Assembly: GCA_035498035.1 (NCBI GenBank)
Contig: DATKAN010000025.1
Coordinates: 17,190 to 81,189 of the forward strand
Length of the DNA stretch: 64,000 bases
Direction: 5' to 3'
DNA from: Nitrospiria bacterium
GTDB lineage: Bacteria; Nitrospirota; Nitrospiria; JACQBZ01
Shown here: positions 1 through 64,000 of the stretch, one piece after another
How the letters are laid out: every line of letters begins with the position of its first letter
Numbering within the stretch: the first letter of the stretch is position 1
Translations under genes and position numbers: made by a program
The notes under the pieces: model-generated
The model's input: the letters and a program-made list of their open reading frames with translations, nothing else
Databases searched by the model: none
What the model was told of the DNA's origin: nothing

Positions 1-444
1 CGTCGGCCCCAGAAATTGGTTGATGTTCTCCTGGGCCCGCTTGGCGAAGTCCTCGCGGATCTCATAGGAAATCACAAAACCTTTCTCCCCCACGGACCGA
101 AGCAGCGCCATCGTGAGCGCGCCGGAGCCGATTCCGGCCTCCAAAACCTTCGCGCCGGGGTAGATATCGGCCCACATCAGGATCAGTCCGAGGTCTTTGG
201 GGTAGATCACCTGTGCGCCGCGCGGCATTTTAAGGACATACTCGGCGAGCGTCGGTCGGAGGGCGATGAAAGGCGTCCCGCGGGAGGTTCGGACCGAAAC
301 GCCCTCCGGCCGGCCGATCAGATCGTCATGCGAAAACCGCTCGCCGCTGAACTGGAAGACGCCGCCCTTTTGCAGCACCACGCTGTACCGCCGGCCTTTG
401 TTACTGACGAGATGGATGCGATCCCCGGGGCGCAGGGCTGTCAT
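1..444 (-). CDS. trmI: tRNA (adenine-N1)-methyltransferase TrmI/GCD14 family, 3' portion missing (runs off window start)
   Basis: Minus-strand translation from ATG (RC at 442-444): MTALRPGDRIHLVSNKGRRYSVVLQKGG...LEAGIGSGALTMALLRSVG, GCD14/TrmI-like SAM MTase N-terminus. The 16..480 plus-strand ORF is the antisense shadow. 4-nt overlap with the upstream ttuA stop. Confidence 0.7.
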   Translation of the reverse strand, partial: MTALRPGDRIHLVSNKGRRYSVVLQKGGVFQFSGERFSHDDLIGRPEGVSVRTSRGTPFIALRPTLAEYVLKMPRGAQVIYPKDLGLILMWADIYPGAKVLEAGIGSGALTMALLRSVGEKGFVISYEIREDFAKRAQENINQFLGPT

Positions 445-1343
445 GTCGCGGCCTTTACCTTTTCCAAAATCCGGCAGTAGGAGCAGATCGCTCCCGTGGT
501 CGGTTGGCCGCAGCGGGTGCAGGATTGAATCTTTTCGTCTTCGCGAAACAGGTCTTCCCCTCTGCGTCGCTCCAGAAAACCGAAGTAGAAGGCCTGCTTC
601 GTCCCGGGGGCGTCCGCCTCGAGCCGGTTCAAGACCTCCTTGTTCACGAGCATCTTGGACCCGACGCTCATCGGGCATTCCTCGATCACGTAGTCGATCT
701 TGTTGACGACCGCATAGGCCGTGATCTCGCGCTCGGCCAGGCGGTAGAGCGGCTTGACTTTTTTTACCAACTTTTCATGGGTGGAGGGAAGCGCCGGCGA
801 CTGCTTGGCGAGATAATCCTCCTGCCACCGAAGGAGATTGCCCAAGAGACGGGACGCCTCGTCGTCCAAATTGTGGCCCGTCGCCAGGACGTCGAATCCA
901 CGGTCGCGAGCAATCCGGTTGAAATTGTACCGCTTCATCACCCCGCAGGCGGAACAGGGACTCCGGTCGGTCAGGTCGGCGAGTTCCAGCACCCCGGCTC
1001 CCTCTTCCTCTTTGAGAGAATGAACGATCAGCTCGACGGAGCGGGACCGGGCGAAGTCGGCCGTTTTCCGGTGGGAGGCCTCGGAATAATCTCCGATGCC
1101 CTGCTGGATATGCAGACCGGCCGTGTCATAGCCCAGGCGAATCAGAATGTCCCACAGCGTGAGGCTGTCTTTTCCACCCGAAACGGCCACCAGAATCCGG
1201 TCGGCGCGTTCGAACATCTTCTGGTCATGGATCGCCCGCCGGACCTGCTCGAGGACGTAATCGTTCAGGCAAGCGGCGCAAACCGAGGTGTTATGCCGCG
1301 GCATTTTCAGAACGGCCTTCCCGCCGCATCGTCGGCAGCGCAA
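441..1343 (-). CDS. ttuA: tRNA 2-thiolation PP-loop ATPase, TtuA/NcsA-like, with N- and C-terminal Zn fingers
   Basis: SGGKDS PP-loop motif. CxxC...CxxC at the N-terminus and CxxC...CxxC at the C-terminus. TTG start at 1343 with GAGGAG SD 9 nt upstream. Confidence 0.75.
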   Translation of the reverse strand: MRCRRCGGKAVLKMPRHNTSVCAACLNDYVLEQVRRAIHDQKMFERADRILVAVSGGKDSLTLWDILIRLGYDTAGLHIQQGIGDYSEASHRKTADFARSRSVELIVHSLKEEEGAGVLELADLTDRSPCSACGVMKRYNFNRIARDRGFDVLATGHNLDDEASRLLGNLLRWQEDYLAKQSPALPSTHEKLVKKVKPLYRLAEREITAYAVVNKIDYVIEECPMSVGSKMLVNKEVLNRLEADAPGTKQAFYFGFLERRRGEDLFREDEKIQSCTRCGQPTTGAICSYCRILEKVKAAT

Positions 1344-1377
1344 GCTACGGATCTCCTCTATTCACAGGCAAAAGCGG

Positions 1378-1474
1378 GTCCTGTCCTTCAGCAGCCCCAC
1401 CGTGCTCGCCACCCCGCCCGGTGTAGGGACCCCGGCTGCGCTCGGTGGGGCGCCCCGCTTCGGCCACCCGCTTT
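1378..1474. repeat. Repeat family A, copy 1 (~95 nt, GC-rich, nested hairpins), intergenic between ttuB and ttuA
   Basis: About 90% identical to 54176..54271. Contains CCCCACCG...CGGTGGGG and GCCCGG...CCGG(G)C inverted repeats. Confidence 0.6.
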
Positions 1475-1479
1475 TGCAG

Positions 1480-1674
1480 TTATCCCCCCGATATCACCGG
1501 CCGTATCTCGATCATATCGTCCTCCCGCAGCGCTTCGTCTTCCGTGACCAGCTCATCGCCCCGGAGGACCAACACGGCCTCCGGCAGAAGATCCAGTCTC
1601 TTCAACAGCTGGCCGACGGTCTTGGGCCCCTTGATCTCGGTTTCCCGTTTCGGATGCTGCAAGAGGATACGCAT
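1480..1674 (-). CDS. ttuB: ThiS/MoaD-like ubiquitin-fold sulfur carrier (TtuB-like), 64 aa ending in Gly-Gly
   Basis: C-terminal ...IRPVISGG. Size and composition fit ThiS/MoaD. Sits next to ttuA as in the Thermus TtuA/TtuB system. The longer 187-aa ORF is an unsupported N-terminal extension. Confidence 0.6.
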   Translation of the reverse strand: MRILLQHPKRETEIKGPKTVGQLLKRLDLLPEAVLVLRGDELVTEDEALREDDMIEIRPVISGG

Positions 1675-1749
1675 GCGGGCATCATACTCCCAAGTCCACC
1701 CCGTTTTCAACGGTTGACAGAAAAAAAGGTTAATGGCACAATTTGTTCG

Positions 1750-2823
1750 ATGCTCGACCGAGAGACCGTTCTCGCCATCCTGAAAACAAAGCTGGACATC
1801 GCCCCTGCAAACGTCGCCATCCGCGCGCTTCCAGGGGACGCCTCCAACCGGTCCTACTACCGTCTTCATTACACAAATCGGGATGGTCCGGCCACGCTGA
1901 TCCTCATGGAGCTGGCCGAACCGGAGGCGTTCAAGAAATCGGAAGAGGCCGTATCGGCCTCGACGGTCCGGGTCGACGAAATCCCGTATGTCAACATTCT
2001 CCGCCATCTGGCCCGATCGGACGTCGCCGTCCCGAAACTCCATTATTATGATCCCAAGGCCGGTCTACTTTTTCTGGAAGACCTGGGAGACCAAACGCTG
2101 GAAAAGGAGTTGAAGGCCCGCACGGCCGAGGAAATCCGACGGTACTACCGGCTCGCCATCGATGAACTGTTGAAGATCCAGGGACCGGCGACCCACGATC
2201 GAAACACGAACTGCATCGCCTTCGGCCGCGCCTTCGACATGCCTCTTTTCATGTGGGAATTCGATCATTTTCTCGAGTACGGGATCGAGGCCCGGACCGG
2301 GGCTTCGATCAACCCGGGCGACCGGGAAACCATTCGCGGGGAATTTTTAAAGATCAGCGAAACATTGGCCAGGGAACCCCGGGTCCTTACGCACCGGGAC
2401 TACCACAGCCGCAATTTGATGGTCCATGGGGAGCGTATCTGGCTGCTGGATTTTCAGGATGCCCTGATGGGCCCGTGTGTCTACGATCTGGCCTCCCTGC
2501 TGAGAGATTCTTATGCCGTTCTTCCGGAACCGGTGGTGGACGACCTGATCAATTATTTCCTGGATCGGCGGTCGGAATGGAACAACAAGGGTTTGCAAAG
2601 ACCGGAGCGGGCTCCCTTTCGCAAGCTGTTCGATCTCATGAGCCTCCAGCGGAACCTGAAAGCGGCCGGACGGTTTGTCTATATTGATATCGTGAAAAAA
2701 AGGCCTCATCTTCTTCCCTATATACCCCAGACGCTGGGATATGTTTGGCGCAATCTGAATCGATACGAGGAGTTGAAGAAGCTGAGGGATGTCCTTCAAC
2801 CTTATGTGGCGGAATTTCAATAA
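1750..2823 (+). CDS. amgK: Aminoglycoside-phosphotransferase-fold kinase, AmgK-like (MurNAc/GlcNAc anomeric kinase)
   Basis: APH/kinase fold motifs (HRDYHSRNLMV, DFQD). Immediately followed by a MurU-like nucleotidyltransferase. ATG at 1750, downstream of a TTGACA-17-CACAAT promoter-like site. Confidence 0.65.
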   Translation: MLDRETVLAILKTKLDIAPANVAIRALPGDASNRSYYRLHYTNRDGPATLILMELAEPEAFKKSEEAVSASTVRVDEIPYVNILRHLARSDVAVPKLHYYDPKAGLLFLEDLGDQTLEKELKARTAEEIRRYYRLAIDELLKIQGPATHDRNTNCIAFGRAFDMPLFMWEFDHFLEYGIEARTGASINPGDRETIRGEFLKISETLAREPRVLTHRDYHSRNLMVHGERIWLLDFQDALMGPCVYDLASLLRDSYAVLPEPVVDDLINYFLDRRSEWNNKGLQRPERAPFRKLFDLMSLQRNLKAAGRFVYIDIVKKRPHLLPYIPQTLGYVWRNLNRYEELKKLRDVLQPYVAEFQ

Positions 2824-3561
2824 ATGAAAGCGATGATCCTGGCCGCCGGCCTGGGGACCCGCCTCAGGCCCTTAACGGACAATCTGCCGAAACCGCTCCT
2901 CCCGCTCGAGGATAGACCTTTGATCGAGTATACGCTGCGGCTGCTTCGAAAATACGGGCTGAGGGAGGTCGTCATCAACCTGCACTACCAGGGGGAAAAA
3001 ATCGTGCAGGCCCTGGGAGACGGATCCCGATGGGGAATGAAGATCCGGTATTCGGAAGAACCCCAGATCCTGGGAACCGGCGGCGGAATCAAAAAAATGG
3101 CCCGCTTCTTCTCCGACGAACCTTTTCTGGTGATCAACAGCGACATCTTGGTGGAGATCCGCTTGGACCGGCTCGTCGAATTTCATCAGCGCCAAAATGG
3201 CACGGCCACCCTGGTCCTGAGGGAAGATCCGGAGGTCGATTCATGGGGAGCGGTCGGCATCGACCCGCAGCGCCGGATCCGCCAATTTCTGGGCCGACCG
3301 GATTGGACGGGAAAGGCCCTTGCCAAAAGGATGTTCGCCGGCATCCACGTGATGGATCCCCGCGTCCTCTCCTATATCCCCGATCAAGGTTTCTCCACCA
3401 TCATCGATGCCTATCTGGAGATGCTTCAAAAGGGGGAGCGGCTTCTCGGTCACGAGTTCGGGGATTATTGGATGGACATCGGTACACCGGAACGCTATCG
3501 TAAAGCGCAGGAGGATTTAAAAGGGAAAAGGGTGCGGCTGTCCTACATGCAGGGGGGCTAA
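2824..3561 (+). CDS. murU: Sugar-1-phosphate nucleotidyltransferase, MurU-like
   Basis: MKAMILAAGLGTRLRPLT N-terminal nucleotidyltransferase signature. ATG abuts the amgK stop. Confidence 0.7.
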   Translation: MKAMILAAGLGTRLRPLTDNLPKPLLPLEDRPLIEYTLRLLRKYGLREVVINLHYQGEKIVQALGDGSRWGMKIRYSEEPQILGTGGGIKKMARFFSDEPFLVINSDILVEIRLDRLVEFHQRQNGTATLVLREDPEVDSWGAVGIDPQRRIRQFLGRPDWTGKALAKRMFAGIHVMDPRVLSYIPDQGFSTIIDAYLEMLQKGERLLGHEFGDYWMDIGTPERYRKAQEDLKGKRVRLSYMQGG

Positions 3562-4523
3562 ACCTTACCCTTGGTCAATTCCCCCCCGTCGCTCAACTCG
3601 ATGCGGTTTCTTCCCGCCCGTTTGGCTTTATACAGGGCGAAATCGGCGGATCGAATGAGATCCTCCTTGGAGGCGATCAAGGAATCGGGAAGCCCGGAAA
3701 TTCCGATGCTGATTGTGATGATCCGGTCCGGCGGAAACCCTGGAAAACGGAGCGAGGAAACGCTTTCAAGGATTCGGGTGGCGGGTTTAATCGCCTCGTT
3801 CGGGCGGGTCTTGGGGAGCAAGAGAACGAACTCCTCTCCTCCGTATCGAGCCGCCACCTCGATCAATCGCACGCTCTGTTTCAGAATCCCTGCGATTTCG
3901 ACCAGGACCTTGTCCCCGATCGGATGGCCGAAGGAATCGTTGATTTCCTTGAAATGGTCGATATCCATCATGAGACAGCTAAAGGGTTCGTTAAATCGCT
4001 TGGCGCGAGAGAACTCTCGATCCAGCAGTTCGAAGAAATGCCGTCGATTGTAAAGTCCGGTGCCGGCGTCCGTAATCGCCCTCTGTCTGACATCCAGCAA
4101 TTGATTTTCGAGTTGATCATTGGCGCCCCGAAGCTCGTCTTCCCGCATTTTTGTCCGCAGGCAAACCTGAATCCGTGCCAGCAACTCTTTATCGCTGAAC
4201 GGCTTGGGAACGTAATCATCCGCTCCGATCTGCAAACCGGCCACTTTGTCTTCCACCGAGCCCTTGGAGGTCAGCATAATGACGGGTACGGAACGGGTCG
4301 ACTCGTCCCGCTTCAACCACTGGCAGATCTGTGCTCCGGAAAAATCAGGAAGGACGACATCCAATAAAACAAGATCGATGGGTTGGGTCTTGGCCAATCG
4401 GAATCCGGTCCCTCCATTCTCGGCCAATATGACTTCATGGCCGCCCGCCTCCACGACAGCCTGGGTTTGTTTGGCTTGGAGGGGATTATCCTCGATTAAG
4501 AGTATTCTGGCCTTCGACATCAC
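3558..4523 (-). CDS. Response regulator with GGDEF diguanylate cyclase domain (PleD/WspR-like)
   Basis: REC domain (LLIEDN, D...LPDFSG...K) followed by a GGEEF active-site motif. Confidence 0.85.
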   Translation of the reverse strand: MMSKARILLIEDNPLQAKQTQAVVEAGGHEVILAENGGTGFRLAKTQPIDLVLLDVVLPDFSGAQICQWLKRDESTRSVPVIMLTSKGSVEDKVAGLQIGADDYVPKPFSDKELLARIQVCLRTKMREDELRGANDQLENQLLDVRQRAITDAGTGLYNRRHFFELLDREFSRAKRFNEPFSCLMMDIDHFKEINDSFGHPIGDKVLVEIAGILKQSVRLIEVAARYGGEEFVLLLPKTRPNEAIKPATRILESVSSLRFPGFPPDRIITISIGISGLPDSLIASKEDLIRSADFALYKAKRAGRNRIELSDGGELTKGKV

Positions 4524-4683
4524 ATGCCTCGGTGTATCACGGGAAATCGATCGGGAGGAAGTTTAACGGATCTTACGGGTTTTACATGGACAGTTCCATC
4601 CCAATCCTATTTTTAGTATAACAGAACTCCCCCTCCTGTCAAACCACAAAGGAAGCCTAACCAATTGAATTAAAATAAATTTC

Positions 4684-5082
4684 TTATAATGCCGCAACGA
4701 CTTTCTGGAGGCGGACCGATACTTCCTGGGCAATAGGTTCCAGCAGGGGGTTATCGATCCGGCTGAGCGCGACGATCGGATTGATCGCCGAGACCACGGT
4801 CTTTCCTATTTCGTTTTCATAAACAATCACGTTGCAGGGGAGAAACAATCCCAGTTCGGTTTCTTGACTCAGGGCCCGATAGGCGAGGTTCGGATTGCAT
4901 GCCCCCAAAATCTTGTATTTTTTGAAATCCACCCCCAGCTTTTTTTTGAGCGTTTCTTTGACGTCGATTTCGGTGAGCACCCCGAAACCTTCTTTTTTAA
5001 GCTCCTCCGCAATCTTCACCAAGGCTTCTTCGTAGGGAACGTTCACCGTTTTGGAATAGCCGTATTGATGTTCGGTCTTCAT
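4684..5082 (-). CDS. DUF302 domain protein
   Basis: 132 aa; sequence pattern typical of DUF302. 4-nt overlap with the upstream gene. Confidence 0.55.
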   Translation of the reverse strand: MKTEHQYGYSKTVNVPYEEALVKIAEELKKEGFGVLTEIDVKETLKKKLGVDFKKYKILGACNPNLAYRALSQETELGLFLPCNVIVYENEIGKTVVSAINPIVALSRIDNPLLEPIAQEVSVRLQKVVAAL

Positions 5083-5645
5083 GATTTTCTCCTCTGATTG
5101 AAGGATGGTTTTCGTTTCGCGGGTCGGGCGCGTCCTTGAACGGCCCGTTTATAGTCCTGCGCGTACCGGACATAGTTGCTTGCGGCTTTCAGAATATAGT
5201 CGCGTTGTTCGGGACGGATGGGCTGAATGGGCCGGCCGGGAATCCCCGTGACCAGGAAACCGGGAGGGATAACCGTATTTTCGGTCACCACCGCGCCGGC
5301 GCCGATCAGCGCGTTCTCGCCGATGACGGCACCGTTCAAGACGACCGCTCCGATCCCGATCATCGCTCCGTCCTTGACGGTGGCCCCATGCACCATCGCG
5401 CCGTGGCCGATCGTGACGCGGCTTCCGATCACACAGGGAAATCCGTGTCCGACATGAAGAACCGCCCCATCCTGGATGTTGGTCTCTTCCCCCACGCGAA
5501 TGGGGGCGATATCGCCGCGAACCACGGCCGAGAACCAGACGCTGGAGGACTTTCCGATCGAAACGTCGCCCACAACGGTGGCCGTTTCTGCGATGAAGAC
5601 CGAGGGATCGATCTTATTGCGAGACGGGCTGGAGGGGGAAGGCAT
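5079..5645 (-). CDS. Gamma-carbonic-anhydrase / hexapeptide-repeat (LbH) family protein
   Basis: Hexapeptide repeats, gamma-class carbonic anhydrase family (YrdA/PaaY-like); its N-terminus resembles the start at MPSPSS. Confidence 0.7.
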   Translation of the reverse strand: MPSPSSPSRNKIDPSVFIAETATVVGDVSIGKSSSVWFSAVVRGDIAPIRVGEETNIQDGAVLHVGHGFPCVIGSRVTIGHGAMVHGATVKDGAMIGIGAVVLNGAVIGENALIGAGAVVTENTVIPPGFLVTGIPGRPIQPIRPEQRDYILKAASNYVRYAQDYKRAVQGRARPAKRKPSFNQRRKS

Positions 5646-5655
5646 GCAACCTCTC

Positions 5656-6339
5656 TTATCGGACGGTCCGGTAGCACCGTGCCAATCGGGCCGGGGAGAC
5701 GCCCAGATAATAAAGCACCACATAGATCTGGTTGCGCAACGTGGTGTAACCCGCCCCTTCTTTGTCCCACCGTCGGGATGAAGTCACGATCGGTCGGGAC
5801 AGCAACTTGACTTTCCCCAGGCTCTTGAGTCGTCGGGCGAACTCGAGATCCTCCATGATCGGAATTTCAGGATACCCGCCCGACTGTTCAAAGACCGACC
5901 GGCGCACGAAGATTCCCTGGTCCCCGTATGGGATCCCGGTCAGGCGGGTCCGCCAATTGGCCGCCGCCGCCACAAGGCGCAGGATCCTTCGTGGGGAATC
6001 AATCCCCAGACGGAAAGCTCCCCACAAAACGTCGGGATCTTCAAGCGCCCGGATCAGTTCACGAAAAGCGTCATCCGATAAACAAGAATCCGCATGAAGA
6101 AACACAAACACCTCGCCGGCCGCCGCGCGGGCTCCGGCATTCATCTGCCGGCCCCGGCCGGCCTCCGTCAACAGAACCTTATCCGCATACGGTCCGGCCA
6201 ACGCCCGCGTGTCATCCGAACTGTGTCCGTCGACAACGATCCGTTCCAGACCATCCCGTTTCGACAAGGCCGCCATTGTCTTCTCGATGACCGTGGCTTC
6301 ATTGAGCGTCGGGATGATGACGGAGATACGCGGTACCAT
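5656..6339 (-). CDS. Family-2 glycosyltransferase
   Basis: ISVIIPTLNE...DGHSSDDT...ED GT2 signatures. Confidence 0.75.
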   Translation of the reverse strand: MVPRISVIIPTLNEATVIEKTMAALSKRDGLERIVVDGHSSDDTRALAGPYADKVLLTEAGRGRQMNAGARAAAGEVFVFLHADSCLSDDAFRELIRALEDPDVLWGAFRLGIDSPRRILRLVAAAANWRTRLTGIPYGDQGIFVRRSVFEQSGGYPEIPIMEDLEFARRLKSLGKVKLLSRPIVTSSRRWDKEGAGYTTLRNQIYVVLYYLGVSPARLARCYRTVR

Positions 6340-6359
6340 GGCGTTGGCCTCGGGGCGAT

Positions 6360-6575
6360 TTACTTCAGCGCCAGGTAATGTTCCGGATTCTTGTCGAACT
6401 TCTCCTTGCAGCTCTTCGCGCAGAAATAATACGTCGTGCCTTTATAAACGGAATTCCCCGCCGCCTTTTTCTCGTCGATCATCATCCCGCAGACCGGATC
6501 CTTTTCCACGATGGCTCCTTTTCTAATAAGATTAGAACGGATGAATTCATCTTGCTCTTTGTGTGCATCCCGCAT
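6360..6575 (-). CDS. YHS/TRASH-domain metal-binding protein
   Basis: VCGMMIDEK...YYFCAKSCKEKFDKNPEHY. Confidence 0.6.
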   Translation of the reverse strand: MRDAHKEQDEFIRSNLIRKGAIVEKDPVCGMMIDEKKAAGNSVYKGTTYYFCAKSCKEKFDKNPEHYLALK

Positions 6576-6613
6576 CCCGGGAGAAAGTTACACGGATCAG
6601 GGGGAAGACATCC

Positions 6614-7927
6614 TCAAAACTTGTTCAGCACCAACCCCGTCAGCGGCTTGGGATAGAAATAAGTGGATTTCTGCGGCATGCGGTCTCCGACCAGGACCAC
6701 GTCCCGCACCTGTCGGATCTTGGTCGGATTGAGGAAGAAGGCCAGACCGGCCGAACGGCTTTGGACCGCCTTGATCGCCTTCTCTTCGTCTTTGACAAAC
6801 TGGACCTGACCTTCCTTCTTGGCCGCGGGGTCGGTAATCCCCAATGCGCCTTCCAGGATGTTTTTTTGAAAGATCGAAACATCCAACCCCTCCAGAGCCT
6901 TGGAGGTCTTGGGCGCAAACTCCGGTTTCAGCTTCAATAAATGAAAAGAGGGCTCGCTCCCGGCGTACAGGCCGAAGACGGTCGCGGATTGGCCCGCCTT
7001 CGACATCTCCTCGAAAAGTTTTTTCCGAACCCGGGATTCCGTGGTGTTATTGAAGTCCATATGGGTCACGTCAAACGACTGCGCCAACCGATGCTTCAGG
7101 GTTTTTAGATCGCAGGGCAGCGGGTTCAGGATGACTCGGTGAATCGGCAGCAGCGAGATGCCGGCGTCATCCATGTTGGAGCAGAAAATAAAAACGGCCT
7201 CGTACGGTTTTGGCCCCGGGGAGGGATCCTTGGCCCTCATTTCGCCCATGAAGGTCAGGGCCGTCTCATAGCGATGATGGCCGTCCGCAATAAACAGGGG
7301 ATGATCCTTCATGGAGTCGCACAGGGTATCCACCACAGACGGCGTTGAAATCTTCCAGAGCCGGTGGCGGATCTCCTCTTCGCCGACGATATTGATCAGC
7401 GGATGGGCTTCATCGACCGAACGTTCCAACCCGGCGATCCGATCACCGCCCGGGTCGGAATAAAGCATGAAAATGGGACTGGTGTTGGCTTGGCAGGCTC
7501 GCATCAGCCGGAGGCGATCCTGTTTGGCCTTTGGAAAGGTAAACTCGTGCGGAAAAATCTTTCCTTTTCCGATTTCCTCCAGTTGAACCAGAGAAAAGAA
7601 ACCCTTCAGTGTTTTCTTCTCCTGGGTCGGCAAAAGGTAATCGAGTTTGTATAAATACAGGGACGGCTCGGAATCCCTTTCGAGCACTCCCTGTTTAACC
7701 CAATCTTTCAAATACGCCGCGGCCCGGGTGTAGCGGTTGTTTGTCGGACTGTCGTCGGGGTTCTCCTTGCCCAATTCCACCCGAATGATGTTGTACTCGT
7801 GGGCGTGATAATAGCGGTCCTGTGCCGGGCCATCGATGACGTCGTACGGCGGGCAGACCGCCTTGCGAAGATCTTTGACCTTATTGGCATTGAAACGAAG
7901 GCCTTGAAACGGTAAGAGAACAGCCAT
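6614..7927 (-). CDS. DUF1015 family protein
   Basis: N-terminus MAVLLPFQGLRFNANKV and length (437 aa) typical of DUF1015. Confidence 0.6.
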   Translation of the reverse strand: MAVLLPFQGLRFNANKVKDLRKAVCPPYDVIDGPAQDRYYHAHEYNIIRVELGKENPDDSPTNNRYTRAAAYLKDWVKQGVLERDSEPSLYLYKLDYLLPTQEKKTLKGFFSLVQLEEIGKGKIFPHEFTFPKAKQDRLRLMRACQANTSPIFMLYSDPGGDRIAGLERSVDEAHPLINIVGEEEIRHRLWKISTPSVVDTLCDSMKDHPLFIADGHHRYETALTFMGEMRAKDPSPGPKPYEAVFIFCSNMDDAGISLLPIHRVILNPLPCDLKTLKHRLAQSFDVTHMDFNNTTESRVRKKLFEEMSKAGQSATVFGLYAGSEPSFHLLKLKPEFAPKTSKALEGLDVSIFQKNILEGALGITDPAAKKEGQVQFVKDEEKAIKAVQSRSAGLAFFLNPTKIRQVRDVVLVGDRMPQKSTYFYPKPLTGLVLNKF

Positions 7928-8065
7928 CGGAACCCTCCGAAACGATGATCGAAGCTCCCACCCGGTAAAACGGCGTGGAACCTCCGCCGGGAAAGGGACT
8001 AAACCTAAGATTTTATTTCGGCCTCTCCCCGGCCCGAACGGACCGGGAACGCGGCCGATGCGCCA

Positions 8066-8584
8066 TCAGCGGAACCGCTGCACGGTAAAAGAGTAAAGCT
8101 CGACCGCCTCATCGGTCATGATGCCGGCCTTCTGCTTCGCCTCCCGGATCTGTTGCTCTGCCGTCTGGATACCGTCCAGATCCGGCAGCAACAAGCCGCG
8201 CCTCGGACCCTGTACAACCAAGATCCCCAATCGCCGGGGATCCAAGTCCTGCGCGGCGGTTGGGACCGGAATCGAAAGAATGTCCACCGAACAGTCGATC
8301 TCCTTCAACTCCGGCAAGATCACGGGACTAAAACGGGGGTCGCGGGTGGCCGAGGCAATCGCGTTATGAACCACCTCTTCGGCCACCGTAGCCCGCGCGG
8401 GCTCATAGGTACCCACACAACCGCGCAATTGGCCGTTTTTCTTCAGGCAAACAAACGTGCCCGCGGGCCGGGAAAAAGCCCCGGCCAGGGAAACGGGTGG
8501 CGGCATCACGATCCGCCGGCTCAGATATTCATGGATGGCTTCTTGGGCTAATTCAACCAACGGATGGGGTTTGGGTGCTTGCAT
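8066..8584 (-). CDS. AMMECR1 domain protein
   Basis: ...LRGCVGT... AMMECR1 core motif. ATG at 8584 gives an N-terminus matching family starts. The ORF-track start at 8605 is a TTG. Confidence 0.7.
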   Translation of the reverse strand: MQAPKPHPLVELAQEAIHEYLSRRIVMPPPVSLAGAFSRPAGTFVCLKKNGQLRGCVGTYEPARATVAEEVVHNAIASATRDPRFSPVILPELKEIDCSVDILSIPVPTAAQDLDPRRLGILVVQGPRRGLLLPDLDGIQTAEQQIREAKQKAGIMTDEAVELYSFTVQRFR

Positions 8585-8601
8585 CGGAGTCGATCGCGGA
8601 A

Positions 8602-9606
8602 TCAATGATCGCGGGAGACGACATAATCCGCGACCACTTCCATCGCCGCTTTGTGGACGGAAGGGCCGAACGATTCCAAGATACCGGCGGACTTTTGGAT
8701 GTATCCCCGGGCCACGGAAAACGCGTACTCGATGGATCCATGACGGTGCATCAGGTCCAGGATCTCATCAAATTGTTTATCGGACGATTCGTTCACCCCG
8801 AAGGTATGAGTGACCCGATCCTTCTCTTCATCCGAACAATTCCGCAGCAGATGAATCAGGGGGAGCGTGACTTTGCCTTCCCGGAGATCCGCCCCGAGCG
8901 TCTTACCCAGCCGCTGCGTCTGGGCGATATAATCCAACGTGTCATCCGCAACCTGGAAGGCCATTCCGAGGTTTTGTCCGAATTGATACAGGGCCTCTTT
9001 CTGTTCGGGTGATCCGCCGCTCACAACCCCTCCCAGATGACAGGATACGGCGATCAGGCTGGCCGTTTTATGTTGGATGATTCGAAGGTAGTCCGACTCG
9101 GTAATCGCCAAGTCGCTGTTGTAGGCATGCTGGACCATCTCTCCCTCAATCATCTGGGAACACGCCCTTTGCAGATTGAGGTTCACTTCCTGGTTGTTCA
9201 GGCTCAGGCCGTTGGCCACGGCCGTGGCATAAAGGTAATCCCCGACCAGAATGCTCGCGTGGTTTCCCCACAGCGTTCGCACCGTTTTTTTCCCCCGCCG
9301 AAGGTTCCCTTCATCGATCACGTCGTCGTGAAGCAGCGTGGCGGTGTGAATGAATTCCACGACGGCCGCCAGCAAAATATGGTCTTCGCCCGGTGACGGA
9401 CAGAGCTTGGACGACAGGATCATCAGAAGCGGCCGGATTCGTTTGCCGCCGCTGTTGAGGATATACTGCGCCACCTGATTGATGAGCGGAACTTCCGACG
9501 AAAGGTTTTTTTGGATCTGCGCCTCCACCTTCAGCAGGTCCGGACGGTATCGCTCCCAGATGTCTTGAATGGTTGGAAAAGACGAGGTTTTCTTGGATGG
9601 AAGCAT
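8602..9606 (-). CDS. ispB: Polyprenyl-diphosphate synthase (octaprenyl/heptaprenyl, IspB-like)
   Basis: DDVIDEGNLRRG and ADDTLDY aspartate-rich motifs. True ATG at 9606. The upstream 320 aa of the 653-aa ORF have no homology and are antisense to a real plus-strand gene. Confidence 0.8.
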   Translation of the reverse strand: MLPSKKTSSFPTIQDIWERYRPDLLKVEAQIQKNLSSEVPLINQVAQYILNSGGKRIRPLLMILSSKLCPSPGEDHILLAAVVEFIHTATLLHDDVIDEGNLRRGKKTVRTLWGNHASILVGDYLYATAVANGLSLNNQEVNLNLQRACSQMIEGEMVQHAYNSDLAITESDYLRIIQHKTASLIAVSCHLGGVVSGGSPEQKEALYQFGQNLGMAFQVADDTLDYIAQTQRLGKTLGADLREGKVTLPLIHLLRNCSDEEKDRVTHTFGVNESSDKQFDEILDLMHRHGSIEYAFSVARGYIQKSAGILESFGPSVHKAAMEVVADYVVSRDH

Positions 9607-9705
9607 ACGCAGATAGTAGGCCAGGGGTAATGATTTGTCAAGACAAAACTGGCAAGCTCCGCCGCTTTCCTTGACACCCATCCGGCGGCTGCGTATGATG
9701 CGTTT

Positions 9706-10749
9706 ATGGAAAACGGGCGACAGGAAATGGCCCTGAAAGGCCGTTGTGTCACTTTCCTGGTGGGTCAGACCGGATTGAATCTGGAGGCCACGGCGATCGT
9801 CGAAAGCCGCGTGCTCAAAAGTTCTCCCAACTATCCCGACGTCATTCCGAAGCAGGCGATCATCCGCACACAAAAGGGCGAGATCCGCGACCGGGAAGCC
9901 ACTTTTGTCGTCAAGGCCTATGTCCCCGACACCGTCATCGTCGAAGCCACGTTCGAGTTTCAGGATCTCGCGGCGGAGCCGCTGTTCGAGCTCAACCGGG
10001 ACCTGCTGCTGGAGAGCCGTCGCTTCCTGAACGAGTTTCAGTGCAACCCGGAATTCGACGAAGAATACAGCGTCTACTGCATTTCGGATTATCAAGGAGA
10101 TCCCGAGATGTTCCTGGCGCTTCACGGCGAAAAGATCGCCGCGTTGCTTAAAAAGGAGCAGATCCTCCTGGACGAGGAAGAAATCAAAGCGACCCTCCGG
10201 TCGAATCTCAAATACGGCAAGGACGATCTGACGGTGGTAGACTGGGACGGGGCCTTCATTTTCGACCCTCATGGAGACTTTGATGCGAATATCGAACTGT
10301 TCGAAATCACCAACCTTCAGCTCTTGAAATCCCGCATGCTGGACGAGGAGCTGGATGGACGGCTGAAAACCACCCTCCAGTTGCTCCGCCGGCGTCCGGA
10401 ACAGTCCTGGCTCCGGTCCAAGCAGGTACGGTCCGTGCTGCGGGAGATCATCCAGACCCGGACCACCTCCATCCTGGAATCCCAGGCGATCGAACACAGC
10501 ATCAAATTGATCGGGGACTGGTACACGGCCCGGCTGTATGCCCTCATCTCGAAAAAATTCCACCTCGAGGAGTGGCGGAAGAATATCAACGAGAAACTGG
10601 ACATCCTCGAAGACGTCTACACCATGGCCGCCGAAAACTTCTCCATTTCATTCAACACCACGCTGGAGTTCATCCTGATCGGCGGCTGGTTCATCCTCCA
10701 AATCGGCTGGTTTGCGCTGCTCTTCATCGAATTCTATCTCGCAAGATAA
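9706..10749 (+). CDS. Hypothetical protein with C-terminal transmembrane anchor
   Basis: Balanced composition. C-terminal hydrophobic helix (LEFILIGGWFILQIGWFALLFIEFYL). No family recognised. Confidence 0.45.
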   Translation: MENGRQEMALKGRCVTFLVGQTGLNLEATAIVESRVLKSSPNYPDVIPKQAIIRTQKGEIRDREATFVVKAYVPDTVIVEATFEFQDLAAEPLFELNRDLLLESRRFLNEFQCNPEFDEEYSVYCISDYQGDPEMFLALHGEKIAALLKKEQILLDEEEIKATLRSNLKYGKDDLTVVDWDGAFIFDPHGDFDANIELFEITNLQLLKSRMLDEELDGRLKTTLQLLRRRPEQSWLRSKQVRSVLREIIQTRTTSILESQAIEHSIKLIGDWYTARLYALISKKFHLEEWRKNINEKLDILEDVYTMAAENFSISFNTTLEFILIGGWFILQIGWFALLFIEFYLAR

Positions 10750-10782
10750 TCCGCCCGGCCTTTTTTCGATTCACAAATCTGC

Positions 10783-10831
10783 TTGACAAACGGGCCGCCG
10801 CTCCTGTATTTTGAGAATCAGAATCAATTTC
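10783..10831 (+). promoter_or_regulatory. Putative sigma70 promoter (TTGACA-18-TATTTT) with overlapping Fur-box-like site upstream of fur
   Basis: TTGACA at 10783-10788, TATTTT at 10807-10812. GAGAATCAGAATCAATTTC (10813-10831) matches the GATAATGATAATCATTATC Fur box at about 13/19 positions. Confidence 0.35.
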
Positions 10832-10853
10832 AACGAACACCCGGGGGTGTGAA

Positions 10854-11330
10854 ATGACCAAGGCACTGCCCTTGAACAAAGAAGTCGCTCGATTAAAAGA
10901 CTACCTGGCCGAGAAGCAACTCAAACTGACTCAACAGCGGGAAACGATCCTGGAAGCCTTTCTCAAGGTGGATCATATCACGGCCGAAGAACTGCATCGT
11001 CAGATCTCCCGGAAGGGACGCCAACGAATGGGCCTGGCCACCATCTACCGGACCTTGAACCTTTTGTGCGAAGTCGGCATCGGACAGCAACGGCACTTTG
11101 ACGATACCCGGACGATTTACGACAATGTGATCAACAAAAAGCACCACGATCACCTGATCTGTGATAAATGCGACAAGATTATCGAGTTTGAATCTCCCGC
11201 CATCGAACGGCTTCAGGAAAAAATGGCCGCCCGGCACGGCTTCACACTCAGCCATCACCGGCTGGAGCTCTTCGGACATTGCATCGATTGGGAAAAGTGT
11301 CGGGATTGGCAGAAGGCGGCCCCCCGTTGA
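10854..11330 (+). CDS. fur: Fur-family metalloregulator
   Basis: Fur DNA-binding helix and HHDHLIC...C..C metal-site motifs. Confidence 0.8.
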   Translation: MTKALPLNKEVARLKDYLAEKQLKLTQQRETILEAFLKVDHITAEELHRQISRKGRQRMGLATIYRTLNLLCEVGIGQQRHFDDTRTIYDNVINKKHHDHLICDKCDKIIEFESPAIERLQEKMAARHGFTLSHHRLELFGHCIDWEKCRDWQKAAPR

Positions 11331-11398
11331 TCATCCCCCAAAAACCCACTGACATGAAACGACGAACCGTTTTTCCCGATACGAACCGGCGAACAAGG

Positions 11399-11737
11399 AT
11401 GAAGAGGGGCGCGGCCTTGCATTTTGGTCTCCTACTCGGGCTCGGGCTATGGCTCCTCGGCACGGCGGACGCGGAGGATGGGATCCGCATTCTCATCAAG
11501 GATCATCGCTTCTCCCCCTCCGAGGTCAGGGTGAAGGCCAATACGAAGGTGAAATTACTCGTGAGCAATGAGGATGAAACCGCCGAGGAATTCGAAAGCT
11601 TCAGTCTCAACCGGGAAAGGGTCGTGCGCGGCGGCCAATCCATCACGATCTTCCTTCCCCCGCTTAAACCGGGCAGCTATGACTTCTTCGGGGACTTCCA
11701 TCCGGACACGGCCCAGGGAAAGGTCATTGCCGAGTAG
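11399..11737 (+). CDS. Secreted cupredoxin-like domain protein (Cupredoxin_1/EfeO-N/FtrB-like, no type-1 Cu ligands)
   Basis: Signal peptide MKRGAALHFGLLLGLGLWLLGTADA. Cupredoxin_1-type strand pattern (IKDHRFSPSEVRVKANTKVKLLVSNED). Immediately upstream of the FTR1 permease. Confidence 0.55.
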   Translation: MKRGAALHFGLLLGLGLWLLGTADAEDGIRILIKDHRFSPSEVRVKANTKVKLLVSNEDETAEEFESFSLNRERVVRGGQSITIFLPPLKPGSYDFFGDFHPDTAQGKVIAE

Positions 11738-11808
11738 AGGCCCGCGTGCAGAGTCTCAGGAAATCTTCCCAGCGAGACCCTATAAATAATAGATAGGAAA
11801 CCCTCGGA

Positions 11809-12630
11809 ATGCTTGGAACGTTTATCATTACATGGAGAGAAACCATCGAGGCCGCCCTGATCGTGGGTATTTTGTTAACCTACCTGAACAAGATCGGCCA
11901 GTCCAAACAGTTTCGCTTTGTGTATTGGGGCGCGCTCTGGGCGGTTTTGGCCAGCCTGATCTTCGCGGGAATGTCCGATTACCTGTCCGTGTTCTTCAAG
12001 GACATCGGCGAGGATATATTTGAAGCGGCCATCCTGTTCCTCGCGACCGGCGTTTTGACTCACATGGTGATCTGGATGCATCACAACGCCCGGGAGATCA
12101 AAGGGGCGCTTCAACACGAGGCGGAACTGGCGATTTCCAAGAACCGGCTGTGGGCCCTGGCCACGTTGGCTTTTGTGGGTGTGTTTCGTGAAGGCATGGA
12201 GACGGTCCTTTTTCTCTGGGGTTTCTTCTTGCAAGGAGGAGGGATAACTTCGGTCGCCCCTCCGGTGATGGGCGGACTTCTGGGGGTCGGGCTCGGCGTC
12301 CTGATGACCTGGCTCTTTTTCAAGGGCTTCGGCCACCTCGACCTGAGACCGTTTTTCCGGGTGAGCGGGTTCATCCTCCTTTTTATGGCGGCCGGCATGC
12401 TCTCCTCGGGAATCGGAAAGCTGGTCTCGGTGGGACTGGTTCCTCCGTTGATGGAACCGATCTGGAACACTTCCTGGTTTTTGAGCGAGCGTTCGCTTTT
12501 GGGGTCTCTGGTCGCGGGTATTTTTGGGTATCGTTCCAGCCCTTCGCTGATCCAGGCCCTCTTCTATCTCTTTTACTTTCCCATCACCCTGATTTGGCTC
12601 CGGCGGCAACGCCACGATCTGGCACAGTAA
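11809..12630 (+). CDS. FTR1/EfeU-family high-affinity iron permease
   Basis: Two REXXE motifs (RETIE, REGME) in TM helices; about 7 TM segments. Confidence 0.8.
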   Translation: MLGTFIITWRETIEAALIVGILLTYLNKIGQSKQFRFVYWGALWAVLASLIFAGMSDYLSVFFKDIGEDIFEAAILFLATGVLTHMVIWMHHNAREIKGALQHEAELAISKNRLWALATLAFVGVFREGMETVLFLWGFFLQGGGITSVAPPVMGGLLGVGLGVLMTWLFFKGFGHLDLRPFFRVSGFILLFMAAGMLSSGIGKLVSVGLVPPLMEPIWNTSWFLSERSLLGSLVAGIFGYRSSPSLIQALFYLFYFPITLIWLRRQRHDLAQ

Positions 12631-12638
12631 GGATGGAC

Positions 12639-12833
12639 ATGGAAACCAACGGGAAACACAAAGCGGCCTCGGATCAACCGAACTCACATGAAGTTCGGTG
12701 CGAATGCGGCAGTCTGGTCGCAAAGCTGGTGGGCTCCGCGATCGAACTTAAATGCAGGCGCTGTAAACGACTGGCGCTGATCCCGCTGTCTAATTTCAAT
12801 GGAGGATCGAAAACAGTAACGGTTCGACTGTAA
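12639..12833 (+). CDS. Com-like zinc-finger small protein (Mu Com family)
   Basis: VRCECGSLVAKLVGSAIELKCRRCKRLALIP parallels the Mu Com RCxxC...IEIRCPRCKR zinc finger. SD AAGGA 6 nt upstream. Confidence 0.5.
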   Translation: METNGKHKAASDQPNSHEVRCECGSLVAKLVGSAIELKCRRCKRLALIPLSNFNGGSKTVTVRL

Positions 12834-12865
12834 TCCCCGGAAGCGGCCAGCGGTTTCAACCCAGA

Positions 12866-12911
12866 GCCCACGTCCATGTCACGCCGAAGGACGCGGGCTT
12901 TTTTATTTTGG
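12866..12911 (+). terminator. Rho-independent terminator candidate after the Com-like gene
   Basis: Stem CCCACGTCC/GGACGCGGG (one mismatch) followed by CTTTTTTTATTTT. Confidence 0.45.
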
Positions 12912-13023
12912 ATTGACACCGTTTATTTAAGCGTAAACGATCAAGAACCACCTACGGCCCGAGGTCAATCGAGAACCCAGAGCCCCAACCACCCCGAAGA
13001 CGGGGCTCATAAGGAGGTTTTCG

Positions 13024-14202
13024 ATGAAACAACGATTGATTCTTCTTTCGATGGTGGTTTGTCTGGGTGTGGGTCTCGGCCGGGATGAAATGGCCGCGGC
13101 CGAATCCGAAGAAGGCACAAAGATCAGTTTTTACGGCTACGGCGAAATGCACTACAACAGCCCGTTTGTGAATTCAGACCGCGGAGGGTTTCCATCGACG
13201 GATGACCGGACAACCATGGACTTCCATCGGTTGGTTCTCGGCTGGGGCGTGCCGTTCAACGACCGGATCCGATTTCAGGGTGAGGTGGAATGGGAACACG
13301 CCGGGCAGGAAATAGAACTGGAGTTCGGCTACCTGGAGTTCGACCTGACCCCCGGACTCCAGGCTCGAGTGGGCAGCCTACTCATGCCGGTCGGGGATCT
13401 CAACGAGTTTCATGAACCCACGCAGTTCTACAGTGTCGAGCGTCCGTATGTTCAGCGTTTCCTGATTCCAACCACTTGGCAGGAAGGCGGCGCGGGGCTG
13501 GTCGGCAGCCTGTCCTCTGGACTCAACGCGCGGGTTTACTATGTGACGGGGTTGGACGCGAGTCAATTCAGTGCCAATAACGGACTCGGCGAGATCGTCC
13601 CGTTGTCCGAGGATCTAAAAGGGGCGGATCAGATGGCGGTCGTGGGCCGGATCGAATATGTCGGGCTGCCCGGGATTCAAGTGGGAGGTTCTTACTATAC
13701 CGGAGGGGCAAGCCAGCGAACCGAGAACTCCTGCATCGCGCCGTGCTCCTCGGTCGTGCCGAAAGGCGTCGCCGTGTCCCTTTGGGATCTGGACCTTCAT
13801 GCCCGCCGTGGGCCTTTCGAGGCGCGCGGAACCTACATCATGACCCATGTCAGCGGAACCGAGGACCTTTCGACCGCGCTGGATCAAACCATTGGAGAGG
13901 AGATGACCGGCGGAATGGCCGAGATCGCCCTTCACACCTTGCCCCTCCTCCTTCCGGGCACCGAACAGGACCTCGTCTTATTCGGTCGGATCGAGCATTT
14001 TAACACCCAGGCCAAGGTTGCGGGCGGGGCCGCGGCCGCGACCGGCCCGGCCGATGAGGCCAACGACCGCCGGGTGATCACCTACGGCATCACCTACTTT
14101 CCCCACCGAGATGTCGCGCTGAAGATCGACCAGGAGCGCTGGCGCGATGGGGCCGATCAAACCGGGCATCGCACAAACCTAGGGATGGCGTTCATGTTCT
14201 AA
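13024..14202 (+). CDS. Outer-membrane beta-barrel porin (OprO/P-like pattern)
   Basis: Signal peptide, alternating beta-strand composition, C-terminal Phe (...MAFMF). AAGGAGG SD. Confidence 0.6.
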   Translation: MKQRLILLSMVVCLGVGLGRDEMAAAESEEGTKISFYGYGEMHYNSPFVNSDRGGFPSTDDRTTMDFHRLVLGWGVPFNDRIRFQGEVEWEHAGQEIELEFGYLEFDLTPGLQARVGSLLMPVGDLNEFHEPTQFYSVERPYVQRFLIPTTWQEGGAGLVGSLSSGLNARVYYVTGLDASQFSANNGLGEIVPLSEDLKGADQMAVVGRIEYVGLPGIQVGGSYYTGGASQRTENSCIAPCSSVVPKGVAVSLWDLDLHARRGPFEARGTYIMTHVSGTEDLSTALDQTIGEEMTGGMAEIALHTLPLLLPGTEQDLVLFGRIEHFNTQAKVAGGAAAATGPADEANDRRVITYGITYFPHRDVALKIDQERWRDGADQTGHRTNLGMAFMF

Positions 14203-14204
14203 CG

Positions 14205-15716
14205 ATGCTGCAATTGAAACGGATTCATATGGGAACCCCTTGGGAGATCAGGGCCCATGGAACTCCCCCCGATGAGCGTCGGGCGGTCGAGGCGGCCGAT
14301 CAGGAGATCGAGAGGGTTGAATCGCTCCTGTCCCGCTTCCGACCCGGCAGCGAAATCTCCCGGATCAACCGCTGCAACGGCCCGTGCAGAATAAGGATCA
14401 ATCCCGAGGTCGGCCGGGTCATCGCCGAGGCGTTGCGGTATGCCGTCTTGACGGAAGGGGCCTTCGATCCGACGGCCGGAGCGCTGAGCCGGCTGTGGGG
14501 ATTCGGACCGGAAGGGCCGCGTACGGTTCCGCCCGACGAGGAACGGATTCAGGCGACGATCGAGCGTCTCGGTTATCGGCAGGTCTGTATCGACGAAGTC
14601 CGTTTTGAATTGACTCTCCGTCGACCCGGGATGGAAATCGACCTGGGCGGGATGGGAAAAGGTTATGCGGTGGACCGGGCCGTCGCCGTCCTGAAAGAAA
14701 ACGGGATCAACCGTGCATGGGTCAGCTGCGGGAGCACGGCCTTTGCCTTGGGCCCTTCAAAACATCACGATGCCTGGAGGGTCGGAATCCGGGATCCGAG
14801 CGGTTCCGGCAGGATCATCCAGACCGTTCAAATACGTGATCGGGCCATTGCAACCTCCGGGGCCTATGAACAGTTCTTCAACTACGAAGGAAGACGGTAC
14901 GGCCACATCTGCGATCCGCGCACAGGCTACCCTGCAGCCGGATCGGCCGGCGTCACCGTGATCGCGCCCACGGCGACCGAGGCCGACGCGTTATCAACGG
15001 CCGCTTTTGTCTTGGGAGCCCGATCCGGAAGGGCCCTGCTGGATTTGCAGGAGGAAGTAGAAGCCTGCTTCTTTGAAGTCCGGGCCGGGAGCTTTTCGAT
15101 TAAGACCACCCGGAATTGGAAACGGGTTTGCTCGGGAGGATTGAACCGGCGACGGTTTCTCGTCGGCTTGATGGCCGCGGCGGGACTTCTGGTTCTGAAA
15201 CCGCCCGCCGTGTCCGGAACGGTCTACCTGACGGACGAAGAAGCCCTTCGCCTGATGATGCCGGAAGGCCGGGAGTTTAAGAAGGAAACGGTGACCCTCA
15301 CCGATCCACAGGCGGCCGAAATCAGCCAGCGGCTGGAAAAACGGATCGAGGAGAATGTTTACACGTTCTATCGAGGGACCGGTTCGGATTCCGCGGTGAC
15401 GATCGGGTACGCGGTCGTCCTCAACGTCATCGGAAAGGAGAGGCCGATCACCTTCATGGTCGGGGTCGATCCTCAAGGCCGGCTCATCGGGATCGAGGTC
15501 CTGACCTACCGTGAATCGCGCGGCTCGGAGATCCGGTCCAAACGTTTCATCAATCAATTTATCGGAAAGACCCTGGACGCGCCTTTGAAGCTGGGCCGGG
15601 ACATTGACGGCATCAGCGGCGCGACTCTTTCCTCCCGCTCCACGGCCTACGCGGTGAAAAAAGCCCTGGCCCTCGCTCACGTTGTTTATGGCATCCACGC
15701 GGAGAGTTCCCCATGA
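14205..15716 (+). CDS. ApbE-family FAD:protein FMN transferase fused via a Tat-like internal anchor to a C-terminal FMN-binding domain
   Basis: ApbE motifs GGMGKGYAVD and HICDPRTG. Then NRRRFLVGLMAAAGLLVL. Then an FMN_bind domain with the flavinylation motif DGISGATLSS. Single continuous ORF. Confidence 0.75.
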   Translation: MLQLKRIHMGTPWEIRAHGTPPDERRAVEAADQEIERVESLLSRFRPGSEISRINRCNGPCRIRINPEVGRVIAEALRYAVLTEGAFDPTAGALSRLWGFGPEGPRTVPPDEERIQATIERLGYRQVCIDEVRFELTLRRPGMEIDLGGMGKGYAVDRAVAVLKENGINRAWVSCGSTAFALGPSKHHDAWRVGIRDPSGSGRIIQTVQIRDRAIATSGAYEQFFNYEGRRYGHICDPRTGYPAAGSAGVTVIAPTATEADALSTAAFVLGARSGRALLDLQEEVEACFFEVRAGSFSIKTTRNWKRVCSGGLNRRRFLVGLMAAAGLLVLKPPAVSGTVYLTDEEALRLMMPEGREFKKETVTLTDPQAAEISQRLEKRIEENVYTFYRGTGSDSAVTIGYAVVLNVIGKERPITFMVGVDPQGRLIGIEVLTYRESRGSEIRSKRFINQFIGKTLDAPLKLGRDIDGISGATLSSRSTAYAVKKALALAHVVYGIHAESSP

Positions 15717-16210
15717 AGGATTTCAGCAAAAAGGGATTCCGGATCGCGAACAGTTCTCCGGAGATCAAAATCATCTATACCGGATTTCTGATCTTCGCGT
15801 TCATCGGCTATTTTACGATTGCGTTGCTTGGATGTCTCCGGGTCGGGCCGAATTACAACGCCATCGTGTCCCATTACCGGGGCTCCGACCTCGATGAAGA
15901 GGCCTTCGGCCAGCCCATCGGCCAGATGTTGGAAGACGCCCATTCTCACGCCTTTATCGAGGGACTGATCCTGCTGGTCCTGACGCATCTGTTCATCGGC
16001 GCCGCCGTCCCGAAACGATGGAAGTTCGCCGTGGTCCTGCTGGCCTTCGGCAGCACGCTGGCCGATCTGGCCAGCCCCTGGCTGATCAAATATGTCGCCC
16101 CCGGTTTTGCCCATCTTCAGATGGCCAGCTGGGCCGGCATGGAAACGAGCGCGCTGCTTCTGATCGGGTGGCCGCTGTATGAAATGTGGTTCAAAGGAGA
16201 AGGAGAATGA
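15713..16210 (+). CDS. 4-TM integral membrane protein, His-rich (uncharacterised)
   Basis: Four hydrophobic helices with several conserved-looking His (SHAFIEG, THLFIG, FAHLQ). ATGA overlaps on both sides (operonic). Confidence 0.5.
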   Translation: MKDFSKKGFRIANSSPEIKIIYTGFLIFAFIGYFTIALLGCLRVGPNYNAIVSHYRGSDLDEEAFGQPIGQMLEDAHSHAFIEGLILLVLTHLFIGAAVPKRWKFAVVLLAFGSTLADLASPWLIKYVAPGFAHLQMASWAGMETSALLLIGWPLYEMWFKGEGE

Positions 16211-16632
16211 AGCGAATCGGATGGATCTGGGTCGCGGGACTGATTCTGATCGGGGCCGGGCCGGCATGGCCGGACGCGAAAAAATCCGACGGAGACCTCC
16301 GGCGAATCACGGTCCGGCTTCAGGAATATCATTTCGAACCGGCCGAGATCCGGCTGAAGGTCGGCGAGGAGGTTGAGCTCACCCTGATCAATGACGGAAC
16401 GGTCATGCACGAGTTTATTACCGAGGCGCTGCAGACGCTGACCGTGGATGTGGAAAACAACGGGATTATCACCGGCACGCTCGGCGTGACCGAGCTTGAG
16501 ATTCCTCCCAAGGCCCGCGCCGTGCTTCGTTTTACCCCGGAGAAACCGGGAGAGTTTTCTATCGCCTGCCATGCCAAAGCACCGAAGGATCACTATCAAG
16601 AAGGAATGAGAGGGCGTCTTCAGATCCGGTGA
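16207..16632 (+). CDS. Periplasmic type-1 copper cupredoxin (Cupredoxin_1 family)
   Basis: Signal/anchor MKRIGWIWVAGLILIGAGPAWP. Ligand set H (VMHEF), C-H (IACHAK), M (EGM). Confidence 0.65.
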   Translation: MKRIGWIWVAGLILIGAGPAWPDAKKSDGDLRRITVRLQEYHFEPAEIRLKVGEEVELTLINDGTVMHEFITEALQTLTVDVENNGIITGTLGVTELEIPPKARAVLRFTPEKPGEFSIACHAKAPKDHYQEGMRGRLQIR

Positions 16633-16723
16633 GCTTCGATCCAGTCTTGGAGAATTTTTGCGAAGATTGACAAACGGACTGAAGTTTGCCAATGTAGCGC
16701 GAATCTGTTCATTGGGACCCCGG

Positions 16724-17137
16724 ATGAAATCGTTCTTGAAAAAATTGGCGGCCGTTGTGCTCGCATTGGGGTGGGCACTGCTCGGATCAGGTTTGGCCCA
16801 GCAACCCTGGCAAACGGTCGAGATTAAGGCGGAAGAGTACAGCTTTACTCCCCGTCGGATTGAGGCCAAGGCGAATCGACCCCTCGAACTGGTGATCGAG
16901 AACGAAGGCCACGAACCTCATCAGTTCCGGTCCGAGCTTCTCAAGGATCAGATGGTCGAGGTCGAAATCGGTCAAAACACGGTCCGGGGCCGCAATATCG
17001 AGGTGGTCGACGTCGCCCCCGGCAAGACGGCCCGGATCAAACTCCTTTCCCCGCCCGCGGGAGAGTTTGACTTCCAGTGCCGCATTCCCAGTCATCATGG
17101 AATGGACGGGATGATCCTGATCGAGGCTGATCCATAA
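16724..17137 (+). CDS. Periplasmic type-1 copper cupredoxin (Cupredoxin_1 family), paralog
   Basis: Signal peptide MKSFLKKLAAVVLALGWALLGSGLA. Ligands H (GHEPHQF), C (FQCRIP), HH, M (GMDGM). Confidence 0.65.
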   Translation: MKSFLKKLAAVVLALGWALLGSGLAQQPWQTVEIKAEEYSFTPRRIEAKANRPLELVIENEGHEPHQFRSELLKDQMVEVEIGQNTVRGRNIEVVDVAPGKTARIKLLSPPAGEFDFQCRIPSHHGMDGMILIEADP

Positions 17138-17231
17138 ATAAACCAGCTCGCAAAGCGTGCGGGATGGGGAGGCTCCATCCGGCTTTGCCGATGGAGGGGG
17201 CGACGCGAGCCCCTATGAAAGGAGAGACCGG

Positions 17232-18008
17232 ATGTTCAGAATGAAGCTTGGCCTCATCCTGGCCGTATGGCTCGTCTTGGCGTTCTCGACCCAAACCCAT
17301 GCGATCGAATTCAAAGTTTATTTCTATTCAACGCCGGGCGAAGGAGAGACGGAGCTCGCCTATTGGTGGACTTATACCGCCAAATCGGAACATTCCTACG
17401 ATTACTTCGGGGAGCTCTTGGACAAACAGGGCCTTCAACAGCATTCGCTGGAGGTCGAATACGGACTGACGGACCACTGGACCATCGGGGGTTACGCCGA
17501 TTTTCAACAACCGAAAGACGGGGATTTCAGATACGTCCAGGCGCGGGCGGTCGTTTCGCGGTATCGCTTTTTTGAGCAGGGCGAGCGCTTTCTCGACGGG
17601 GCGATCGAAGTCGAGTACAACCTTCCCCGCGAGAAGTACAGCGCAAACGAAGAGCTCGAGGCACGGGTTATTCTTGAAAAAGACCTGGGCCAATTCTCCA
17701 TCGTGGTCAATCCAATATTTGAAAAAGACGTCAGCGGACCCGAGGTCGACCAAGGGATGGAATTCCAGTACGCCACGGGTCTGTACTACAGGGCGTCTCC
17801 CCGCCTGACGCCTGGCGTCGAATTCTACGGCGATATGGGTCCGTTGGGCCATCTGGACCCCAAAAGCCAGCAGCAGCATTATATCTTCCCGCGTCTGGGA
17901 CTCAAATTTTCCCGCAGCGTCAATCTGGACATCGGATACGGTTTCGGACTGACCAAGGGCAGCGACGATCAGGTGATCAAAGCCATTTTGGAGTTTGAGT
18001 TCCTATAA
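17232..18008 (+). CDS. Putative outer-membrane beta-barrel protein
   Basis: Signal peptide MFRMKLGLILAVWLVLAFSTQTHA. Alternating aromatic/polar strands. C-terminal ...EFEFL. GGAGAG SD. Confidence 0.5.
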   Translation: MFRMKLGLILAVWLVLAFSTQTHAIEFKVYFYSTPGEGETELAYWWTYTAKSEHSYDYFGELLDKQGLQQHSLEVEYGLTDHWTIGGYADFQQPKDGDFRYVQARAVVSRYRFFEQGERFLDGAIEVEYNLPREKYSANEELEARVILEKDLGQFSIVVNPIFEKDVSGPEVDQGMEFQYATGLYYRASPRLTPGVEFYGDMGPLGHLDPKSQQQHYIFPRLGLKFSRSVNLDIGYGFGLTKGSDDQVIKAILEFEFL

Positions 18009-18013
18009 ATACG

Positions 18014-19195
18014 ATGTCACCGCTCCCCATCCTCGTAATCAAAGCCCATGCCGTTAAGCGATTGAAGACCGGCCATCCCTGGATTTTTTCGAATGAATTG
18101 ACCCGGCTGCCGAAGGAACTGGAACCCGGGCAAGCGGTGGATATCCAAAACCATCGTGGAGAATGGATCGGCCGCGGGTACTTCAACCCCCGATCGCTCA
18201 TCGCGGTCCGGCTCTTGAATCGGGAGCGGACGGAGATCAACGAGGATTTCCTGGAACAAAAAATATCTCAGGCGCAGGCGCTCCGCGGCCAGTGGCTCGG
18301 CGGCGAAGAAGCCTGCCGGGTCGTCTACGGGGAGGCCGACGGCCTCCCGGGCTTGATCATCGACCGATACGGTCCCGTCTGGGTGGTCCAGTTCCTGACC
18401 GCCGGGATGGACCGTTTGACCGAGCCGGTGCTTCGGATCTTGATCAAACGGTTTCGGCCGGCCGCCGTGGTGGCGCGCAACGACACCGCAAGCCGGGCGC
18501 TCGAAGGCCTTGTCCAAGATAAACGGCTTCTCTACGGGGCGCTACCGTCCCCTCTCGTCATACGGAAAAACGACCTTTCGTTTGAGGTGGATGTCTGGGA
18601 AGGGCAGAAGACCGGTTTCTTTCTGGATCAATCCGAGAATTACCGTTGCCTCGATGGGATGGTACGAGGCGCACGCGTGCTGGATGCCTTCTGTTACACC
18701 GGCGCATGGGGACTCCATGCCGCACGGTACGGCGCAGGAGAGGTGATCGGTCTGGACAGTTCGGAAAAGGCCGTCTCTGAGGCTCAGGCCAACGCCCGAC
18801 GAAACGGCCTGGCCTCCGCCAGCACGTATCTTCAAGAGGACGTTTTTGACGGGCTCCGTCGGCTATACAAAGCGAAGAAGCGCTTCGATTGTGTCATCCT
18901 TGATCCGCCGGCCTTCGCCAAAAGCCGTCAAAAAGTCAAGGAAGCCGTGCGTGGATACAAAGAAATCAACCGGCTGGCGATGATGCTGCTGTCGCCGGGC
19001 GGGGTTCTGGTAACCTGTTCCTGTTCGCATTTGATCGGCCAATCCTTGTTTCGAGAGATTCTCGTTTCGGCCGCCGCCGATGCCGAACGATCCTTTTATA
19101 TCACGGCCTGGCGCACCCAGGGCCGGGACCATCCGATCGATCTGGCCATTCCGGAGACGCAATATTTGAAATGCGTTTTCCTTCAAGCCAAATAA
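18014..19195 (+). CDS. rlmI: 23S rRNA m5C1962 methyltransferase RlmI (PUA + SAM MTase)
   Basis: N-terminal PUA-like region. SAM-binding and catalytic motifs (VLDAFCYTGAWG, ILDPPAF). Confidence 0.8.
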   Translation: MSPLPILVIKAHAVKRLKTGHPWIFSNELTRLPKELEPGQAVDIQNHRGEWIGRGYFNPRSLIAVRLLNRERTEINEDFLEQKISQAQALRGQWLGGEEACRVVYGEADGLPGLIIDRYGPVWVVQFLTAGMDRLTEPVLRILIKRFRPAAVVARNDTASRALEGLVQDKRLLYGALPSPLVIRKNDLSFEVDVWEGQKTGFFLDQSENYRCLDGMVRGARVLDAFCYTGAWGLHAARYGAGEVIGLDSSEKAVSEAQANARRNGLASASTYLQEDVFDGLRRLYKAKKRFDCVILDPPAFAKSRQKVKEAVRGYKEINRLAMMLLSPGGVLVTCSCSHLIGQSLFREILVSAAADAERSFYITAWRTQGRDHPIDLAIPETQYLKCVFLQAK

Positions 19196-19205
19196 GCCCG
19201 TCTTC

Positions 19206-20225
19206 CTAGCGATTCGCGGCCGGCGGGGTATGAGGGGATTTTGGCAATCGGGCTTCGGAATGAACAGATCCACCCGGAGTCAAGGTATCAACGAGATGGC
19301 CGATGAGATAAGGGGTCAGAACCATCCCCCGATCTTCCGTCGTCAACTCAAGGCTTCGCAGGAGCGGGGCATAGTTATTTAAGGGAAAATAGAAATAGCC
19401 GAGGGCTGAAGTCAAGGCGAGAAACAACGCCAGCATCAGAAAAACCTTTATCTGAGGAAGGACGCCTCGGGCCAGCCCCTTGATCCGGATCCGATTGATG
19501 GCGTACCCGAACCGGTTGCGCAAGGACTCCTTCTTGACCGGATCCAGACCGACCTTCACCGCATCGTAGAGGCCGATCATCCACATCAAAAAAAAGAGGG
19601 GGGAAATTCCCGCGGCCGCGACGACCATCCACTCGACCGCGATTCGGTCGTCAATCGTCGCCAGCATCGGCCAGATGAAAAAGATTGAAACCGGCGCCGT
19701 CACGGCGGCGAAGCCGGCGGCGGCGAAGATCAGAAAGAAAAAGGCCTTCTTCGGTTGACCGTTGAGAAGCTGCCCCCAACCGGGAAGCAGGAAGGAGCAG
19801 AGCGCAACCAGCATGGGATGTTTGATGCCCTCAAAGGGCCTGGTCCGCTTTTTTTCGGCGCCGTAATAGGCATGGAGAACGTTGAATATCCAAACCATCA
19901 GACCCGTCAGCCAGAAGGCTCCGGTTCCCATCAAGGCATTGGACCGGGTGATATGAAAGGTTTCCAAATAAGGGGCAAGAATAGGCCAGTAGACGATGAC
20001 CAGACACGGGACCCCGTAGAAATTCGCCATCAGGAGAATAAAGAGGAGGCCCCATTTCCATTCCCGGTTGTAAACCTGGCCCGTTCCCCAGACCCAAAGC
20101 GATAGTGTGGCCGCAAGAGCGGGGTTTTTACCCGACTCCGTCGGTCCCGGCACCTTCGCGGGGCTTCCATCTTTTTTATCCGATTTTATTGTCGGGTTTT
20201 CGAGAACCCACACCTTTTCAGGCAT
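19206..20225 (-). CDS. Multi-pass membrane protein with duplicated GxGQ motif (uncharacterised)
   Basis: Repeated WGTGQVYN / PGWGQLLNGQ motifs each followed by TM helices. Confidence 0.5.
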   Translation of the reverse strand: MPEKVWVLENPTIKSDKKDGSPAKVPGPTESGKNPALAATLSLWVWGTGQVYNREWKWGLLFILLMANFYGVPCLVIVYWPILAPYLETFHITRSNALMGTGAFWLTGLMVWIFNVLHAYYGAEKKRTRPFEGIKHPMLVALCSFLLPGWGQLLNGQPKKAFFFLIFAAAGFAAVTAPVSIFFIWPMLATIDDRIAVEWMVVAAAGISPLFFLMWMIGLYDAVKVGLDPVKKESLRNRFGYAINRIRIKGLARGVLPQIKVFLMLALFLALTSALGYFYFPLNNYAPLLRSLELTTEDRGMVLTPYLIGHLVDTLTPGGSVHSEARLPKSPHTPPAANR

Positions 20226-20391
20226 TTCCCAACCTCGGGACGGATTATAAAAAAATATAGCATCCAGGCGCGGACTTGTCTATATTCCAATCCCTTGAAT
20301 TAGCGGATCTAAATTGCATTACCGAGCCCTAAAATGGGATACTTGATCCCTGCCGTGACGCAGGCTAAGAAATTGACCGGGAAGAATCGAA

Positions 20392-20751
20392 ATGACAGGC
20401 CATGAGATCGGATTGTTAAAAGGATATATGTTGGACCTCGTCGAACAGGCCCGACAGGAATCGATGACTTATCAAACGGCCGGATATCAGGAACAACCCT
20501 ACACCCCCGATCAGGCCCTCATGGATCTTCTGGCGATCCTGGACGACCGGCTGGAATCCGAAGGCATCCAGGTCGGACTATCGGAGGAATTCCGGCACCG
20601 GATGTGGGAAATCTGCAAACGGTCGCTCAATTACGTAAAGGAAGAGTCCTGGCTTGAGGCCAACCTCAGCACGAGCCGGCCAAGCAAAGCGGAGGTACGA
20701 TCCATCGCCTATCGCTCGCTGCTGGAATTCATTGAGGGTCACGAAAATTAA
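20392..20751 (+). CDS. Hypothetical protein
   Basis: 119-aa ORF with coding-like composition. No family recognised. Confidence 0.4.
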   Translation: MTGHEIGLLKGYMLDLVEQARQESMTYQTAGYQEQPYTPDQALMDLLAILDDRLESEGIQVGLSEEFRHRMWEICKRSLNYVKEESWLEANLSTSRPSKAEVRSIAYRSLLEFIEGHEN

Positions 20752-20775
20752 GTACGCGGTCCGCGGGGGGGCGGT

Positions 20776-21402
20776 TTAGAGTTTCAGGCTGATCGAAACT
20801 CCGTCGCGCAGCGGGAGGATCGTCGTGAAGAGTTGCGGGTCCGTGGAAATGAGTCGGTTGAAGGTTTGGATCCCGAGGGTTGACGGCTCTTCCGATGGCT
20901 TGACGACCGAACCGGACCAGAGCACGTTGTCCGCGATCAGCAAGCCGCCTTTTCGAATTCGCGGCACGGCCTTTTCAAACGCCGCGGGGTAACGGGCCTT
21001 TTCGCAATCGATCAGGATGATATCGAACGAACCGTGTTGACGATCGATGATCTCCAGGGCGTCCCCCACCTCGATCTGAAGGCGGGAGAGCAGCCCGGCT
21101 CGTTTAAAGAAATCGCGGGCCAGGCGTACGTTTTCTTCTTCGTCATCCGTGTAAACGACCTGACCCCGGCCGTCCATCCCCTTTAAAAACCAGTAGGCCG
21201 AGTACCCGAACCCGGAGCCAAATTCGAACACCCGCCCGGCGCCGATCATGCGGGCCATCTGGCTCAGAACCCTCCCGACCAGCGGTCCGACGATGGGAAA
21301 CCGCATCTTCTCGGCGGACCGCTCCATCTCCGACAGGACCTCATCCCGAGTCGGAAGGAGTCGCATCAGATAGCTCTCAAGGTCCGGATGGAGGATGTCC
21401 AT
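20776..21402 (-). CDS. Class I SAM-dependent O-methyltransferase (family 3, caffeoyl-CoA OMT-like)
   Basis: VFEFGSGFGYSAYW SAM motif and DCEK / DNVLW motifs. Confidence 0.75.
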   Translation of the reverse strand: MDILHPDLESYLMRLLPTRDEVLSEMERSAEKMRFPIVGPLVGRVLSQMARMIGAGRVFEFGSGFGYSAYWFLKGMDGRGQVVYTDDEEENVRLARDFFKRAGLLSRLQIEVGDALEIIDRQHGSFDIILIDCEKARYPAAFEKAVPRIRKGGLLIADNVLWSGSVVKPSEEPSTLGIQTFNRLISTDPQLFTTILPLRDGVSISLKL

Positions 21403-21448
21403 TGGATGGCCCTTCCTTAGTGCAATTTTTATCTGAAGAACCCCGGCT

Positions 21449-22060
21449 TCACGGCCGGGGATTGCGATCGCTATTCGGATTCAAACCCGTCATCAGGGTC
21501 CGAACCCGCGGATCCAGCGGCATCGCCAGGGCCATTTGACGGGCGGCCGTGCTCATTTTAGTCCAGGTGCCTTCCAGGATCCGACGGACCTTCGCCTCAT
21601 CCCATCGGGCCAGATAATCCTTCAGTTTGATCTCAAGAAAGGCAAGTACATCAGCATCCTCCAGGAGTTGCGTGTCCGGATCGCTCGGATGGCGATGTCC
21701 GTTTATGATCCGCTTGACCTCCCGTATGACCGCGTCCGAAAAACCGACCCGCTTTAAGATCTCGTCCGCGACATCGGCCGCATGAGCCGCCGTCGCCGCA
21801 CGCCATTGATGATACCCGCCGACGTCCATGCGATACCGGTCGCGGGGAATCTCCCAACGCCTTAAGGTGTGCGAACGCGCCGCCAGGCGCACCGCTTCGG
21901 ATGCGGAGACATCGAGCCGTTCGACACAGGCATAAACCGTCTTGGCAAAGATAAGTTCGCGAGGATGTGACTTCCCGCCGAACCGCTGCCGCCGGGGATC
22001 CTGACGGTTGATCCGGTCGAATTCTTTTAGGGCTTTTTCAAGAAGTGTCTGCGTCTTCAT
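21449..22060 (-). CDS. DUF4202 domain protein
   Basis: N-terminal pattern LEKALKEFDRINRQDP typical of DUF4202. Confidence 0.55.
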   Translation of the reverse strand: MKTQTLLEKALKEFDRINRQDPRRQRFGGKSHPRELIFAKTVYACVERLDVSASEAVRLAARSHTLRRWEIPRDRYRMDVGGYHQWRAATAAHAADVADEILKRVGFSDAVIREVKRIINGHRHPSDPDTQLLEDADVLAFLEIKLKDYLARWDEAKVRRILEGTWTKMSTAARQMALAMPLDPRVRTLMTGLNPNSDRNPRP

Positions 22061-22085
22061 GGGAATGCGTTAAGATACCGGTGAG

Positions 22086-22631
22086 ACAAAAATGCGCACT
22101 GAAGCGGTTCGTAAGCCGAGTTCTGTGCCCCTTTGGATCGCTCCGCCGGGGTGGCGATCATTTCTCTGGGATCCCGATTACTCGGGACCTCAAGCAACCA
22201 ACCCGTTCCGCCTATTATATTCGGGAGCCCGTGCGGCAAAGAAGGACCGAAGGTCCACCGATGCCCCCGCCCCCCGCGCTCGCGCCGGCGAAGCCGGCCG
22301 CTCGCTTATAATTTCGAACGGGCCGTTCTATGGCCCTCACGGACCAGACGGAACCTATTTGGTCTTGCTCCGGATGGGGTTTGCCGTGCCCCCGTCATCA
22401 CTGACGGGGCGGTGAGCTCTTACCTCGCCGTTTCACCCTTGCCCGTATGCGTCCGAGATGGCTGGAGCTCCCTGCCACCTCTTTCGCACCGTCGGCGGTC
22501 TGTTCTCTGTGGCACTTTCCGTCCCCTCGCGAGGCCTGGGCGTTACCCAGCATCCCGCCCTCTGGAGCTCGGACTTTCCTCACCCCGCGTGCTCGTGCGG
22601 GGCGCGATCACCTGAACCACTTCAGTGCGCA
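22086..22631 (-). ncRNA. rnpB: RNase P RNA (bacterial type A), unusually long (~545 nt)
   Basis: Minus-strand conserved blocks: AGGAAAGTCCGAGCTCC (RC of 22568-22584), GGGTAACGCCCAGG (RC of ~22540), ACAGAACTCGGCTTAC (RC of ~22110). P1 pairing between the 5' GTGCGCACTGAAGTGGTTC and the 3' GAACCGCTTCAGTGCGCA. Confidence 0.75.
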
Positions 22632-22690
22632 CCTCTACTATACAGGGTCTGAAGGCTATACTGCAAGCATCCTTTGTTTTCAGGGGCTCA

Positions 22691-22858
22691 CATCCGGATC
22701 TCTTCCGAGAACCTCAATTCCGACTCGTCGGCGATTTCTTCCAGGCAGGTGAAGCAGGTGAATGGAAAGGCATCGACCGGCAGGGTGCAGGCCTCCGCGG
22801 TCAGGGTGTCGGTTTCGACGGCCGGGCCGCTGCAGGATTTATGAATGAGCACGATCAT
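22691..22858 (-). CDS. Small cysteine-rich protein (56 aa)
   Basis: MIVLIHKSCSGP...EACTLP...FTCFTCLEE, directly downstream of the DUF4124 gene. No SD evaluated. Weak. Confidence 0.3.
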
Positions 22859-22881
22859 GGTTTCGGCCCTTTTCCGGTAGC

Positions 22882-23496
22882 TTACTTTTGGTTTACGGTA
22901 TCCTCGATCACCTTGAGGCGGTCGGTCTCGTCCTTTTTCAAATCCTCGGCCCTCTGCCGGGGCGATGAAACGGTCTCGGTTTCCACCGAAATCGTGCCGC
23001 CTAACCGTTCGGCCTGAACCCGGAGATAAATAAAATAGCAGAGATAGGCCGTGGAGATCACGATCGCCAGCATCCCCAGCCGGAGAAATATTTTCACGAA
23101 AGCGACATCGGTAAGTTTCTGTAAGAATTTTAAGACCCACAAGCTTAAAAGGGCCGTGGGCAGAATCGCGAGGATCATCACCCGGTAGGCCGCGGGCTGG
23201 CTTTCAACCCATTTTCGGAGACGGGTCGTGAAGGATGGCCGCACGGTTATCGTTGGCGGAGACGACGCTGGCATCCTGACGGCCGGCGGCAGTTCGACCA
23301 CCTTCGCGGACGATCGGTATTTAGCCGGGATGCGTGAAAGATCGTCCGTGAAGACCTCCACGCCGTTTCGATCCACGTAGCGGTAGAACGGCCGATCGGT
23401 GCTCTTCCCGGAATCCTGCGCGACGGCCGTCGCCATACCGGACACGACGAACGACAAGAGGCCGACGGTTAGTAGGATGATCGGGGTCCGTTTCAA
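22882..23496 (-). CDS. DUF4124-domain membrane protein
   Basis: Signal peptide then FYRYVDRNGVEVFTDD (DUF4124 core), followed by TM helices. Confidence 0.55.
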   Translation of the reverse strand: MKRTPIILLTVGLLSFVVSGMATAVAQDSGKSTDRPFYRYVDRNGVEVFTDDLSRIPAKYRSSAKVVELPPAVRMPASSPPTITVRPSFTTRLRKWVESQPAAYRVMILAILPTALLSLWVLKFLQKLTDVAFVKIFLRLGMLAIVISTAYLCYFIYLRVQAERLGGTISVETETVSSPRQRAEDLKKDETDRLKVIEDTVNQK

Positions 23497-23538
23497 GCAG
23501 TCTCCGTGGGAGGCATGATCAAGGGTCCTGCAATCGGG

Positions 23539-24945
23539 TTACAAATTGGTCGTGCTGCTGGGAGACTCCGTGCCCAGGACGCGTTCGGCGGCCCGGGCCA
23601 ACTCGGCGTCGTGATCATGATTCAGCGTAAAGATCCGGCACTGGACGATCTTGGCCGGAATGAAATCAAAATACTCCCGCAGGATCTCCTTCGATACGTT
23701 TTTCGTGGAAGGATCGTAAACATATATCTGGAACTCCCCCATGCTCAGGGGATTGAGCGGCCTCGGATCCTGGTTGGCCATGTCGACTTTGAACGGCAGT
23801 TTCCTTAAGGCCGCCGGGAGTTGCTCGCGGATTCTCCGCTCCACCGTCTCCTGATCGAGAAAGGTCCTCCCGCGCTCGCCGCCGCGGGTGGGGAGGGTGA
23901 TGTCGTAGGCCATCTTCCACTTCACATCCCGGTGGAAGATGAGCTGCCATTCGTCGTACAGTTTCCGTTTTTTGGGGTCGGAAGACCGCTTCCACCGGCG
24001 GATTTCCTCCAGCAGCGACCACTCGGTCAGTTGAAGGTATTCCGAGCGATCCTTGACCGGATGATGGGGGAAGATTCTCTGGATCGTATCGTGGAAGATG
24101 TCGCGCAGGTGCAGATCGATCGCCCGCGTCGTCCGGTGGTAATACACGTTCGAATAGAGGTACAGCCGTGTGTTCAAAAACATCTGAAGGGCCGAGAGCC
24201 CCGTCTTGTGAAGGGTGAGGCCCTTGCCCGTGAAAAAGGTGTAGTGGATCAGCCGCCGGATGTCGACGGGACCGACCGCCACGCCGCACATGTACGAATC
24301 CCGGAGGACGTAGTCCATGTTGTCGGCCGTATAGATTCCCCCCAGGATCGGCTGGAGGAATACCAGCCAGCGGGGATACTTGGCGCTGTTCTTTTGCGGA
24401 TCCTTGAGGATCAGAAAGGCAACATGGTCCGGATTGATCTCCTCCCCGCGCCCGAACGGCCCGGAGGGGCTGCGTCGAATCTTTCGGATCAGGCTTCCCA
24501 GTTCCTCCCGGATGATATGCTGCCCCAGAACCTCGTGCGTGATCCCGAATTGGGCCAGGAAATTGTCGTCGAAGAAATGGCCGAAAGGACCGTGGCCGAT
24601 GTCGTGAACGAGGGCCGTGACACGGAGCAGCTCCTCGATGAAATTCTCCGACGGGCAGTCCGGAACGATCTCGGTCAACGAGGCATGGAGGTGGCGGGCG
24701 AACCGCCCGGCGACATGCATCGCGCCGATCGAATGCTGGAACCGGCTGTGCTCGGCGGAAGGATAGACCCAGCGGGCGCTTTGGAGCTGGTAGATATACC
24801 GGAGCCTTTGCATCCACGGAGAGTCGATAAGGTGTTTCTCGGTGATTTCCGGCGGCGCATCCGGATAGGGAACCGTAAACGTGATGTACTCATGGATGGG
24901 ATCGGCGATCAGCGCGTGGCCTTCGTACAGGGAGCCCTTATACAT
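23539..24945 (-). CDS. HD-domain phosphohydrolase (COG1078 / dNTP triphosphohydrolase-like)
   Basis: H...HD motif (HSIGAMHVAG, LVHDIGHGPFGH). Start at MYKGSLYEGHALIADPIHEYI. Confidence 0.75.
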   Translation of the reverse strand: MYKGSLYEGHALIADPIHEYITFTVPYPDAPPEITEKHLIDSPWMQRLRYIYQLQSARWVYPSAEHSRFQHSIGAMHVAGRFARHLHASLTEIVPDCPSENFIEELLRVTALVHDIGHGPFGHFFDDNFLAQFGITHEVLGQHIIREELGSLIRKIRRSPSGPFGRGEEINPDHVAFLILKDPQKNSAKYPRWLVFLQPILGGIYTADNMDYVLRDSYMCGVAVGPVDIRRLIHYTFFTGKGLTLHKTGLSALQMFLNTRLYLYSNVYYHRTTRAIDLHLRDIFHDTIQRIFPHHPVKDRSEYLQLTEWSLLEEIRRWKRSSDPKKRKLYDEWQLIFHRDVKWKMAYDITLPTRGGERGRTFLDQETVERRIREQLPAALRKLPFKVDMANQDPRPLNPLSMGEFQIYVYDPSTKNVSKEILREYFDFIPAKIVQCRIFTLNHDHDAELARAAERVLGTESPSSTTNL

Positions 24946-25411
24946 GGGAGGTCTCCTGCGCCCGGTGGCGGAGATAACGGTACTCCTTGATAAAGTAATA
25001 GGCGCAGGGATAGGCAATCAGGCTCGTGATGATGCCCAACAAGGTCGTTCCGAGAAGAAACGGCTTGAGGTAAGGCTCGAGTTGAGGAATGGCGTTCACG
25101 ATGGTGAGATCCTGCCAATGGATCGGATGCAGGAGCTCGTGCCTCCCGTAGATTTTGACGCCGATCCAGAGGCCGGCCCCGAAGATCGGGGCAAAGGTCC
25201 AGGGGTTGTTTAACAGCGTTCCGAGGACGACCGCGAGCGGATTCAGCCGGAGGACCCAGGCGAGAAAGAAGGCGCTGATGATATGGAGCCCGATAAACGG
25301 CGAACAGGAGATAAATACCCCCAAGGAGAAGGCGGCGGCGATCCGGTGAGGGTTGTCATCCAGATGCAGAACGGACTTGATCTTGTCGCGCCAGTAGGAA
25401 ATCGTGATCAT
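24938..25411 (-). CDS. DUF2062 membrane protein
   Basis: N-terminus KSVLHLDDNPHRIAAAFSLGVFI typical of DUF2062; 3-4 TM helices. Confidence 0.6.
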   Translation of the reverse strand: MITISYWRDKIKSVLHLDDNPHRIAAAFSLGVFISCSPFIGLHIISAFFLAWVLRLNPLAVVLGTLLNNPWTFAPIFGAGLWIGVKIYGRHELLHPIHWQDLTIVNAIPQLEPYLKPFLLGTTLLGIITSLIAYPCAYYFIKEYRYLRHRAQETSHV

Positions 25412-26421
25412 GAATGTTTAAAGTGCTCGTAGCCTTTCACGGTAAGAGGAATCTCGCGATTCCCCTTTCCAACCCAGGTCATCCCTCGCCCCTTGGACAC
25501 GATCTCGCCGATCGGGGTGACCGCCAGGGCCATCCGCTTCGCCGCGGCCTCTGTGGCCGCGGCCTTCGTCCGGTTCACCGTAAAAAGCAGCTCGAAATCC
25601 TCGCCGCCCCGCAGGGCGTAGTCCGCGGCGGACCGATTCAAACGGCGGGCATAGGCGGCCAAGGCGGCTGAAACCGGCAAACGGTCCCGTTCGATCCGGG
25701 CCCCCACACCGCTGGCTTCGCAAAGATGGCGTAGGTCGGAAGCCAGGCCGTCCGAGAGGTCTATCATCGCCGTGGCCCAACCCCGACGGCACAACAGGCG
25801 GCCGAACTCGACACGGGGGTCGGGAAAAAAATGACGACGGACCAGGCGGGAATCCATCCCGGAAGGATTCGGGCGCCTCTTCGTCTTTAATATTTCCAGG
25901 CCCGCCCGGGAGTCCCCCAAGGTGCCGGTGACGTAGATCCGGTCGCCGAACTTGGCCCCGGATCGGGTCACGGCGCTTCCGTGCTCGACCGTCCCAAGAA
26001 CCATAACATTGATCATGAGGCCTTGGCGGGCCGCGGAAACATCTCCGCCGATCAGGGCGACCCGATACCGGCGGGCCAGGGTCAGCATCCCTTGATAGAT
26101 TTCGTCCACGGCCCGAACCGGGGTCCGGCCCGGAACGGCCAGGCTGACCAGAAAAGCGACCGGCCGACCGCCCATCGCGGCGATGTCGCTGAGATTGACG
26201 GCTAACGCTTTGTATCCGATCTGGGGATAAGAGCTGTAGGATCGATCAAAATCGACCGTCTCCACCAGCAGGTCCGTCGTGACGACCCAATCCCAACGGG
26301 ATGAGCTCCGCAGAACCGCCGCGTCATCCCCCGGACCGATTAAGACGGTTCGAGAAGGGGATGGAATCCGGCGAAAGAGGCGTTGAAGCAGCCCGAACTC
26401 CCCCAGTTGACTTAAATTCAT
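25408..26421 (-). CDS. thiL: Thiamine-monophosphate kinase
   Basis: AIR-synthase-related fold: GDDAAVL, DLLVETVDF, GGDVS motifs. Start at MNLSQLGEFGLL. Confidence 0.8.
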   Translation of the reverse strand: MNLSQLGEFGLLQRLFRRIPSPSRTVLIGPGDDAAVLRSSSRWDWVVTTDLLVETVDFDRSYSSYPQIGYKALAVNLSDIAAMGGRPVAFLVSLAVPGRTPVRAVDEIYQGMLTLARRYRVALIGGDVSAARQGLMINVMVLGTVEHGSAVTRSGAKFGDRIYVTGTLGDSRAGLEILKTKRRPNPSGMDSRLVRRHFFPDPRVEFGRLLCRRGWATAMIDLSDGLASDLRHLCEASGVGARIERDRLPVSAALAAYARRLNRSAADYALRGGEDFELLFTVNRTKAAATEAAAKRMALAVTPIGEIVSKGRGMTWVGKGNREIPLTVKGYEHFKHS

Positions 26422-26551
26422 GGGATGCCAGCGAGCATCCGGCTCCATCGCCGGAAGCGCGGGGACGCAGGGGGCATGTAAGGACTCATCTCCTTCTCTT
26501 CCGCAGCGGCCCCCCGATACCGTTTTCGTCCCACCCGATGACCACCCCGGC

Positions 26552-28993
26552 TCATCCCCTCCGGCGAGCCGAGATGGCCGGGGCCAGAACCTTTTCACGG
26601 CGGACCTTTTGCGCGACCGGACGGTGAACTTTGGAGCCGGGCGACTGCCGGAGGGCCGCCGGGAGGACATCGTCCATGGTCTCGGCAAAGACGAACTCCA
26701 TCCCGCGACGCACGTGCTTCGGGACTTCCTCAAGGTCCTTTTCGTTGCGCTTCGGAACTATCACGGTCTTGATCCCGGCCCGCCGCGCGGCCAGAATTTT
26801 TTCTTTCAATCCGCCGATGGGCAGCACGCGTCCCCGGAGGGTCACCTCCCCGGTCATGGCCACATCCCGACGGACCGGCACGTTGATAAAAACGGAGGCG
26901 AGAGCCGTCGCCATCGTGATTCCGGCCGAAGGCCCGTCCTTGGGGATCGCGCCGGCCGGCACATGGATATGGATATCGTTTTTCGCGAACAGATCCGGCC
27001 GGATGCCCAGGGTCTTCTCCCGGGACCGGATGTAACTCAGCGCCGCCTGGGCCGACTCTTTCATGACATCGCCAAGGTGTCCGGTCAGCAACACGCCTCC
27101 CTTGCCCTTCATGAAGGTGGCTTCGATGTAGATGATGTCCCCGCCGGTCTCGGTCCAGGCCAGTCCGGTCGCCACACCGACCTCGTCCTTTTCCTGCTCC
27201 GCCTCGGGAAGATGTTTCGGAACCCCGAGAAGTTTGTGGATATTGGCCGGCGTGACCGTGAAATGCTTTTCTTTTCCCTCCGCGATCTGTCGCGCAATTT
27301 TGCGGAGGACGTTGGCCAATTCCCGCTCAAGGTTCCGAACGCCGGCCTCGCGGGTGTATTGCTGAATGACCGTCCGGATGGCGGCGTCCGTGAGGGTCAC
27401 GTTCTTCTCCGTGATGCCGTGCTCCGTCAGCTGCCGCGGCATGAGAAAATTGCGCGCGATGCCGAGTTTCTCCTCTTCGGTATATCCGGAAAGTTCGATC
27501 ACCTCCATCCGGTCCCGAAGCGGCGGCAGGATGGTGTCGGTGATATTGGCCGTGGTGACGAACATCACGTTGGACAGATCGAACGGCACGCCCAGGTAAT
27601 GATCACTGAAGGCGTTGTTCTGTTCCGGGTCCAACACCTCCAGCAGGGCGGCGGAGGGATCGCCGCGGAAATCCGCGCCGACCTTGTCGATCTCATCCAT
27701 CATGAAAACCGGATTGTTGGTTCCGGCCTGCTTGATTCCCTGAATGATCCGGCCGGGCAGGGCCCCGACATAGGTCCGGCGATGCCCCCGGATCTCGGCC
27801 TCGTCACGAATCCCCCCCAGGGAGATCCGCACGAACTCGCGTCCAAGCGAACGCGCGATCGATTTCCCAAGCGAGGTCTTCCCCACCCCCGGCGGACCGA
27901 CAAAACAGAGAATCGGGCCCTTCATCTTGTCCTTCATCTTCCGGACGGCCAGGTATTCCAGAATCCGCTCCTTGACCTTCTCCAGGTCGTAATGATCCGT
28001 GTCGAGCACCTTGGAGGCCGCCTTGATGTCCAAATTATCCTTGGTCTTCTTGCTCCACGGCAACTCCACCAGCCATTCCAGGTAACTGCGGACCGTGGAG
28101 GCCTCGGCCGAGTCGGGGTGCATGTGCTCCAATCGCTTGAGCTGCTTGTCGGCCTCCTTCGACACCTTGTCCGGCATCTTGGCTTCCTTGATCCGCTTCC
28201 GGAATTCGGTGACCTCCTCGGCGCGCTCGTCCACGTCGCCCAGTTCCTTCTGGATCGCCTTGAGCTGCTCCCGGAGAAAATATTCCCGTTGGGTCTTGTC
28301 CATTTCCCCCTTGGCCTCGGCCTGGATTTTCTGCTGCATGTTCAGGACGCCGAGCTCCTTGGCCAGTATCTCGCTCACCTTCTTGAGGCGCTCGCTGGGA
28401 TCGAGGATCTCCAGGACCTCCTGGGCCTCTTCCACTTTGAGGCCGAGGTTCGAGACGATCATGTCGCTCAGGCGGCCGGGGTCGTCCAGATTCTCGATCA
28501 CCACCAAAACCTCGGGCAGCACGAGTTTCCCGAAACTGCTGACCTTCTCGAGCTGCTCCTTGACGGTGCGGATCAGCGCCTCCAGCTCCAGCGGCCGTTC
28601 TTCGACCTTGGGCTCGATGATTTTTTGAATCCGGACCTGATAATACGGCTCCGATTGGACGAAATTCAGGACGCGGGCCCGGGAAAGGCCCTGCACAAGG
28701 ATCTTGATCCGGCCGTCCGGAAGTTTCAACATCCGCATGATCATTCCGACGGTCCCGATGGTGTGGATGTCCTTCGGCTCGGGGTTTTCGACATCCAGCA
28801 CTTTCTGGGTCGCCATCAGAATCATGCGGTTTCCCGCCAGGGCCTCGTTGATGGCGCGAATCGACATTTCGCGGCCGACGAACAAGGGAAGAACCATGTA
28901 GGGAAAGACCACGATATCCCGCACCGGCAGGAGCGGAAGGGCCTCCGGAATTTCGATCGGTTGCTGCATGCCTTCTTTGTCCTGTTCTGCCAC
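26552..28993 (-). CDS. lon: ATP-dependent Lon protease
   Basis: LON N-domain ([13 protein letters not shown]), AAA+ Walker A (GPPGVGKTS), S-K catalytic dyad region ([15 protein letters not shown]). Confidence 0.9.
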
Positions 28994-29096
28994 GTGAATG
29001 ACCCCCTTTGTTTGGAGGGGCTCGCGTCGCCCCCTCCGCTGGCGATCGCTCGCCGTACTCGCTGGAAGGAAAAAAATCAGTTCGGTCCCGGTGGAC

Positions 29097-29537
29097 CTAC
29101 TTGATCTCGATCTTGATGGTTCGTTTGCGCCGGTCTTCGATTTTCGGGAAACGGAGGATCAGAACCCCCTGCCGATAGCGGGCCTCGGCCTTCTGCGGAT
29201 CCACGGCAAAAGGAAGCTGGATGATGCGCCGGAAATCTTCAAAACAGCGTTCCATCCGCAGATAATGTCCGGCCTCCTGTCCCTCCCCCCTTTGACCCCT
29301 CTGCCCTTCAATGGTCACCTGATCGTCCGCCAGACGGACCGCCACCTCTCCCGGTTCAATCCCCGGAAGATCGGCCTCGATCACCAGGGCATCCGATTGT
29401 TCATAGATGTCCACCAAGGGGCTCGGCGTCTCGCCAACCATATTCTTGCCCTCGCTTTCCTCCGTTCGATACACTTCCTGAAACGGTCCCAACGGGCTCT
29501 GAATGATCTTCATGTGGATGAACGGATCCCTCGCCAC
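29097..29537 (-). CDS. Hsp20/alpha-crystallin small heat-shock protein
   Basis: Alpha-crystallin domain ([18 protein letters not shown]...). Adjacent to lon. Confidence 0.8.
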
Positions 29538-29560
29538 AGGGAGGCCCTCCCGAATACGGC

Positions 29561-30433
29561 CTACAACTTCAAACTCTTAAGGTACTGGAGGAACGGCTTT
29601 CCCAAATCCGGACGTTTCAACCCGAATTCCACGGTCGCCTTCAGAAAACCCAGCTTGTCACCGGCGTCGTAACGCATGCCTTCAAGTTGCTTGCCGTACA
29701 TCACTTTTTGCTGGGCCAGGATCCGAAGCGCATCGGTCAACTGAATCTCTCCGTTTTTTCCCGGCGGCGTTTTTTCCAAGACCTTGAAGATCTCCGGCGT
29801 CAGGATATAACGTCCGATGACGGCGAGATTGGACGGGGCCTTTTCAGGCAGGGGCTTTTCGACCAGGTCTTCGATCCGGAAAAGATCCGGTTCGACCGGC
29901 GACGCCTTGATCACGCCGTATTGATGAACCTCGGATTTGGGCACGGGTTGGACGCCCACCACCGGAGATTGGAAACGACGATAGACCTGGATCATCTGTT
30001 GAATCCCCGGCTGCGGTCCGTCCAGAATGTCGTCCCCCAAAATGACGGCAAAGGGTTCATCGCCGATCAGAGGTTGGGCGCACAGTATGGCATGACCCAG
30101 CCCGCGCGCGTGACGCTGCCGGACGTAGCAAAAATCCGCCATCTCCGCGATGGCCTGGATTTCTTTTAGGAGTCCTTTTTTTCCGTTCTCGCGGAGGTTC
30201 TCTTCCAGTTCAATGGAGACGTCGAAATGATCCTCGATCGCCCGCTTCCCCCGACCGGTGATGATGATGATCTCACGAATCCCGGCCGCCACCGCTTCTT
30301 CCACGACGTACTGGATCAGCGGCTTGTCCACCAGCGGAAGCATCTCTTTCGGGGACGCTTTGGTCGCCGGCAGGAACCGGGTTCCCAGCCCCGCCGCCGG
30401 GATGACGGCCTTGACCACGTTGGATGAAAGCAT
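29561..30433 (-). CDS. galU: UTP--glucose-1-phosphate uridylyltransferase
   Basis: KAVIPAAGLGTRFLPATK...PKEMLPLVDKPLIQY GalU N-terminal signature. Confidence 0.85.
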   Translation of the reverse strand: MLSSNVVKAVIPAAGLGTRFLPATKASPKEMLPLVDKPLIQYVVEEAVAAGIREIIIITGRGKRAIEDHFDVSIELEENLRENGKKGLLKEIQAIAEMADFCYVRQRHARGLGHAILCAQPLIGDEPFAVILGDDILDGPQPGIQQMIQVYRRFQSPVVGVQPVPKSEVHQYGVIKASPVEPDLFRIEDLVEKPLPEKAPSNLAVIGRYILTPEIFKVLEKTPPGKNGEIQLTDALRILAQQKVMYGKQLEGMRYDAGDKLGFLKATVEFGLKRPDLGKPFLQYLKSLKL

Positions 30434-30568
30434 GGACCCATTCTACCGAGAGGATCGACGAAAAGTCAAATTCAGCTCGAGCCGAACCGGTCCCCGGAAA
30501 TTATGTCGAAGTCGGGAGCCCTTCCAAATCGATGGACCCGGCGATGGAGACGAGCCCCGCCCGAATAT

Positions 30569-31171
30569 TCAGGCCAGCGGCTTGAGCTCCTCATAGATCC
30601 TGCGCACCTGTTCCTCGACCGCCTTCGGGGACTGCCCGCCGTCGATAATGTAATCGGCCTTGCTTTTCTTTTTGGCCTGGGGCATCTGAGCCCCGATGCG
30701 CTTGACGGCTTCCTCCCGACTCAGCCCATCCCGTCTCATGATGCGGCTGATCTGTTTTCGGCGGTCAATCGTCACCAAAATCACCTTGTCCATGAGCTGA
30801 TACGACCCGGTCTCGATGAGTAACGCGGCGTCAAACAAAACGATCGCCTTTGGATCCTTTTGCGCGATTTCCCTTTGTTGCCGCTCTTCCTCCATAAAGA
30901 CATAGGGATGAACGATCGAATTTAGCAGTTCCCTTTTTTCGGGGTGATCGAACACCAAGCGGCCCAGCGTGGCCCGGTTGAGGGTCCGGTCGGGATTCAG
31001 GATTTCCGGTCCGAAGGCCTCCACGATCCGATTTAAAACCGGATGGCCGGGCTCAACCGCCTTATGGGCCAGCTCATCCGCGTCGATCAGGTAAGCGCCC
31101 AGCTGCTTGAACATCTGCGCCACCAACGATTTTCCGCTTCCGATACCGCCGGTCAACCCGACAAGAAGCAT
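30569..31171 (-). CDS. coaE: Dephospho-CoA kinase
   Basis: MLLVGLTGGIGSGKS P-loop, CoaE size and motifs. Confidence 0.85.
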   Translation of the reverse strand: MLLVGLTGGIGSGKSLVAQMFKQLGAYLIDADELAHKAVEPGHPVLNRIVEAFGPEILNPDRTLNRATLGRLVFDHPEKRELLNSIVHPYVFMEEERQQREIAQKDPKAIVLFDAALLIETGSYQLMDKVILVTIDRRKQISRIMRRDGLSREEAVKRIGAQMPQAKKKSKADYIIDGGQSPKAVEEQVRRIYEELKPLA

Positions 31172-31308
31172 CCTATATCATCCAGGGTTATTTGTTGGGC
31201 CGCCCCGGGCTTTCCAAGGCGAATTTTCGAAGCCGGGATTGTACCATAAATCAAGGGGCCGCCTCCAGTCGCGTTGACTATTCGCAACCCCTCTGTTAAA
31301 CTTTCTTT

Positions 31309-32253
31309 ATGAATCATACCGCAAAGAAAGTCCGGATTCTTCAAGATAATATTGAACAGGTGATTAAGGGAAAAGCGGAGGTGGTCCGGTTGACGATCAC
31401 GGCGCTGCTGGCCCGCGGACACCTCCTGATCGAGGACGTCCCCGGAATCGGCAAGACCACGCTGGCCCACAGCCTGGCCCGGTCCCTGGACTGCAGCTTC
31501 CGGCGCATCCAGTTCACCAGCGACCTCCTTCCGTCCGATATCCTGGGGGTGACCATTTATAATCAACACACCCAGGCCTTTGAATTCAAGCTCGGCCCGA
31601 TCTTCGCGAATATTATCCTGGCGGACGAGATCAACCGGACCACGCCCAAGACTCAGTCCAGTCTTCTGGAAGCCATGAACGATATCCAGGTCTCGGTGGA
31701 CAGTCATACCTATCCGCTTCCCAAGCCTTTCATGGTCATGGCCACACAGAACCCTCTGGAACACCACGGAACTTATCCCTTGCCCGAATCGCAACTGGAT
31801 CGCTTTCTGATGAGGATACGGATCGGTTATCCCGATCTTGCGGATGAGAAGGTCATCCTGACCACTCAGCGTCTTTTTCAGCCGGCCAACGACCTCAAGC
31901 CCGTGTTGACGATCCAGGACGTGCTGGAACTTCAAGAGGCCGTCGATCGTGTCCGCATGGACGAAGGGCTGGTGGACTATCTCCTGGCCCTGACCCGGGC
32001 CACGCGGAGCAGCGAGCTGTTCGGGCTGGGGGTCAGCCCCCGCGGGGCCATGGCGCTCCACAAAGCCGCGCAGGCCTACGCCCTGGTCAACGGACGGAAT
32101 TATTGCGTTCCCGACGACATCAAACGGTTGGCCCCCCTGGTCTTCGCCCACCGCGTGATTCTTAATACTCGGTTTGAAACCGACGGCCCCCGGAGCGAGG
32201 AGGCCGAACGCATCCTTCAGGAATTAATGGACCAGGTCGCCGTTCCGCTGTAG
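31309..32253 (+). CDS. MoxR-family AAA+ ATPase
   Basis: GHLLIEDVPGIGKT Walker A, Walker B, ...PESQLDRF motifs. TTGACT-17-TAAACT promoter-like site just upstream. Confidence 0.85.
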   Translation: MNHTAKKVRILQDNIEQVIKGKAEVVRLTITALLARGHLLIEDVPGIGKTTLAHSLARSLDCSFRRIQFTSDLLPSDILGVTIYNQHTQAFEFKLGPIFANIILADEINRTTPKTQSSLLEAMNDIQVSVDSHTYPLPKPFMVMATQNPLEHHGTYPLPESQLDRFLMRIRIGYPDLADEKVILTTQRLFQPANDLKPVLTIQDVLELQEAVDRVRMDEGLVDYLLALTRATRSSELFGLGVSPRGAMALHKAAQAYALVNGRNYCVPDDIKRLAPLVFAHRVILNTRFETDGPRSEEAERILQELMDQVAVPL

Positions 32254-32335
32254 GGGCAGGATACGCCATGCCAAAAATAATTTCAATAGGCCGGGACGCC
32301 CCTACAAACAAACGGCCCGCCGATGAAAATGGTTT

Positions 32336-33490
32336 ATGTCCGCCTTTCTCATCAGACTGCAGAGACTGATTTACCGAAACCGCTCCGTCACCTTTACGCC
32401 GACGGGCACCCGTTTTGTCCTCCTCACATTGGCCGTCGGCGTGGCCGCGGTGAACACCGGAAACAATCTCCTGTACCTCATTCTCGGAATGATGCTGAGT
32501 CTGATCATCGTCTCCGGCATCCTCTCCGAGCAGTCGCTCCGCAAGATTTCCGTTGAATGGGCTTTCCCCGTCCGGATCTTCGCGCAACAACCGGCCCCGG
32601 TGGAGCTCCGAATCACCAACGACAAAAGGCTCCTTCCTTCTTTTTCGTTCCGGATGGACGCGGGGACCGAAGCGGTTCAATCCGTTTACATGTTCAAACT
32701 GTCCGCCCGGCAGACCGCCGTTTTTCCGCAGACAATCCGTTTTGAAAAAAGAGGGATTCAACCCTTGCCGTCGCTTCGATTTCACACCACCTTTCCGTTC
32801 GGTTTTTTTCACAAAAGCCTGATTCGTCCCCAGATCCGGACGGTGCTGGTATATCCCCGGGTCCTTCCGGTTCCGCCGAGCATCGAAAGGGTATCCTCGC
32901 GTCCCGGCCAGGACCATGAATACCGTCAACGGGGCAGCGGCGCGACGCTTCACAATCTTCGGGATTACACCCCGCTGGATGACGCGCGCGGGATCCATTG
33001 GAAGGCTTCGGCCCGCGAGTTGAAACTCCTCCTGAAAGAATACGAGCGCGAAGAGGACGATGACATCCATCTGTTCTTCACCAATCACCTTTCGGCTCGA
33101 TCCGAAGAACACCTTCAAAATTTCGAGAGGGCCGTTGAGTTGGCCGCTTCGCTCGCCTACGCGCTCGGGCGGCGCGGCTATGCCGTCGCCCTGCAAACGC
33201 TCTCTGAAACCGAATCGGGCCCGGAAGCGTCAACGGATCTTGATCCCGTCCTGAAAAGGCTTGCGCTGATCCAGCCCCTCTACGATTCCACGGATCCGGC
33301 CGATCGGGACAGGATCAGCCAAAGAATCGCGGCCCTCAGCCGCACCGCGGCTCTTGAAGGGCGCCGGATCCTGATTCTCCCTTGCACCGACCCGCTTTGG
33401 GACCCTCTGCGCGGACGTTTTTCGGAGGTCTTGGTGGCCAGCGAGCCCCGGTTCAAGACCTGGTCCAGGTCGGGAGGAAAACGAACGTGA
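32336..33490 (+). CDS. DUF58 protein (MoxR partner, vWA-like)
   Basis: N-terminal TM with NTGNNLLYLI. HNLRDYTPLDDARGIHWKASAR DUF58 core. Confidence 0.75.
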   Translation: MSAFLIRLQRLIYRNRSVTFTPTGTRFVLLTLAVGVAAVNTGNNLLYLILGMMLSLIIVSGILSEQSLRKISVEWAFPVRIFAQQPAPVELRITNDKRLLPSFSFRMDAGTEAVQSVYMFKLSARQTAVFPQTIRFEKRGIQPLPSLRFHTTFPFGFFHKSLIRPQIRTVLVYPRVLPVPPSIERVSSRPGQDHEYRQRGSGATLHNLRDYTPLDDARGIHWKASARELKLLLKEYEREEDDDIHLFFTNHLSARSEEHLQNFERAVELAASLAYALGRRGYAVALQTLSETESGPEASTDLDPVLKRLALIQPLYDSTDPADRDRISQRIAALSRTAALEGRRILILPCTDPLWDPLRGRFSEVLVASEPRFKTWSRSGGKRT

Positions 33491-35616
33491 CCTTGGACCT
33501 GACCTTTCAGATCACCTCCCGCCTCCTGGCCCTGATCGGTTTGCTTTCCCTGATCCTGACCAACGAATTTTCTTTCCTGTTCGGGTTTGCGGCCGTCGCG
33601 GCCGTCGCGGCCAGCTTCATCCTGGTTCTGGGAGGCATGACGTTCAACCTGAGCCGTCAGATCTGGACCTCGGTCAATTTGGCCGTGCTGGCCTTTTTTA
33701 TCGTCGACCTCTCTTTATTTTCCCAATCCCTTCTGACGGCCTGCACCCATTTCGTCGTCTTCCTCATGATCAATAAACTCTTCAATCTCCGAACGCCCCA
33801 GGACCATTTCCAACTTTACCTGATCAGTTTCCTCCAGCTCCTGGCCGCCTCGACCTATACGATCGACGTCAGTTTCCTGATTTCCTTTGTGCTCTACCTC
33901 CTGACCGCGACCTGGGCCCTCCTTCTTCATCATCTCACGACCGAAAAATCGAAATCTCCCGGCCGGCCCTCGGGGGAGCAAGCGCCCGGCTGGTCGTCCG
34001 GGTTGACCTGGCCTTTCTTCATGAGCACGAATACCATCGCGGTCGCCGCGTTGGGATGCTCGCTCATCCTCTTCATCTTCATCCCCCGGGTCGGACTGGG
34101 CTTCTTTCATCGATCCCAATCCAGCCTGATCCGGACCTCCGGCTTTTCGAACGTAGTGGATCTGGGCGAGATCGGTTCGGTCAAAAAAGATCCGACGGTG
34201 ATCATGCGGGTCCAGCCTTCCCGCCCGCTTCCGGGGATCGAAGGGATGTACTGGCGCGGGATGGTGTATGATTTCTACGACGGCCGCAGCTGGCGCAACA
34301 GTTTCGGCAGCGGCCGCCTCGTGGCCTCCGAGGGAAACGGCATCTTCAATCTGGCCTATCGACAATACCCCGAACGGGCGATCTCCCAGGAGATCATCCT
34401 GGAGCCCCTGGACACCGCCGTCCTCTTCGGCGCGCCGTACGCAATCCAGATCGGCGGCCAGTTCTCAACCATCCGGGTGAACGCGATGAATTCCATCTCC
34501 CTCCCGACGGTCCCGGCCACACGGTTCGAATACACCCTCACCTCCGTGCTCCCCTCCCTGACGCAATCGGACACCGAGACCCAAACGATTCCGGCCGCAC
34601 GCCCCCAACTCCGGCCTTATCTCCAGATGCCGGAGGGATCGGACCGGATCGCGCAGCTGGCCGGGGATATTCTCCGGGCGAATCCGTCGGCCGACACCGT
34701 CCTCCAGAAAATCATGGCGACCGAAAAATACCTCCAGACCAATTACCGGTATACCCTGGATGTCCAACCGACGTCCTCCGGCATGCCCATCGAAGACTTC
34801 CTGTTCCGGCAGAAGGCCGGCTTTTGTGAACATTACGCCACCGCCATGACGCTCCTCCTCCGCAGCCTCGGAATTCCGGCGCGGTTTGTGACGGGCTTCC
34901 TGCCCGGCGAATGGAACGATTTCGGCAGATACTACACCGTTCGCCAGAGCAACGCGCACGCCTGGGTCGAGGTATGGTTCGAGCGGTCCGGATGGATCCC
35001 GTTCGACCCGACCCCGCCGGTCCCGTCGGATGACGCGGGAGGCCTTTTTGGGTTTCTCGGCCGCTCGGCCGACTCGATCCAGTGGTGGTGGAACCGGTAC
35101 GTGATCTACTTCAGCCTTCACGATCAGATCAGCCTGGCGAACGAGGTGAAGGAAGGAACGATGAAGGTTCGGATTCAGGTCATGAACCGGGTGAGCGGGG
35201 CCTTCGATGCCGCGTGGGACTTTCTTTCCTCCGCCCTCCTTCATCCCATCCTGATCATGCTCGCCGTTCTGTGCGGCGCCGGGGCCCTGTTCTGGGGGAT
35301 GCGTCATCTTGACTTTTCGAGAAGCGGAATCACCCGGCCATGGCGAAAGCGGCTTCGGAAGGTCCAACCCCACGCCTTCTACTATCAGATGCTCGACCTG
35401 CTCCGCGCCAAAGGCTATCCCAAACCGCCAACTCTCACTCCCCGGGAGTTTCTCCCCCGAATTCCGGCCGCGCCCCAGCCGCTCCGTCCCGTCGCGGCCG
35501 AGCTGACCGACCTTTACTACCGCGTCCGCTTCGCCGGCGACGCTCTGTCCGAGCCGGAGCAATCCCGCATCGCCGAATTGCTCCGGAACCTGAAATCCAA
35601 CCCGACAGAATCTTGA
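33486..35616 (+). CDS. Transglutaminase-like membrane protein (TgpA-like; DUF3488 + TGase core + DUF4129)
   Basis: TGase catalytic region GFCEHYATAMTLLLRSLGIPARFVTGF...AHAWVEVW...FDPT (Cys-His-Asp). Multiple N-terminal TM helices. GTG at 33486 overlaps the DUF58 stop (start uncertain). Confidence 0.7.
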
Positions 35617-35724
35617 GAGTCCTTCGGCCTTTTCCGAAAAACCCTTCTAAACCCTCCCGCGTTCAGAGACGGGCAGCACGGAATCGGACTTGATTCTACC
35701 TTACCAATCGGGTCATAATTTCAT

Positions 35725-37458
35725 TTGAGGGAGGAACTTTTCGTGTCCGTGTTCATCCGGGTACTGGCCGTTCTGGTTCTGTCGGGTCTGGCAAGCCTGT
35801 TTTCGCCATCGGCCTTCGCCGAGGAAGAATCCACCGAGCCCTATGGGACGGTGAGGCTTTCCCGCATCAGCCTCATCGATGGAGAGGCGCTTCTTCAGCG
35901 GGGCGATGACGAGGAGTGGGTGGCGGCCTCGATTAATATGCCGCTTCGCCCTCACGACAAGCTCTGGACGACCGACGACTCCCGGGCCGAGGTCCAATTC
36001 GACGACGGGACCGTGGTCCGGCTTGCGGAAAACACCAGCCTCGACCTCTTAAGCCTTGATCCGGGCTGGATCCACTTCCAGGTCACGTTGGGCGTGGCCA
36101 GCATCGAGGCCAAGGCCCCGTTTCGCACGGGCGCGCAGCAGCCCTTCATGGAGATCGACACGCCGCAGGCCACGGCCCAGATCACCCGTTCGGCGGAATT
36201 TCGGGTGGACGTGGCGGACGACGGGTCCACCGCGATGACGGTCCGCCAGGGAGAGCTGGAATTAAACCGCGACGAGGGGCCGGTCGTGATCGCGGCCGAT
36301 CAACGCGTCTCGATCGAGGGGGGCGACTCCCCGGACTACCTCGTGGATTCGGCCGGGGAGCCGGATGACTGGGATAAATGGAATAAAGACCGCGATGATC
36401 AAGAGACCGCGGCCGAGAGCCATGAACATCTCCCCTCGGACACGGAGATGGGGGTGTCGGAATTGAATACCTACGGGGGCTGGAGTCAGATCCAGCCCTA
36501 CGGCTGGGTCTGGGCCCCCCGAGTGGCCGTGGGATGGGCTCCGTATCATGTCGGCCGCTGGGTCTGGGTCGAGCCGTGGGGCTGGACCTGGGTTTCCTAC
36601 GAACCCTGGGGTTGGCTCCCCTATCACTACGGCCGGTGGATCGTGGTCGGAACCGTCGGTTGGGTCTGGGTGCCCGGTCCGGCCCTGGGAATCTGGACAC
36701 CCGGCTGCGTGCGGTTTTATTACGGGCCGACCTGGGTGAGTTGGGTGCCGCTCGGACCCCACGAGATCTATTATCACCACAAGCCCCCCGACCACAGGCA
36801 TTTCAATTCCAACCCGATCAATTCCCATGTCCCGGGGGCGACGACCGTGATATCCCGGCGTCAGTTCGTCACCGGCGCGCCGGAAGACGAGAGGTTCAAG
36901 CCGCCCAAGGATCCGATTCGGTCCGGCCGTGTGGCCGTCGGCCCGCCGCCGGTCGTGCCGACGCGCGCCAGTCTGCATCCCGCGCCGGATAAAGTGGTCA
37001 CGGCGGATTGGCTTCCGCCCCAAACGATCAATCGCCCGGTGGTCTACACCCGTCCTCCCTCGGCCCCGCCGCCCCTCTTCGAGCACCGGGTGAAGGAAAT
37101 TCACAGTGTCATCACAAAAGGCCTGCCCCCCGCCGCCGCGCCCTCGCTTCCGGCGAGACGCCCGCCGACCATCGAAGGGGGTCGCGCGGTTCATAGAGAC
37201 ATCATCGTCAGGGAAGTCGAACCCTCACAGCATTCCGTCCTTCCAAGGCCAACGCCACGCCTGCCGGAGCAGAGGGTCGAACCCGGGCGCATACCCAAGA
37301 CACGGCAACCGTCTCCCCCCAAGAGCATCAAGTTGCCGCGGCTTCCCTCGGCGCCCACCGCTCCGGGTCCTTCGGCGGGAGGAACCCGACAGGTCCGGCC
37401 CCTTTATAAGGTCCCCCCGCCATCCAGAATCCAAGCCCCGGCCGGTCCTTCGCGATAG
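35725..37458 (+). CDS. Secreted FecR-domain protein with Trp-rich repeat block and proline-rich C-terminal tail
   Basis: Signal peptide. FecR-like beta region (TVRLSRISLIDGEALL...VQFDDGTVVRLAENTSLDL). Then WxW repeats (YGWVWAPRVAVGWAPYHVGRWVWVEPWGWTWVSYEPWGWLPYHYGRWIVVGTVGWVWVPG). About 200 aa Pro-rich tail. Confidence 0.55.
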   Translation: MREELFVSVFIRVLAVLVLSGLASLFSPSAFAEEESTEPYGTVRLSRISLIDGEALLQRGDDEEWVAASINMPLRPHDKLWTTDDSRAEVQFDDGTVVRLAENTSLDLLSLDPGWIHFQVTLGVASIEAKAPFRTGAQQPFMEIDTPQATAQITRSAEFRVDVADDGSTAMTVRQGELELNRDEGPVVIAADQRVSIEGGDSPDYLVDSAGEPDDWDKWNKDRDDQETAAESHEHLPSDTEMGVSELNTYGGWSQIQPYGWVWAPRVAVGWAPYHVGRWVWVEPWGWTWVSYEPWGWLPYHYGRWIVVGTVGWVWVPGPALGIWTPGCVRFYYGPTWVSWVPLGPHEIYYHHKPPDHRHFNSNPINSHVPGATTVISRRQFVTGAPEDERFKPPKDPIRSGRVAVGPPPVVPTRASLHPAPDKVVTADWLPPQTINRPVVYTRPPSAPPPLFEHRVKEIHSVITKGLPPAAAPSLPARRPPTIEGGRAVHRDIIVREVEPSQHSVLPRPTPRLPEQRVEPGRIPKTRQPSPPKSIKLPRLPSAPTAPGPSAGGTRQVRPLYKVPPPSRIQAPAGPSR

Positions 37459-37648
37459 GACGCCGTATCACGCATCGACGCGAAGAACCTGCTTTCATCG
37501 AATACCAAATTGGAACCCGTCGCGGCCCGCACAAATCCCCATCCACTCTATATATAGTGATGCAGATCGAATATATTCGATTTCCTGCCCTGATAACAAC
37601 ATAGGTGACACCCTGATCAACTCGACCCTCCCTGCTCCGTGGCCGCAG

Positions 37649-37740
37649 TTCGACCGGACTAAGGCTCGTCCGCTCAATTTTCCGAAGGGGCTTGGCGGAA
37701 AATTGACCCTGAAGGGCCGCGTCCTTCGCCGAGTCCGGTG
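37649..37740. repeat. Repeat family B, copy 1 (~92 nt, terminal inverted repeats ACCGGACT / AGTCCGGT)
   Basis: Aligns at about 70% with 58450..58547. In copy 2 the terminal stem changes compensatorily to ACCCGACT / AGTCGGGT. Confidence 0.5.
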
Positions 37741-37828
37741 CCCGAACCTCGGCCAAGTCGCGACTCGGGCCGATGCTGATCAGTGTCACCCATATCTATT
37801 TTCATCAAAATAGATTCGATTTTCCCCC

Positions 37829-37878
37829 TTGACAAGCCCCGCCCGCTCGATTATAGTATAGGTGTCCATTTGGACACC
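37829..37878 (+). promoter_or_regulatory. lexA promoter (TTGACA-17-TATAGT) with 7-4-7 perfect palindrome GGTGTCC-ATTT-GGACACC at +1 (candidate LexA operator)
   Basis: -35 at 37829-37834, -10 at 37852-37857, palindrome at 37861-37878. lexA ATG at 37891. Confidence 0.5.
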
Positions 37879-37890
37879 CATTGAATCCCG

Positions 37891-38499
37891 ATGAAGAACC
37901 CGCTGACCGACAGGCAGGCCGAGGTCCTGAACTTCGTGAATCAATTCATCGCGAGGTCCGGATATCCGCCCACCGTCCGCGAGATCGCACGGCATCTCGG
38001 GATCCGCGGACACCACGCGGTCCGAAAGCATCTCCTGGCTTTGGAAAAAAACGGTCACCTCACCCGCGGGCGCGGCGCGCGATCGATCGGGATCGCCGAT
38101 CAACCTCAGGCCGTTTCCGTCCCGATCCTGGGCCAGGTGGCCGCGGGAAAGCCCATTCTCGCGGAAGAAAACATCCTCGGAACTTTGGCGTTGGACCGAT
38201 CCGTGACGCGCGGGGGTCCGGTCTTCCTTTTGAAGATCAAGGGCGACAGCATGATCGGAGCCGGAATTTTAGACGGCGATTACGTGCTGGTGAAAGCGCA
38301 GGCCCAGGCCGAGAACGGGGAGATCGCGGTGGTCCTGGCGGAGGACGAGGCCACCGTGAAGCGCGTCTTCCGCCGCGGCGACAAGATCGTTCTGCAACCC
38401 GAGAACCCCGCGCATCAACCCATGACATTCACCCCAAAAGACGCCCTTCGTATCCTCGGCAAGGTCCTGGGCGTGGTCCGGTTTCCCAATCTCAATTAG
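37891..38499 (+). CDS. lexA: LexA repressor (winged-helix DBD + S24 peptidase)
   Basis: LexA_DNA_bind N-terminus (TDRQAEVLNFV...GYPPTVREIA). AG cleavage site (QVAAGKPI). Ser-Lys dyad (KGDSMIGAGI...AVVLAEDEATVKR). Confidence 0.85.
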   Translation: MKNPLTDRQAEVLNFVNQFIARSGYPPTVREIARHLGIRGHHAVRKHLLALEKNGHLTRGRGARSIGIADQPQAVSVPILGQVAAGKPILAEENILGTLALDRSVTRGGPVFLLKIKGDSMIGAGILDGDYVLVKAQAQAENGEIAVVLAEDEATVKRVFRRGDKIVLQPENPAHQPMTFTPKDALRILGKVLGVVRFPNLN

Positions 38500-38517
38500 T
38501 CAAGAGGAGAGCTTCGA

Positions 38518-38747
38518 TGGCTGAGCAAAATTATTTTTACTGGAGATGCCCCGACTGCGTTCATGTGCGAGATCTGGATCTGGGAAAGATGACAAACCGC
38601 TGTCGGCTCATCGATCAGGGAGAATCGCCGGTGGATGGAACGCTCTGGGAAAACCAGGATCACGACCTCTGCCCGGTCTTCGAACCCAAAGCCGATCAAC
38701 ACGCAGCCGTACTGATGGCCCAAGGACGCACAACGCAAAGTCTCTAA
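38518..38747 (+). CDS. Small C4 zinc-ribbon protein (76 aa)
   Basis: CPDC...C...C. Strong SD AAGAGGAGAG 6 nt upstream. 18 nt after the lexA stop. Confidence 0.45.
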
Positions 38748-38783
38748 CGCGCTTCACAATTGAAAGGGCAAGGACCCTACTCG

Positions 38784-39494
38784 ATGGCCGATCCTTCTTC
38801 TCAATCGTCGTTGTTCGAAATCGAAGCGACCGATCTTTCCTGGCAGAAGATCGTCACGCCGGCCGCCTTGGAAGCCGTGGCGCGGGATCAGGGCCGGATC
38901 ATCGGGTTCATCGGACATCGCGGGGTGTTCGCGCTCGGCCATTATTTGATGGCCTGGCGACTGCTTCAGGACGAGTCGGTCGTCCTGGTCGACGGGGCCA
39001 ACATCATAGACCTCCCGCTGATCCTGAAGCTCACGGACGGTCCTAAAACGAATCGCCGGCGGCTCCTGGACCGTCTCCATCTATCACGGGCCTTCACCGC
39101 GCACCAGTTGGAGGCCGTCATTTGCGAGCGCTTGGAGAAAGCGCTCCAAAAATACAAAAGCCGTCTTTGCTTCGTCTCCGGATTGCTGGACACGTTCTAT
39201 GACGAGGAAGTTCCGGCGTGGGAAGCGACGCGCATCCTTCGCAAGACGACGGAAAAGCTCCGCGCCTTGGCGCATCAAGGCTGCCGACTGATCCTTCTGG
39301 CCCCCGACCCGCCTGCGCCGACAGCGCAGAGGAAAAACCTCGCGCCCTTCGTAATCAAATCCGCGAACCGGATTTTTGCGTTGGTCCATGAGAAGGATCG
39401 ATACCTGCTGATCGACGACGCCCAAACCGCACGAGATAAGCACTGGGTCCTTCCTTTGATGCCGTTCTCGATCAAGCGATCTTCTTCGAGGTGA
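38784..39494 (+). CDS. Degenerate RecA-fold protein, ImuA/SulA-like
   Basis: GRIIGFIGHRGVFALGHYLMAW...ESVVLVDGANIID aligns with the RecA/KaiC Walker A region (GKT lost). Later CRLILLAPD strand. About 237 aa as in ImuA. An alternative TTG start at 38760. Confidence 0.5.
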   Translation: MADPSSQSSLFEIEATDLSWQKIVTPAALEAVARDQGRIIGFIGHRGVFALGHYLMAWRLLQDESVVLVDGANIIDLPLILKLTDGPKTNRRRLLDRLHLSRAFTAHQLEAVICERLEKALQKYKSRLCFVSGLLDTFYDEEVPAWEATRILRKTTEKLRALAHQGCRLILLAPDPPAPTAQRKNLAPFVIKSANRIFALVHEKDRYLLIDDAQTARDKHWVLPLMPFSIKRSSSR

Positions 39495-39497
39495 TTC

Positions 39498-39770
39498 ATG
39501 GGCCGGACGCTGGCCACCTTCACGATGCAGGTCAATCAGGCCCTGGAGGAATGGGGAAAATTTAAACGGGCCCTGCGCAAAGAGGATCAGGCGATTATCG
39601 AGTTGCTTTTTGCCGATGCGCGCTATCATGCGCAGGCCGGGGCTTATCTCGCGCCGACCGATCCCTTCTCGGCCATGCTCCTTTCGATGCTGCTCGAGGA
39701 ACGCAAAGCGCGTCTGGCTTTGGAGAAACGGCTCCATGAACTCGAAACCGGATTCAAGGCGCAGGCTTAG
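39498..39770 (+). CDS. Small helical hypothetical protein (90 aa)
   Basis: ATG 4 nt after the preceding stop. Coding-like composition. No family recognised. Confidence 0.4.
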   Translation: MGRTLATFTMQVNQALEEWGKFKRALRKEDQAIIELLFADARYHAQAGAYLAPTDPFSAMLLSMLLEERKARLALEKRLHELETGFKAQA

Positions 39771-41970
39771 GGGCTGGTTGTTCGACGTCTACCCTGCCGC
39801 TGAAGGCATGGTCCTCTGGATCATCGCGGAGGACGGACGTCGGCTCCGGCTGACCGATCCGTTTCATCCTTCCTTTTATTTCGAGGGTCCGTCGATTGAA
39901 TCAAGAAACGCCGTTCTTCATCTGTCACGCGAAAAGACTCCCGTCACGGCCCGGCACGTCGAGCGCAGCGAGTTCTTCAGCGGCCGGGCGATCCCGGTGG
40001 TGCAGGTTACAGTCCACGATCCCACGGAATACGTCGGCATCGTAAAGAGGCTCGTCCGTATCGGCGACCGACTGCAATTCTATAATTGTGACATCGACCT
40101 CTCTCAGCTCTATTTCTATGAACGAAACCTATTCCCTTTGGCCTTGTGTTCCGTGGATCGCACCGAAACGGAAACGATCCAAACCATCCAAGCGCTCGAT
40201 TCGCCCTGGGATCCGGATTATTCCCTTCCCCCGCTCCGCTCCATGCATCTGCGGTTGGAAGGGGACCTCATCAATCCAAATCACGGAGGTCAAGGGAAGC
40301 TTGAGATCCGGGATGACCATGGCCGGTGTGTGCTTGAAGGGGATGATCCGGCCGAGGTGTTGACCGGGCTCAACAATCACCTCCGTAAAAACGATCCGGA
40401 CCTGATTTTCACCGATTGGGGAGACTCCTTCATCATCCCGCATGTTCAAATGCTTTCGGAGCGATGCAGGATTCCGGTCGCCTTCAATCGCGACAGGCGC
40501 ATGGCGATCGCCGGGAAAAAGATGCGTTCCTATGCCTCCTATGGACGGATGGTCCACAGCGCCGGGGCGCAGACCTTCTTCGGCCGTTGGCACATCGACC
40601 GGCAGAATTCGTTCATTCTCAACGAGGCGGGTCTCGAAGGACTGTTTGAACAGGCCCGGGTCACAAAGCTCCCGATTCAGCATATGGCCCGGACCTCGAC
40701 CGGAACGGGGATCACCTCCATGCAGCTTGAGACGGCTTACCGGGCGGGAATCCTCATTCCGTGGCGAAAGAGCGAGCCGGAGGAGTTCAAGTCCGGCTTC
40801 GAGCTGCTCACGATCGATAAAGGCGGCATGGTCTTTCTTCCGCCGGTGGGTTTTCAGGAAGAGGTCGCCGAGCTTGATTTCGCCTCGATGTATCCCGCCA
40901 TCATGGCCCGGTTCAACATCTCGCCCGAAACGGTCGGCTGTTCCTGCTGCCCCGGAAATCGCGTTCCGGAAACGGGCTATACGATCTGCACAAAACGAAA
41001 GGGACTTGTCCCGGAAACCCTCGAGCCGCTTCTTGCCAAGCGAGCGCAGTATAAACAACGACTCAAATCCACGACCGATCCGAAACGGCGTGAACGTTAC
41101 GATCAGCGCCAGAACGCGCTGAAATGGCTGCTCGTGGTCTCCTTCGGTTATCTGGGTTACAAGAATGCCCGTTTCGGGCGCATCGAAGCGCATGAGTGCG
41201 TGACGGCTTACAGTCGTGAGACGCTTCTTCAAGCCAAGGAGATTGCGGAAGGCCGTGGCTATCAACTCCTCCATGCCATCGTGGATTCCGTCTGGGTCAA
41301 GAAGGCCGGTGCGACGGAGCCCGACTATCGGAAGCTTGCGGATGCGATCACTCAGGGAACCGGCCTTCCGATCAACCTGGAAGGGATTTATCGTTGGATC
41401 GGGTTCCTTCCCTCGAAGACGCGGCCGAGCCTTTCGGTTCCGAACCGGTTTTTGGGCGTCTTTCGTACCGGAGCGATGAAGATACGGGGCCTGGAAGTGC
41501 GCCGCACCGACACGCCTTCCCTGGTCAAAGAAGCTCAAACCCGTATGATCGAGGTTTTAAATCAGGCCCAGGATCTTAAAGAATATGAGGCACAAATTCC
41601 TGAGGTCGTCAAAATCCTGGCCGAATACCGTCGGCGACTCGTTGAAGGACAGGTCAATCTAAGAGAGCTGGTCATCACGCGAACTCTTTCCCAGGACCCC
41701 CGGGAATACAAGAAGGCGACGCTTTCGGCCGTGGTTTCCCATGAACTGTTGGCCCGCGGGGTCAAACTCGCGCCGGGGGAAGCGATTCAGTACGTCATCA
41801 CCCATGACGCGGATAAAGATCCGGCCGGCCGGGCCCGGGCCTATGCGACCCTCACGGCGGATCATGCCTATGACGTCGAAAAGTACAGCGAGCTGCTTTT
41901 AAAAAGCGGTGAAAGCCTCCTCGCCCTGTTTGGCTACGATCTTAAAAGGCTGGAGCAATTGACCCGATAA
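39736..41970 (+). CDS. Family-B DNA polymerase, divergent: exonuclease motifs inactivated, polymerase motifs B/C and KKRY eroded
   Basis: PolB N-terminal domain (GWLFDVYP...). Motif A DFASMYPAIM intact. Motif B KWLLVVSFGYLG (N and Y lost). Motif C HAIVDS versus YGDTDS. Exo I RLE versus DIE. Exo II FTDWGDSFII (FD lost). KKRY replaced by NRFL. Start overlaps the upstream small ORF by 35 nt; alternative TTG at 39784. Confidence 0.8.
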   Translation: MNSKPDSRRRLRGWLFDVYPAAEGMVLWIIAEDGRRLRLTDPFHPSFYFEGPSIESRNAVLHLSREKTPVTARHVERSEFFSGRAIPVVQVTVHDPTEYVGIVKRLVRIGDRLQFYNCDIDLSQLYFYERNLFPLALCSVDRTETETIQTIQALDSPWDPDYSLPPLRSMHLRLEGDLINPNHGGQGKLEIRDDHGRCVLEGDDPAEVLTGLNNHLRKNDPDLIFTDWGDSFIIPHVQMLSERCRIPVAFNRDRRMAIAGKKMRSYASYGRMVHSAGAQTFFGRWHIDRQNSFILNEAGLEGLFEQARVTKLPIQHMARTSTGTGITSMQLETAYRAGILIPWRKSEPEEFKSGFELLTIDKGGMVFLPPVGFQEEVAELDFASMYPAIMARFNISPETVGCSCCPGNRVPETGYTICTKRKGLVPETLEPLLAKRAQYKQRLKSTTDPKRRERYDQRQNALKWLLVVSFGYLGYKNARFGRIEAHECVTAYSRETLLQAKEIAEGRGYQLLHAIVDSVWVKKAGATEPDYRKLADAITQGTGLPINLEGIYRWIGFLPSKTRPSLSVPNRFLGVFRTGAMKIRGLEVRRTDTPSLVKEAQTRMIEVLNQAQDLKEYEAQIPEVVKILAEYRRRLVEGQVNLRELVITRTLSQDPREYKKATLSAVVSHELLARGVKLAPGEAIQYVITHDADKDPAGRARAYATLTADHAYDVEKYSELLLKSGESLLALFGYDLKRLEQLTR

Positions 41971-42024
41971 ATATCCAGACAGTGACTTGATTCACCGCCC
42001 GGGCGAGGGCTATGATGAAGCCCT

Positions 42025-42717
42025 ATGTGCGCGAGATACACCCTTACGGAAGAGATCATCCTGATCCTGAAACGCCTGTTGATCAAGTCCCCGATGAGAG
42101 ACTTCCACCCGCGGTATAATATCGCGCCCTCCCAGAACGCGCCCGTCATCCTGAACGAAGAGGGAAGATCGGTTCAAGTCTTCCGCTGGGGGCTCATCCC
42201 CTCCTGGGCCAAGGATCCGTCCATCGGCTATAAGTTGATCAATGCCCGCGCCGAGTCGGTCGCCGAGAAACCCAGTTTCAGAAATGCATTTAAAAAAAGA
42301 AGATGCCTCATTCCGGCCGACGGGTTTTATGAATGGCGTTTGGAATCGGACGGCCGAACGAAGACCCCCATGCGAATCCGGCTCAAATCAAAGGAGCCGT
42401 TCACCTTCGCCGGGCTATGGGAAACATGGAAGGACCGGCAGGAAAAAGAGTTTCGGACCTTTACGATCATTACGACCGAGCCGAATGAAATCCTGCAACC
42501 GATACATAACCGGATCCCCGTGATCATGAAACCGGAGGATGAAGAAGCCTGGCTCGACCCGCAGGCCGACGTCAAGCATTTGGAAAAGATTTTAGCGCCC
42601 TATTCGTCAAACGAGATGGAAGCCTACGCGGTGTCTAAGTTGGTCAACAGTCCGAAACACGATTCGCCCGACTGCATCGAACCGGCCGTGGTCCCACCTC
42701 CTTCCACGCTATTTTAA
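42025..42717 (+). CDS. yedK: SOS-response-associated peptidase (SRAP/YedK/HMCES family), abasic-site DNA-protein crosslinking enzyme
   Basis: Starts MCARY (invariant Cys2 nucleophile). SRAP core motifs (PRYNIAPSQ, FRWGLIPSWAKD, INARAE, RCLIPADGFYEW). Confidence 0.8.
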   Translation: MCARYTLTEEIILILKRLLIKSPMRDFHPRYNIAPSQNAPVILNEEGRSVQVFRWGLIPSWAKDPSIGYKLINARAESVAEKPSFRNAFKKRRCLIPADGFYEWRLESDGRTKTPMRIRLKSKEPFTFAGLWETWKDRQEKEFRTFTIITTEPNEILQPIHNRIPVIMKPEDEEAWLDPQADVKHLEKILAPYSSNEMEAYAVSKLVNSPKHDSPDCIEPAVVPPPSTLF

Positions 42718-42838
42718 TGTTCCCTTGTGCCTCTCTAAGATGAAAACCTACTTTATAAAGGGACAGGGTGGGATACCCCCTCTTTTCCGCCCGACCTACC
42801 CATTAATCCTCATCGCATCCCAAATTCCGTTAGGAAGC

Positions 42839-42875
42839 GGCGCGGACCTCACAGGCCCGCGCCGAGGATTTTTAC
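42839..42875 (+). terminator. Rho-independent terminator candidate after yedK
   Basis: GGCGCGG/CCGCGCC 7-bp stem followed by GAGGATTTTTA. Confidence 0.45.
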
Positions 42876-42957
42876 GCAAATTAACCCGACATTGAACTGG
42901 ACGTAACCTGACCTCCGTATATTCGCCGTGTGAAATTAATGAAACGGAGGGGAGAAC

Positions 42958-43197
42958 ATGAACTGCCTGAAATGCAGCGGGATGATGAATTACGAGGCGT
43001 TCGTCAGCGGGGCGGCCGAGGGGACGTCCTGGGCCTACGAAGGCTGGCGGTGCATCTATTGCGGGGATATCGTCGATCCGGTCATCCTCCGGCACCGTCA
43101 AAAGATCCGGAATCGAGAGGCCGTTCCGGTCAGAAAAGACCCGGTCCGGAGCCCGGGCCAAAGCGGAATGGCGGCCCGGAAACAGGTTCCCGGGTGA
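42958..43197 (+). CDS. Small zinc-ribbon protein (79 aa)
   Basis: CxxC...CxxC (CLKCSG...CIYCGD). Strong SD GGAGGGGAG. Confidence 0.45.
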   Translation: MNCLKCSGMMNYEAFVSGAAEGTSWAYEGWRCIYCGDIVDPVILRHRQKIRNREAVPVRKDPVRSPGQSGMAARKQVPG

Positions 43198-43206
43198 CCG
43201 CCGCCG

Positions 43207-43485
43207 TCATCGCCGATGATGGCTGAGGAACTCGTCGATCTCTTGGAGGGTAAACTTGTTGAGTTGCACGATCTTCGCCTGGGATCGGTAAGCCACGGGC
43301 AAGATCGACCGGGCCTCATCTTTGCTTCCCATCTCCAAAGTGATCCAGGCCTTATGTTCCCCGTCCCAGCATCCCCAATCCGCATTCGTCAGAAAATGAG
43401 AGCCCGTTTCGAGCAAGACCTTGACGGCCTTGGCGCAAGCCACCGGCTCGGCCTCGTGCGGAACCTCGATGAGATATTTTGCCAT
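43207..43485 (-). CDS. Hypothetical protein (92 aa)
   Basis: AGGGAGAG SD 8 nt upstream of the ATG. No family recognised. Confidence 0.4.
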   Translation of the reverse strand: MAKYLIEVPHEAEPVACAKAVKVLLETGSHFLTNADWGCWDGEHKAWITLEMGSKDEARSILPVAYRSQAKIVQLNKFTLQEIDEFLSHHRR

Positions 43486-43721
43486 GGCACAAACTCTCCC
43501 TTTTTGGTTTTAATTGAGCCCCTGTTTGGATCCCATGCGCCAAAAGGCCCGACGCCATCGCGGTTCGATTGGACTGTCGAGCGCCGATCATCCGCGCAGG
43601 ATCGTAATTTACTCTCTTGCCGGATTTCTTTCAACTGTATGTTATGGGCATTGGAGGATCGGGGGAAAGATTGTTTCCCGCCTGTGACATGAGATATGAT
43701 AACTCGAATCGTGAGAATAAA

Positions 43722-44273
43722 ATGGGGAAGGACTTTTCACTTCGCGACGCGCGCGAGAGCGATCGCGAAGCGATCCGGACCGTGACGCTGGCCGCCTTCC
43801 AGGAGTACGCGGCCCGCATGCACGCGCACTGGGAAGGGTACCGCCAGGGAATCTTAAACGCGCTCGCCGACCCGACGTCCGCCGAGCGGATCGTGGCCGA
43901 ACAAGATGGCGCCGTCGTGGGCGCCGTTATGTTATACCCGCCCGGAACGGTTTTTCCCCGCCCGGACGGCTCCCGGGTCACGATCGAGCACCCGGAAGCC
44001 CGCCTGCTCGCCGTCGCGCGGGCCGCGCGGGGCCGCGGTATCGGTAAGGCGCTGCTGCGCGAATGCATCCGGCGGGCCCGCCGCTCCGGCGCCGCGGCCC
44101 TGACCTTGCACACGAGCGATTTCATGGAAGTCGGCAGGCGCATGTACGAGGGGATGGGATTCGTGCGCGCGCCCGGGCTCGATTTTCATCCCTCCAAGGA
44201 CCTGACGGTGATGGGCTACCGCCTCCCGCTCGGCGAGACGTCGCCCTCCGGACCCCCGCCGCCCGTTTCTTGA
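43722..44273 (+). CDS. GNAT-family N-acetyltransferase
   Basis: Acetyl-CoA binding motif RGRGIGKALL. Confidence 0.7.
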   Translation: MGKDFSLRDARESDREAIRTVTLAAFQEYAARMHAHWEGYRQGILNALADPTSAERIVAEQDGAVVGAVMLYPPGTVFPRPDGSRVTIEHPEARLLAVARAARGRGIGKALLRECIRRARRSGAAALTLHTSDFMEVGRRMYEGMGFVRAPGLDFHPSKDLTVMGYRLPLGETSPSGPPPPVS

Positions 44274-44326
44274 CAGTCCGCTTGGGAAAAGAATATGATA
44301 CTCGCTCACTTCTTCGAGGGTGAGCG

Positions 44327-45673
44327 ATGGCCCTATCCCGATGGATCCGATCGGTCGTCTTGACGCCGGTATTCGCGTTTTTGCCCGTCCTAATTACCAC
44401 GATTCTCCCCGCCGCCGATTCGTTCCCTCAGTCCCGTCCCGCTCCGGCCGCCGAACCGGCCGCGGTGACCGTGGCCGTGTACGACGGCGTGATCAATCCG
44501 GTCTCGGCCGAATACCTGACCCAGGCCATCGCGGACGCCGCGCAGGATCATGCCCAGGCGCTGGTGATCCAGCTCGACACGCCGGGAGGCCTCGACACTT
44601 CGATGCGCACGATCGTCAAGGAGATGAGCGCTTCCGAGGTGCCGATCATCGTGTATGTCTCGCCCACCGGCGCCCGCGCGGCCTCGGCCGGGGTCTTCAT
44701 CACGCTCGCGGCCCACATCGCGGCCATGGCCCCGGGGACGAACATCGGTGCGGCCCATCCCGTTTCGATGGGCGGCGGAGAGATGGACAAAGAGATGAAA
44801 AAGAAGGTCGAGAACGACGCGGCCGCCTATATCAAGTCGATCGCCGAGAAGCACGGCCGCAACGTCCAGTGGGCCGAGGACGCCGTGCGCCAGAGCGTCT
44901 CGGCCACCGAGACCGAGGCCCTGAAGCTCAAGATCGTCGACCTGATCGCGCCGGACCTGCCGGCCCTGCTGGCCGCCGTGGACGGCCGAACGGTTCAAAC
45001 GGCCGCGGGCCCGCGCATCCTTAAGACCAAATCGGCCGCGGTCAAGACGGTCGGAATGAGCGGCCGGATGAGAATCTTAAACGCGTTGAGCGATCCCAAC
45101 ATCGCCTACATCCTGATGCTTCTGGGCATTTACGGACTGATCTTCGAGCTGTCGAACCCGGGCGCGATCCTGCCCGGCGTGGTCGGCGCGATTTGCATCG
45201 TCCTGGCCTTCTATTCCTTCCAGACCCTCTCGATCAATTACGCCGGCCTGCTTCTGATCCTTCTGGCCATCGTGATGTTCATCGCCGAGATCAAAGTGCC
45301 TAGCTACGGGCTGCTGACCGTGGGCGGGGTGATCTCGATGGTTCTGGGCTCGTTGATGCTGGTCAAGACCGACCTGCCGTTCATGCAGATTTCCTTGTGG
45401 GTGATTTTCCCGACGGCCGTCGTGACGGCCGGATTCTTTTTGGGGGTGGTCGGAATGGCCTGGAAGACCCGTCATCAAAAATCGGTCGCCGGCATCGAGG
45501 TCTTCATCGGCGCTTCGGGAACCGCCCGGACCGAGATCAACCCCCGGGGTCAAATCCTGATCCAGGGAGAGTATTGGGACGCCGTCAGCTCCGAACCGAT
45601 CCATGAGGGCGAGACGGTCGAAGTGACCGGCATCGAGGGACTAAAACTGTTTATCAAACGGTCGAAAAAATAG
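44327..45673 (+). CDS. NfeD-like membrane-bound ClpP-class serine protease (stomatin operon partner)
   Basis: ClpP-fold N-domain (IQLDTPGG, Ser in SAG). Multi-TM middle. C-terminal OB-fold. Confidence 0.8.
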
Positions 45674-45687
45674 AGCGGGGGTCAATC

Positions 45688-46461
45688 ATGATTCAGTTAC
45701 TCGTCAGTCTTCCGGGCCTTATCCTGATCGTTCTCCTATTCCTGTTCATCTCCCTCAAGATCCTCAGGGAGTACGAGCGCGGCGTGATCTTTTTCCTGGG
45801 ACGCTTTCAGAAGGTAAAGGGGCCCGGCCTGATCATTGTCATCCCCGGCCTCCAGAGCATGGCGAAGGTGAGCCTGCGGACGATCGTGATGGACGTACCG
45901 CCCCAGGACGTAATCACGCGGGATAACGTATCGGTGAAAGTCAACGCCATCATCTATTTCCGTGTGATCGACCCTCAAAGAGCGATCATCCAGGTCGAGG
46001 ACTATCTCTATGCCACGTCCCAGCTTTCGCAGACCACGCTGCGCAGCGTCCTCGGCCAGGGCCAGTTGGACGACCTGCTGTCCAAGCGGGAGGAGATCAA
46101 TTCGAAACTCCAGCAGATCATCGACCAGCAGACCGAACCCTGGGGAATCAAGGTCTCGGCCGTCGAGGTGAAGAACGTGGACCTCCCCCAGGAAATGGTC
46201 CGCGCCATCGCCAAACAGGCCGAGGCCGAACGGGAAAGACGGGCGAAGGTGATCCACGCGGAGGGAGAATATCAGGCCGCCGAGAAACTGACCCAGGCGG
46301 GGGAGATCATCAGCCGGAACCCCACCACCCTCCAGTTGCGCTACCTGCAGACGCTGACCGAGATCGCGGCCGAAAAAAATTCCACGACGATCTTCCCGGT
46401 CCCGATCGACTTTCTCGAACCGTTCTTCAGGCGGCGGGAACCGGAAAAAAGATCATCCTAA
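45688..46461 (+). CDS. SPFH/band-7 stomatin-like protein
   Basis: N-terminal TM, PHB domain, coiled-coil [15 protein letters not shown]. Confidence 0.85.
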
Positions 46462-46517
46462 ATACCGCTTTGCTTTTGCAGGAAATGGGAGTAAGATAGG
46501 CACCGGGGTTATGCGCA

Positions 46518-47759
46518 ATGGACAAACCGCAGCACCAGAGTCACCGTAAGGAAAACCAGCATTTCAAGGCCGGCTCGAAGCCGACGACTCCCCCGTCCAT
46601 CCCCCCAATGGTTCCCGTTGATCCGTACGAAAAGATCGACGTCTTAAACACGATCTCGGCCACGATCAGCCAGTCCCCGCATCTCACGGCCGCGCTCGGT
46701 GCCACGCTGGAACGGCTCCTCACGTTGACCGAGGCCGACATCGGCTCGATTCACCTACTGGACTCCGCCAGCGGGGACCTGATCCTGTGTGCAAGTCGCG
46801 GCGTCACCCAGTCCTTCATTTACACCGAGCAACGGATCCCCATGGGGGCCTGCCTCTGCGGCCTGGCCATCCGGCTGGGGGAGGTCGTAGTTTCCGACGA
46901 CCTCTCCAAGGACGAACGGCTGATCCGCTCGGCCTGCCGCGATGAACGCTTCGGATCGATGATCAGCGTTCCGCTTCGCGCGCGGGAGAAGACACTGGGG
47001 ATCCTGACCCTTTATTCCAAACGACCCCGGGCTTTCGCTCACGCGGACCGGCCGCTCCTGATCGCCATCAGCCATCATATCGGCGTGGCGGTCGAGAATT
47101 CGCAGCTGGCCTCCAAGACCAAAGAGTCGGCCCTTCTGGAAGAACGCTGGTTGATCGCCCAGGAGCTTCACGACAACATCGCGCAGTCGCTGGCCTATCT
47201 GAATATGCAGACGAAGCTTCTCGAAGACCGCATTCAATCCGAGCCGAAGACCCCGGTCCTGGAAGATTTCCATCACATCCGCAAGGTCATCCAGGACACC
47301 TATCAGGACGTTCGGAGCATGCTGATCGACTTTCGAATTCCGATGAAAGAAAACGAGACGCTGGAGGTCGCGCTTCGAAGGTATTGCCTGGAATTCGGCT
47401 CGCGGACGGGGATTCAGACCGATTTCTTCAGCGATGCCGATCTGTCCCAATTTGAGCCTTCCGTCCACACCCAGATCTTCCGGATCATCCAGGAATCCCT
47501 GTCCAATGTCCGCAAGCATGCCCGCGCGAAAAAAGTGAGCGTCGCGGTCCATGGCGGCGGCTTCGGTCTCCGGATCACGGTTCAAGATGACGGCGACGGA
47601 TTCGACCCAAAAACCGTCGAAGATCCGGCCCGGCAACGGATGGGCCTCTCGATCATGAAAGAACGCGCCGCCTGCCTCCGCGGCACGGTGCGGATCGCCA
47701 CCGTCGTCGGTCAGGGAACTTCGATCCGGATCGAAATCCCCCCTGCTCCGTCCCCCTAG
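46518..47759 (+). CDS. GAF-sensor histidine kinase (HisKA_3/NarX-type)
   Basis: GAF domain. H-box ERWLIAQELHDNIAQSL. HATPase_c with DDGDGFD. Confidence 0.8.
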   Translation: MDKPQHQSHRKENQHFKAGSKPTTPPSIPPMVPVDPYEKIDVLNTISATISQSPHLTAALGATLERLLTLTEADIGSIHLLDSASGDLILCASRGVTQSFIYTEQRIPMGACLCGLAIRLGEVVVSDDLSKDERLIRSACRDERFGSMISVPLRAREKTLGILTLYSKRPRAFAHADRPLLIAISHHIGVAVENSQLASKTKESALLEERWLIAQELHDNIAQSLAYLNMQTKLLEDRIQSEPKTPVLEDFHHIRKVIQDTYQDVRSMLIDFRIPMKENETLEVALRRYCLEFGSRTGIQTDFFSDADLSQFEPSVHTQIFRIIQESLSNVRKHARAKKVSVAVHGGGFGLRITVQDDGDGFDPKTVEDPARQRMGLSIMKERAACLRGTVRIATVVGQGTSIRIEIPPAPSP

Positions 47760-47779
47760 AACGCAAAGGAAAGAGGACG

Positions 47780-48466
47780 ATGCCTCCCGTCAAAGTACTC
47801 GTCGTGGATGATCATACGCTGTTCCGCAAGGGGATCATCAATCTGCTTCAAGCGCAGAGCGGAATCGAGGTGGTGGGGGAGGCCAAAGACGGCCGGGAAG
47901 GCATCGCGCTGGCCAGGCAACTCCGCCCCGACGTCATCCTGATGGACGTGCAGATGCCCGGATGCAACGGCATCGAGGCGACCGGGGCGATCCGCCAGGA
48001 GCTCCCGGAAGCCCGGATCATCATGCTCACCGTTTCAGAACAGGATGAGGACCTTTTCTCGGCCATCAAGGCCGGCGCGCGCGGCTATCTTCTGAAAAGC
48101 GTCGAGCCGGACCACTTGCTGAAAGCGATCGATCTTTTAATGAAGGGAGAGGCCGTGATCCCGCACAACATGGCCTCGAAGCTCCTCACGGAATTTTCGT
48201 CGATCGCCAACAGGCCGGCCTCCAAGGCGGACGCCTCCGGCGATTACCAGCTCCTCACAAACCGCGAAAAAGAAATCCTCCAGACCTTGTCGAACGGCGC
48301 GAGCAACAAGGAGATCGCCAACGCGCTCAATATTTCCGAACACACCGTCAAGATTCATCTCAAAAATATTCTGAAAAAACTCCAGGTGAACAACCGCCTC
48401 CAGGCCGCGGTCTACGCCCACCGGCAGGGTCTCGTCTCCGGCGCCCCCAAGGGCCGCACCCAATAA
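47780..48466 (+). CDS. NarL/FixJ-family response regulator (REC + LuxR HTH)
   Basis: VLVVDDH...D...ILMDVQMPG. C-terminal LuxR-type HTH (LTNREKEILQTLSNGASNKEIA). Confidence 0.85.
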   Translation: MPPVKVLVVDDHTLFRKGIINLLQAQSGIEVVGEAKDGREGIALARQLRPDVILMDVQMPGCNGIEATGAIRQELPEARIIMLTVSEQDEDLFSAIKAGARGYLLKSVEPDHLLKAIDLLMKGEAVIPHNMASKLLTEFSSIANRPASKADASGDYQLLTNREKEILQTLSNGASNKEIANALNISEHTVKIHLKNILKKLQVNNRLQAAVYAHRQGLVSGAPKGRTQ

Positions 48467-48484
48467 GCGCCGCCGGGCGGGTCT

Positions 48485-50797
48485 TCAGCGCATCTTGAAA
48501 TATCGGAAGACGCCCACCTTCAAAAAATCCACCCCGATCAAGATTCCGGCCACCAGCGCCAGCAAGCCCGCGACCAAGGCGGACGGGATCGGAGCCATGA
48601 GAATGCCCCGCGTGGCGAAAATAGCGACAAGGATCATGTCCAGAAACGTGCTCAGCAGGAGCCAGGATCCGGGTCTCGAATGCCAGAAGCGGCGACGCTC
48701 GCGCACCAGGTACACCATGCCCTGGCCGGTAAACACCAGCATGACGAAGATCAGGGTTTGCAGTTGCGGCAAAGGCAGGCGGAGCCAATCGCGCGCCGCG
48801 AAGAACACGGCGAAAGAAAGGATCAGAACCGGCACGGCCAGCGTCCCGGCCGTGAGCATCAAGGTGGGAATGTCCCAGCGGTCCGGTCCGGGGGAATAGG
48901 ACACGCGATCGGCGGCGATGGCCATGGTCACGAAGTCGTTTGTGAAGAGCAGCAGGACCATTAGCAAGGGCGTGATCACCAGAACGCCGGTGAGCATCAC
49001 ACCCAGGCTCAGGAAAATCGCGAATTCCAGGGTCTTGACGATCTTGTTCAGCGTATAGGTCAGCATGCGCTGGTAGATGCGCCGGCTGGTCTCCACGGCC
49101 GCCACCACCTCGGAAAGCCCGGGCTGGGTGAGCACCAGACCGGCGGCCGACTTGGCCACATCCGTGGCCTCCGCGACGGCCACGCCCACCTCGGCCTGCT
49201 TGAGGGCGGGCGCGTCGTTGACCCCGTCCCCGGTCATGCCCGTCACATGGCCGGCCTGTTGCAGGGCGCGTACGAGACGGAACTTGTCCTCCGGAAAGAC
49301 GCGCGCAAACACATCGTAATCCAGCACCCGCACGCCGTCGTCGGCGCGCAGGGCCTCCGCCGGGCAGGCGCGATTCCCGATGCCGACCCGCGAAGCCACG
49401 GCCCGGGCGGTGTCCAGGTTGTCGCCGGTCACCATCAAAACGCGCACCCCCTGTTCCCGCAGTCGGTGGACAAGAGATGCGGAGTCCTCCCGCAGGGGAT
49501 CCTCCAAGGCCAACAGACCCGTGAATCGGAGGGCGCCGTCGACGCCGGCGGCCACGGCCATAACGCGGTAGCCCTCCCCGGCCAGCCGTTCCACTTCCGA
49601 ATTTATTTCGGGCGGCGATGGAACCTGCGCGGCGACCGCGCGCGGGGCCCCCTTGATAATTCGAAGCCTTTGTCCGTCCCGTTCGAAGACGGCCTCCGTG
49701 CGCCGCGTTTCCGGATCGAAGGGGAGAAACTCCGCACGTCGACCCGCGGAAAAAAGCGGGTCGCGCTCCCGGGCGGCGGCGAGGATCGCGAGATCGAGCG
49801 GATCCTGGCCCGCGTCGTCACAGGCCATCGAAGCCAGGCGCAGCAGTTCCTCCTCGGTATGCGGCGGATACGGGCGCAGGGCCGCAAGGCGCAGCCGGTT
49901 CCGGGTCAGGGTCCCGGTCTTATCGCTACAGAGGATGTCCATCCCGGCGGCCTCTTCGATCGCCGAAAGCCGCGTCACCAGCACGCCGCGCGTAATCAAC
50001 TCCTGTGCTCCCAGGGCGGTGGCCAGAGTAAACGTGGCCGGCAGCGCCGCCGGAACCGAGGCGACCAGGAGGATCAAGGCAAAGGGTACCACGTCCGAGA
50101 GGGGCATCCCCGTCGCCACGGAGTAAATCAGCAGCGCGACCACAAGGACCGAGTCCAAGGCGATCAGGTATTTGACGATGGTAAAGATCAGACTTTCGAG
50201 GTGGCTGACGGTTCTTGCGGTTTGAACCAGTTCGGCGGTCTTGCCGAAATAGGTTTGAGTCCCGGTGGCGACGACCTTGCCGGTCGCCTCTCCCCGCTTG
50301 ATCACCGCTCCCGCGTACGCGGTCACACCGGGACCGGCCTCGACCGGGAGCGACTCCCCGGTCAGCGCCGATTGATCGAGCAGCAGGGCGCCCTCGGACA
50401 AACGGATGTCCGCCGGCACCAGATCGCCCAGGCGCAGATACACCACGTCCTCCGGCACCAGTTCCTTGGCGGGGATGCGTTGCCAGCGGTCGTCACGCCT
50501 CACCCGCGCCCGGACGGCGAGCCGATTGCGCAGCAGGGCCAGCGCCTTGTTGGCGCGGTTTTCGTGAACGAAGCTGAGCCCGGCGTTGAAGACCAACAGG
50601 AGGGCGATGATGATCGCCTCATCGGGCTTGTCCAGAAAGAGTTGCAGTACGATGGCCGCTTCCAGCATCCACGGGACCGGCGCCCAGAACTTGCTCAGAA
50701 ATGTCAGCCACGGACGAGGCCGGGTCTCCGCCACCTCGTTCGGGCCGAACCGCTCTAATCGTTCCTTCGCCTGCTTGCTCGTCAATCCCGTCTCCAT
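48485..50797 (-). CDS. P-type ATPase, type IIIA (plasma-membrane H+-ATPase-like)
   Basis: DKTGTLT phosphorylation site, TGDGVNDAPAL hinge. N-terminus GLTSKQAKERLERFGPNEV as in PMA1-type pumps. True ATG at 50797. Confidence 0.8.
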   Translation of the reverse strand: METGLTSKQAKERLERFGPNEVAETRPRPWLTFLSKFWAPVPWMLEAAIVLQLFLDKPDEAIIIALLLVFNAGLSFVHENRANKALALLRNRLAVRARVRRDDRWQRIPAKELVPEDVVYLRLGDLVPADIRLSEGALLLDQSALTGESLPVEAGPGVTAYAGAVIKRGEATGKVVATGTQTYFGKTAELVQTARTVSHLESLIFTIVKYLIALDSVLVVALLIYSVATGMPLSDVVPFALILLVASVPAALPATFTLATALGAQELITRGVLVTRLSAIEEAAGMDILCSDKTGTLTRNRLRLAALRPYPPHTEEELLRLASMACDDAGQDPLDLAILAAARERDPLFSAGRRAEFLPFDPETRRTEAVFERDGQRLRIIKGAPRAVAAQVPSPPEINSEVERLAGEGYRVMAVAAGVDGALRFTGLLALEDPLREDSASLVHRLREQGVRVLMVTGDNLDTARAVASRVGIGNRACPAEALRADDGVRVLDYDVFARVFPEDKFRLVRALQQAGHVTGMTGDGVNDAPALKQAEVGVAVAEATDVAKSAAGLVLTQPGLSEVVAAVETSRRIYQRMLTYTLNKIVKTLEFAIFLSLGVMLTGVLVITPLLMVLLLFTNDFVTMAIAADRVSYSPGPDRWDIPTLMLTAGTLAVPVLILSFAVFFAARDWLRLPLPQLQTLIFVMLVFTGQGMVYLVRERRRFWHSRPGSWLLLSTFLDMILVAIFATRGILMAPIPSALVAGLLALVAGILIGVDFLKVGVFRYFKMR

Positions 50798-50885
50798 TAA
50801 TCGTTTCTCCCGGTCATTTGAAGCATTCCCTTTTTTACTGTTGGGGAGTGGGCTCGCAGTGCGGACCCCGGGGCGACATGGCGGG

Positions 50886-52076
50886 CTACCCCAGCGTCCT
50901 CCGGAACCGCAGGACACTCATGGAAAAGATCGCGACGGCTAGGACGGCCAGCGGGACGACCTGCGGCCAGAGGGTATCGATCCCCTCGCCCTTTAAGAAA
51001 ATACCGCGGATGATGACGAGAAAATACCGCACGGGGGAGAGATAAGAGAGATCCTGGAAAAAGACCGGCATGTTGGCGATCGGGAAGGCGAAACCGGAGA
51101 GGATCATCAGCGGCAGCATGATGAAAAAGATGGTCAGCTGGGCCTGGTTTTGCGTCCGGGAGATCGTCGAGACGAACAGGCCCAGACCCAGCGTGGTCAG
51201 GATATAGACCGCCGCCAGCGCGAACAATAGCGGGATGCTCCCCCGCACCGGGACGTCAAACCAGAAAATCCCGAATAACAATACGATGCCGATGTCGATG
51301 AACCCGATCGCCACAAACGGGAGAAGCTTTCCGATCATCAGCTCCGACCGGCGAAGCGGCGTGATGACCAGTTGTTCGAGCGTCCCGATCTCCTTTTCCT
51401 TTACGATGCCCAGCGCGGTCATCATGCTGGTGATGACGATGAGCAGGACGGCGATGACGCCCGGGATCATGTAATTCTTGCTCAGCAGCTCCGGGTTGTA
51501 CCACACGCGCAGGCGGTTGTCTATCGAGATGCGGGGGCCCGTGCGGATAGAGCCGACAGGGTTCTCCAATTCCCCCGCGCCCCGCTCCCGGTCCGGCAGG
51601 GCCGGTCCCTCGCTTGCCTGGACACGGGTGAGCTCAATGTTGGAGGAAAAAGCTTCCGTAATCCGGTTGATGTAATTGAGACCGATGAGCGCGGTGTTGG
51701 AGTTGCTGCCGTCCAGAATCGCCTGGACCGTGACGGGCCGCCCCCCCCGGAGGCGCCGGCCGAAGTCCGTGGGGAGGACGAGGACGATGACGGCCCGGCC
51801 GCGATCGATCCGCTCGGCCGCTTCGCGGTAGTTGTTCACGGGCTCCTTCACGACGAAGTACTCGGTCGGCGTGAAGGCCCGGATGTAGGCCCGGCTTTCG
51901 GCCGTCCGGCTTTGATCCCAGACCGCGATCGGGAGGTTCTTGATATCGAAGGTCGCTCCATATCCGAGAAGGGTCAACTGGAGGATCGGCGCGATGAACA
52001 GGATCGGGAACAACCGTGGATCCCGCTGAAGTTGCTTGGCCTCTTTCCAGGCCATGGTGAGAATCCGTTGGATCAT
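50886..52076 (-). CDS. ABC-2 family transporter permease (YbhS/YbhR-like)
   Basis: Large periplasmic loop plus 6 TM ABC-2 architecture. Confidence 0.75.
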   Translation of the reverse strand: MIQRILTMAWKEAKQLQRDPRLFPILFIAPILQLTLLGYGATFDIKNLPIAVWDQSRTAESRAYIRAFTPTEYFVVKEPVNNYREAAERIDRGRAVIVLVLPTDFGRRLRGGRPVTVQAILDGSNSNTALIGLNYINRITEAFSSNIELTRVQASEGPALPDRERGAGELENPVGSIRTGPRISIDNRLRVWYNPELLSKNYMIPGVIAVLLIVITSMMTALGIVKEKEIGTLEQLVITPLRRSELMIGKLLPFVAIGFIDIGIVLLFGIFWFDVPVRGSIPLLFALAAVYILTTLGLGLFVSTISRTQNQAQLTIFFIMLPLMILSGFAFPIANMPVFFQDLSYLSPVRYFLVIIRGIFLKGEGIDTLWPQVVPLAVLAVAIFSMSVLRFRRTLG

Positions 52077-53182
52077 CCGGTCTCATTCCCCGCGGCAACG
52101 CGGCGGATGCTGATCGTGATCACGGTCAGGCCGAATCCCAGGAGAATCAGCGTGTGCGGCCAAACCGCTTCGGGCCCGACCCCCTTCAACAGGATCGCGC
52201 GCAGGATGATCAGAAAATGCGTCGAGGGAATCAGGAAGCTCACCCCCTGAAGCGCCCACGGCATGCTTTCGACCGGGAAAATGAACCCGGAGAGGATGAA
52301 GGTCGGGAGGAGCGTGCTGAGCAGACTGATGAAAAAGGCCACGGCCCGCGTTTTGGCGATCGTGGAAATCAGGAGTCCCATACCGAGCGTGGCCAGGAGG
52401 AAGACCAGCGTCTGCCCGAACAACTGGATCGCGCTCCCGCGAAACGGGACCTCGAATACGACCGCCCCGGTCAGCACGGTCAGGAAGATCACGACGAGGC
52501 TGATGATCCCGTACGGAAGCATCTTCCCGAGAATCACCTCCCAGGGCCGGGCCGGGCTGGACAGAAGAATCTCCAGGTTGCCCAGCTCGCGCTCCCGCAC
52601 GACGGCCATGGCCGGAAGGGCGACGCCGATGATCATGATCAGCAACCCGACGATGCCGGGGGTGATGAAGATGGTGCTGTTCATGTCCGGATTGAACCAG
52701 ACACGGCTCTCGACCTCGATGGCCCGGGGGACGGCGGTCCCCCCAAACCGGTCGGGGGAATAAGCGCGGAGCACCTGCTCCACGTATCCTCCCGCCACGC
52801 TGGCGGTGTTGTTGTCCGATCCGTCGAGCAGGATCTGGATCGGAGCCGAAATTCCGGAACTCACGCGATCTCCGAACCGGGGCGGGATTTCAAGATAGAC
52901 GCTGGCTCTCCCCCGATCCAGCAGCTCCGCCTGTCTTCCGCAGGCCTCGGCATCGACGGATTGGAAGTAGCCGGAGCTTAAAAAGGCTCGGGTCAGGGCG
53001 CGGGATTCGGGGGTGCGGTCCCGATCGCAAACCGCCGTCCGGATCTGCTTGATGTCCAGGTTGATCGCGAACCCGAACAGGACCAGAAGCAGGACGGGCA
53101 TCAGGACGACCAGGCCCAGCGTCCGCGGATCCCGCCGGATCTCGATGAATTCCTTGACCATGATCGCCCAAACGGGACCCAT
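52073..53182 (-). CDS. ABC-2 family transporter permease (YbhR/YbhS-like), paralog
   Basis: Same architecture. 4-nt overlap with the downstream permease. Confidence 0.75.
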   Translation of the reverse strand: MGPVWAIMVKEFIEIRRDPRTLGLVVLMPVLLLVLFGFAINLDIKQIRTAVCDRDRTPESRALTRAFLSSGYFQSVDAEACGRQAELLDRGRASVYLEIPPRFGDRVSSGISAPIQILLDGSDNNTASVAGGYVEQVLRAYSPDRFGGTAVPRAIEVESRVWFNPDMNSTIFITPGIVGLLIMIIGVALPAMAVVRERELGNLEILLSSPARPWEVILGKMLPYGIISLVVIFLTVLTGAVVFEVPFRGSAIQLFGQTLVFLLATLGMGLLISTIAKTRAVAFFISLLSTLLPTFILSGFIFPVESMPWALQGVSFLIPSTHFLIILRAILLKGVGPEAVWPHTLILLGFGLTVITISIRRVAAGNETG

Positions 53183-53197
53183 TGTTACCCATTTTCC

Positions 53198-53225
53198 GTA
53201 GGGGCGTACGGCCGTACGCCCCTAC
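53198..53225. repeat. 28-bp perfect palindrome GTAGGGGCGTACGGCCGTACGCCCCTAC (palindrome family C, copy 1)
   Basis: Perfect dyad. Covers the ATPase stop codon. 16 nt upstream of the permease ATG. The other copy at 59738..59765 shares the 11-nt arms GTAGGGGCGTA / TACGCCCCTAC. Confidence 0.6.
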
Positions 53226-54139
53226 ACGGTTTTCGACAACGAGACAAACACGTCCTCGATCGAAGGCTGGATTCGCTCCAGGCGTTCGACCGGGATTCCC
53301 GCTTTCTCCAATGCGGCCCGGAGGGGAGGGATCGCCTCGTCGGCGCGGGGCACCGCCGCGTGAAGATCCTCTCCATAGATATTGACGTCGATGACGCCCG
53401 GAACCCGACGGATCAGGCGGTAGGCCTCGTTGATCCGCCCGGTCCGGACCGTCACTATTTCGTGGTCATGGAATTCGGTCCGGATCCGATAAGGGCTGTC
53501 CAGCGCCGCGAGCCGGCCCTTCCAGATGAAACCGATCCGGTGGCAGCGCTCGGCCTCCTCCATATAATGCGTCGTCACGAAAAGCGTCTTTCCCCTTTCG
53601 GCCAGGCCGTAGAAGTAGTCCCACATCGTCCGCCGGGAAACCGGATCGATCCCGGCCGTGGGCTCGTCCAGAAAAACGACTTCGGGATCATGGACGATGG
53701 CGCAGCCGAGCGCCAGCCGCTGCCGCCACCCGCCGGAGAGCTGAGCCGCCAGGGTTTTTCGGTAGGGTTCGAATTCGAGCGAGGCGATCACCTCCCGGGT
53801 TTTTTCGCGGACCGTCCCGGAATCAAGATACAGCCGCGAATAAAACCACAGGTTCTCCTCCACCGTCAAATCCGAATAGAGGCCGAAACTCTGGGACATG
53901 TAGCCGACCAGCGGTTTGATCCGCTCGTTCTCCCGGTTCACGTCGAAACCCAGGATCGTCGCGGCTCCCGAGGTCGGCCGGAGGATCCCGCAGAGCATCC
54001 GGATCGTCGTGGACTTGCCCGCCCCGTTCGGCCCGAGGAAGCCGAAGATCTCGCCCTTGCGGATTTGAAAACTGACATCGTCCACGGCCGGGACGCTTCC
54101 AAACCGCTTCACCAGGCGTTCGGCTTCGATTGCGTTCAT
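53222..54139 (-). CDS. ABC transporter ATP-binding protein (YbhF-like, single cassette)
   Basis: Walker A GPNGAGKST, signature LSGGWRQRL, Walker B FLDEPT. GGAGAG SD 6 nt upstream of the ATG at 54139. Confidence 0.85.
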   Translation of the reverse strand: MNAIEAERLVKRFGSVPAVDDVSFQIRKGEIFGFLGPNGAGKSTTIRMLCGILRPTSGAATILGFDVNRENERIKPLVGYMSQSFGLYSDLTVEENLWFYSRLYLDSGTVREKTREVIASLEFEPYRKTLAAQLSGGWRQRLALGCAIVHDPEVVFLDEPTAGIDPVSRRTMWDYFYGLAERGKTLFVTTHYMEEAERCHRIGFIWKGRLAALDSPYRIRTEFHDHEIVTVRTGRINEAYRLIRRVPGVIDVNIYGEDLHAAVPRADEAIPPLRAALEKAGIPVERLERIQPSIEDVFVSLSKTV

Positions 54140-54175
54140 GACAACCTCTCCTAAATGGGCTCGGTTCGTAAGGGG

Positions 54176-54271
54176 GTCCTGTCCTTCGGCAGCCCCACCG
54201 TGCTCGCCACCCCGCCCGGCGTAGGGACCCGGGCTCCGCTCGGTGGAGCGCCCCGCCTCGGCCACCCGCTT
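54176..54271. repeat. Repeat family A, copy 2, intergenic between the hlyD-family gene and the ABC ATPase
   Basis: About 90% identity to 1378..1474. Inner hairpin GCCCGG-N9-CCGGGC is perfect here. Confidence 0.6.
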
Positions 54272-54277
54272 ATCCAA

Positions 54278-55264
54278 TTACGGAGCAAGTTCCACGTCGG
54301 CCGGCATCCCGGGCTTCAGTTCGCCGTTCTGATTCTCGACCGCGACCTTCACCTCGAACACCAGCTTGACCCGCTCCTCCTTGGTCTGGATCGTCTTGGG
54401 CGTGAACTCGGCCTTGTTCGAGATATACGTCACCTTGCCGGGATAATTCTTTCCGGGGAAAGTATCGACGGAAACGCGGGCCTTCTGGCCCAGCGTTACG
54501 CGTCCGAGATCCGTTTCCTTGACGTAGATCGTCACCCAAAGATGGTCCAGATCCCCCAGCGTCACGACGGGCATTCCCACCGTCGCGACTTCGCCCGCCT
54601 CCCGGTTTTTAAGCAGCACGGTCGCGGTCAGCGGCGCCGTAAGATGCGTTTGATCGAGCTCCGCCTGGGCGAGCTCCAGTCCGGCCTGGGCCCGATCGAG
54701 GTCCCCGCGGGCCGCGTCGATCAGCTGCCTCCGCGTGCCGGCCTTCAGAAGGTCGAGATGCTCCTTGGCCTCCCGGTGCTTGGCCACCGCCGCGTCGGAG
54801 GCCGTCCGGGCGTGCTCCCACTCCTGATCCGAGGCCACCTTGTCTTTATGAAGACGGTCGAGCCGCTCCCAGTCGGCTTGGGACTTTTCCATGTTGGCCT
54901 GCGCTTCCTCCAGGGAGGCCTCGGCCTTTTTGATCTCCTGATCGCGCGAGCCGGCTTCCAGATTCTGAAGGTTCGCACGGGCCGCAACCCGTTGGGCCTC
55001 GGCCTCCCGAACCCGGGCCTCCAGCTCGCGGCGCTCGATCACGGCCAGGAGCTGGTCTTTTTGTACCCGGTCGCCTTCATCGACCGTGATCCGCTCGATC
55101 CGGCCGGTGACCTTCGGCGCGATCTCGACCTCGGTCGCCTCGATCGTCCCGCTGGCCGCGATCCGAGCCCCGTTCGGGGGGCGATCGAAATACCGGACCG
55201 CCGCGAACGACCCGAGGATCATGCCCGCGACAACCAAGATCGCGACGGCCCGGACCCTCGTCAT
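54278..55264 (-). CDS. HlyD-family membrane fusion protein (YbhG-like)
   Basis: N-terminal TM, coiled-coil hairpin, beta-barrel/lipoyl motifs. Confidence 0.8.
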   Translation of the reverse strand: MTRVRAVAILVVAGMILGSFAAVRYFDRPPNGARIAASGTIEATEVEIAPKVTGRIERITVDEGDRVQKDQLLAVIERRELEARVREAEAQRVAARANLQNLEAGSRDQEIKKAEASLEEAQANMEKSQADWERLDRLHKDKVASDQEWEHARTASDAAVAKHREAKEHLDLLKAGTRRQLIDAARGDLDRAQAGLELAQAELDQTHLTAPLTATVLLKNREAGEVATVGMPVVTLGDLDHLWVTIYVKETDLGRVTLGQKARVSVDTFPGKNYPGKVTYISNKAEFTPKTIQTKEERVKLVFEVKVAVENQNGELKPGMPADVELAP

Positions 55265-56697
55265 CGTTGTTTCTCCTCCCCCCCGCCCCCCGCAAGGACC
55301 TGCCGCCCCAGGGCGCGGTCCAATCGCGCCTTGGCCGACCGGAAATCGTAGACCGCGTTGGTCAGGTTCGCCTGGGCCGAGATCAACAGACTCTCGGCAT
55401 CGAGGACCTCGGTGTTCGTGGTCACGCCCGCCTTGAACCGCTCGTCGGTGATCCGAAAATTCTCCTGCGCCTGATCGACCGCCGTGCGGGCCACGGCGAT
55501 CTTCTCCTTCGCTTCGACCGCGCCCAGGTACTCCCCGCGGACCTCGAGGGCGATCCGGTCCTTCACCGCTTCAAGATCCAGCTCGCTCTGACGCAGCCGC
55601 AGCCGGGCGCGCTCCACCTCTTGCCCGGTTTTCCCCCATTCCCATAAATTCCAGCGCAGAACACCCAAAACCTCCCAGTTTTCCGGAATCACGTTCGTGG
55701 TCTCCTTGGCCCGGTCGTAACTCGCCACCGCGCTCAAGGTCGGATAATAACGGCTTTGTGCCATTCGCCGCCGGACATCCATCGATTGGACCTCGGTCCG
55801 GCCGGCCGCGAGTTCCGGGCGAAGCTCCACCGCGATTGTCACGGCCTCCTCGTAGGAGATCAACTCGGCCGGTTTCTGCTCATCCTCTCCGGACGCCAAG
55901 GTCAACGGCGTCGTGAGTTCCTGGCGAAGCAGATTGTTCATCGTCATCTTGGCGCGATCGGCGTTGTTCTTCGCCGTCAGAAGCCTCTGTTCGGCCTCGG
56001 CTTCGTTGACCGTCGTCTTCAGGACCTCGTTGTACGGAACGCTGCCGGCCTCGTACGACGCCTTCACCACGCGCAGATGCTCCGTCAGATCGCGGACCTG
56101 TTGCTCGGCCACCCCCTGAAGCCGCTCCGTCTTCAGAATATCCCAATAGGCCAGCTCCACCCCGAGGAGAAGATCCTGCAGGTTCTGCTGATGCTGCAAG
56201 TCCGCCAGGGTCGATCCCAATTTCGCGTCCTGATAACTGTAGTACACCGCGCCGCCCGTAAACAACGGCTGCTCGAGCGCCAGGTGCAGACCGTAGTTGG
56301 TCAGATCGCCGAGGGCCAGCTCGGATTGCGACGGCGGAAGCGGGGGGAATGCGTTGAAGGTCCCCGTCGGAACCTGAACCCGCTGGAGGTGCTCATCGCG
56401 GCTGTACCGGGCCTCGGCCGACAGTTTCGGGAAAAAATCGGCGTAGCGGCCCCGGGCCTCGGCCTTCGCGCCCAACACGCCGGCCTCGGAGGATTTCAGC
56501 CCGAGGTTCCGCTCCAGCGCCAGCCGCTTGAAATCCTCCAGCGCCATCGCCCGGGACTCCTCCGGTCCGGTGGACTGCGCGAGCGCCGACGGCACCCCGG
56601 ACAGGACCCCCAGCATAAAGACCCAAAGGATCAACCCGGATCGCGGGGATGTGCGGCCCTGCGCCACCGCATGGAACTTCCTCCAAAGCGTCTTCAT
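55261..56697 (-). CDS. TolC-family outer-membrane efflux channel
   Basis: Signal peptide and duplicated OEP repeats (...ANLLRQELTTPLTL...). ATG at 56697. Confidence 0.8.
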   Translation of the reverse strand: MKTLWRKFHAVAQGRTSPRSGLILWVFMLGVLSGVPSALAQSTGPEESRAMALEDFKRLALERNLGLKSSEAGVLGAKAEARGRYADFFPKLSAEARYSRDEHLQRVQVPTGTFNAFPPLPPSQSELALGDLTNYGLHLALEQPLFTGGAVYYSYQDAKLGSTLADLQHQQNLQDLLLGVELAYWDILKTERLQGVAEQQVRDLTEHLRVVKASYEAGSVPYNEVLKTTVNEAEAEQRLLTAKNNADRAKMTMNNLLRQELTTPLTLASGEDEQKPAELISYEEAVTIAVELRPELAAGRTEVQSMDVRRRMAQSRYYPTLSAVASYDRAKETTNVIPENWEVLGVLRWNLWEWGKTGQEVERARLRLRQSELDLEAVKDRIALEVRGEYLGAVEAKEKIAVARTAVDQAQENFRITDERFKAGVTTNTEVLDAESLLISAQANLTNAVYDFRSAKARLDRALGRQVLAGGGGEEKQR

Positions 56698-57716
56698 GGG
56701 ATCACCACCTTTTCCCCTTCCCGCAGGCCCTGTAGGACTTCGGCGTCCCATCGGTCCATCGCCCCCGGAACCACCCTTCGAATATCGGGCCCGCCTCCGC
56801 CCCGATCGTCCTTCACCACCCTCACGAAGGAACCGTTCTCATCCTGTTGAATCGCACGACGCGGGATCTTCAAGACATGGTCGCGCCGGACGACGTCGAT
56901 CTTGACATCCACGGTCATCCCCTGTTTCAGATCGGACTTCGCCGATTGCGGCAGCTCGATTTTCGCCTCCAAGACCTTGGTGTCGGTGATCCGTGACGGG
57001 TCCTCCAGCTTGATCGACCGCTTGCCGACGCGCTCCCCGATCTCGATCACTTTCCCGGTGAAGACGCGGCCCGGATAGGCGTCCGAGGTGATCGAGGCCT
57101 CCTGGCCGAGGGCCAGATGTCCCACGTCGTCTTCGTCGATCTCGGCCCGAACCCGGATGGCCGAGACATCCGCGATCGTGAGGATGGGCAAGCCCGCCTT
57201 GACCGACTCGCCCGCCTCCCGGTATTTCGCGATCACCAGGCCCGAAACGGGGGAGGCGATGTGCATATCCTTTAAAAGCGCTTCGGCCATTTCGAGACGG
57301 GCGCGGGCCAGGTCCCGCTTCGCATCGGCGTCATCAAACTGCGCCTTTGAAGCGGCGTTGGACTGAAGAAGGCGCCGGGCGCGTGAATAGGTGAGTTCCG
57401 CATCCTTGAGTTCGGCGCGGCCCTGGTCGACGGCGGCCCTGGCGTACGCATCGTCCATGGTAATGACGACCTGATCCTTCGCGACCTCCTCTCCTTCCTT
57501 CACGGCGATGGATTGGATCCGCCCATCGACCTTTCCGGCCAGATCCACGGTCGTCTTGGCCTCGACCCTCCCGCGGGCCGCGATGCGGTCCAGGATGTTG
57601 CCGTAGACCACCGCCGCCGTTGGCCCGGAGTCGGCCGGCCCGCGAAGCATCCGTACGCCGATGACGCCCAGACCCGCGGCCAGAATCAGGAGGACGATCC
57701 ACTTGGCGCGCTTCAT
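56694..57716 (-). CDS. Periplasmic adaptor (membrane fusion protein), MacA/DevB-like
   Basis: N-terminal TM, biotinyl/lipoyl-like halves, coiled coil. Confidence 0.8.
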   Translation of the reverse strand: MKRAKWIVLLILAAGLGVIGVRMLRGPADSGPTAAVVYGNILDRIAARGRVEAKTTVDLAGKVDGRIQSIAVKEGEEVAKDQVVITMDDAYARAAVDQGRAELKDAELTYSRARRLLQSNAASKAQFDDADAKRDLARARLEMAEALLKDMHIASPVSGLVIAKYREAGESVKAGLPILTIADVSAIRVRAEIDEDDVGHLALGQEASITSDAYPGRVFTGKVIEIGERVGKRSIKLEDPSRITDTKVLEAKIELPQSAKSDLKQGMTVDVKIDVVRRDHVLKIPRRAIQQDENGSFVRVVKDDRGGGGPDIRRVVPGAMDRWDAEVLQGLREGEKVVIP

Positions 57717-58387
57717 GATACCAGAACTCCGTCTTCCAATCGATAGACATGGTGAACCAGATCCATCATCCGCGTGTCGTGCGTCACGACCACGACGGAC
57801 CGGTTTTCCTTGACCACCAGGTCCCGCAGCAATTCAATGACGGCGTGCCCCGTTTTGGAATCCAAATTTCCGGTCGGCTCGTCCGCCAGGATCAGGGGCG
57901 GACGGTTCACCAGCGCCCGCGCGATCGAGACGCGCTGTTTCTGCCCGCCGCTCAGATCGCGCGGGAGAAAATCCGCTCGGTCGCCGAGTCCGACGGCCTC
58001 CATCATCTCCCGGGCCCGTCGCCTCGCCTCCGGTCCCCTGCGCCCCCGAAGGTCGAGGGCCACCTCAACATTTTCCAGCGCGGTCAGCGCCGAAAATAGA
58101 TTGAAGCTTTGAAACACGAACCCGATTGATTCCAGACGGACCCGCGAGAGGTCGTCCGCCTCCCAACGCACCGGACGTCCGTCGATGATCACCTCGCCTT
58201 GGGTCGGCCGGAGGATGCAGCCGATCATCGAGAGCAGGGTCGTCTTGCCGGACCCGGACGGCCCCATGATTGCGACGCTTTCCCCCGGCTTGACCCGAAG
58301 CGACACGTCGCGCACCGCCTCCACGGTCACGGGGCCTTCTTCGTAGACTTTGCGAAGCCCTTTGGCTTCCAATACATAATGGCTCAT
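57713..58387 (-). CDS. ABC transporter ATP-binding protein, MacB/LolD/DevA-type
   Basis: Walker A GPSGSGKTT, signature LSGGQKQR, Walker B LILADEPT. Confidence 0.85.
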   Translation of the reverse strand: MSHYVLEAKGLRKVYEEGPVTVEAVRDVSLRVKPGESVAIMGPSGSGKTTLLSMIGCILRPTQGEVIIDGRPVRWEADDLSRVRLESIGFVFQSFNLFSALTALENVEVALDLRGRRGPEARRRAREMMEAVGLGDRADFLPRDLSGGQKQRVSIARALVNRPPLILADEPTGNLDSKTGHAVIELLRDLVVKENRSVVVVTHDTRMMDLVHHVYRLEDGVLVS

Positions 58388-58449
58388 TGCAAACTCATCC
58401 TTTACACCAGAAGCGGCTGGCATGTCTCCTCTCGGCTTCGCGGCGCTGC

Positions 58450-58547
58450 TTTGACCCGACTAAGGCTGGGCCGCTGAATTTCACGAAGAATCTTGGCGCG
58501 AGATTTTCCCCGTTAGCACGGGGTCGCAGCCTTCGCCAAGTCGGGTA
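58450..58547. repeat. Repeat family B, copy 2, intergenic between the FtsX permease and the ATPase
   Basis: Terminal stem ACCCGACT / AGTCGGGT. Internal CCCCG-ttagca-CGGGG hairpin. Confidence 0.5.
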
Positions 58548-58594
58548 TCCCCAAAGCGGCGCCGAGGCCGCCGTTCGGAGCCGTGCCGGCCGCT

Positions 58595-59716
58595 TCATAC
58601 CCGGAACACCATCACGGGATCGAGCGTCCTCACCTTCCGGATCGACACGATCGAGGCCGAAAGACACATCGCCAGCGTGAGCAACGAGACGGCGCCCATC
58701 AACGGCGGAGGAATCAGCATGGCGATCCCCAGCGCGTCATAGCCCTTCTTGATCAGCAGCACCAGCCCCAGACCGACGATAAAACCGATGACCGCATTCA
58801 CGGCCGCCTGCTCCAGAATAATTTTATAGATCGTCCAGTTCGTCGCCCCGATGGCCTTGAGCGTCCCGAACTCCCGAATATGCTCGATGGTGGAGGAATA
58901 GATTGTCTGGCTGACCACCACCATGCCGACCACGAAACCCACGAAGGCCGTCAGCAGAAACCCCATTCCCATGCCCGTGGCGACGGTCCAGTACCGGCGG
59001 GTCTTGGCGCTCAACCCGGCCTGCGTGTAGACATCCACGTTCTGAACGTGCTCCCGGATGCGCCGAGCGACCTCCTCAACCGATTGCCCGGGATCCGTTT
59101 TGATCAGAAGGAAAACCGGCTCACGGAAGTAAGGATTAAACAGCGCGGCCGTGTCGTAGGATGTGATCACGTAGGGCGCGGTCGTGATCGACTTGAGCCC
59201 CCGCGTCAACCCGACCACCTTGACGCGGTAATCGTTGATCTCGCGGACATCCCCCACCTTGAGACGGCCCAGGCGCTTGACCGAGGACTGATCCACGATC
59301 ACGAACTCGCCCCCCTTCACGTCCGTCGGCCGGCCCTCCGCCAGACGCCAGGGAAAGCCGAAGGGTCCTTCGGGATCCAGTCCGAGGATCTCGACCTGCT
59401 CCGTCCCGCCGCTGAACAGCTTCATCACCCCCCAGGAGTGGATCATCTTTTCGACCTCGGCCACGCCCTTCACCTCTTTGACCTGCTCCAGCTTGCGCTC
59501 CGAGATCGGCCAGGCGAAATTGAAGTTCTGAAGATTTTTTGACGTGACCCAAATTTCGGCCGGGATCGACTGCACGATAAACGAGGCGTCCTGCATGAAG
59601 CCGAGATACACGCCGACGGTGGTGAAGATCAGGACGACCGAGAACGTGATGCCGATGAGGGTGATGGCGAAACGGGTCCGGTCGTGAAAAAGATTTTTTC
59701 GGGCGATCGAGGGCAT
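58595..59716 (-). CDS. FtsX-family ABC permease (MacB/DevC-like)
   Basis: N-terminal TM, large periplasmic MacB_PCD-like domain, C-terminal 3-TM FtsX module. Confidence 0.8.
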   Translation of the reverse strand: MPSIARKNLFHDRTRFAITLIGITFSVVLIFTTVGVYLGFMQDASFIVQSIPAEIWVTSKNLQNFNFAWPISERKLEQVKEVKGVAEVEKMIHSWGVMKLFSGGTEQVEILGLDPEGPFGFPWRLAEGRPTDVKGGEFVIVDQSSVKRLGRLKVGDVREINDYRVKVVGLTRGLKSITTAPYVITSYDTAALFNPYFREPVFLLIKTDPGQSVEEVARRIREHVQNVDVYTQAGLSAKTRRYWTVATGMGMGFLLTAFVGFVVGMVVVSQTIYSSTIEHIREFGTLKAIGATNWTIYKIILEQAAVNAVIGFIVGLGLVLLIKKGYDALGIAMLIPPPLMGAVSLLTLAMCLSASIVSIRKVRTLDPVMVFRV

Positions 59717-59737
59717 GGGTGATACCCCGTGCGTTAT

Positions 59738-59765
59738 GTAGGGGCGTATCGCGATACGCCCCTAC
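59738..59765. repeat. 28-bp perfect palindrome GTAGGGGCGTATCGCGATACGCCCCTAC (palindrome family C, copy 2)
   Basis: Between the tetR stop (59773) and the permease ATG (59716). Perfect dyad. Confidence 0.6.
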
Positions 59766-59772
59766 GATCCGA

Positions 59773-60483
59773 TTATTTTACGAAGAAACCGGTCGCAAAC
59801 AATTTCATCAGGGTCTCTTTCGCCTCTTCCAGGGTATAGGGTTTCTCTTTTTTGAACAGGTTCGGATGGGTCTTGCGCAAGAGCCAGCCGAGAACGATGT
59901 TCTCGACCGCGCCGAACAGCAGGCCGCGCGCGATCTTGGCGTTGATGTCGCTTCGAATCAGCCCCCGGTCGATTCCCTCTTTTAAGACGGCCTCGAGCAG
60001 GTCGAGAAATTCCAGGATCACCGACATCGGCCGGTTGGAAAAACATTTTCCGCTCTGGCGGAGTTCCACCAGGAAGACCTCGGCCAGCATGGGATCGGCC
60101 TCGAAGAGATCCAGCACCGTCGTCAGCACCACGGCCAATTTTTGTATCGGGTCCCCGATCGGGTCGAGCTTCGTCCGCAAGGCCCGGAGGAGGTCCCGCC
60201 AGGTCTGATCAAAAATGGTGAGGATCAGATCGTCTTTGCTCTTGAAGTAGTTGTAGATCGTGCCCTCGGCCACGCGGGCCTCGCGCGCGATCACGGCCGT
60301 GCGGGCGCGGGAAAATCCGTAGCGGGCGAACACCTTGATCGCGGCCTTGAGGATAAGATCCTTGCGGTTAAGCGGGCGGCCGGCTCGCCCCGCGCGGGCG
60401 CGGGACGGGGGGGTCTCGGAGGACCGTGCATTTTTATTCTCCGCACGGGCCCCCGCGTATAAGTTGACGGATGGCCGGGCCAT
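59773..60483 (-). CDS. TetR/AcrR-family transcriptional regulator
   Basis: N-terminal HTH (ILKAAIKVFARYGFSRARTAVIAREARVAEGTIYNYFKSKD). Confidence 0.8.
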   Translation of the reverse strand: MARPSVNLYAGARAENKNARSSETPPSRARAGRAGRPLNRKDLILKAAIKVFARYGFSRARTAVIAREARVAEGTIYNYFKSKDDLILTIFDQTWRDLLRALRTKLDPIGDPIQKLAVVLTTVLDLFEADPMLAEVFLVELRQSGKCFSNRPMSVILEFLDLLEAVLKEGIDRGLIRSDINAKIARGLLFGAVENIVLGWLLRKTHPNLFKKEKPYTLEEAKETLMKLFATGFFVK

Positions 60484-60584
60484 GGGAATCGGATCCGATG
60501 ATGAGTGAGTAATCACTCATCATATTAAAGGGGTGGCCCGCCGTTGTCAAGGCGAAGGCCAGCCGAGTTCCGGGCGGAATGGCG

Positions 60585-62702
60585 CTAGGACGGATTGCTA
60601 ACGGAGGTCGAGGATAAACCCCACGGCGATTCATGCAACCACCGCATGAGGTCGTCGGCAGGCATCGGTTTGCACATATAATAGCCCTGGGCGATATCAC
60701 AGCCCAAGGTCTCCAGGCGGTCCCAAAGGTCCTTGTTCTCCAGGCCCTCCGCGACCGCCCGGAGACCCAGGTTGTGCGCGAGATCGATCGTGGAACGGAC
60801 AATCACGGTATTATTCGGATTCCGGATCATGTTAACGATGAAGGACTTGTCGATCTTGATCGTGTCCACCGGAAGCTTTTGAAGATAGTCCAGCGAGGAG
60901 TAGCCGATTCCGAAGTCGTCAATCGAAAAATGAATGCCCATCCCGTGAAGCTTCATCAGCACGTCCAGGGCATGGACGGGATCGGACATGATGGCGCTCT
61001 CGGTGATCTCAAATTGCATCCAGTCGGGGTTCACCCCCGTCGATCGAAGTTGCTCGCCCACCTGAGTCGGCAGCTTCGGATCCAGCAGGTTTCTCGCCGA
61101 TAGATTGACGGAAACCGTGAGTTCCATTCCGGCCTCCCGCCAGGCTTTACACTGTCGCATGCCGGCGGCCACGACCCACCGGGTGAGGGGATGGATCAGA
61201 CCGGTCTGCTCCGCGGGCAGAATGAACTGATCCGGCGGGATCATCCCCCGGTGCGGATGGTTCCAGCGGACCAGGCCCTCGACCCCCATGATGTGTCGGG
61301 TCTTCATGTCGATCTTGGGCTGGTAGAACAGAGTAAGCTCGTTATGCTCGATGGCGAAATGCAGCTCGCCCATCAGGCCAAGACGCTGCGGGCTGTGTTT
61401 GTCCCGGGCGGGGTCGTATACGATGTAGGAGGCGCCGGTCTTCTTGGAGACATGCATCGCAACGTCCGCCCGCCGAAACAAAACCTCGGCCGACTCCCCG
61501 TGATCGGGATAAAGCGCAACCCCGATGCTCGCCTCGATCCGAACCGGAATGTTGTCAATCAAAAATGGATGATCCAACACGTTCAGTATTTTTTGAACCG
61601 CCAGGGCGATATCGCCCGAGTCCGCCAGATCGATCATCAAAACCGTAAATTCGTCCCCTCCCGGCCGCGCCACGATGTCACGGTCGTACATGGCGGTTCG
61701 CAACCTCTCACCGACCCGTTTTATGATCTCGTCGCCCCGGCCGTGTCCCAATGTATCATTGATCTCTCTAAAACGATTCAGGTTCATGACCAAAAGGGCT
61801 GTCCGTTTGTTTCCTTCGGCGCCGGTCCGTATCCTGCTGACCAAGCGATTGTAGAGCAGGCTGCGGTTTGGAAGACCGGTCAGCGTGTCATAATATGCCA
61901 CCCGCTGCGCCATTTCTTCCGCCGCCCGGCGCTCGGTGATGTCCCTGAAATACCAAACTCGGCCATAGTACCTGTCATCCGCGCCGAACATGGGTGCGGA
62001 ATGGCGGTCGACGACCCGCCCATCCGCCAGCGACAACTCCTCATGACTTCTTTCTTGCTTATGCTCGTACAGATACCTGACCCTCGCGAGAAAAGCTTCC
62101 GGATCCTTCATCTGACGAACGACAGACTGGAGCACGGGCTCATCGACTGCCGCCCGGACCATCTCCTCGGGGATGCCCCAAAGGTCGACAAATTGCTTGT
62201 TATAGGAAATGATTCTTGCCTCCTCGTCCACCACCAAGATCGCATCCGGTGAAGTCTCCTGCTGGGTCGAGAGAATGGCATTCCGGAATTTTAGTTCTTC
62301 CTCCGCCTGTCTGCGGGTCCGACGGATCTCCGCTTCCCGCAATTCCCGTTCCACCGCCGGCAGCAATCGTTGCAGATTGTATTTCATGACGCAGTCGTGC
62401 GCGCCGGCTTTCATGGCCTCCACCGCCACATCCTCGCCGATCACGCCGGACACGATGATGAACGGCAGGTCGAGCCCACTTTCTTGCAACAACTTCAAGG
62501 CCGCCGGTGCGCTGAACTGCGGAAGGTTATAATCACTGATCACGATATTCCACGCCTGTTCGGCGAGCGCCCCGCCCATGGTCTGCTCGGTGTCCACCCG
62601 CCGATAGACCGGTTCATACCCGCCGCGCCGAAGTTCATGAACCAACAACCCCGCGTCTTCTTCCGAATCTTCAACGATTAATACGCGAATGGATTTACTC
62701 AT
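60585..62702 (-). CDS. Response regulator with PAS, GGDEF and EAL domains (c-di-GMP turnover)
   Basis: REC (VLIVEDSEED...D...), PAS, GGDEF motif intact, EAL domain with EGLVRW, DDFGIGYSSL, KIDKSF. The 173 aa of the ORF upstream of the MSKSIRV start lack homology and are dropped. Confidence 0.85.
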   Translation of the reverse strand: MSKSIRVLIVEDSEEDAGLLVHELRRGGYEPVYRRVDTEQTMGGALAEQAWNIVISDYNLPQFSAPAALKLLQESGLDLPFIIVSGVIGEDVAVEAMKAGAHDCVMKYNLQRLLPAVERELREAEIRRTRRQAEEELKFRNAILSTQQETSPDAILVVDEEARIISYNKQFVDLWGIPEEMVRAAVDEPVLQSVVRQMKDPEAFLARVRYLYEHKQERSHEELSLADGRVVDRHSAPMFGADDRYYGRVWYFRDITERRAAEEMAQRVAYYDTLTGLPNRSLLYNRLVSRIRTGAEGNKRTALLVMNLNRFREINDTLGHGRGDEIIKRVGERLRTAMYDRDIVARPGGDEFTVLMIDLADSGDIALAVQKILNVLDHPFLIDNIPVRIEASIGVALYPDHGESAEVLFRRADVAMHVSKKTGASYIVYDPARDKHSPQRLGLMGELHFAIEHNELTLFYQPKIDMKTRHIMGVEGLVRWNHPHRGMIPPDQFILPAEQTGLIHPLTRWVVAAGMRQCKAWREAGMELTVSVNLSARNLLDPKLPTQVGEQLRSTGVNPDWMQFEITESAIMSDPVHALDVLMKLHGMGIHFSIDDFGIGYSSLDYLQKLPVDTIKIDKSFIVNMIRNPNNTVIVRSTIDLAHNLGLRAVAEGLENKDLWDRLETLGCDIAQGYYMCKPMPADDLMRWLHESPWGLSSTSVSNPS

Positions 62703-62823
62703 GGTTGTTTTTCCTGACCGTTTCTGAACGCCGCCCCCGGCGTTTTGCAGAGGGCGAGAAGGTCCGCCGATTTCGCCGCCAGGCAAAGGCGTGCCGCCGT
62801 GCGCGGCAAGAGGGTCGATCCAC

Positions 62824-64000
62824 CTAAAACCTCCACGCAATCTTTCCGTAGACGCTGCGCTGAATTTCCACCCGAGTCGGGCTTGGAGGACCAAATTCCG
62901 GATGATGGTCGTGCAGAAGGTTTTGTCCGACGACGGAGAGTTCGAGGCTGCTGATCGGACGCCAGCCGATGCGGACGTCCAATTCATGGTAGCTCGGCAC
63001 GGTTTCGGCCACCCCGGCATTGTTGACGTGCAATTCGTCCACCCAGCGCAGGCCGGCGTCGAGTTCCACGTTGTGTGGCAGATCCATGGAGGAACGCAGT
63101 GAGAACTGGTGTTCAGGGTCGCCCGTTTCATTGAGCGCATTATTGAAGTCCGTCTCGCCCGGCTTGACGCGAATGTGCTCCTTGAGAAGATTGTAACCGC
63201 CGTGCAACCGCCACCAATCAAGCACCTGGTAATTGGCGCTCAACTCGCCTCCGTACGTCTTGCCTTCGAGATTGTTTTCGAAGAAAAAGGGCAGGATCGT
63301 GACGGGAGTAAGGCTTGTGCTTCTTATTTGATCGTAATCGTTGTAGAAGGTCGATATGGAGGCGGAAACCTTCTGACCCAGTCGGGCCCGATAGCCCAGT
63401 TCATATGCGATCACCGTTTCGGAATCGAAGTCGGACCCCCCCTCCAGAAGGACGAGGTAAGGCGGCGCGGGCTCGGATAGGTCCCGGTCAATGCGGGAGG
63501 GCGTCCGAACCGCGCGGGATACGGCCGACCAGATCGTCTGTTGCTCGGTGGGTGTCCAAGCGAGCCGAACGTTGGGCTCCACTTCCAATCCGGTATAATC
63601 GTTGTGTTCGATCTTCGTCCCCAGCGTGAAGGACAGCTTCTCCAAAAGCGCAATTTCATCCTGCACAAATCCGCTGTATAGGTTGTGATCCAGAACCGAC
63701 GGGAAAAAAGCCAGTCCGGGCGAGTTTCCAACCACATCATGGGTAAAGCGGTAACCGAGACCCCACACGAACCGGTGTCGCCCCAATCGGAAATTGTGCT
63801 GAAAATCGATGTCGACGGTGTCGAGGTCGTCCTGGAAGAGGCCGGCGGGCGCGAACGGGGTTGAATTAATCACAAGGGGGGGGGTCGGGTCCGCAAGATG
63901 CGTCCGATCGTAGTACAATTGCAGGCTCATATCGGAATCGTTCGAAAAAACGTGCGACCAGCGGCCCAGAATATTTCCGCCGCTGACCCCGGCTTGGTCT
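62824..64000 (-). CDS. Outer-membrane beta-barrel protein, C-terminal part (possibly TonB-dependent-receptor barrel); N-terminus off window
   Basis: Reading frame stays open to the window edge. Beta-strand periodicity and C-terminal ...GKIAWRF. Confidence 0.5.
   Translation of the reverse strand, partial: DQAGVSGGNILGRWSHVFSNDSDMSLQLYYDRTHLADPTPPLVINSTPFAPAGLFQDDLDTVDIDFQHNFRLGRHRFVWGLGYRFTHDVVGNSPGLAFFPSVLDHNLYSGFVQDEIALLEKLSFTLGTKIEHNDYTGLEVEPNVRLAWTPTEQQTIWSAVSRAVRTPSRIDRDLSEPAPPYLVLLEGGSDFDSETVIAYELGYRARLGQKVSASISTFYNDYDQIRSTSLTPVTILPFFFENNLEGKTYGGELSANYQVLDWWRLHGGYNLLKEHIRVKPGETDFNNALNETGDPEHQFSLRSSMDLPHNVELDAGLRWVDELHVNNAGVAETVPSYHELDVRIGWRPISSLELSVVGQNLLHDHHPEFGPPSPTRVEIQRSVYGKIAWRF

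Follow-up and report, generated by a model that had tools for sequence, protein, structure and literature searches.

A putative iron-related flavoprotein and cupredoxin module adjoining an FTR1 permease unit in a Nitrospirota bacterium

Ten genes in two adjoining units

The window, a 64,000-nt stretch of DNA from a Nitrospirota bacterium, carries ten open reading frames in the region 10783-18008, all of which, like the other features described below, are on the plus strand. Their positions and domain assignments agreed with the gene content and order of the original prediction, made from the sequence alone; the likely starts of cupA (11399), cupB (16207), cupC (16724) and the second barrel gene (17232) were corrected to the gene calls of the identical contigs. 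The genes abut or overlap as predicted, with ATGA overlaps at 15713 and 16207 and 2-nt gaps between the FTR1 gene and znf and between the porin and ApbE genes. The region had been described as a single Fur-headed island. The iron-related genes do adjoin, but they form two units with a conserved terminator-like hairpin between them. Unit 1 consists of fur, the FtrB-type cupredoxin gene cupA, an FTR1/EfeU permease gene and a Com-like Zn-ribbon gene, znf. Unit 2 consists of a porin-like gene, an ApbE~FMN_bind fusion gene, a gene for a 4-TM protein and the type-1-Cu cupredoxin gene cupB, to which a second cupredoxin gene (cupC) and a further barrel gene are added in the window lineage. The base composition of 10783-18008 did not differ from that of the flanks, so the region is not a compositional island. 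No CXXCH motif was found in any of the ten proteins or in any window ORF of at least 100 aa. The cluster can be described as cytochrome-free only with regard to c-type motifs and only in the window: the related locus L037 has a di-heme CCP_MauG gene between the two units, and the 4-TM protein is a potential heme b protein itself.

Unit 1 encodes a Fur-family regulator, an FtrB-like cupredoxin and an FTR1 permease

The best promoter-like match in 10600-18300 (10/12) was a sigma-70-like promoter 5' of fur (10783..10812; TTGACA, 18-nt spacer, TATTTT). Directly 3' of its -10 hexamer lies a Fur-box-like site, GAGAATCAGAATCAATTTC (10813..10831), which matches GATAATGATAATCATTATC at 14 of 19 positions and is overlapped by another at 10807-10825 in a 6-nt register (13/19). 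The site was kept at the same position before fur in L005 (15/19) and L037 (16/19), supporting the earlier proposal of a Fur-box-like site in fur's own promoter. The fur product (10854..11330, 158 aa) matched PF01475 (E 6e-34), and its best NCBIfam models were Fur, every one below the equivalog cut-off.

The cupA gene (11399..11737) encodes a signal peptide and an FtrB/EfeO-N-type (Cup-II) cupredoxin (Cupredoxin_1, E 2e-28). Its best solved relative was Brucella FtrB (8VUK, E 1.4e-11). Equivalents of FtrB E84, E86, E93, D119 and H121 are kept, whereas that of D118 is Gly; the Fe-binding residues are thus retained, one Cu-binding Asp is missing and no Cys is present, in line with the predicted FtrB-like character. 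The following gene (11809..12630) encodes a 273-aa FTR1/EfeU-family iron permease (PF03239, E 1e-45; 211 bits against NCBIfam EfeU, under its 255-bit cut-off) with both predicted REXXE motifs, RETIE at residue 10 and REGME at residue 127.

An FTR1 permease with two REXXE motifs under Fur control, together with a periplasmic Cup-II cupredoxin keeping the Fe-binding Glu/Asp and His121 equivalents of FtrB, recalls FtrABCD (Brucella, Bordetella, Burkholderia) and EfeUOB. In contrast to those systems, domain searches of the cluster found no P19 protein (FtrA), polyferredoxin (FtrD), M75 domain or DyP peroxidase (EfeB), the D118 equivalent is Gly, and a flavin, 4-TM and type-1-Cu module with two outer-membrane barrels is present instead. 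Unit 1 is therefore best explained as a putative reduced FtrABCD/EfeUOB-type oxidase-permease system under predicted Fur control.

A Zn-ribbon gene, a conserved element and a hairpin mark the boundary

The 66-aa znf product (12633..12833) carries Zn-ribbon knuckles (CxC ... CxxC; ELKCRRCKR), and the Pfam match behind its earlier label of Com-like was sub-threshold (Zn_ribbon_Com, E 0.042). Conservation of znf extends to 11 loci with varying upstream genes, and in 11 of 11 a conserved non-coding element, AAGCGGCCAGCGGTTTCAACCCAGAGCCC (12842..12871 in the window), lies between znf and the porin gene. A second ACCCAGAGCCC copy was found at 12975-12985. The element is missing from znf-less loci and gave no Rfam match and no informative covariation. 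A terminator-like hairpin with a U-tract (12863..12909; fold -21.3 kcal/mol, z -2.3) marks the boundary between the units, and equivalent hairpins in L005, L033, L037 and L021 have different yet self-complementary stems. A possible TTGACA also lies 3' of znf.

Com of phage Mu is a translational activator. The znf product resembles it as a small CxxC...CxxC-type Zn ribbon with a knuckle, E(I/L)(R/K)C(P/R)RCKR, much like that of Com, and znf lies just 5' of a conserved element and hairpin preceding a gene, as is the case for Com's regulated gene. However, the first knuckle of the znf product is CxC, the Pfam match is weak as noted, the context is chromosomal and iron-related, and RNA binding would follow only by analogy.

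Unit 2 combines predicted outer-membrane barrels, a putative flavoprotein, a membrane protein and cupredoxins

The first gene of the conserved module (13024..14202) encodes a porin-like outer-membrane beta-barrel protein of 392 aa with a signal peptide and the C-terminus ...MAFMF. It matched no Pfam family and its homologues gave only weak OMP_b-brl, BBP2, Porin_O_P or Porin_4 matches; its gene adjoins the flavoprotein gene even in distant lineages, at 33% identity. The second predicted barrel (17232..18008, 258 aa) is lineage-specific, being present in L005, L006 and L037, and has a signal peptide and a weak Phenol_MetA_deg match (E 7e-4, below cut-off). The original labels of porin and outer-membrane barrel are thus supported by signal peptides and C-terminal aromatic residues, but by Pfam matches below threshold only. 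The barrels contain no CXXCH, the 14-sequence porin alignment has no invariant Cys, and none of the barrels carries a fused cupredoxin or flavin domain. Because the barrels show no such redox features, the proposed complete electron path across the envelope was not supported, and we read the barrels as diffusion channels.

The ApbE~FMN_bind fusion (14205..15716, 503 aa; ApbE, E 2e-85; FMN_bind, E 5e-12) comprises an ApbE domain without a signal peptide (residues 9-289), an internal twin-arginine segment, NRRRFLVGLMAAAGLLVLKPPAVSG (residues 314-338, nt 15144-15218), and an RnfG-like FMN_bind domain (residues 410-488) with the flavinylation motif SGAT at 471-474 (nt 15615-15626). The ApbE motifs GKGYAVD, TSGAYEQ, HICDPRTG and ADALSTA are intact, and 17 aligned fusions showed no hydrophobic segment at the ApbE N-terminus. 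RRx[FILVM] was found in 49 of 49 complete FMN_bind sequences at a fixed distance ahead of the FMN_bind core, N-terminally in split genes and internally in fusions. In split-gene relatives, a canonical Tat signal (MLSRRRFLTS...A|QEG) opens the FMN_bind protein, whose neighbouring ApbE is signal-less; the distant lineages differ, in that their ApbE carries a Sec or lipoprotein signal and no clear RR motif is seen in the signal of their FMN_bind protein. Since ApbE is signal-less and all 49 partners have the twin-arginine motif, flavin attachment appears to take place in the cytoplasm and to precede export of the flavoprotein, and from the sequences we infer both Tat export and the topology of the FMN domain. 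The proposed inner-membrane flavoprotein would accordingly be anchored, as suggested, but by a Tat-like segment, with its ApbE domain predicted in the cytoplasm and its FMN domain in the periplasm. It would be unusual for a Tat signal to lie internally, after a domain of 310 aa, as predicted here.

Precedents (reviewed in PMC12052999) exist both for a signal-less ApbE and for an ApbE that forms the N-terminal part of a fusion with its substrate, in the Klebsiella cytoplasmic fumarate reductase and the trypanosomatid ApbE-fumarate reductase fusions, with which Tat-exported NosX is grouped among the closest known systems. In the cytoplasmic and fused precedents the substrate shares the compartment of ApbE, whereas here it has a twin-arginine export signal, placed after the signal-less ApbE domain or on a protein of its own. 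A literature search found no description of a signal-less ApbE with a Tat-exported substrate, fused or separate, and the pairing of signal-less ApbE with a twin-arginine FMN_bind substrate is new here.

The 4-TM protein (15713..16210; PF27139, Aq_1264_TM), whose gene has an ATGA overlap at each end, had been called His-rich; it contains only 5 His, some of them invariant. H77 and H79 are invariant among 101 diverse members, and H92, E74 and Y55 are highly conserved. It was modelled as a four-helix bundle (pLDDT 89), and one face of TM2 bears E74, H77, F81, G/P84, L88 and H92, with two His 15 residues apart. Two representatives (P0171 and P0248) are 4-TM+ApbE fusions. The 4-TM protein is likely the membrane redox partner of the flavin domain, and it may carry heme b or a quinol site. 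An RnfG-like FMN_bind domain with [ST]GA[ST], an ApbE and a small His-conserved membrane protein also recall RnfG/NqrC (RNF/NQR), NapH-like, MsrQ-like, PepSY-like, DUF4405/FezC and Listeria FmnB/PplA/EetAB systems; in FezC, heme sites are formed by homodimerisation (PMC11334425).

The secreted cupB product (16207..16632; Cupredoxin_1, E 2e-10) has the type-1-Cu-type ligands H68, C121, H129 and M134 (141-aa form), all invariant in 15 orthologues, and in an alignment its C-x7-H-x4-M loop coincides with the type-1 Cu loop of NirK. The cupC product (16724..17137; Cupredoxin_1, E 3e-15; Copper-bind, E 1.5e-3) has H66, C119, H124/H125 and M127/M130, kept in 4 aligned orthologues. The assignment of His/Cys/His/Met ligands to two type-1 Cu cupredoxins was therefore confirmed. 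cupC is lineage-specific, occurring in the closest relatives only, with L027 and L050 among the detections.

Unit 2 is widely conserved and recurs beside iron genes

Unit 2 recurs in approximately 45 distinct loci, and the porin, ApbE/FMN_bind and 4-TM parts occur together in every sufficiently sequenced one; in the distant lineages L023-L025 the four module parts are separate genes. The core module occurs without a cupredoxin in L019, L021 (only a weak SoxE-like ORF), L022, L023-L025 and the split-gene loci, so cupredoxins are not essential to it. The expected co-occurrence of the whole gene set thus held for unit 2 but not for fur-cupA-FTR1, which joins it in only 3 lineages (the window, L005 and L037) out of approximately 30 informative loci. 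Given this and the hairpin between the units, their coupling in the window genome may be loose.

Iron-uptake or iron-storage genes of three transporter/storage types adjoin the module in at least 15 distinct loci: FTR1 in the three lineages above, the FbpABC ferric importer in L021, L022, L033, L054, L056 and L065-L067, and Bfd-ferritin in L013-L015 and L018. In approximately 10 loci a dCache histidine kinase and a NarL regulator take the place of iron genes, the L024 and L025 modules adjoin TetR and P450 genes, and other metal genes (HMA, NikR, ZnuA) occur in some contexts. Fur-box matches of at least 14/19 numbered 34 in 551 kb of fetched loci versus 5 in shuffled sequence, and most lay immediately 5' of one of three genes, fur, porin or ApbE (L033, 18/19; L055, 17/19 before porin; L067, 15/19 before ApbE~FMN; L016, 15/19 before porin). 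Unit 2 or its operon is preceded by such sites in 10 loci. Together with the FbpABC and Bfd-ferritin neighbours in other lineages, these sites make an iron role of unit 2 well supported in silico, and the proposed link between an iron-related cluster and a predicted-flavinylated FMN_bind protein with blue-copper-type cupredoxins was upheld by their co-conservation.

The general link of FTR1 to ApbE/FMN_bind is already published. An FMN_bind gene is present in 260 P19/FTR1 clusters (Méheust et al. 2021, PMC8238504), and Bifidobacterium breve mutants in bfeUO, FMN-binding sifE or apbE of the bfeUO-sifABCDE/apbE cluster grow poorly under iron chelation (PMC5449479); redox chemistry aiding iron assimilation was proposed in both cases. 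Those clusters, mostly Gram-positive, have P19, FtsX-type ABC parts and an extracytosolic ApbE, in contrast to the present locus, which has no P19, a signal-less ApbE fused via a Tat-like segment, and an added porin, Aq_1264_TM and cupredoxins. The exact gene combination was not found in the literature searched, so the claim of an undescribed system stands for the combination, and unit 2 represents a conserved four-part envelope module undescribed in that literature.

Proposed role of the module and alternative explanations

The computed results cover gene content, co-conservation, Fur-box sites, conserved ligands and motifs, and the combination of a signal-less ApbE with the RR motif; they point, on balance, to two adjoining iron-acquisition units, with unit 2 as an iron-regulated periplasmic redox module preferably serving reductive mobilisation. 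In the cytoplasm, the signal-less ApbE domain would place FMN on Thr474 of the FMN_bind domain that lies C-terminal to it in the same protein, and the internal twin-arginine segment would take the folded holo-domain through the Tat system, after which it would be anchored or cleaved off. The 4-TM protein would form the link between the membrane electron pool and the periplasmic flavin, maybe as a His-ligated heme b homodimer or through a quinol site. Flavin and type-1 Cu cupredoxins would then alter the redox state of iron entering via the dedicated porin, and the co-located importer (FTR1/FtrB here, FbpABC elsewhere) would import it. In the preferred direction electrons would pass from the membrane to FMN to Fe(III), with the cupredoxins serving a re-oxidation step at the permease.

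A less likely alternative is that the module is an electron sink for oxidative uptake, in which Fe(II) on the FtrB-like protein is oxidised and electrons pass from type-1 Cu to FMN, the 4-TM protein and the membrane pool, replacing FtrD (polyferredoxin), EfeB (peroxidase) or the O2-reducing cluster of Fet3. The current view of FTR1 and FbpABC is that each transports Fe(III) formed or bound in the periplasm, with which an oxidising role agrees no less well than a reducing one. Bacterial CCPs take electrons from cupredoxins, and the CCP_MauG gene of L037 would parallel EfeB. The absence of FtrA and FtrD from the cluster, and of the Cu-binding D118 equivalent from cupA, which may then need separate Cu proteins, also favours an oxidative role. 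However, type-1 Cu potentials are usually well above those of flavins; this makes the cupredoxins hard to place in the reductive chain. Flow from type-1 Cu to FMN would normally be uphill. The FTR1 family is of the oxidase-permease kind, and in vitro FtrB acts as a ferroxidase (PMC11966278), whereas the flavinylated proteins studied so far donate electrons to extracytosolic acceptors (PMC8238504) and the core module exists without a cupredoxin.

A general periplasmic metal reductase or copper-handling role, as a Cu(II) reductase or in CopI-like detoxification with iron genes only sometimes nearby, seems improbable. CopI models match the cupB and cupC products through their N-terminal part (E 1e-9 and 8e-9, far short of the cut-off), HMA, ABC-3, NikR and ZnuA genes lie near the L016 module, a Metal_resist protein and RND/MacB efflux genes lie upstream in L018, and a two-component system rather than Fur heads many loci. 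Nevertheless, Fur boxes directly precede porin or ApbE genes in L016, L021, L055 and L067, the recurrent neighbours are three different kinds of iron genes, cupredoxin-less versions exist, and no Cu efflux or chaperone gene lies inside the cluster. Slightly less probable still is a chance juxtaposition of independent operons with unrelated functions. The hairpin, the possible TTGACA and the widely varying neighbours of unit 2 would fit it, but iron genes of three types recur beside the module, as do Fur boxes, and in 11 loci znf with its downstream element forms a bridge between iron genes and the porin gene. Rusticyanin-type Fe(II) oxidation, which pairs an outer-membrane protein with a cupredoxin, offers a precedent for a trans-envelope conduit for extracellular or dissimilatory metal redox, with flavin and copper replacing the hemes of porin-cytochrome or Cyc2 systems, and a barrel gene is always first in the module with a second one 3' of the cupredoxins in the window lineage, but such a conduit is very improbable: the barrels lack redox features, no cluster component could span them, and both Fur control and the importers nearby indicate assimilation rather than respiration.

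If reductive mobilisation is correct, the locus would represent a bacterial counterpart, free of cytochrome c, to the fungal reductive iron assimilation by Fre, Fet3 and Ftr1. By analogy only, both would combine a flavin-dependent membrane reductase, blue-copper cupredoxin-fold proteins and an FTR1 permease; the reductases are non-homologous, and the cupredoxins here are single-domain proteins with no trinuclear Cu cluster.

Organization of the gene cluster

Ten ORFs were found on the plus strand at 10783-18008 in the order first proposed, with slightly corrected gene starts: fur, a cupredoxin-like gene (cupA), the FTR1 permease gene, a Com-like Zn-ribbon gene (znf), a porin gene, an ApbE-FMN_bind gene, a gene for a protein with four transmembrane helices (4-TM), two further cupredoxin genes (cupB and cupC) and a second outer-membrane barrel gene. 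Pfam and NCBIfam searches confirmed Fur, a Cys-less Cupredoxin_1 protein (CupA) and two more Cupredoxin_1 proteins (CupB and CupC), and they showed that ApbE and FMN_bind form one 503-aa fusion. The small Zn-ribbon protein and both outer-membrane proteins gave sub-threshold family matches only. Signal peptides were detected in all five proteins predicted to be secreted, and the first barrel ends in ...MAFMF. The tight gene junctions described earlier were also recovered: genes overlap by ATGA at 15713 and at 16207, and 2 nt separate them at 12630/12633 and at 14202/14205. Of all promoter-like sites in the region, the best (TTGACA-18-TATTTT; 10783-10812, plus strand) has a 14/19 Fur-box match (10813-10831, plus strand) directly on its 3' side; this match ahead of fur is retained in relatives. 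As originally stated, the cluster has no CXXCH motif, and none occurs in window ORFs of at least 100 aa.

The base composition of the cluster resembles that of its flanks, and proteins identical to those of the cluster are recorded for an uncultured Nitrospiria (Nitrospirota) bacterium, the source of the window, and on several metagenome contigs. An RlmI-like PUA/SAM methyltransferase gene (18014-19195) begins 5 nt past the last barrel gene; it is a conserved 3' neighbor in four of the related loci described below (L004, L005, L037 and L043) and delimits the cluster at its 3' end. Elsewhere in the window, a complete bacterial class A RNase P RNA gene (261 bits), an ordinary housekeeping gene, lies at 22097-22623 on the minus strand, and ARAGORN found no tRNA genes in the 64 kb.

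Two units with different distributions

Loci encoding relatives of the 4-TM protein (L-numbers) were gathered from species genomes, metagenomes and exact-protein look-ups, and all were annotated by means of the window proteins plus a small set of reference iron proteins. Called genes were used in high-GC loci, where naive ORF listing gave spurious ORFs. A protein search with one alignment (A1) had only close relatives among the matches listed. Across loci, the invariant neighborhood is a porin-like gene, ApbE/FMN_bind and then the 4-TM gene, with cupB next in most Nitrospirota loci; we refer to these four genes as the module. cupC is restricted to the closest relatives, which share the second barrel with L037.

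The original prediction had treated all ten genes as a single island. However, the fur-cupA-FTR1-znf block stands beside the module in three lineages only (the window, L005 and L037), and a hairpin with a U-tract (12863-12909, plus strand, -21.3 kcal/mol, z -2.3) lies between the two units after znf. In L005, L033, L037 and L021, the stems of the counterpart hairpins differ yet remain self-complementary. Transcription of the two units is probably separate or attenuated. Elsewhere the module adjoins fur and/or genes of the FbpABC ferric ABC importer (L021, L022, L033, L054, L056 and L065-L067), a Bfd-ferritin-znf set (L013-L015 and L018) or fur alone (L012). At about ten loci with neither fur nor znf, genes for a dCache/HAMP/PAS histidine kinase and a response regulator of the NarL type precede the porin gene and head the module (L007-L011, L016, L019, L029, L034 and L035). 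Iron genes are absent at these two-component-system loci and at two distant loci beside TetR and P450 genes.

Fur boxes and iron genes accompany the module

All loci of at least 5 kb (551 kb) were scanned for Fur boxes with a scoring threshold of at least 14/19, which gave 34 matches compared with 5 in shuffled sequence; an exact-consensus search allowing up to three mismatches gave no match. Most of the scored matches lie just upstream of fur-headed module operons (L005, L022, L033 with 18/19, L037 and L054), and likewise in the window. Furthermore, Fur boxes stand directly before the first module gene in L016 (15/19), L021 (16/19), L055 (17/19) and L067 (15/19); the match precedes the ApbE-FMN_bind gene in L067 and the porin gene in L016, although the latter locus is headed by a two-component system. 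Because of these Fur boxes and because three different kinds of iron genes neighbor the module across loci, there is good in silico evidence that its function is iron-regulated and iron-related, though not universally across loci, and the iron role first proposed for the module is thereby upheld. Beside this evidence, a copper or general metal role for the module is less likely, as is the reading that the two units of the cluster are merely adjacent.

A signal-less ApbE with a twin-arginine substrate

The ApbE domain (PF02424, E 2e-85) has intact catalytic motifs (GKGYAVD, HICDPRTG and ADALSTA), and in the FMN_bind domain (E 5e-12) the flavinylation motif DGISGATLS is invariant across orthologues. 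With its [ST]GA[ST] motif, the pair is predicted to be a flavin transferase and its substrate. RNF and NQR complexes combine RnfG/NqrC with RnfD/NqrB, RnfA/E, RnfC/NqrF and further subunits; here the single counterpart is an RnfG-like domain (E about 1e-11, below cut-offs).

The ApbE domain starts a few residues from the N-terminus, and a hydrophobic signal was found in 0 of 17 aligned fusions. The segment between the two domains is NRRRFLVGLMAAAGLLVLKPPAVSG. In all 49 complete sequences of the subfamily, an RRx[FILVM] motif precedes the FMN_bind core by a constant distance and is followed by a short Gly/Ala-rich hydrophobic stretch, often with a small-x-small site. The family thus shows the features of a Tat signal (a twin-arginine motif like S/T-R-R-x-F-L-K, a moderately hydrophobic h-region and a small-x-small c-region), but in the window protein the signal is not N-terminal: it lies within the chain, at residues 314-338, after a domain of 310 aa. 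In the split-gene relatives L062, L065, L066, L068, L071 and L072, FMN_bind is a separate gene whose product opens with a canonical Tat signal (MLSRRRFLTS...LSA|QEG), and the adjoining ApbE has no signal peptide; in L065, for example, the two genes lie at 8395-8982 (FMN_bind with the Tat signal) and 8979-10004 (ApbE). These relatives are the unfused counterpart of the window fusion and serve as a natural control. In the distant L023-L025, all four parts are separate genes; read from the upstream start, ApbE there bears a signal of the Sec or lipoprotein type, and no clear RR pair is seen in the signal of FMN_bind. The simplest reading is that canonical periplasmic flavinylation was the ancestral state, that in one clade ApbE turned cytoplasmic and its substrate turned into a Tat passenger, and that the two were fused in the clade of the window, whereby the Tat signal became internal. 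We infer both the topology and the Tat dependence of the window flavoprotein.

ApbEs that lack a signal or are fused to their substrate are known, only with the substrate in the same compartment (PMC12052999), and no description of a signal-less ApbE with a twin-arginine substrate was found in the searchable literature. The module suggests that ApbE flavinylation can occur ahead of export, which bears on how FAD gets to periplasmic ApbE, and it would broaden the known variety of Tat substrates and of the architecture of their signals. Single-chain fusions of the 4-TM protein to ApbE had also been considered as evidence for a cytoplasmic ApbE; this argument was dropped because the roughly 40 aa that link the two domains may form a fifth TM helix.

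The 4-TM protein belongs to PF27139

A precomputed Pfam match to PF27139 (Aq_1264_TM), a recent family, was present for the identical protein as well as for every relative listed; no paper in the searchable literature mentions the family, and its function is undescribed. A profile search of 1.84 billion representatives returned 640 members at E <= 1e-3 (clusters at 50% identity); the module offers a testable role to this uncharacterized membrane family. Two of the 640, P0171 (531 aa) and P0248 (535 aa), which represent distant family members, are fused to ApbE; they are single chains with Aq_1264_TM N-terminal and ApbE C-terminal.

Among 101 diverse members, H77 and G57 are invariant, H79 is present in 100, and Y55, H92 and E74 are conserved in 84%, 81% and 77%, respectively. 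The AlphaFold model (pLDDT 89) has four TM helices and a short helix in the first loop, and the charge distribution reads as an N-terminus inside, which would place the HxH motif at the periplasmic interface. E74, H77, F81, G/P84, L88 and H92 share one face of TM2, where the two His are separated by 15 residues. Such a pattern would fit two b hemes between two protomers, by analogy with the arrangement proposed for FezC (PMC11334425), and would fit a quinol or metal site on the periplasmic side equally well. A function as FAD exporter is unlikely because lineages with a cytoplasmic ApbE also keep the 4-TM protein and its translational coupling.

CupA and the FTR1 permease as a reduced pair

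The permease belongs to the FTR1 family (PF03239, E 1e-45) and carries two REXXE motifs (RETIE and REGME, at residues 10 and 127, respectively), which are the features of FtrC in FtrABCD; the NCBIfam EfeU model scored 211 bits against an equivalog cut-off of 255 bits. Among solved structures, the best match of CupA is Brucella abortus FtrB (8VUK, E 1.4e-11), for which binding of an Fe(II) mimic is assigned to E84, E86, E93 and D119 and binding of Cu to D118 and H121 (PMC11966278). CupA retains the equivalents of E84, E86, E93, D119 and H121, and D118 is replaced by Gly; this same replacement also occurs in 'Cluster III' of the FtrB authors (PMC11966278).

Among the ten cluster proteins, P19 (FtrA, PF10634) had no match at E <= 0.1. 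In addition, the cluster contains neither a Fer4-type match nor a Cys-rich membrane protein that would correspond to FtrD, and no match to the M75 domain or to the DyP peroxidase EfeB; the only part of EfeO present is a Cup-like domain. Compared with FtrABCD and EfeUOB, CupA and FTR1 are a reduced pair that lacks P19, polyferredoxin, M75 and DyP peroxidase; it probably works like these systems, though it fails membership of the complete ones.

The znf gene is followed by a conserved element

PF10122 matched the znf product below threshold (E 0.042, 13.8 bits vs a cut-off of 22.9), and its four Cys are conserved in seven aligned orthologues. A non-coding element, RGCGGCCAGMGGTY-N(4-26)-ACCCAGMGCCC, was always found 3' of znf (11 of 11 loci), between znf and the porin gene: at 12842-12871 and 12975-12985 in the window, and in L005, L013-L015, L018, L021, L033, L037, L054 and L056. 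It is missing upstream of the porin gene in znf-less loci. At five loci, its 3' half is the 5' arm of a terminator-like hairpin. Rfam had no match in the cluster, the element included, and RNAalifold gave a weak structure with uninformative covariation. The Com-like protein may bind to this element and act there in antitermination or translational activation.

Redox function of the module

FTR1-family permeases require a redox partner, and for most bacterial systems this partner is disputed or unknown. Conserved, apparently iron-regulated and also located beside FbpABC importers, the module is a concrete candidate. That an FTR1-type permease is aided by an ApbE-flavinylated protein is a published general idea (PMC8238504, PMC5449479). 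No description was found in the searchable literature of the specific module, which combines a dedicated porin with a PF27139 partner, blue-copper proteins, an ApbE that is signal-less or fused and has a twin-arginine substrate, and the Com-like gene followed by its conserved element.

On alignment, the loop of CupB and the type-1 Cu loop of Geobacillus NirK share the spacing C-x7-H-x4-M. The CupB ligands H68/C121/H129/M134 are invariant in 15 orthologues, and the CupC ligands H66/C119/H124-125/M127-130 are retained in four aligned orthologues, so that the ligand assignments made at the outset hold on proper alignment. With the type-1 (blue) ligand set in a cupredoxin fold, both are predicted Cu proteins.

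Overall, we lean slightly towards a picture in which the module carries out iron redox chemistry in the periplasm on behalf of whichever importer adjoins it. Reduction of iron would agree with the flavinylated extracytosolic proteins studied so far, which deliver electrons outward and several of which are linked to iron assimilation (PMC8238504), and with findings in B. breve, where mutation of the FMN-binding sifE or of apbE causes impairment under iron chelation (PMC5449479); the core module also occurs without cupredoxins in several lineages. On the other side, oxidation is favored by the handling of Fe(III) by both FTR1 and FbpABC, by a CupA that is one Cu ligand short with separate type-1 Cu proteins supplied, by the missing FtrD and EfeB, and by a di-heme CCP_MauG peroxidase gene between the units in L037. 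Both directions may coexist, by analogy with fungal reductive iron assimilation.

A true trans-envelope conduit, in which the barrels carry electrons across the outer membrane, is less likely. Porin-cytochrome and Cyc2 conduits have a c-type heme motif on or inside the barrel, whereas the window cluster has none, and its barrels show no redox features; no Cys is found among the invariant columns of a 14-sequence porin alignment. A profile of the 14 homologues gave nothing useful against PDB sequences (best match invasin, E 0.31). The iron, flavin and copper components of the original prediction and the novelty of their combination stand, but the single unit, the outer-membrane electron path and the membrane entry point are unproven or wrong.

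More tentatively, and with less than even odds of being true as a whole, the observations can be joined into one reading of a c-cytochrome-free iron module in which cytoplasmic flavinylation precedes Tat export. A signal-less ApbE, free or fused before an internal twin-arginine signal, would flavinylate its substrate in the cytoplasm and act as a built-in domain for maturation and proofreading; Tat would export the holo-protein, and periplasmic FAD would no longer be needed. Aq_1264_TM would be a new family of membrane redox partners, possibly homodimeric di-heme b, and together with the dedicated porin and the blue-copper proteins it would constitute a c-cytochrome-free counterpart of fungal reductive iron assimilation, with Fur and a Com-like RNA-binding switch governing expression. 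If true, this would be a previously unrecognized route to periplasmic flavoproteins. Nitrospirota of soil and groundwater carry the module, and iron supply there may limit nitrogen cycling.

Variation around the cupredoxin genes

In L037, which lacks cupC, the gene between the fur-cupA-FTR1-znf block and the porin module (5469-7151) encodes a lipoprotein (560 aa, two CXXCH motifs) that belongs to CCP_MauG, the family of di-heme cytochrome c peroxidases. In L019, a Mu-like prophage (11794-20510; Mu transposase C-terminal domain, Gam, GemA and Mor) lies directly 3' of the 4-TM gene and occupies the place of cupB in other loci. Small ORFs that weakly resemble cupredoxins were also observed upstream of the porin or ApbE genes in two FbpABC-type loci: one in L021 (7013-7465; SoxE, E 0.15), and one in L054 (about 6653-6985) with 36% identity to CupC by tblastn. 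Because of these ORFs, the position of the cupredoxin within the module may vary.

Follow-up and report, generated by a model that had tools for sequence, protein, structure and literature searches.

An ApbE flavin transferase fused to an FMN_bind domain through an internal Tat-type signal in Nitrospirota: a proposed route of cytoplasmic flavinylation followed by export

We describe here a gene of a Nitrospiria bacterium encoding, in a single open reading frame, an ApbE (FAD:protein FMN transferase) domain, an internal Tat-type signal, and an FMN_bind domain. The fusion itself, its conservation, the intactness of its catalytic and acceptor residues, the anatomy of its signal, and the composition of its gene neighbourhood are established. 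The reading that we favour, with a probability of roughly 60% for the model as a whole, is that the FMN_bind domain would be flavinylated in the cytoplasm and then exported by the Tat pathway as a folded flavoprotein by means of the internal signal, as part of an iron-redox module.

The gene lies in a stretch of DNA of 64,000 nucleotides, which is referred to as the window. Its homologs were considered in two sets: an alignment of 52 sequences (A1), and a larger set of 111 intact fusions in which ApbE comes first (type-A). The following features are encoded within the gene.

14205..15716, plus strand: whole fusion gene (ApbE, internal Tat signal, and FMN_bind), an ORF of 503 aa with two Pfam domains
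14229..15071, plus strand: ApbE (FAD:protein FMN transferase) domain, residues 9-289 (Pfam PF02424)
15141..15215, plus strand: internal Tat-type signal, residues 313-337, consisting of LN-RR-RFL, the h-region VGLMAAAGLLVL, and the c-region KPPAVSG
15147..15152, plus strand: twin arginines R315-R316 (CGG CGA), invariant in 52/52 sequences of A1 and in 111/111 type-A homologs
15216..15713, plus strand: predicted exported FMN_bind (RnfG/NqrC-like) domain, residues 338-503 (Pfam PF04205, Foldseek)
15606..15626, plus strand: flavinylation motif D468-G-I-S-G-A-T474, fitting D-x-x-[S/T]-G-A-[S/T]

A single and conserved reading frame

The ORF is exactly the one delimited in an earlier note on this DNA, which had left undecided whether enzyme and substrate are genuinely fused through an internal Tat-like motif, or whether two genes have merged through the loss of a stop codon. 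No N-terminal extension of this ORF is possible, because position 14205 is the first start codon past an in-frame stop. Both domains are present in all of the 120 best homologs listed, which share 42-100% identity and whose source names all belong to the Nitrospirota, and the 111 type-A homologs keep the same domain order within one continuous ORF. The stop codon between the domains that the note had suggested looking for in orthologs is not there, the reading frame being open across the junction in 111/111. In addition, the linker residue W305 is kept in 48 of the 52 aligned sequences, and an identical fusion protein is present on three contigs. The ApbE-FMN_bind fusion is conserved far beyond chance, and the first of the two explanations holds.

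The second one, in which a sequencing or assembly error would have removed the stop between adjacent genes, has prior plausibility only, together with a protein of 207 aa (P0124) that resembles the C-terminal half alone. Apart from the continuous ORFs and the identical copies just mentioned, the fusion is conserved across many samples and assemblers, and the unfused loci of the same FMN_bind subfamily (L089, L091, and L092), which retain the Aq_1264_TM neighbour described below, run FMN_bind first and then ApbE. Since this is the opposite order, a simple loss of a stop codon is ruled out, and the artefact was rejected as practically negligible.

A transferase without export signal and its predicted substrate

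The ApbE domain is matched by Pfam PF02424 with 286.9 bits (cut-off 25.6, E 2e-85) over profile positions 1-266 of 266, and both hallmarks recognised previously, GGMGKGYAVD and HICDPRTG, are found in it, the latter as GHICDPRTG. The NCBIfam equivalog of Escherichia coli ApbE scores 162.9 against a cut-off of 498, so this protein is to be considered a member of the family and not an ortholog of E. coli ApbE. In the AF2 model of the 503-aa fusion (mean pLDDT 91.3), the ApbE domain has a pLDDT above 90 throughout, and Foldseek matches it to 4xdr, 7esb, 1vrm, and 6nxi with E values of 1e-23 to 1e-24, and to ApbE/Ftp/FmnB structures with target-normalised TM scores of 0.83-0.92, with 1vrm and 4xdt aligned along its length. 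The pTM of the whole model is 0.69, so that the orientation of the domains, and with it any docking of T474 into the ApbE active site, is uncertain.

Residues K152, D157, S218, H234, D261, S264, and T265 are invariant in the 52 sequences. S218, H234, and D261 match the Ser-His-Asp triad, whose absence on alignment would have refuted the original assignment, whereas D261 and T265 match residues of the metal site. These active-site residues align with the TSG, HHI(I/L)DP, and ADAL(A/S)T segments of the ApbE proteins from Treponema pallidum and Thermotoga maritima; the mapping to S241, H257, and D285 of Vibrio cholerae was made by spacing (16 and 27-28 residues), without a printed alignment. The 4xdr structure is a variant with an alanine at the Asp aligned with D261.

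An aromatic residue stacking on the isoalloxazine ring characterizes the transferase class of these enzymes, and a polar one the FAD pyrophosphatase class (PMC4767422). In the fusion, the counterpart of residue 55 in the T. pallidum chain is F45, and this position is occupied by Phe in 34 and by Tyr in 18 of the 52 sequences. Judging from this residue, the domain belongs to the transferase class, its FMN transfer activity being inferred.

The presence of an N-terminal signal peptide or lipobox is typical of the ApbE family, although not universal. Neither of them precedes this domain, as the earlier note had pointed out. The ORF, which cannot be extended, starts 8 residues ahead of the catalytic core; its residue 9 corresponds to position 17 in the 4xdt (T. 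pallidum Ftp) chain, and its residue 4 to position 21 in 1vrm. Because the alignment begins at the start of these chains, neither a signal peptide nor a lipobox would fit in front of the domain. No hydrophobic N-terminus was found in the fusion or in any homolog examined.

It might still be proposed that ApbE and FMN_bind are carried together into the periplasm by some route not yet recognised, and that flavinylation happens there, given that canonical ApbEs are periplasmic and that fusions of reverse order (signal-FMN_bind-ApbE), exported whole by an N-terminal signal, do exist. These reverse-order fusions (among them the proteins P0174, P0193, and P0230, and the loci L007, L013, and L025 of anammox bacteria) contain an FMN_bind domain of the same subfamily as the window's fusion, as do the unfused loci, with the VYLTxEEAL segment and 30-55% identity. 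However, in the reverse-order fusions the signal is N-terminal and mostly without RR, so both domains are exported together, whereas in the window's family ApbE comes first and is signal-less, and RR is invariant. An N-terminal signal is absent from the window's protein and from all its homologs, the sole targeting signal lying C-terminal to ApbE, which makes export of the whole protein very improbable.

Regarding the substrate, the C-terminal FMN_bind domain and its DGISGATLSS motif were correctly identified in the note. Pfam PF04205 matches residues 410-488 (46.7 bits, cut-off 22, E 5e-12), and Foldseek pairs the domain with RnfG (7zc6_G, 9eri_G) and NqrC at a probability of 1.0. NCBIfam models of the RnfG type match it as well, with scores far under their cut-offs, so the domain is not an Rnf subunit. 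According to the published flavinylation motif, D-x-x-[S/T]-G-A-[S/T] (PMC12052999), T474 is the predicted FMN acceptor, and covalent FMN is inferred. The [S/T]GA[T/S] core is found in 52/52 sequences, with Thr (46) or Ser (6) at position 474; Asp at -6 of the acceptor is found in 15/52 only, and Asp at -8 (D466) in 50/52. The domain begins with the mature N-terminus of its subfamily, TVYLTDEEAL, and its standalone homologs have an N-terminal signal peptide immediately ahead of the same VYLTxEEAL.

The internal signal

The internal segment sits exactly where those standalone homologs carry their N-terminal signal peptide. The twin-arginine signal-like stretch that had been noticed there (NRRRFLVGLMAAAGLLVLKPPAVSG) is indeed present, and its RR pair is shared by all 111 type-A homologs. 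The motif of the window, N-R-R-R-F-L-V, is to be compared with the consensus S/T-R-R-x-F-L-K; across the type-A family, F at +3 and L at +4 are each found in 88/111, S/T/G at -1 in 75/111, and position +2 is variable (R 71, Q 18, K 3). A helix at residues 315-330 appears in the AF2 model. The h-region VGLMAAAGLLVL is followed in the window by K-P-P and then A-V-S-G, with a putative signal-peptidase site between the G and T of V-S-G-T, after G337. Uncharged h-region stretches are most commonly of 14 (35/111) or 16 (16/111) residues, a basic c-region residue is present in 63/111, the spacing from RR to the mature Tyr is 26 in 88/105, Pro is found at -6 in 60/105, and a small residue occupies the putative -1 position in 99/105. 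Cleavage itself is uncertain, because residues of several kinds occupy the putative -3 position (G 44, E 17, S 10, Q 10).

Published criteria for Tat signals (PMC7317946) were applied to this segment, including an h-region of at least 12 residues that ends in a helix-breaker, a -3/-1 cleavage site, and a basic residue in the c-region. By its sequence, the segment fulfils them except for the free N-terminus, which is not met because RR stands at residue 315, behind a folded domain of about 300 residues. Tat dependence is inferred. A crude scan for the TatA motif found no tat genes in the 64-kb window, which says nothing on the rest of the genome.

Relatives of the FMN_bind domain also exist as standalone proteins or within reverse-order fusions, and only 3 of these 79 relatives have the RR motif, as opposed to 111/111 ApbE-first fusions (Fisher p = 4e-50). 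This test was carried out without phylogenetic correction; since every named type-A source belongs to the Nitrospirota, the 111 occurrences probably have one origin, and the test overstates their independence. Among the matches listed in a scan of genome contigs with degenerate family patterns, which were mostly generic ApbE genes, there were no close type-A loci, and the reverse-order fusions of anammox bacteria were found.

The segment could alternatively work as a Sec/SRP/YidC signal anchor (N-in, C-out), in which the arginines would merely follow the positive-inside rule. FMN would then be added before or during unfolded Sec export, or ApbE would serve another cytoplasmic substrate. RnfG and NqrC, the proteins matched by fold, are anchored by an N-terminal helix, ApbE takes short unstructured tags, and L092 combines a non-RR signal with a signal-less ApbE. 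Moreover, the hydrophobicity of the h-region, 2.56, is slightly below but close to that of the Sec-type relatives, 2.63 and 2.83 (p = 0.004); so small a difference lends only weak support to a distinction between Tat and Sec, and it leaves open an insertion by SRP/Sec as a signal anchor. However, the positive-inside rule would allow Lys, yet both arginines are kept in every type-A homolog while position +2 varies, and F and L at +3 and +4 are frequent as well. A stretch of some 14-16 uncharged residues with Lys/Arg-Pro and a -3/-1 site behind it has the anatomy of a signal peptide and not that of an anchor of more than 20 residues, and the relatives with a co-exported ApbE are those without RR, apart from the three exceptions above. 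A signal anchor is, in our opinion, possible but rather unlikely.

If a cytoplasmic ApbE has to be paired with a Tat signal, the unfused loci should reflect it. This is the case of L089, where a Tat-type FMN_bind protein is encoded beside a signal-less ApbE, and of L091, where a Sec-type FMN_bind protein is encoded beside an ApbE with its own Tat signal. L092, with its non-RR FMN_bind signal and signal-less ApbE, breaks the rule, and L090 is uninformative, so that the rule is suggestive but not established.

A further possibility, raised in the note, is that translation starts internally at a TTG before NRRRFL, giving rise to an ordinary N-terminal Tat precursor and leaving the full-length product as minor or non-functional. 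The in-frame TTG (15141-15143) and the GGGAGGA ahead of it do exist in the window, and in a few homologs RR is preceded by a Met at a distance of 2-3 residues (7/111 at -2); initiation at this place is nevertheless unsupported. The GGGAGGA is a Gly-Gly codon pair that abuts the TTG, with no spacer at all. In one related locus (L001), the 14 codons next to RR are free of in-frame start codons; in two others (L002 and L004), the candidate starts are not preceded by anything SD-like; and a Met at most 12 residues upstream of RR is found in only 15/111. The open frame of all type-A homologs and the retention of W305 would be unexpected if the two halves were translated independently. With neither the start codon nor the SD-like sequence conserved, we rejected internal initiation as improbable.

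Gene neighbourhood and iron context

The genes flanking the fusion are the following.

10854..11330, plus strand: Fur-family regulator heading the iron cluster (Pfam FUR, E 6e-34)
11279-11737: cupredoxin-like protein ahead of FTR1 (Pfam Cupredoxin_1, E 3.9e-28)
11809..12630, plus strand: FTR1/EfeU iron permease (Pfam FTR1, E 1.4e-45; NCBIfam EfeU 211 bits, below the cut-off of 255)
13024..14202, plus strand: outer-membrane beta-barrel-like protein of 392 aa directly upstream of the fusion, with a signal peptide and a C-terminal ...GMAFMF
15713..16210, plus strand: Aq_1264_TM (PF27139) membrane protein of 4 helices, whose start overlaps the stop codon of the fusion (ATGA)
16186..16632, plus strand: cupredoxin of 148 aa, 3' of Aq_1264_TM (Pfam Cupredoxin_1, E 1.6e-10)
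16658..17137, plus strand: second cupredoxin, of 159 aa (Pfam Cupredoxin_1, E 3.4e-15)

The closest partner of the fusion is Aq_1264_TM. In 8 of 10 related loci it is encoded directly 3' of the gene that carries the FMN_bind domain, and in L089 and L092 it lies 3' of an interposed ApbE. Its residues E17, H54, E74, H77, H79, E83, and H92 are invariant, and AF2 predicts four long helices (pLDDT 87.7). No structural match in the PDB and no literature match were found for this protein, so its inferred role as the membrane redox partner of the FMN_bind domain is only a guess. The beta-barrel-like protein has no Pfam match even at E<=5, and its orthologs at the same position show 40-47% identity in five related loci and about 30% in the unfused L089 and L091. 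A cupredoxin of about 140 aa after Aq_1264_TM is also part of the module in four other loci.

Fur is encoded a few genes from the fusion in six related loci, and in the window a Fur-box-like site (10813-10831), with 5 mismatches to the consensus, is one of only two that good in the 64 kb. Across loci, the neighbours of the module include Fur, FTR1, ABC transporters of the Fe(III) type, a TonB receptor with PepSY_TM, and FeoAB. Because the fusion and Aq_1264_TM sit in Fur-linked iron-transport clusters, we infer for them an iron-redox role in the periplasm.

Proposed mechanism

The topology puzzle raised by the note, that of an enzyme normally acting outside the cytoplasm and fused here to a substrate behind a signal, is a real one, and cytoplasmic flavinylation followed by Tat export would be its best resolution. 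Being without an export signal, the ApbE domain would stay in the cytoplasm, where it would transfer FMN, taken from cytoplasmic FAD, onto Thr474 of the FMN_bind domain, either in its own chain or in that of a partner. No export of FAD to the extracytosolic space would be needed, since flavinylation would occur inside. The folded and covalently flavinylated domain would then cross the inner membrane through the Tat system, which would recognise the S/T-R-R-x-F-L signal (residues 313-337) inserted as a loop or hairpin, with the N-terminal part kept inside. Signal peptidase would probably cut after V-S-G337 to release a free periplasmic flavoprotein; without cleavage, the signal segment would act as a membrane anchor. 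Once in the periplasm, the flavoprotein may work with the His-rich Aq_1264_TM, the cupredoxin, and the outer-membrane barrel as a Fur-linked iron-redox module, most likely as an assimilatory ferric reductase that supplies FTR1, Feo, or ABC transporters with Fe(II). The flavinylation site, Tat dependence, cleavage, and iron-redox role are all inferred, and nothing experimental supports them.

Two further points have to be set against or beside this model. A free N-terminus is the normal place of a Tat signal, and what comes before the internal ones that are known is a set of Sec-inserted transmembrane helices (PMC5449189) and not, as here, a soluble domain of 314 residues. In addition, ApbE can flavinylate tags of 7 residues (PMC12052999), which means that the substrate need not strictly be folded.

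Tentatively, the model could be taken further. The fusion might represent a self-contained cassette in which the ApbE domain, next to the Tat signal, would act as a single-use proofreading chaperone that delays export until the substrate is flavinylated and is cleaved off afterwards, and the fusion and Aq_1264_TM might together form a Fur-linked flavin iron-reductase of the periplasm, of a kind not recognised before. If this doubtful proposal were true, it would be the first case of an ApbE substrate loaded in the cytoplasm and then exported through Tat, and also of a Tat signal that follows a soluble enzyme domain.

Significance

Flavinylation by ApbE is regarded as taking place outside the cytosol and as needing FAD there. 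A route for this FAD is known only in the form of the EetB/FmnA exporter, mostly in Firmicutes (PMC9973259). The fusion family points to a second route, where the flavin is added in the cytoplasm and the finished domain is exported via Tat. If true, the rules of Tat targeting would be extended to a signal working behind a soluble domain of 300 residues, with neither a free N-terminus nor a membrane tether, and such a fusion would probably be missed by signal-peptide predictors and by surveys filtering on N-terminal signals. No description of an ApbE-Tat-FMN_bind fusion was found in the searched literature, and no paper there links Tat export of the substrate, or Nitrospira, to flavinylation by ApbE. 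Aq_1264_TM and this FMN_bind subfamily represent an uncharacterised and widely conserved pair in iron-uptake clusters of the Nitrospirota, a phylum that includes nitrite oxidisers and manganese oxidisers.

Comparison with known systems

Canonical extracytosolic flavinylation, performed by lipoprotein or secreted ApbE/Ftp/FmnB on FMN_bind proteins exported by Sec (NqrC, RnfG, PplA, NosR, or PceC), has in common with the fusion the enzyme family, the catalytic residues, the substrate fold, and the [S/T]GA[T/S] motif. The end product would also be alike, namely a flavinylated domain outside the cytoplasm, a location that is inferred for the fusion. Contrary to the canonical system, where extracytosolic ApbEs require an FAD export system such as EetB/FmnA (PMC9973259), the fusion has a signal-less ApbE upstream of its substrate and an internal RR signal, and flavinylation is inferred to take place before export.

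Regarding the iron context, the flavinylation-associated clusters described elsewhere (P19/FTR1 with an FMN-bind gene, and PepSY-like ferric reductases; PMC8238504) also have FMN_bind/ApbE beside iron transporters, and the role proposed for them, redox chemistry helping iron uptake, would be common to the cluster of the window. Unlike the P19/FTR1 clusters, the one described here has no P19 gene. Fusions are not mentioned in the text of that survey, and its membrane systems are NapH-, MsrQ-, PepSY-, DsbD-, and NQR/RNF-like, not Aq_1264_TM; the portion of its supplement that was consulted has no Nitrospirota entries, which is not conclusive.

The closest precedents for flavinylation inside the cell are the trypanosomatid fumarate reductases with an ApbE domain and the cytosolic ApbE of Klebsiella pneumoniae, with an N-terminal and signal-less ApbE that acts on a same-chain or cytosolic substrate (PMC12052999; bioRxiv 10.1101/2020.12.30.424822). 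In these systems, however, the substrate does not leave the compartment of the enzyme, and nothing that targets a membrane is placed between the two. They are soluble fumarate reductases, whereas the FMN_bind domain of the fusion would be a small RnfG-like carrier bound for the periplasm.

Finally, the proteins inserted by the dual action of Sec and Tat (Tooke et al. 2017; PMC5449189) share with the fusion an internal RR before the last hydrophobic segment, a cofactor domain after it (whose outside location is inferred in the fusion), and the basic residues that follow. Their signal is tethered by 2-4 Sec-inserted transmembrane helices, whereas residues 1-312 of the fusion form a soluble ApbE domain without any hydrophobic helix, and the criterion of at least two upstream Sec-inserted helices is not met. 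Unlike in those proteins, the part of the fusion that precedes the signal would be the maturation factor of its own cargo.

The fusion gene and its conservation

The fusion reads as follows (open reading frame and Pfam).

14205-15716, + strand: fusion gene, 503 aa; ApbE flavin transferase, internal twin-arginine (Tat) type segment and FMN_bind domain with predicted acceptor T474

No start codon lies between an in-frame stop and position 14205, and the gene upstream ends at 14202, so that the ORF cannot be extended at its N-terminus. Pfam assigns residues 9-289 to ApbE (E 2e-85, with the profile matched full-length) and residues 410-488 to FMN_bind (E 5e-12), and NCBIfam agrees with ApbE-like and RnfG-like assignments, neither of which reaches the equivalog cut-off. 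In alignment, the 4xdt chain (Treponema pallidum Ftp) has its residue 17 opposite residue 9, and the 1vrm chain (Thermotoga maritima ApbE) its residue 21 opposite residue 4. No signal peptide or lipobox would therefore fit ahead of ApbE, as the earlier note had held; the motifs it quoted are all found in the ORF.

Among 5.8 billion proteins searched, 3,875 hits were obtained, of which the best 120 were inspected. All of these best 120 carry both Pfam domains, and wherever a source organism is named it is from Nitrospirota (Nitrospira, Nitrospiria, Candidatus Manganitrophus); save for a few shorter, truncated-looking sequences, they measure ~440-555 aa, with 41-100% identity. The order ApbE-segment-FMN_bind is kept within one open frame in 111 intact members, which makes the fusion a conserved, selected feature and not the product of a lost stop codon, as the earlier note had considered in its reading of two merged genes. 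Nor is it a trivial read-through of a neighbouring gene, since the unfused relatives recovered carry the opposite order, FMN_bind then ApbE. The earlier note's observation and its main reading are upheld: there is very little doubt that the fusion is real, and an artefact, excluded by this conservation, is given next to no weight. For the neighbouring gene in the window, the encoded protein and one from a Nitrospiria MAG are 100% identical.

The ApbE domain retains all the residues listed as conserved in the literature. The Ser-His-Asp triad of Vibrio cholerae ApbE, S241/H257/D285 (PMC12052999), has its counterparts in S218, H234 and D261; the metal-binding ADALST segment contains D261 and T265, and GGxGKGYxxD contains K152 and D157. 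These six residues are invariant in a 52-sequence family alignment and align with T. pallidum and T. maritima ApbE column for column, so the alignment check that could have refuted the catalytic assignment upheld it. The residue that tells FAD-binding transferases from FAD pyrophosphatases, aromatic versus polar (PMC4767422), is F45 here, and F or Y in 52/52. In the AlphaFold2 model (mean pLDDT 91), superposition of the N-terminal domain on structures of ApbE, Ftp and FmnB gives TM 0.83-0.92 (normalised to target); for the C-terminal domain the matches are RnfG and NqrC.

All 52 aligned sequences have the acceptor site [S/T]-G-A-[T/S], and the window shows the full DGISGAT. The Asp at -6 of the flavinylation motif is described as strictly conserved (PMC12052999), yet in this family, despite D468 in the window, it is Asp in only 15/52. 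The Asp at -8 (D466) is kept in 50/52 (motif region, window 15600-15626, residues 466-474). This suggests, from alignment alone, that the recognition determinant may have shifted in this FMN_bind subfamily.

The internal segment

Residues 313-337 read LN-RR-RFL-VGLMAAAGLLVL-KPP-AVSG. Among the 111 family members the twin arginines are invariant (111/111), preceded at -1 by S, T or G in 75 and followed by R or Q at +2 in 89, F at +3 in 88 and L at +4 in 88. The uncharged stretch after the motif is most commonly 14 (35/111), then 16 (16/111), residues long, and a basic c-region residue is found in 63/111. For the remaining counts, made on 105 members, Pro stands at -6 in 60, a small residue at the putative -1 in 99, and the conserved Tyr of the mature VYLT motif follows RR at a distance of exactly 26 in 88. 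AlphaFold2 models residues 315-330 as a helix, with low-confidence flanking linker. Judged by sequence, the segment has all that defines a cleavable Tat signal peptide, helix-breaker and Sec-avoidance charge included (PMC7317946), except for its non-N-terminal position.

Translation starting internally, ahead of the Tat motif, was conceivable to the earlier note on account of a TTG with GGGAGGA beside it. The DNA contradicts this start, which we rejected: GGGAGGA is a Gly-Gly codon pair abutting the TTG without a spacer, one of the further fusion loci (L001) has no in-frame start nearby, and a Met lies within 12 residues upstream in only 15/111 homologs. Internal initiation is thus very unlikely, and slightly less credit still goes to export of the whole protein, ApbE included, as no member has an N-terminal signal.

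Architectures and signal types of the FMN_bind subfamily

The C-terminal 204 aa, searched against 1.84 billion representative proteins, gave 4,253 hits and defined an FMN_bind subfamily with the mature N-terminus VYLTxEEAL as hallmark and three architectures. Architecture A is ApbE-RR segment-FMN_bind; B is a standalone protein of ~190 aa, whose N-terminal signal lies exactly at the place of A's internal segment; and C is a reverse fusion, signal-FMN_bind-ApbE, confirmed by Pfam and found in anammox Planctomycetes.

Reverse fusions in anammox Planctomycetes (N-terminal Sec-like signal, FMN_bind, ApbE)
L007, 639-2330
L013, 5863-7626
L025, 5857-7629

The reverse-fusion proteins P0174, P0193, P0223, P0230, P0262 and P0210, the last with an additional BNR-repeat region, belong to the same subfamily and are presumably exported whole.

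All 111 of the 111 A sequences have an RR-x-hydrophobic motif ahead of the mature domain, against 3/79 of B and C together (Fisher's exact p = 4e-50), and one of these three resembles a truncated A. Since type A is apparently limited to a single phylum, the 111 should not be counted as independent events; a single origin with strong purifying selection probably accounts for so large a number. The signal type would follow the enzyme: Sec-like where ApbE lies with its substrate behind an N-terminal signal, Tat-like on the substrate where ApbE is signal-less. Of the unfused loci, L089 combines a Tat-type FMN_bind (KRRTFI...VWA|Q) with an adjoining ApbE that starts directly at its core (MREIHQARYVMGT). 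In L091, a Sec-type FMN_bind and the membrane protein Aq_1264_TM stand beside a separate ApbE (6461-7567) that has a Tat signal at its own N-terminus (MDEPPMGPSLTRRSFLTQLLAGSVAGGALVSSVLAWA); this looks like a third arrangement, with Tat export of the enzyme. L090 has no adjacent ApbE. L092 (206-2254) breaks the rule, with a non-RR FMN_bind signal (MRARVRQWILVAGALLLGWAQDVVA), then a signal-less ApbE (MTWVRHARYRMGT...), then Aq_1264_TM.

This exception is one of the points which keep possible, if rather unlikely, that the internal segment is an ordinary Sec/SRP signal anchor. Its h-region is only marginally less hydrophobic than that of Sec-type relatives, and ApbE can modify short tags; however, such an anchor leaves unexplained the invariance of both arginines and the conservation of F and L.

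The candidate partner Aq_1264_TM and the iron gene cluster

Aq_1264_TM (PF27139; 163-180 aa) is encoded immediately 3' of the fusion in the window and six further type-A loci, often with overlapping start and stop codons (ATGA in the window). In the four unfused loci it directly follows FMN_bind (L090) or an interposed ApbE (L089, L091, L092), so that it lies just 3' of the subfamily in 11/11 loci examined, whether ApbE is fused, separate or absent.

Aq_1264_TM genes (Pfam)
Window, 15713-16210, + strand
Type-A loci: L001 9576-10115; L002 9599-10093; L004 9503-9997; L086 8498-9040; L087 8527-9018; L088 8521-9012
Unfused loci: L089 6708-7322; L090 5649-6161; L091 7639-7989; L092 1763-2254

The model is a confident four-helix membrane bundle (pLDDT 88) in which H54, H77, H79 and H92 are invariant, together with several Glu (E17, E74 and E83 among them) and Trp. 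No fold match was found among solved structures (PDB), nor any in the searched literature. The protein could be a flavinylation-associated redox partner in the membrane that has not been described so far.

Neighbouring genes in the window
11279-11737, 16186-16632 and 16658-17137: three cupredoxin-domain proteins
12633-12833 (approximate start; listed as 12594-12833), + strand: small Cys-rich ORF, RCxCGSLVAK...IELKCRRCKR
13024-14202, + strand: outer-membrane-barrel-like protein, 392 aa, signal peptide, C-terminal ...NLGMAFMF
17157-18008, + strand: second outer-membrane-like protein, 283 aa, weak Phenol_MetA_deg (E 7e-4, below the Pfam cut-off)

The 392-aa protein matches no Pfam family even at E<=5. 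It is kept directly ahead of the fusion, with 40-47% identity in five type-A loci and ~30% in unfused L089 and L091, and is probably an outer-membrane beta-barrel belonging to the module. The Cys-rich ORF (CxC...CxxC, zinc-ribbon-like), which may resemble the phage Mu Com zinc finger, is also conserved: in L001 (6400-6627) and L086 (5380-5598) it separates Fur from the outer-membrane gene, and in L088 (5578-5766) it lies upstream of the latter. One or two cupredoxins follow Aq_1264_TM. By eye only, Cys/His/Met as in blue-copper sites can be made out near the C-terminus of the window's two downstream ones (FSIACHAKAPKDHYQEGM, FDFQCRIPSHHGM), and the FTR1-adjoining one has no Cys in its C-terminal region (FFGDFHPDTAQG). 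Beyond the cupredoxins, the gene for the 283-aa protein ends the cluster.

A Fur gene lies within a few genes of the module in the window, L001, L004, L086, L087, L088 and L090. Products of the flanking genes include FTR1/EfeU with a cupredoxin (window), Fe(III)-type ABC transporters, a TonB receptor with PepSY_TM, ferritin with Bfd, and FeoAB. A Fur-box-like site at 10813-10831 (GAGAATCAGAATCAATTTC), 23 nt ahead of the start codon of fur, departs from the 19-bp Escherichia coli consensus at 5 positions; only one other site in the 64 kb window is as good. The order in L090 (3175-8650), Fur, an 84-aa ORF, hemP, DUF6662 (outer-membrane-like), FMN_bind (MNRRSLILF... signal), Aq_1264_TM, FeoA and FeoB, places the FMN_bind/Aq_1264_TM pair inside a ferrous-iron uptake operon. 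From Aq_1264_TM and the Fur and iron-gene surroundings we infer a Fur-linked periplasmic electron-transfer module. Aq_1264_TM would exchange electrons with the flavinylated domain in an unknown direction, most likely serving Fe(III) reduction for uptake, though its cofactor is unknown. The yeast system of reductase, ferroxidase and Ftr1 permease may offer an analogy.

Proposed mechanism and known systems

The fusion is conserved, its enzyme and acceptor are intact, and it lacks an N-terminal signal and carries an internal segment with full Tat-signal anatomy. We propose, with a probability of roughly 60%, that flavinylation takes place in the cytoplasm and is followed by Tat export. The ApbE domain would remain cytoplasmic and use cytoplasmic FAD to flavinylate T474 on the same or a partner chain; Tat would then take the holo-domain across in its folded state, the internal signal inserting as a loop, and signal peptidase would probably cut after V-S-G337. 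The mechanism is testable, and of interest to flavinylation and Tat specialists alike.

Rivera-Lugo et al. distinguished cytosolic cofactor loading with Tat from unfolded Sec export with external cofactor supply, and known ApbE systems belong to the latter class, where FAD export is needed (PMC9973259); the fusion family would belong to the cytosol-loaded, Tat-exported class. The internal Tat signals of Rieske, MoCo, polyferredoxin and YkuE proteins always lie behind Sec-inserted helices (PMC5449189). In the searched literature we did not find cytoplasmic ApbE flavinylation combined with Tat export of a fused substrate. Cytosolic ApbEs are known, and in trypanosomatid fumarate reductases ApbE is fused to its substrate. 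The elements that the fusion would bring together are each known: flavinylation by ApbE, the joining of an enzyme to its substrate, the export of cofactor-loaded domains by Tat, and internal Tat signals.

What the first reader, a model, noticed from the sequence alone, without database searches (positions are those of the whole stretch)
15713..17137. Tandem type-1 copper cupredoxin paralogs behind a His-rich 4-TM protein
Both small secreted proteins have a complete H...C...H...M ligand set in Cupredoxin_1-like scaffolds (IACHAK...HYQEGM; FQCRIPSHHGMDGM). The preceding 165-aa membrane protein has four helices carrying several His residues (possible di-heme b or metal site). With the FMN_bind protein upstream these genes are translationally coupled through ATGA overlaps at 15713 and 16207, which suggests a stoichiometric complex.
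Basis: inference. Interest (0 to 1): 0.55.

Follow-up and report, generated by a model that had tools for sequence, protein, structure and literature searches.

The report
Two blue-copper proteins, flavin iron module
Two genuine blue-copper electron-carrier genes lie in an iron-regulated cluster of a Nitrospirota bacterium: one belongs to an apparently undescribed flavin module made of an outer-membrane pore, a flavoprotein and a small membrane protein, the other to an iron permease, which suggests a new electron route in bacterial iron uptake.

Summary
Two secreted Cupredoxin_1 proteins (16207-16632, 16724-17137) carry type-1 copper ligand sets that are invariant in 29 and 27 orthologues. The 165-aa protein is a confident four-helix membrane protein, and both ATGA overlaps exist.

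The interpretation needs correcting in three ways.

- The cupredoxins are not tandem duplicates. They are 27% identical and belong to two modules. Cup2 is translationally coupled to the FTR1 permease in four related contigs that lack the flavin genes. Cup1 belongs to a module inserted between FTR1 and Cup2: porin-like protein, ApbE-FMN_bind, four-helix protein, Cup1.
- The four-helix protein is PF27139 (Aq_1264_TM), with no match to DUF4405 or other cytochrome-b families. Only H77, H79 and, less so, H92 are conserved, all on helix 2. No solved structure resembles the model.
- In 80 distant loci this protein sits with FMN_bind (60), a porin-like protein (48) and ApbE (27), never with a cupredoxin. 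The core unit is therefore an undescribed flavinylation-associated triad, and the cupredoxin is a Nitrospirota addition.

Best reading (inferred, confidence about 0.45): a Fur-controlled envelope electron relay from membrane to FMN to blue copper, serving FtrB/FTR1 iron uptake. This is a new variant of a known kind.

The parts
10783..10831 (+). Best sigma-70-like promoter (TTGACA-18-TATTTT), overlapped by a Fur-box-like hexamer array GAGAATCAGAATCAATTTC (10813-10831), upstream of fur
   Evidence: Promoter scan. The array is the closest match to the 19-nt E. coli Fur box in 10600-18200, with 5 mismatches. Weak evidence: there are no matches at 3 mismatches or fewer.
10854..11330 (+). Fur-family regulator
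   Evidence: Translation. Orthologues in L017, L018, L105 and L106 carry PF01475.
11399..11737 (+). Cup0: Cys-less, FtrB/EfeO-type (Cup-II) cupredoxin-like periplasmic protein
   Evidence: Matches PDB 8VUK (Brucella FtrB) at E 1e-11. E84, E86, E93 and H121 equivalents are kept; D118 is replaced by G (residue roles from PMC11966278).
11809..12630 (+). FTR1/EfeU/FtrC-type iron permease with two REXXE motifs (RETIE, REGME)
   Evidence: Pfam FTR1 E 1.4e-45. NCBIfam EfeU 211 bits, below the equivalog cutoff of 255. Motifs read from the translation.
12633..12833 (+). Small Zn-ribbon protein (CxC...CxxC), conserved upstream of the porin-like gene in Nitrospirota loci
   Evidence: tblastn hits in L003, L005, L013, L014, L015 and L020. 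Only weak Pfam similarity (Zn_ribbon_Com E 0.058).
12845..12984 (+). Leader region with two copies of the conserved motif GGCCNGNGGU-N-ACCCAGAGCC (12845-12868, 12956-12984). The first overlaps a terminator-like hairpin (12866-12898 plus a U-run to 12909). The second precedes a hairpin next to the Shine-Dalgarno sequence.
   Evidence: 2 matches against 0.00 expected. The same motif lies 5' of the porin-like genes in L003, L005, L013-L015, L020, L041, L080 and L101. Fold z-scores are -2.3 to -5.9. No Rfam match.
13024..14202 (+). Porin-like outer-membrane protein (signal peptide, C-terminal ...AFMF), first gene of the flavin module
   Evidence: No Pfam, NCBIfam or PDB sequence match. 12 orthologues share many invariant His/Glu/Asp. 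Relatives occur in 48 of 80 distant 4TM loci; one relative matches Porin_O_P. No CxxCH and no [ST]GA[ST] motif.
14205..15716 (+). ApbE (FAD:protein FMN transferase) domain without a signal peptide, then a twin-arginine motif plus hydrophobic anchor (NRRRFLVGLMAAAGLLVL), then an RnfG/NqrC-like FMN_bind domain with the flavinylation motif SGAT (residues 471-474)
   Evidence: Pfam ApbE E 2.2e-85 and FMN_bind E 5.1e-12. RnfG-like by NCBIfam. No room for a signal peptide in 13 orthologous loci. The RR motif is conserved. SGAT motif.
15713..16210 (+). Four-helix inner-membrane protein, Pfam PF27139 (Aq_1264_TM). Conserved E74-x2-H77-x-H79 lies at the periplasmic end of helix 2 and H92 near its cytoplasmic end.
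   Evidence: PF27139 is the precomputed label on the identical protein and all 82 hits. Conservation. AF2 pLDDT 88.5. No PDB structural neighbour.
16207..16632 (+). Cup1: secreted type-1 copper cupredoxin (H68, C121, H129, M134), last gene of the flavin module in Nitrospirota
   Evidence: AF2 pLDDT 85. The closest solved structure is AcoP of Acidithiobacillus ferrooxidans (Foldseek E 6e-10, TM 0.64-0.71).
16724..17137 (+). Cup2: secreted type-1 copper cupredoxin (H66, C119, H124/H125, M127). Its orthologues are translationally coupled to FTR1 elsewhere.
   Evidence: Best PDB sequence match is the copper-bound Bacillus anthracis Cupredoxin_1, 4HCF.
17232..18008 (+). Small outer-membrane beta-barrel-like protein that travels with Cup2
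   Evidence: Weak Pfam Phenol_MetA_deg (E 7e-4, below cutoff). Orthologues follow Cup2 in L005, L006, L017, L018, L020, L105 and L106.

Best explanation
The finding sits where two Fur-associated envelope redox modules of an uncultured Nitrospiria bacterium have been joined.

Module B is an Ftr-type iron uptake operon: fur, an FtrB-like Cys-less cupredoxin, the FTR1 permease, the blue-copper protein Cup2 and a small outer-membrane protein.

Module A is inserted between FTR1 and Cup2. It holds a Zn-ribbon gene, a porin-like outer-membrane protein, ApbE-FMN_bind, the four-helix protein Aq_1264_TM and the blue-copper protein Cup1.

Proposed mechanism for module A (inferred):
1. The cytoplasmic ApbE domain attaches FMN to the threonine of the SGAT motif of its own C-terminal FMN_bind domain.
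2. That domain is placed in the periplasm through the internal twin-arginine signal-anchor.
3. The four-helix protein, probably as a dimer using the conserved His residues of helix 2 near the periplasmic face, connects the membrane electron pool (quinol) to the bound FMN.
4. FMN passes single electrons downhill to the type-1 copper of Cup1.
5. Cup1 or the flavin itself reduces a metal substrate, most likely Fe(III), that enters through the porin-like protein.

Proposed mechanism for module B (inferred): the resulting Fe(II) is taken up by FtrB/FTR1. The oxidation step this permease family is thought to require uses Cup2 as the one-electron acceptor, because this FtrB lacks the D118 needed for copper binding in Brucella FtrB.

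Shown here: gene identities, ligand conservation, module boundaries, and family-wide linkage of FMN_bind, porin and 4TM. Inferred: direction of electron flow, the substrate, the cofactor of the 4TM protein, and the roles of Cup1 and Cup2.
For: Identities
- ApbE, FMN_bind, FTR1 and Cupredoxin_1 by Pfam.
- PF27139 for the 4TM protein.
- FtrB homology to 8VUK at E 1e-11.

Type-1 ligands
- Invariant in orthologues of both cupredoxins.
- The Cup1 model is closest to the electron-transfer cupredoxin AcoP.

Module structure
- Fur-FtrB-FTR1-Cup2-OMP-RlmI is contiguous, with an FTR1/Cup2 overlap, in L017, L018, L105 and L106. These share the window's flanking genes.
- Porin-ApbE/FMN_bind-4TM-Cup1 occurs without FTR1 in L001, L003, L007-L015.

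Family-wide linkage
- In 80 loci holding 4TM relatives about 30% identical, FMN_bind is present in 60, a porin-like protein in 48, ApbE in 27 and a cupredoxin in 0.
- The commonest gene order is Porin-FMN_bind-4TM.
- The 4TM domain is fused to ApbE in P0139 and P0210.

Dimer hint
- The tandem-duplicated P0188 keeps H77 only in repeat 1 and H79 plus H92 only in repeat 2.

Iron link
- Fur lies in or next to the module in the window, L005, L012, L013, L016 and L020.
- An FbpABC-like transporter lies upstream in L020, and bacterioferritin with Bfd in L003.
- A Fur-box-like site lies at the fur promoter, and a GAGAATGATTCTC palindrome lies before the L001 porin gene.

Precedent
- 260 P19/FTR1 clusters contain an FMN-binding gene proposed to act in iron redox chemistry (PMC8238504).
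- The D118A mutant of Brucella FtrB cannot bind Cu2+, and some FtrB clusters carry G at that position (PMC11966278).
Against: - No experiment supports any step.
- Outside Nitrospirota, the neighbours of the porin-FMN_bind-4TM core show no enrichment of iron genes. The core module's substrate may therefore not be iron.
- Five module loci follow a two-component system rather than Fur.
- No canonical E. coli Fur box was found within 3 mismatches.
- Typical type-1 copper potentials are high, which makes Cup1 a poor reductant for most Fe(III) chelates (general knowledge of cupredoxin potentials).
- The 4TM protein has no demonstrated cofactor, and H92 is conserved in only about 80% of representatives.
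- A cytoplasmic ApbE acting before Tat export is unprecedented in the papers read.
- A Cup2-type cupredoxin directly follows the 4TM gene in L021. The clean split of Cup1 to module A and Cup2 to module B is therefore not absolute.
Confidence: 0.45

Rival explanations
1. Electron-sink model. The flow runs the other way. Fe(II) is oxidised at FtrB/FTR1, and the electron passes from Cup2 to Cup1 to FMN to the 4TM protein to quinone. The flavin module would then replace FtrD, the polyferredoxin proposed as electron sink in FtrABCD.
For: - The module is inserted exactly between FTR1 and Cup2.
- No FtrD-like gene is present among the operon's ORFs.
- The FtrABCD model posits a membrane electron acceptor (PMC11966278).
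- Cup2-type and Cup1-type cupredoxins both occur next to the 4TM gene.
Against: - Electron transfer from type-1 copper (usually above +180 mV) to covalently bound FMN (about -200 mV in the Nqr/Rnf subunits) would be strongly uphill. This rests on general knowledge, not a measurement made here.
- The core module exists in many genomes without FTR1 or any cupredoxin.
Confidence: 0.12
2. Copper handling. The cupredoxins are copper-binding or resistance proteins of the CopI type. The flavin/4TM pair reduces Cu(II) or moves copper across the inner membrane, for example to metallate periplasmic copper proteins.
For: - Weak NCBIfam hits to CopI (38 and 36 bits).
- The HxH motif and a conserved Glu lie at the periplasmic face of the 4TM protein.
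- L001 has HMA, NikR_C and ZnuA/ABC-3 metal genes nearby.
Against: - The CopI scores are far below the cutoffs of 280 and 200 and cover only the N-terminal strands.
- The invariant residues are exactly the electron-transfer type-1 set.
- Cup1's closest structures are electron carriers and type-1 domains of redox enzymes.
- Fur and iron transporters, not copper regulators, are the recurrent neighbours.
- The 4TM protein is not rich in Met or Cys.
Confidence: 0.1
3. Respiratory or extracellular electron transfer. The porin-like protein, flavoprotein and 4TM protein form a trans-envelope conduit, a flavin analogue of porin-cytochrome complexes. It would serve energy metabolism, either metal reduction or Fe(II) oxidation, with the cupredoxins acting like rusticyanin or AcoP.
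For: - A porin-like protein is the commonest partner family-wide, in 48 of 80 loci, in a fixed gene order.
- The Cup1 model is closest to AcoP of the Acidithiobacillus iron-oxidation chain.
- Flavinylated proteins carry extracellular electron transfer in Listeria (PMC8238504, PMC9973259).
Against: - No cytochrome c, terminal oxidase or NADH dehydrogenase lies in the operon.
- The porin-like protein has no CxxCH and no flavinylation motif.
- At 392 aa, its barrel is smaller than MtrB-type conduits.
- Fur linkage points to assimilation rather than respiration.
Confidence: 0.13
4. First reader's model. One stoichiometric complex is made of the FMN_bind protein, a di-haem cytochrome-b-like 4TM protein and two paralogous blue-copper proteins.
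For: - ATGA overlaps link ApbE/FMN_bind, the 4TM gene and Cup1.
- His residues lie near both ends of helix 2, 13-15 residues apart.
- Small homodimeric membrane cytochromes associated with flavinylation are known, namely FezC and DUF4405 (PMC11334425).
Against: - Cup2 is separated from Cup1 by a 91-nt gap and belongs with FTR1 in other genomes.
- Cup1 and Cup2 are 27% identical.
- There are not four conserved His per subunit.
- There is no sequence or structural match to known cytochromes b.
Confidence: 0.1

Closest known systems
FtrABCD iron uptake system (Brucella, Bordetella, Burkholderia) and EfeUOB
   Same: - An FTR1-family permease with REXXE motifs sits next to a Cys-less FtrB/EfeO-type cupredoxin (8VUK homologue, E 1e-11).
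- A Fur-family regulator gene lies adjacent, consistent with low-iron control.
   Different: - No P19 (FtrA), polyferredoxin (FtrD) or DyP peroxidase (EfeB) was found among the operon's ORFs.
- The FtrB homologue has G at the D118 copper-ligand position.
- A bona fide type-1 copper cupredoxin (Cup2) is translationally coupled to the permease in relatives, and a small outer-membrane protein follows.
Flavinylation-associated extracytosolic electron-transfer systems (Meheust et al. 2021, PMC8238504; Huang et al. 2024, PMC11334425), including P19/FTR1 clusters with an FMN-binding gene
   Same: - ApbE plus an FMN_bind substrate with an [S/T]GA[S/T] motif sits next to a dedicated membrane protein.
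- The cluster co-localises with an FTR1 iron transporter.
   Different: - The membrane partner is PF27139 (Aq_1264_TM). It is none of the classes named in those two papers: NapH-like, MsrQ-like, PepSY-like, DsbD, Nqr/Rnf-like, DUF4405 or FezC.
- A porin-like outer-membrane protein is a regular partner.
- Blue-copper proteins are attached; the term 'cupredoxin' occurs 0 times in the eLife paper.
- ApbE lacks a signal peptide and is fused upstream of an internal twin-arginine anchor.
NosR/NosX(ApbE)-NosZ of nitrous oxide reduction
   Same: A membrane-anchored periplasmic FMN_bind domain, flavinylated by an ApbE-family enzyme, is encoded with a cupredoxin-fold copper centre. This is a precedent for electron transfer from FMN to a cupredoxin. 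The N2O reductase CuA domain is among Cup1's structural neighbours, and there is a weak NCBIfam L-NosZ hit.
   Different: - No NosZ catalytic domain and no NosDFYL.
- The membrane part is a separate 4-helix protein without ferredoxin domains.
- The copper site is mononuclear type-1, not binuclear CuA.
AcoP (Acidithiobacillus ferrooxidans) and other single-domain type-1 cupredoxins (auracyanin, Bacillus anthracis Cupredoxin_1 4HCF)
   Same: The cupredoxin fold and a His/Cys/His/Met site are shared. AcoP is the best structural match to the Cup1 model (E 6e-10, 22% identity). 4HCF is the best sequence match to Cup2.
   Different: - Sequence identity is low.
- Cup1's ligand loop is C-x7-H-x4-M, like that of copper nitrite reductase.
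- The genomic partners are flavin and iron-uptake genes, not cytochrome c oxidase.
Yeast reductive iron assimilation (Fre reductases, Fet3 multicopper oxidase, Ftr1 permease)
   Same: The logic is the same: a transmembrane flavin-dependent reductase supplies Fe(II) to an Ftr1-family permease that works with a copper oxidase. This is a functional analogy from established knowledge of that pathway.
   Different: - No homology except Ftr1/FTR1.
- The flavin is covalently bound outside the membrane.
- The copper proteins are single type-1 domains with no trinuclear O2-reducing cluster, so the final electron acceptor is unknown.

Membership tests
Type-1 (blue) copper cupredoxin, Pfam Cupredoxin_1 (PF13473) | Profile match above the curated cutoff | tested here: met
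   Cup1 41.6 bits and Cup2 57.2 bits against a cutoff of 27.
Type-1 (blue) copper cupredoxin, Pfam Cupredoxin_1 (PF13473) | His...Cys...His...Met ligand set present and conserved | tested here: met
   Cup1 H68/C121/H129/M134 are invariant in 29 sequences. Cup2 H66/C119/H124(H125)/M127 are invariant in 27 sequences.
Type-1 (blue) copper cupredoxin, Pfam Cupredoxin_1 (PF13473) | Greek-key beta-sandwich fold | tested here: met
   The Cup1 AF2 model is all-beta with pLDDT above 90 over residues 30-141. It has 660 PDB matches at E <= 0.001, led by cupredoxins. Cup2 was not modelled.
Type-1 (blue) copper cupredoxin, Pfam Cupredoxin_1 (PF13473) | Binds copper with a ~600 nm absorption band and narrow-hyperfine EPR signal | not testable with these tools
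   Needs expressed protein.
PF27139 Aq_1264_TM | Profile match | tested here: met
   PF27139.1 is the precomputed Pfam label on the identical protein P0001 and on all 82 homologues. The model is absent from the local Pfam copy, so hmmscan gave no hit.
Flavinylation-associated membrane cytochromes b (DUF4405, MsrQ-like, PepSY-like, FezC) | Conserved axial His pairs on different transmembrane helices (four per haem pair) | tested here: not met
   Only H77, H79 and H92 are conserved, and all lie on helix 2.
Flavinylation-associated membrane cytochromes b (DUF4405, MsrQ-like, PepSY-like, FezC) | Sequence or structural similarity to a known member | tested here: not met
   No Pfam hit at E <= 0.1. 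Best Foldseek match in the PDB has E 0.34 and TM below 0.5, and is a MAPEG enzyme, not a cytochrome.
Flavinylation-associated membrane cytochromes b (DUF4405, MsrQ-like, PepSY-like, FezC) | Binds haem b | not testable with these tools
   An inter-subunit bis-His site is not excluded. The tandem-duplicated relative P0188 shows complementary His loss between its repeats.
ApbE-dependent flavinylation system | ApbE domain and FMN_bind substrate with an [S/T]GA[S/T] motif | tested here: met
   ApbE E 2.2e-85 and FMN_bind E 5.1e-12. SGAT at residues 471-474.
ApbE-dependent flavinylation system | ApbE exported (signal peptide or lipobox), as in extracytosolic systems | tested here: not met
   The ApbE profile starts at residue 9, and a stop codon lies one codon upstream of the start. 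The same holds in 13 orthologous loci. Cytosolic ApbEs are known (PMC12052999).
FtrABCD | FtrC (FTR1 permease) and FtrB (Cup-II cupredoxin) | tested here: met
FtrABCD | FtrA (P19) and FtrD (polyferredoxin) in the operon | tested here: not met
   None of the ORFs between 10854 and 18008 matches P19 or a ferredoxin family. The rest of the genome was not searched.
FtrABCD | FtrB copper ligands D118 and H121 | tested here: inconclusive
   H121 is kept and D118 is replaced by Gly, as reported for some FtrB clusters.

The most novel reading that the evidence does not exclude
The porin-like protein, FMN_bind and Aq_1264_TM form a previously unrecognised class of flavinylation-dependent, envelope-spanning redox module that is widespread across phyla. 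Members occur in Nitrospirota, Nitrospinota, Thermodesulfobacteriota, Myxococcota and, going only by the Pfam family's name, Aquificota. It uses a minimal four-helix membrane subunit of new fold and cofactor chemistry. In Nitrospirota it has been extended with blue-copper proteins and wired to an Ftr-type permease. This would be the first periplasmic flavin-to-type-1-copper chain, and a natural case in which a true type-1 cupredoxin supplies the long-sought oxidase partner of bacterial FTR1. In addition, ApbE would act in the cytoplasm and its substrate domain would be exported already flavinylated through an internal twin-arginine signal. The module would be controlled by a new leader RNA motif.
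Probability: 0.3. Interest if true: 0.75.

Novelty: new variant of a known kind. Interest (0 to 1): 0.6.

Why it matters
- How electrons are handled in bacterial FTR1-type iron uptake is unresolved. The papers read state that the ferrous oxidase of FtrABCD is still unknown (PMC11966278).
- Here a genuine type-1 copper protein is translationally coupled to the permease in several genomes, next to an FtrB that lacks a key copper ligand. That gives a concrete, testable candidate for the missing redox partner.
- Separately, the linkage of FMN_bind, a porin-like protein and the uncharacterised PF27139 membrane protein across distant lineages adds a candidate class to the known flavinylation-associated membrane systems. 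It is a small, tractable one, with about 165 aa and three conserved His.
- If the flavin-to-copper relay is real, it extends the known chemistry of extracytosolic flavoproteins to blue-copper partners.

Tried and rejected
Readings considered and rejected
- Di-haem site within one 4TM subunit: only three conserved His, all on one helix.
- DUF4405, MsrQ or cytochrome-b membership: no profile hit and no structural neighbour.
- Tandem duplication of the cupredoxins: 27% identity and different partners.
- Cyc2-like porin-cytochrome or DUF3570-like flavinylated barrel: the porin-like protein has no CxxCH and no [ST]GA[ST].
- The Zn-ribbon protein as obligatory partner of the leader motif: the motif occurs in L041, L080 and L101 without a Zn-ribbon ORF upstream.
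- Iron-gene enrichment around distant family members: not seen among 113 neighbouring ORFs.

Searches that found nothing
- Canonical Fur box: no match within 3 mismatches in the window. Only a 5-mismatch site at the fur promoter.
- Rfam: nothing in 10600-18200 at E <= 1.
- Literature: no paper for 'aq_1264', and none combining FMN-binding domain, ApbE, porin and cupredoxin in a relevant way.

- The 67-sequence family alignment was too diverse for a locus search. A 14-sequence subset worked.

Full report
**What is at the coordinates**

The window comes from an uncultured Nitrospiria bacterium. The 165-aa protein is 100% identical to a 'MAG TPA: hypothetical protein [Nitrospiria bacterium]' record.

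On the + strand the ORFs run head to tail:

| Gene | Coordinates |
|---|---|
| Fur | 10854-11330 |
| Cup0 (Cys-less cupredoxin-like protein) | 11399-11737 |
| FTR1 permease | 11809-12630 |
| Zn-ribbon protein (66 aa) | 12633-12833 |
| Porin-like protein (392 aa) | 13024-14202 |
| ApbE-FMN_bind fusion (503 aa) | 14205-15716 |
| 4TM protein (165 aa) | 15713-16210 |
| Cup1 | 16207-16632 |
| Cup2 | 16724-17137 |
| Outer-membrane-like protein (258 aa) | 17232-18008 |
| RlmI-type methyltransferase | 18014-19195 |

**The two cupredoxins**

- Both match Pfam Cupredoxin_1 above the curated cutoff.
- Cup1: in 29 orthologues at 44-72% identity, H68, C121, H129 and M134 are invariant, while the His next to the Cys is variable. 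The C-x7-H-x4-M spacing equals that of the type-1 loop of Geobacillus copper nitrite reductase in the HMMER alignment.
- Cup2: in 27 orthologues, H66, C119, H124, H125 and M127 are invariant.
- Cup2's best PDB sequence match is the copper-bound Bacillus anthracis Cupredoxin_1, 4HCF. It aligns His to H66 and Cys...Met to the C-terminal loop.
- An AlphaFold2 model of Cup1 has pLDDT above 90 across the beta-sandwich. It is closest to AcoP, the cupredoxin of the Acidithiobacillus ferrooxidans iron-oxidation chain (Foldseek E 6e-10, TM 0.64-0.71). Next come type-1 domains of nitrite reductases, 4HCF, auracyanin and the CuA domains of N2O reductase.
- Both have N-terminal signal peptides (read from the sequence).

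**They are not tandem paralogues**

Cup1 and Cup2 are 27% identical and form separate orthologous groups.

- In four related Nitrospirota contigs (L017, L018, L105, L106) the order is polyprenyl synthase | MJ0711_N | Fur | Cys-less cupredoxin | FTR1 | Cup2 | ~255-aa outer-membrane protein | RlmI. The flanks match the window, the FTR1 stop overlaps the Cup2 start, and there are no flavin genes.
- Conversely, porin-ApbE/FMN_bind-4TM-Cup1 occurs in a dozen Nitrospirota loci without FTR1, Cup0 or Cup2.
- In the window and in L005, the five-gene block from the Zn-ribbon gene to Cup1 lies between FTR1 and Cup2. The simplest reading is an insertion that joined two modules.
- The separation is not absolute. 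L020 has Fur-FbpABC-like transporter-Zn-ribbon-porin-FMN_bind-4TM-Cup1-Cup2-OMP. In L021 a Cup2-type protein directly follows the 4TM gene. Cup2 may therefore work with both modules.

**The iron module**

- FTR1 has both REXXE motifs (read).
- Cup0 matches the Brucella FtrB crystal structure 8VUK (E 1e-11). The proposed iron ligands E84, E86 and E93 and the copper ligand H121 are kept, but Gly replaces D118.
- The FtrB paper reports that D118A abolishes Cu2+ binding, that some FtrB clusters carry G at this position, and that the ferrous oxidase of Ftr systems is still unidentified (PMC11966278).
- No P19, polyferredoxin or DyP peroxidase is among the operon's ORFs.
- A type-1 copper protein coupled to the permease is therefore a plausible one-electron oxidant for Fe(II) in this lineage. 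This is inference.

**The 4TM protein**

- All 82 close homologues carry the precomputed label PF27139, shown as 'Aq_1264_TM'. The local Pfam and NCBIfam copies give no hit at E <= 0.1.
- A profile search of 1.84 billion representatives finds 645 clusters at E <= 0.001. Every named member I looked up is a 'hypothetical protein', from Nitrospinae, Thermodesulfobacteriota and unclassified MAGs. One locus is from Myxococcaceae.
- The AF2 model (pLDDT 88.5) is a four-helix bundle with a short periplasmic helix. Foldseek finds no significant PDB neighbour (best E 0.34).
- By the positive-inside rule (read from the sequence), both termini are cytoplasmic. The signature [LV][LV]E-x-[TS]-H-x-H therefore sits at the periplasmic end of helix 2, and H92 sits near its cytoplasmic end.
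- Family-wide, H77 (98/98), H79 (97/98) and G57 (97/98) are essentially invariant, and H92 is present in 79/98. H54 is clade-specific and H134 is not conserved.
- This rules out a classical four-His di-haem site within one subunit. It leaves open a haem, metal or quinol site at an oligomer interface.
- One relative, P0188, is a tandem duplication in which repeat 1 keeps only H77 and repeat 2 keeps only H79 and H92. That pattern is expected if the unit is a dimer and H77 of one subunit works with H79 of the other. This is a single case, so the evidence is weak.

**What the 4TM protein travels with**

- A pattern scan of metagenome contigs gave 80 loci whose 4TM is about 30-40% identical to the query set.
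- The ORF ending at or within a few bases of the 4TM start matches Pfam FMN_bind in 40 of 76 cases and ApbE in 12.
- The commonest order is Porin-FMN_bind-4TM, in 22 loci, with a further 7 followed by ApbE.
- The 4TM domain is fused through a fifth hydrophobic segment or lipobox to ApbE in P0139 and P0210.
- The Myxococcaceae locus L016 has Fur...porin-FMN_bind-4TM, with an exported ApbE on the other strand and no cupredoxin.
- Other neighbours of the distant loci show no recurring family.

So the conserved unit is porin-like protein + flavinylated FMN_bind + 4TM (+ApbE), and the cupredoxin is a Nitrospirota addition.

The two comparative papers on flavinylation list these membrane partners: NapH-like, MsrQ-like, PepSY-like, DsbD, Nqr/Rnf-like, DUF4405 and FezC. 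The eLife paper contains no occurrence of 'cupredoxin' or 'porin'. A text search for aq_1264 found nothing. I therefore treat the 4TM family as an undescribed class of flavinylation-associated membrane protein. The caveat is that only open-access literature was searched.

**Iron link of the flavin module**

- Fur genes lie in or beside the module in the window, L005, L012, L013, L016 and L020.
- L020 has an FbpABC-like transporter upstream, and L003 has bacterioferritin and Bfd upstream.
- The best promoter-like site in the region lies before fur. It is overlapped by GAGAATCAGAATCAATTTC, the nearest thing to a Fur box in 7.6 kb, with 5 mismatches. L001 has a GAGAATGATTCTC palindrome before its porin gene.
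- Against this, five loci place the module after a dCache-PAS histidine kinase and a GerE-type regulator, and no canonical Fur box exists within 3 mismatches.
- Meheust et al. already noted 260 P19/FTR1 clusters with an FMN-binding gene and proposed a role in iron redox chemistry.

**Most likely mechanism**

Shown: the parts and their linkage. Inferred: everything about electron flow.

1. The ApbE domain flavinylates the SGAT threonine (residues 471-474) of the FMN_bind domain.
2. The 4TM protein links the membrane electron pool to that flavin at the periplasmic face.
3. FMN reduces Cup1, because that direction is thermodynamically downhill.
4. Cup1 or the flavin reduces a metal entering through the porin-like protein, most likely Fe(III).
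5. Fe(II) is then handled by FtrB/FTR1, with Cup2 as oxidant.

The reverse direction would make the flavin module an FtrD-like electron sink. It fits the gene order but is energetically unfavourable. Copper handling and respiratory extracellular electron transfer are the other rivals.

**Verdict**

The type-1 sites and the coupling to FMN_bind hold. 'Tandem paralogues' and 'di-haem b / DUF4405-like' do not.
- The system is a new variant of a known kind, flavinylation-associated extracytosolic redox systems linked to FTR1 iron uptake. Three elements are apparently undescribed: the PF27139 membrane partner with its porin-like companion, the blue-copper extension, and a signal-less ApbE fused ahead of a twin-arginine anchor.
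- Interest 0.6.

Noticed in passing
window 14205-15716 (linker about residues 310-340); the same in L001, L003-L005, L007-L015, L019, L021: The ApbE domain has no signal peptide; a stop codon lies one codon upstream of its start, and the same holds in 13 orthologous loci. It is joined to the FMN_bind domain by a conserved twin-arginine motif ([NST]-R-R-[RQ]-[FIV]-[LV]) plus a hydrophobic stretch. This looks like an internal Tat-type signal-anchor. It suggests flavinylation in the cytoplasm followed by export of the folded flavoprotein domain. The ApbE review I read does not mention Tat.
   Followed up: partly
window 12845-12868 and 12956-12984; L003 5194-5228, L005 4154-4185 and 4269-4304, L013 4188-4222, L014 4165-4198, L015 4190-4223, L020 6189-6222, L041 2547-2579, L080 2616-2647, L101 535-566: A conserved ~30-nt leader motif, GGCCAGNGGU-(4-9 nt)-ACCCAGAGCC, lies directly 5' of the porin-like gene, including in loci whose 4TM is only about 30% identical. 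Its 3' end overlaps the 5' arm of a terminator-like hairpin (window site 1, L005, L080, L101) or of a hairpin next to the Shine-Dalgarno sequence (window site 2). This resembles an attenuator or riboswitch. It gives 2 hits in the window against 0.00 expected, has no Rfam match, and a covariance model finds it in only 10 of about 100 loci. The paired positions I proposed are invariant, so the fold is untested.
   Followed up: partly
window 12633-12833: A small Zn-ribbon protein (CxC...CxxC) is conserved immediately upstream of the leader motif and porin gene in seven Nitrospirota loci. It has weak similarity to the phage Mu Com translational regulator family (E 0.058). It could be an RNA-binding regulator of the module, but the motif also occurs without it in L041, L080 and L101.
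   Followed up: partly
window 13024-14202: The porin-like protein has no Pfam, NCBIfam or PDB sequence match. Its N-terminal third nevertheless holds many invariant His/Glu/Asp residues across 12 orthologues: E41, H43, D66, H68, E87, E91, H92, E98, E100, E128, H130, E131 and E139. This hints at a cation- or metal-selective channel or binding site.
   Followed up: no
L019 10739-16387: In this Nitrospirota contig a Mu-like prophage (Mu transposase C-terminal domain, AAA_22, Gam) lies about 2 kb downstream of the 4TM gene. No Cup1 gene is present in the position where orthologous loci have one.
   Followed up: no
P0188 / L023 883-1878: This is a tandem-duplicated Aq_1264_TM protein in a low-GC organism, encoded right after an FMN_bind gene. 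The conserved His residues are split between the two repeats: H77 in repeat 1, H79 and H92 in repeat 2. This suggests that the usual single-domain proteins act as dimers.
   Followed up: partly
L001 9568-16495: In this relative the flavin module sits beside several other metal-homeostasis genes: HMA, a NikR_C regulator, and two ABC-3/ZnuA-type transporters. The regulation and substrate of the module may therefore differ between lineages.
   Followed up: no
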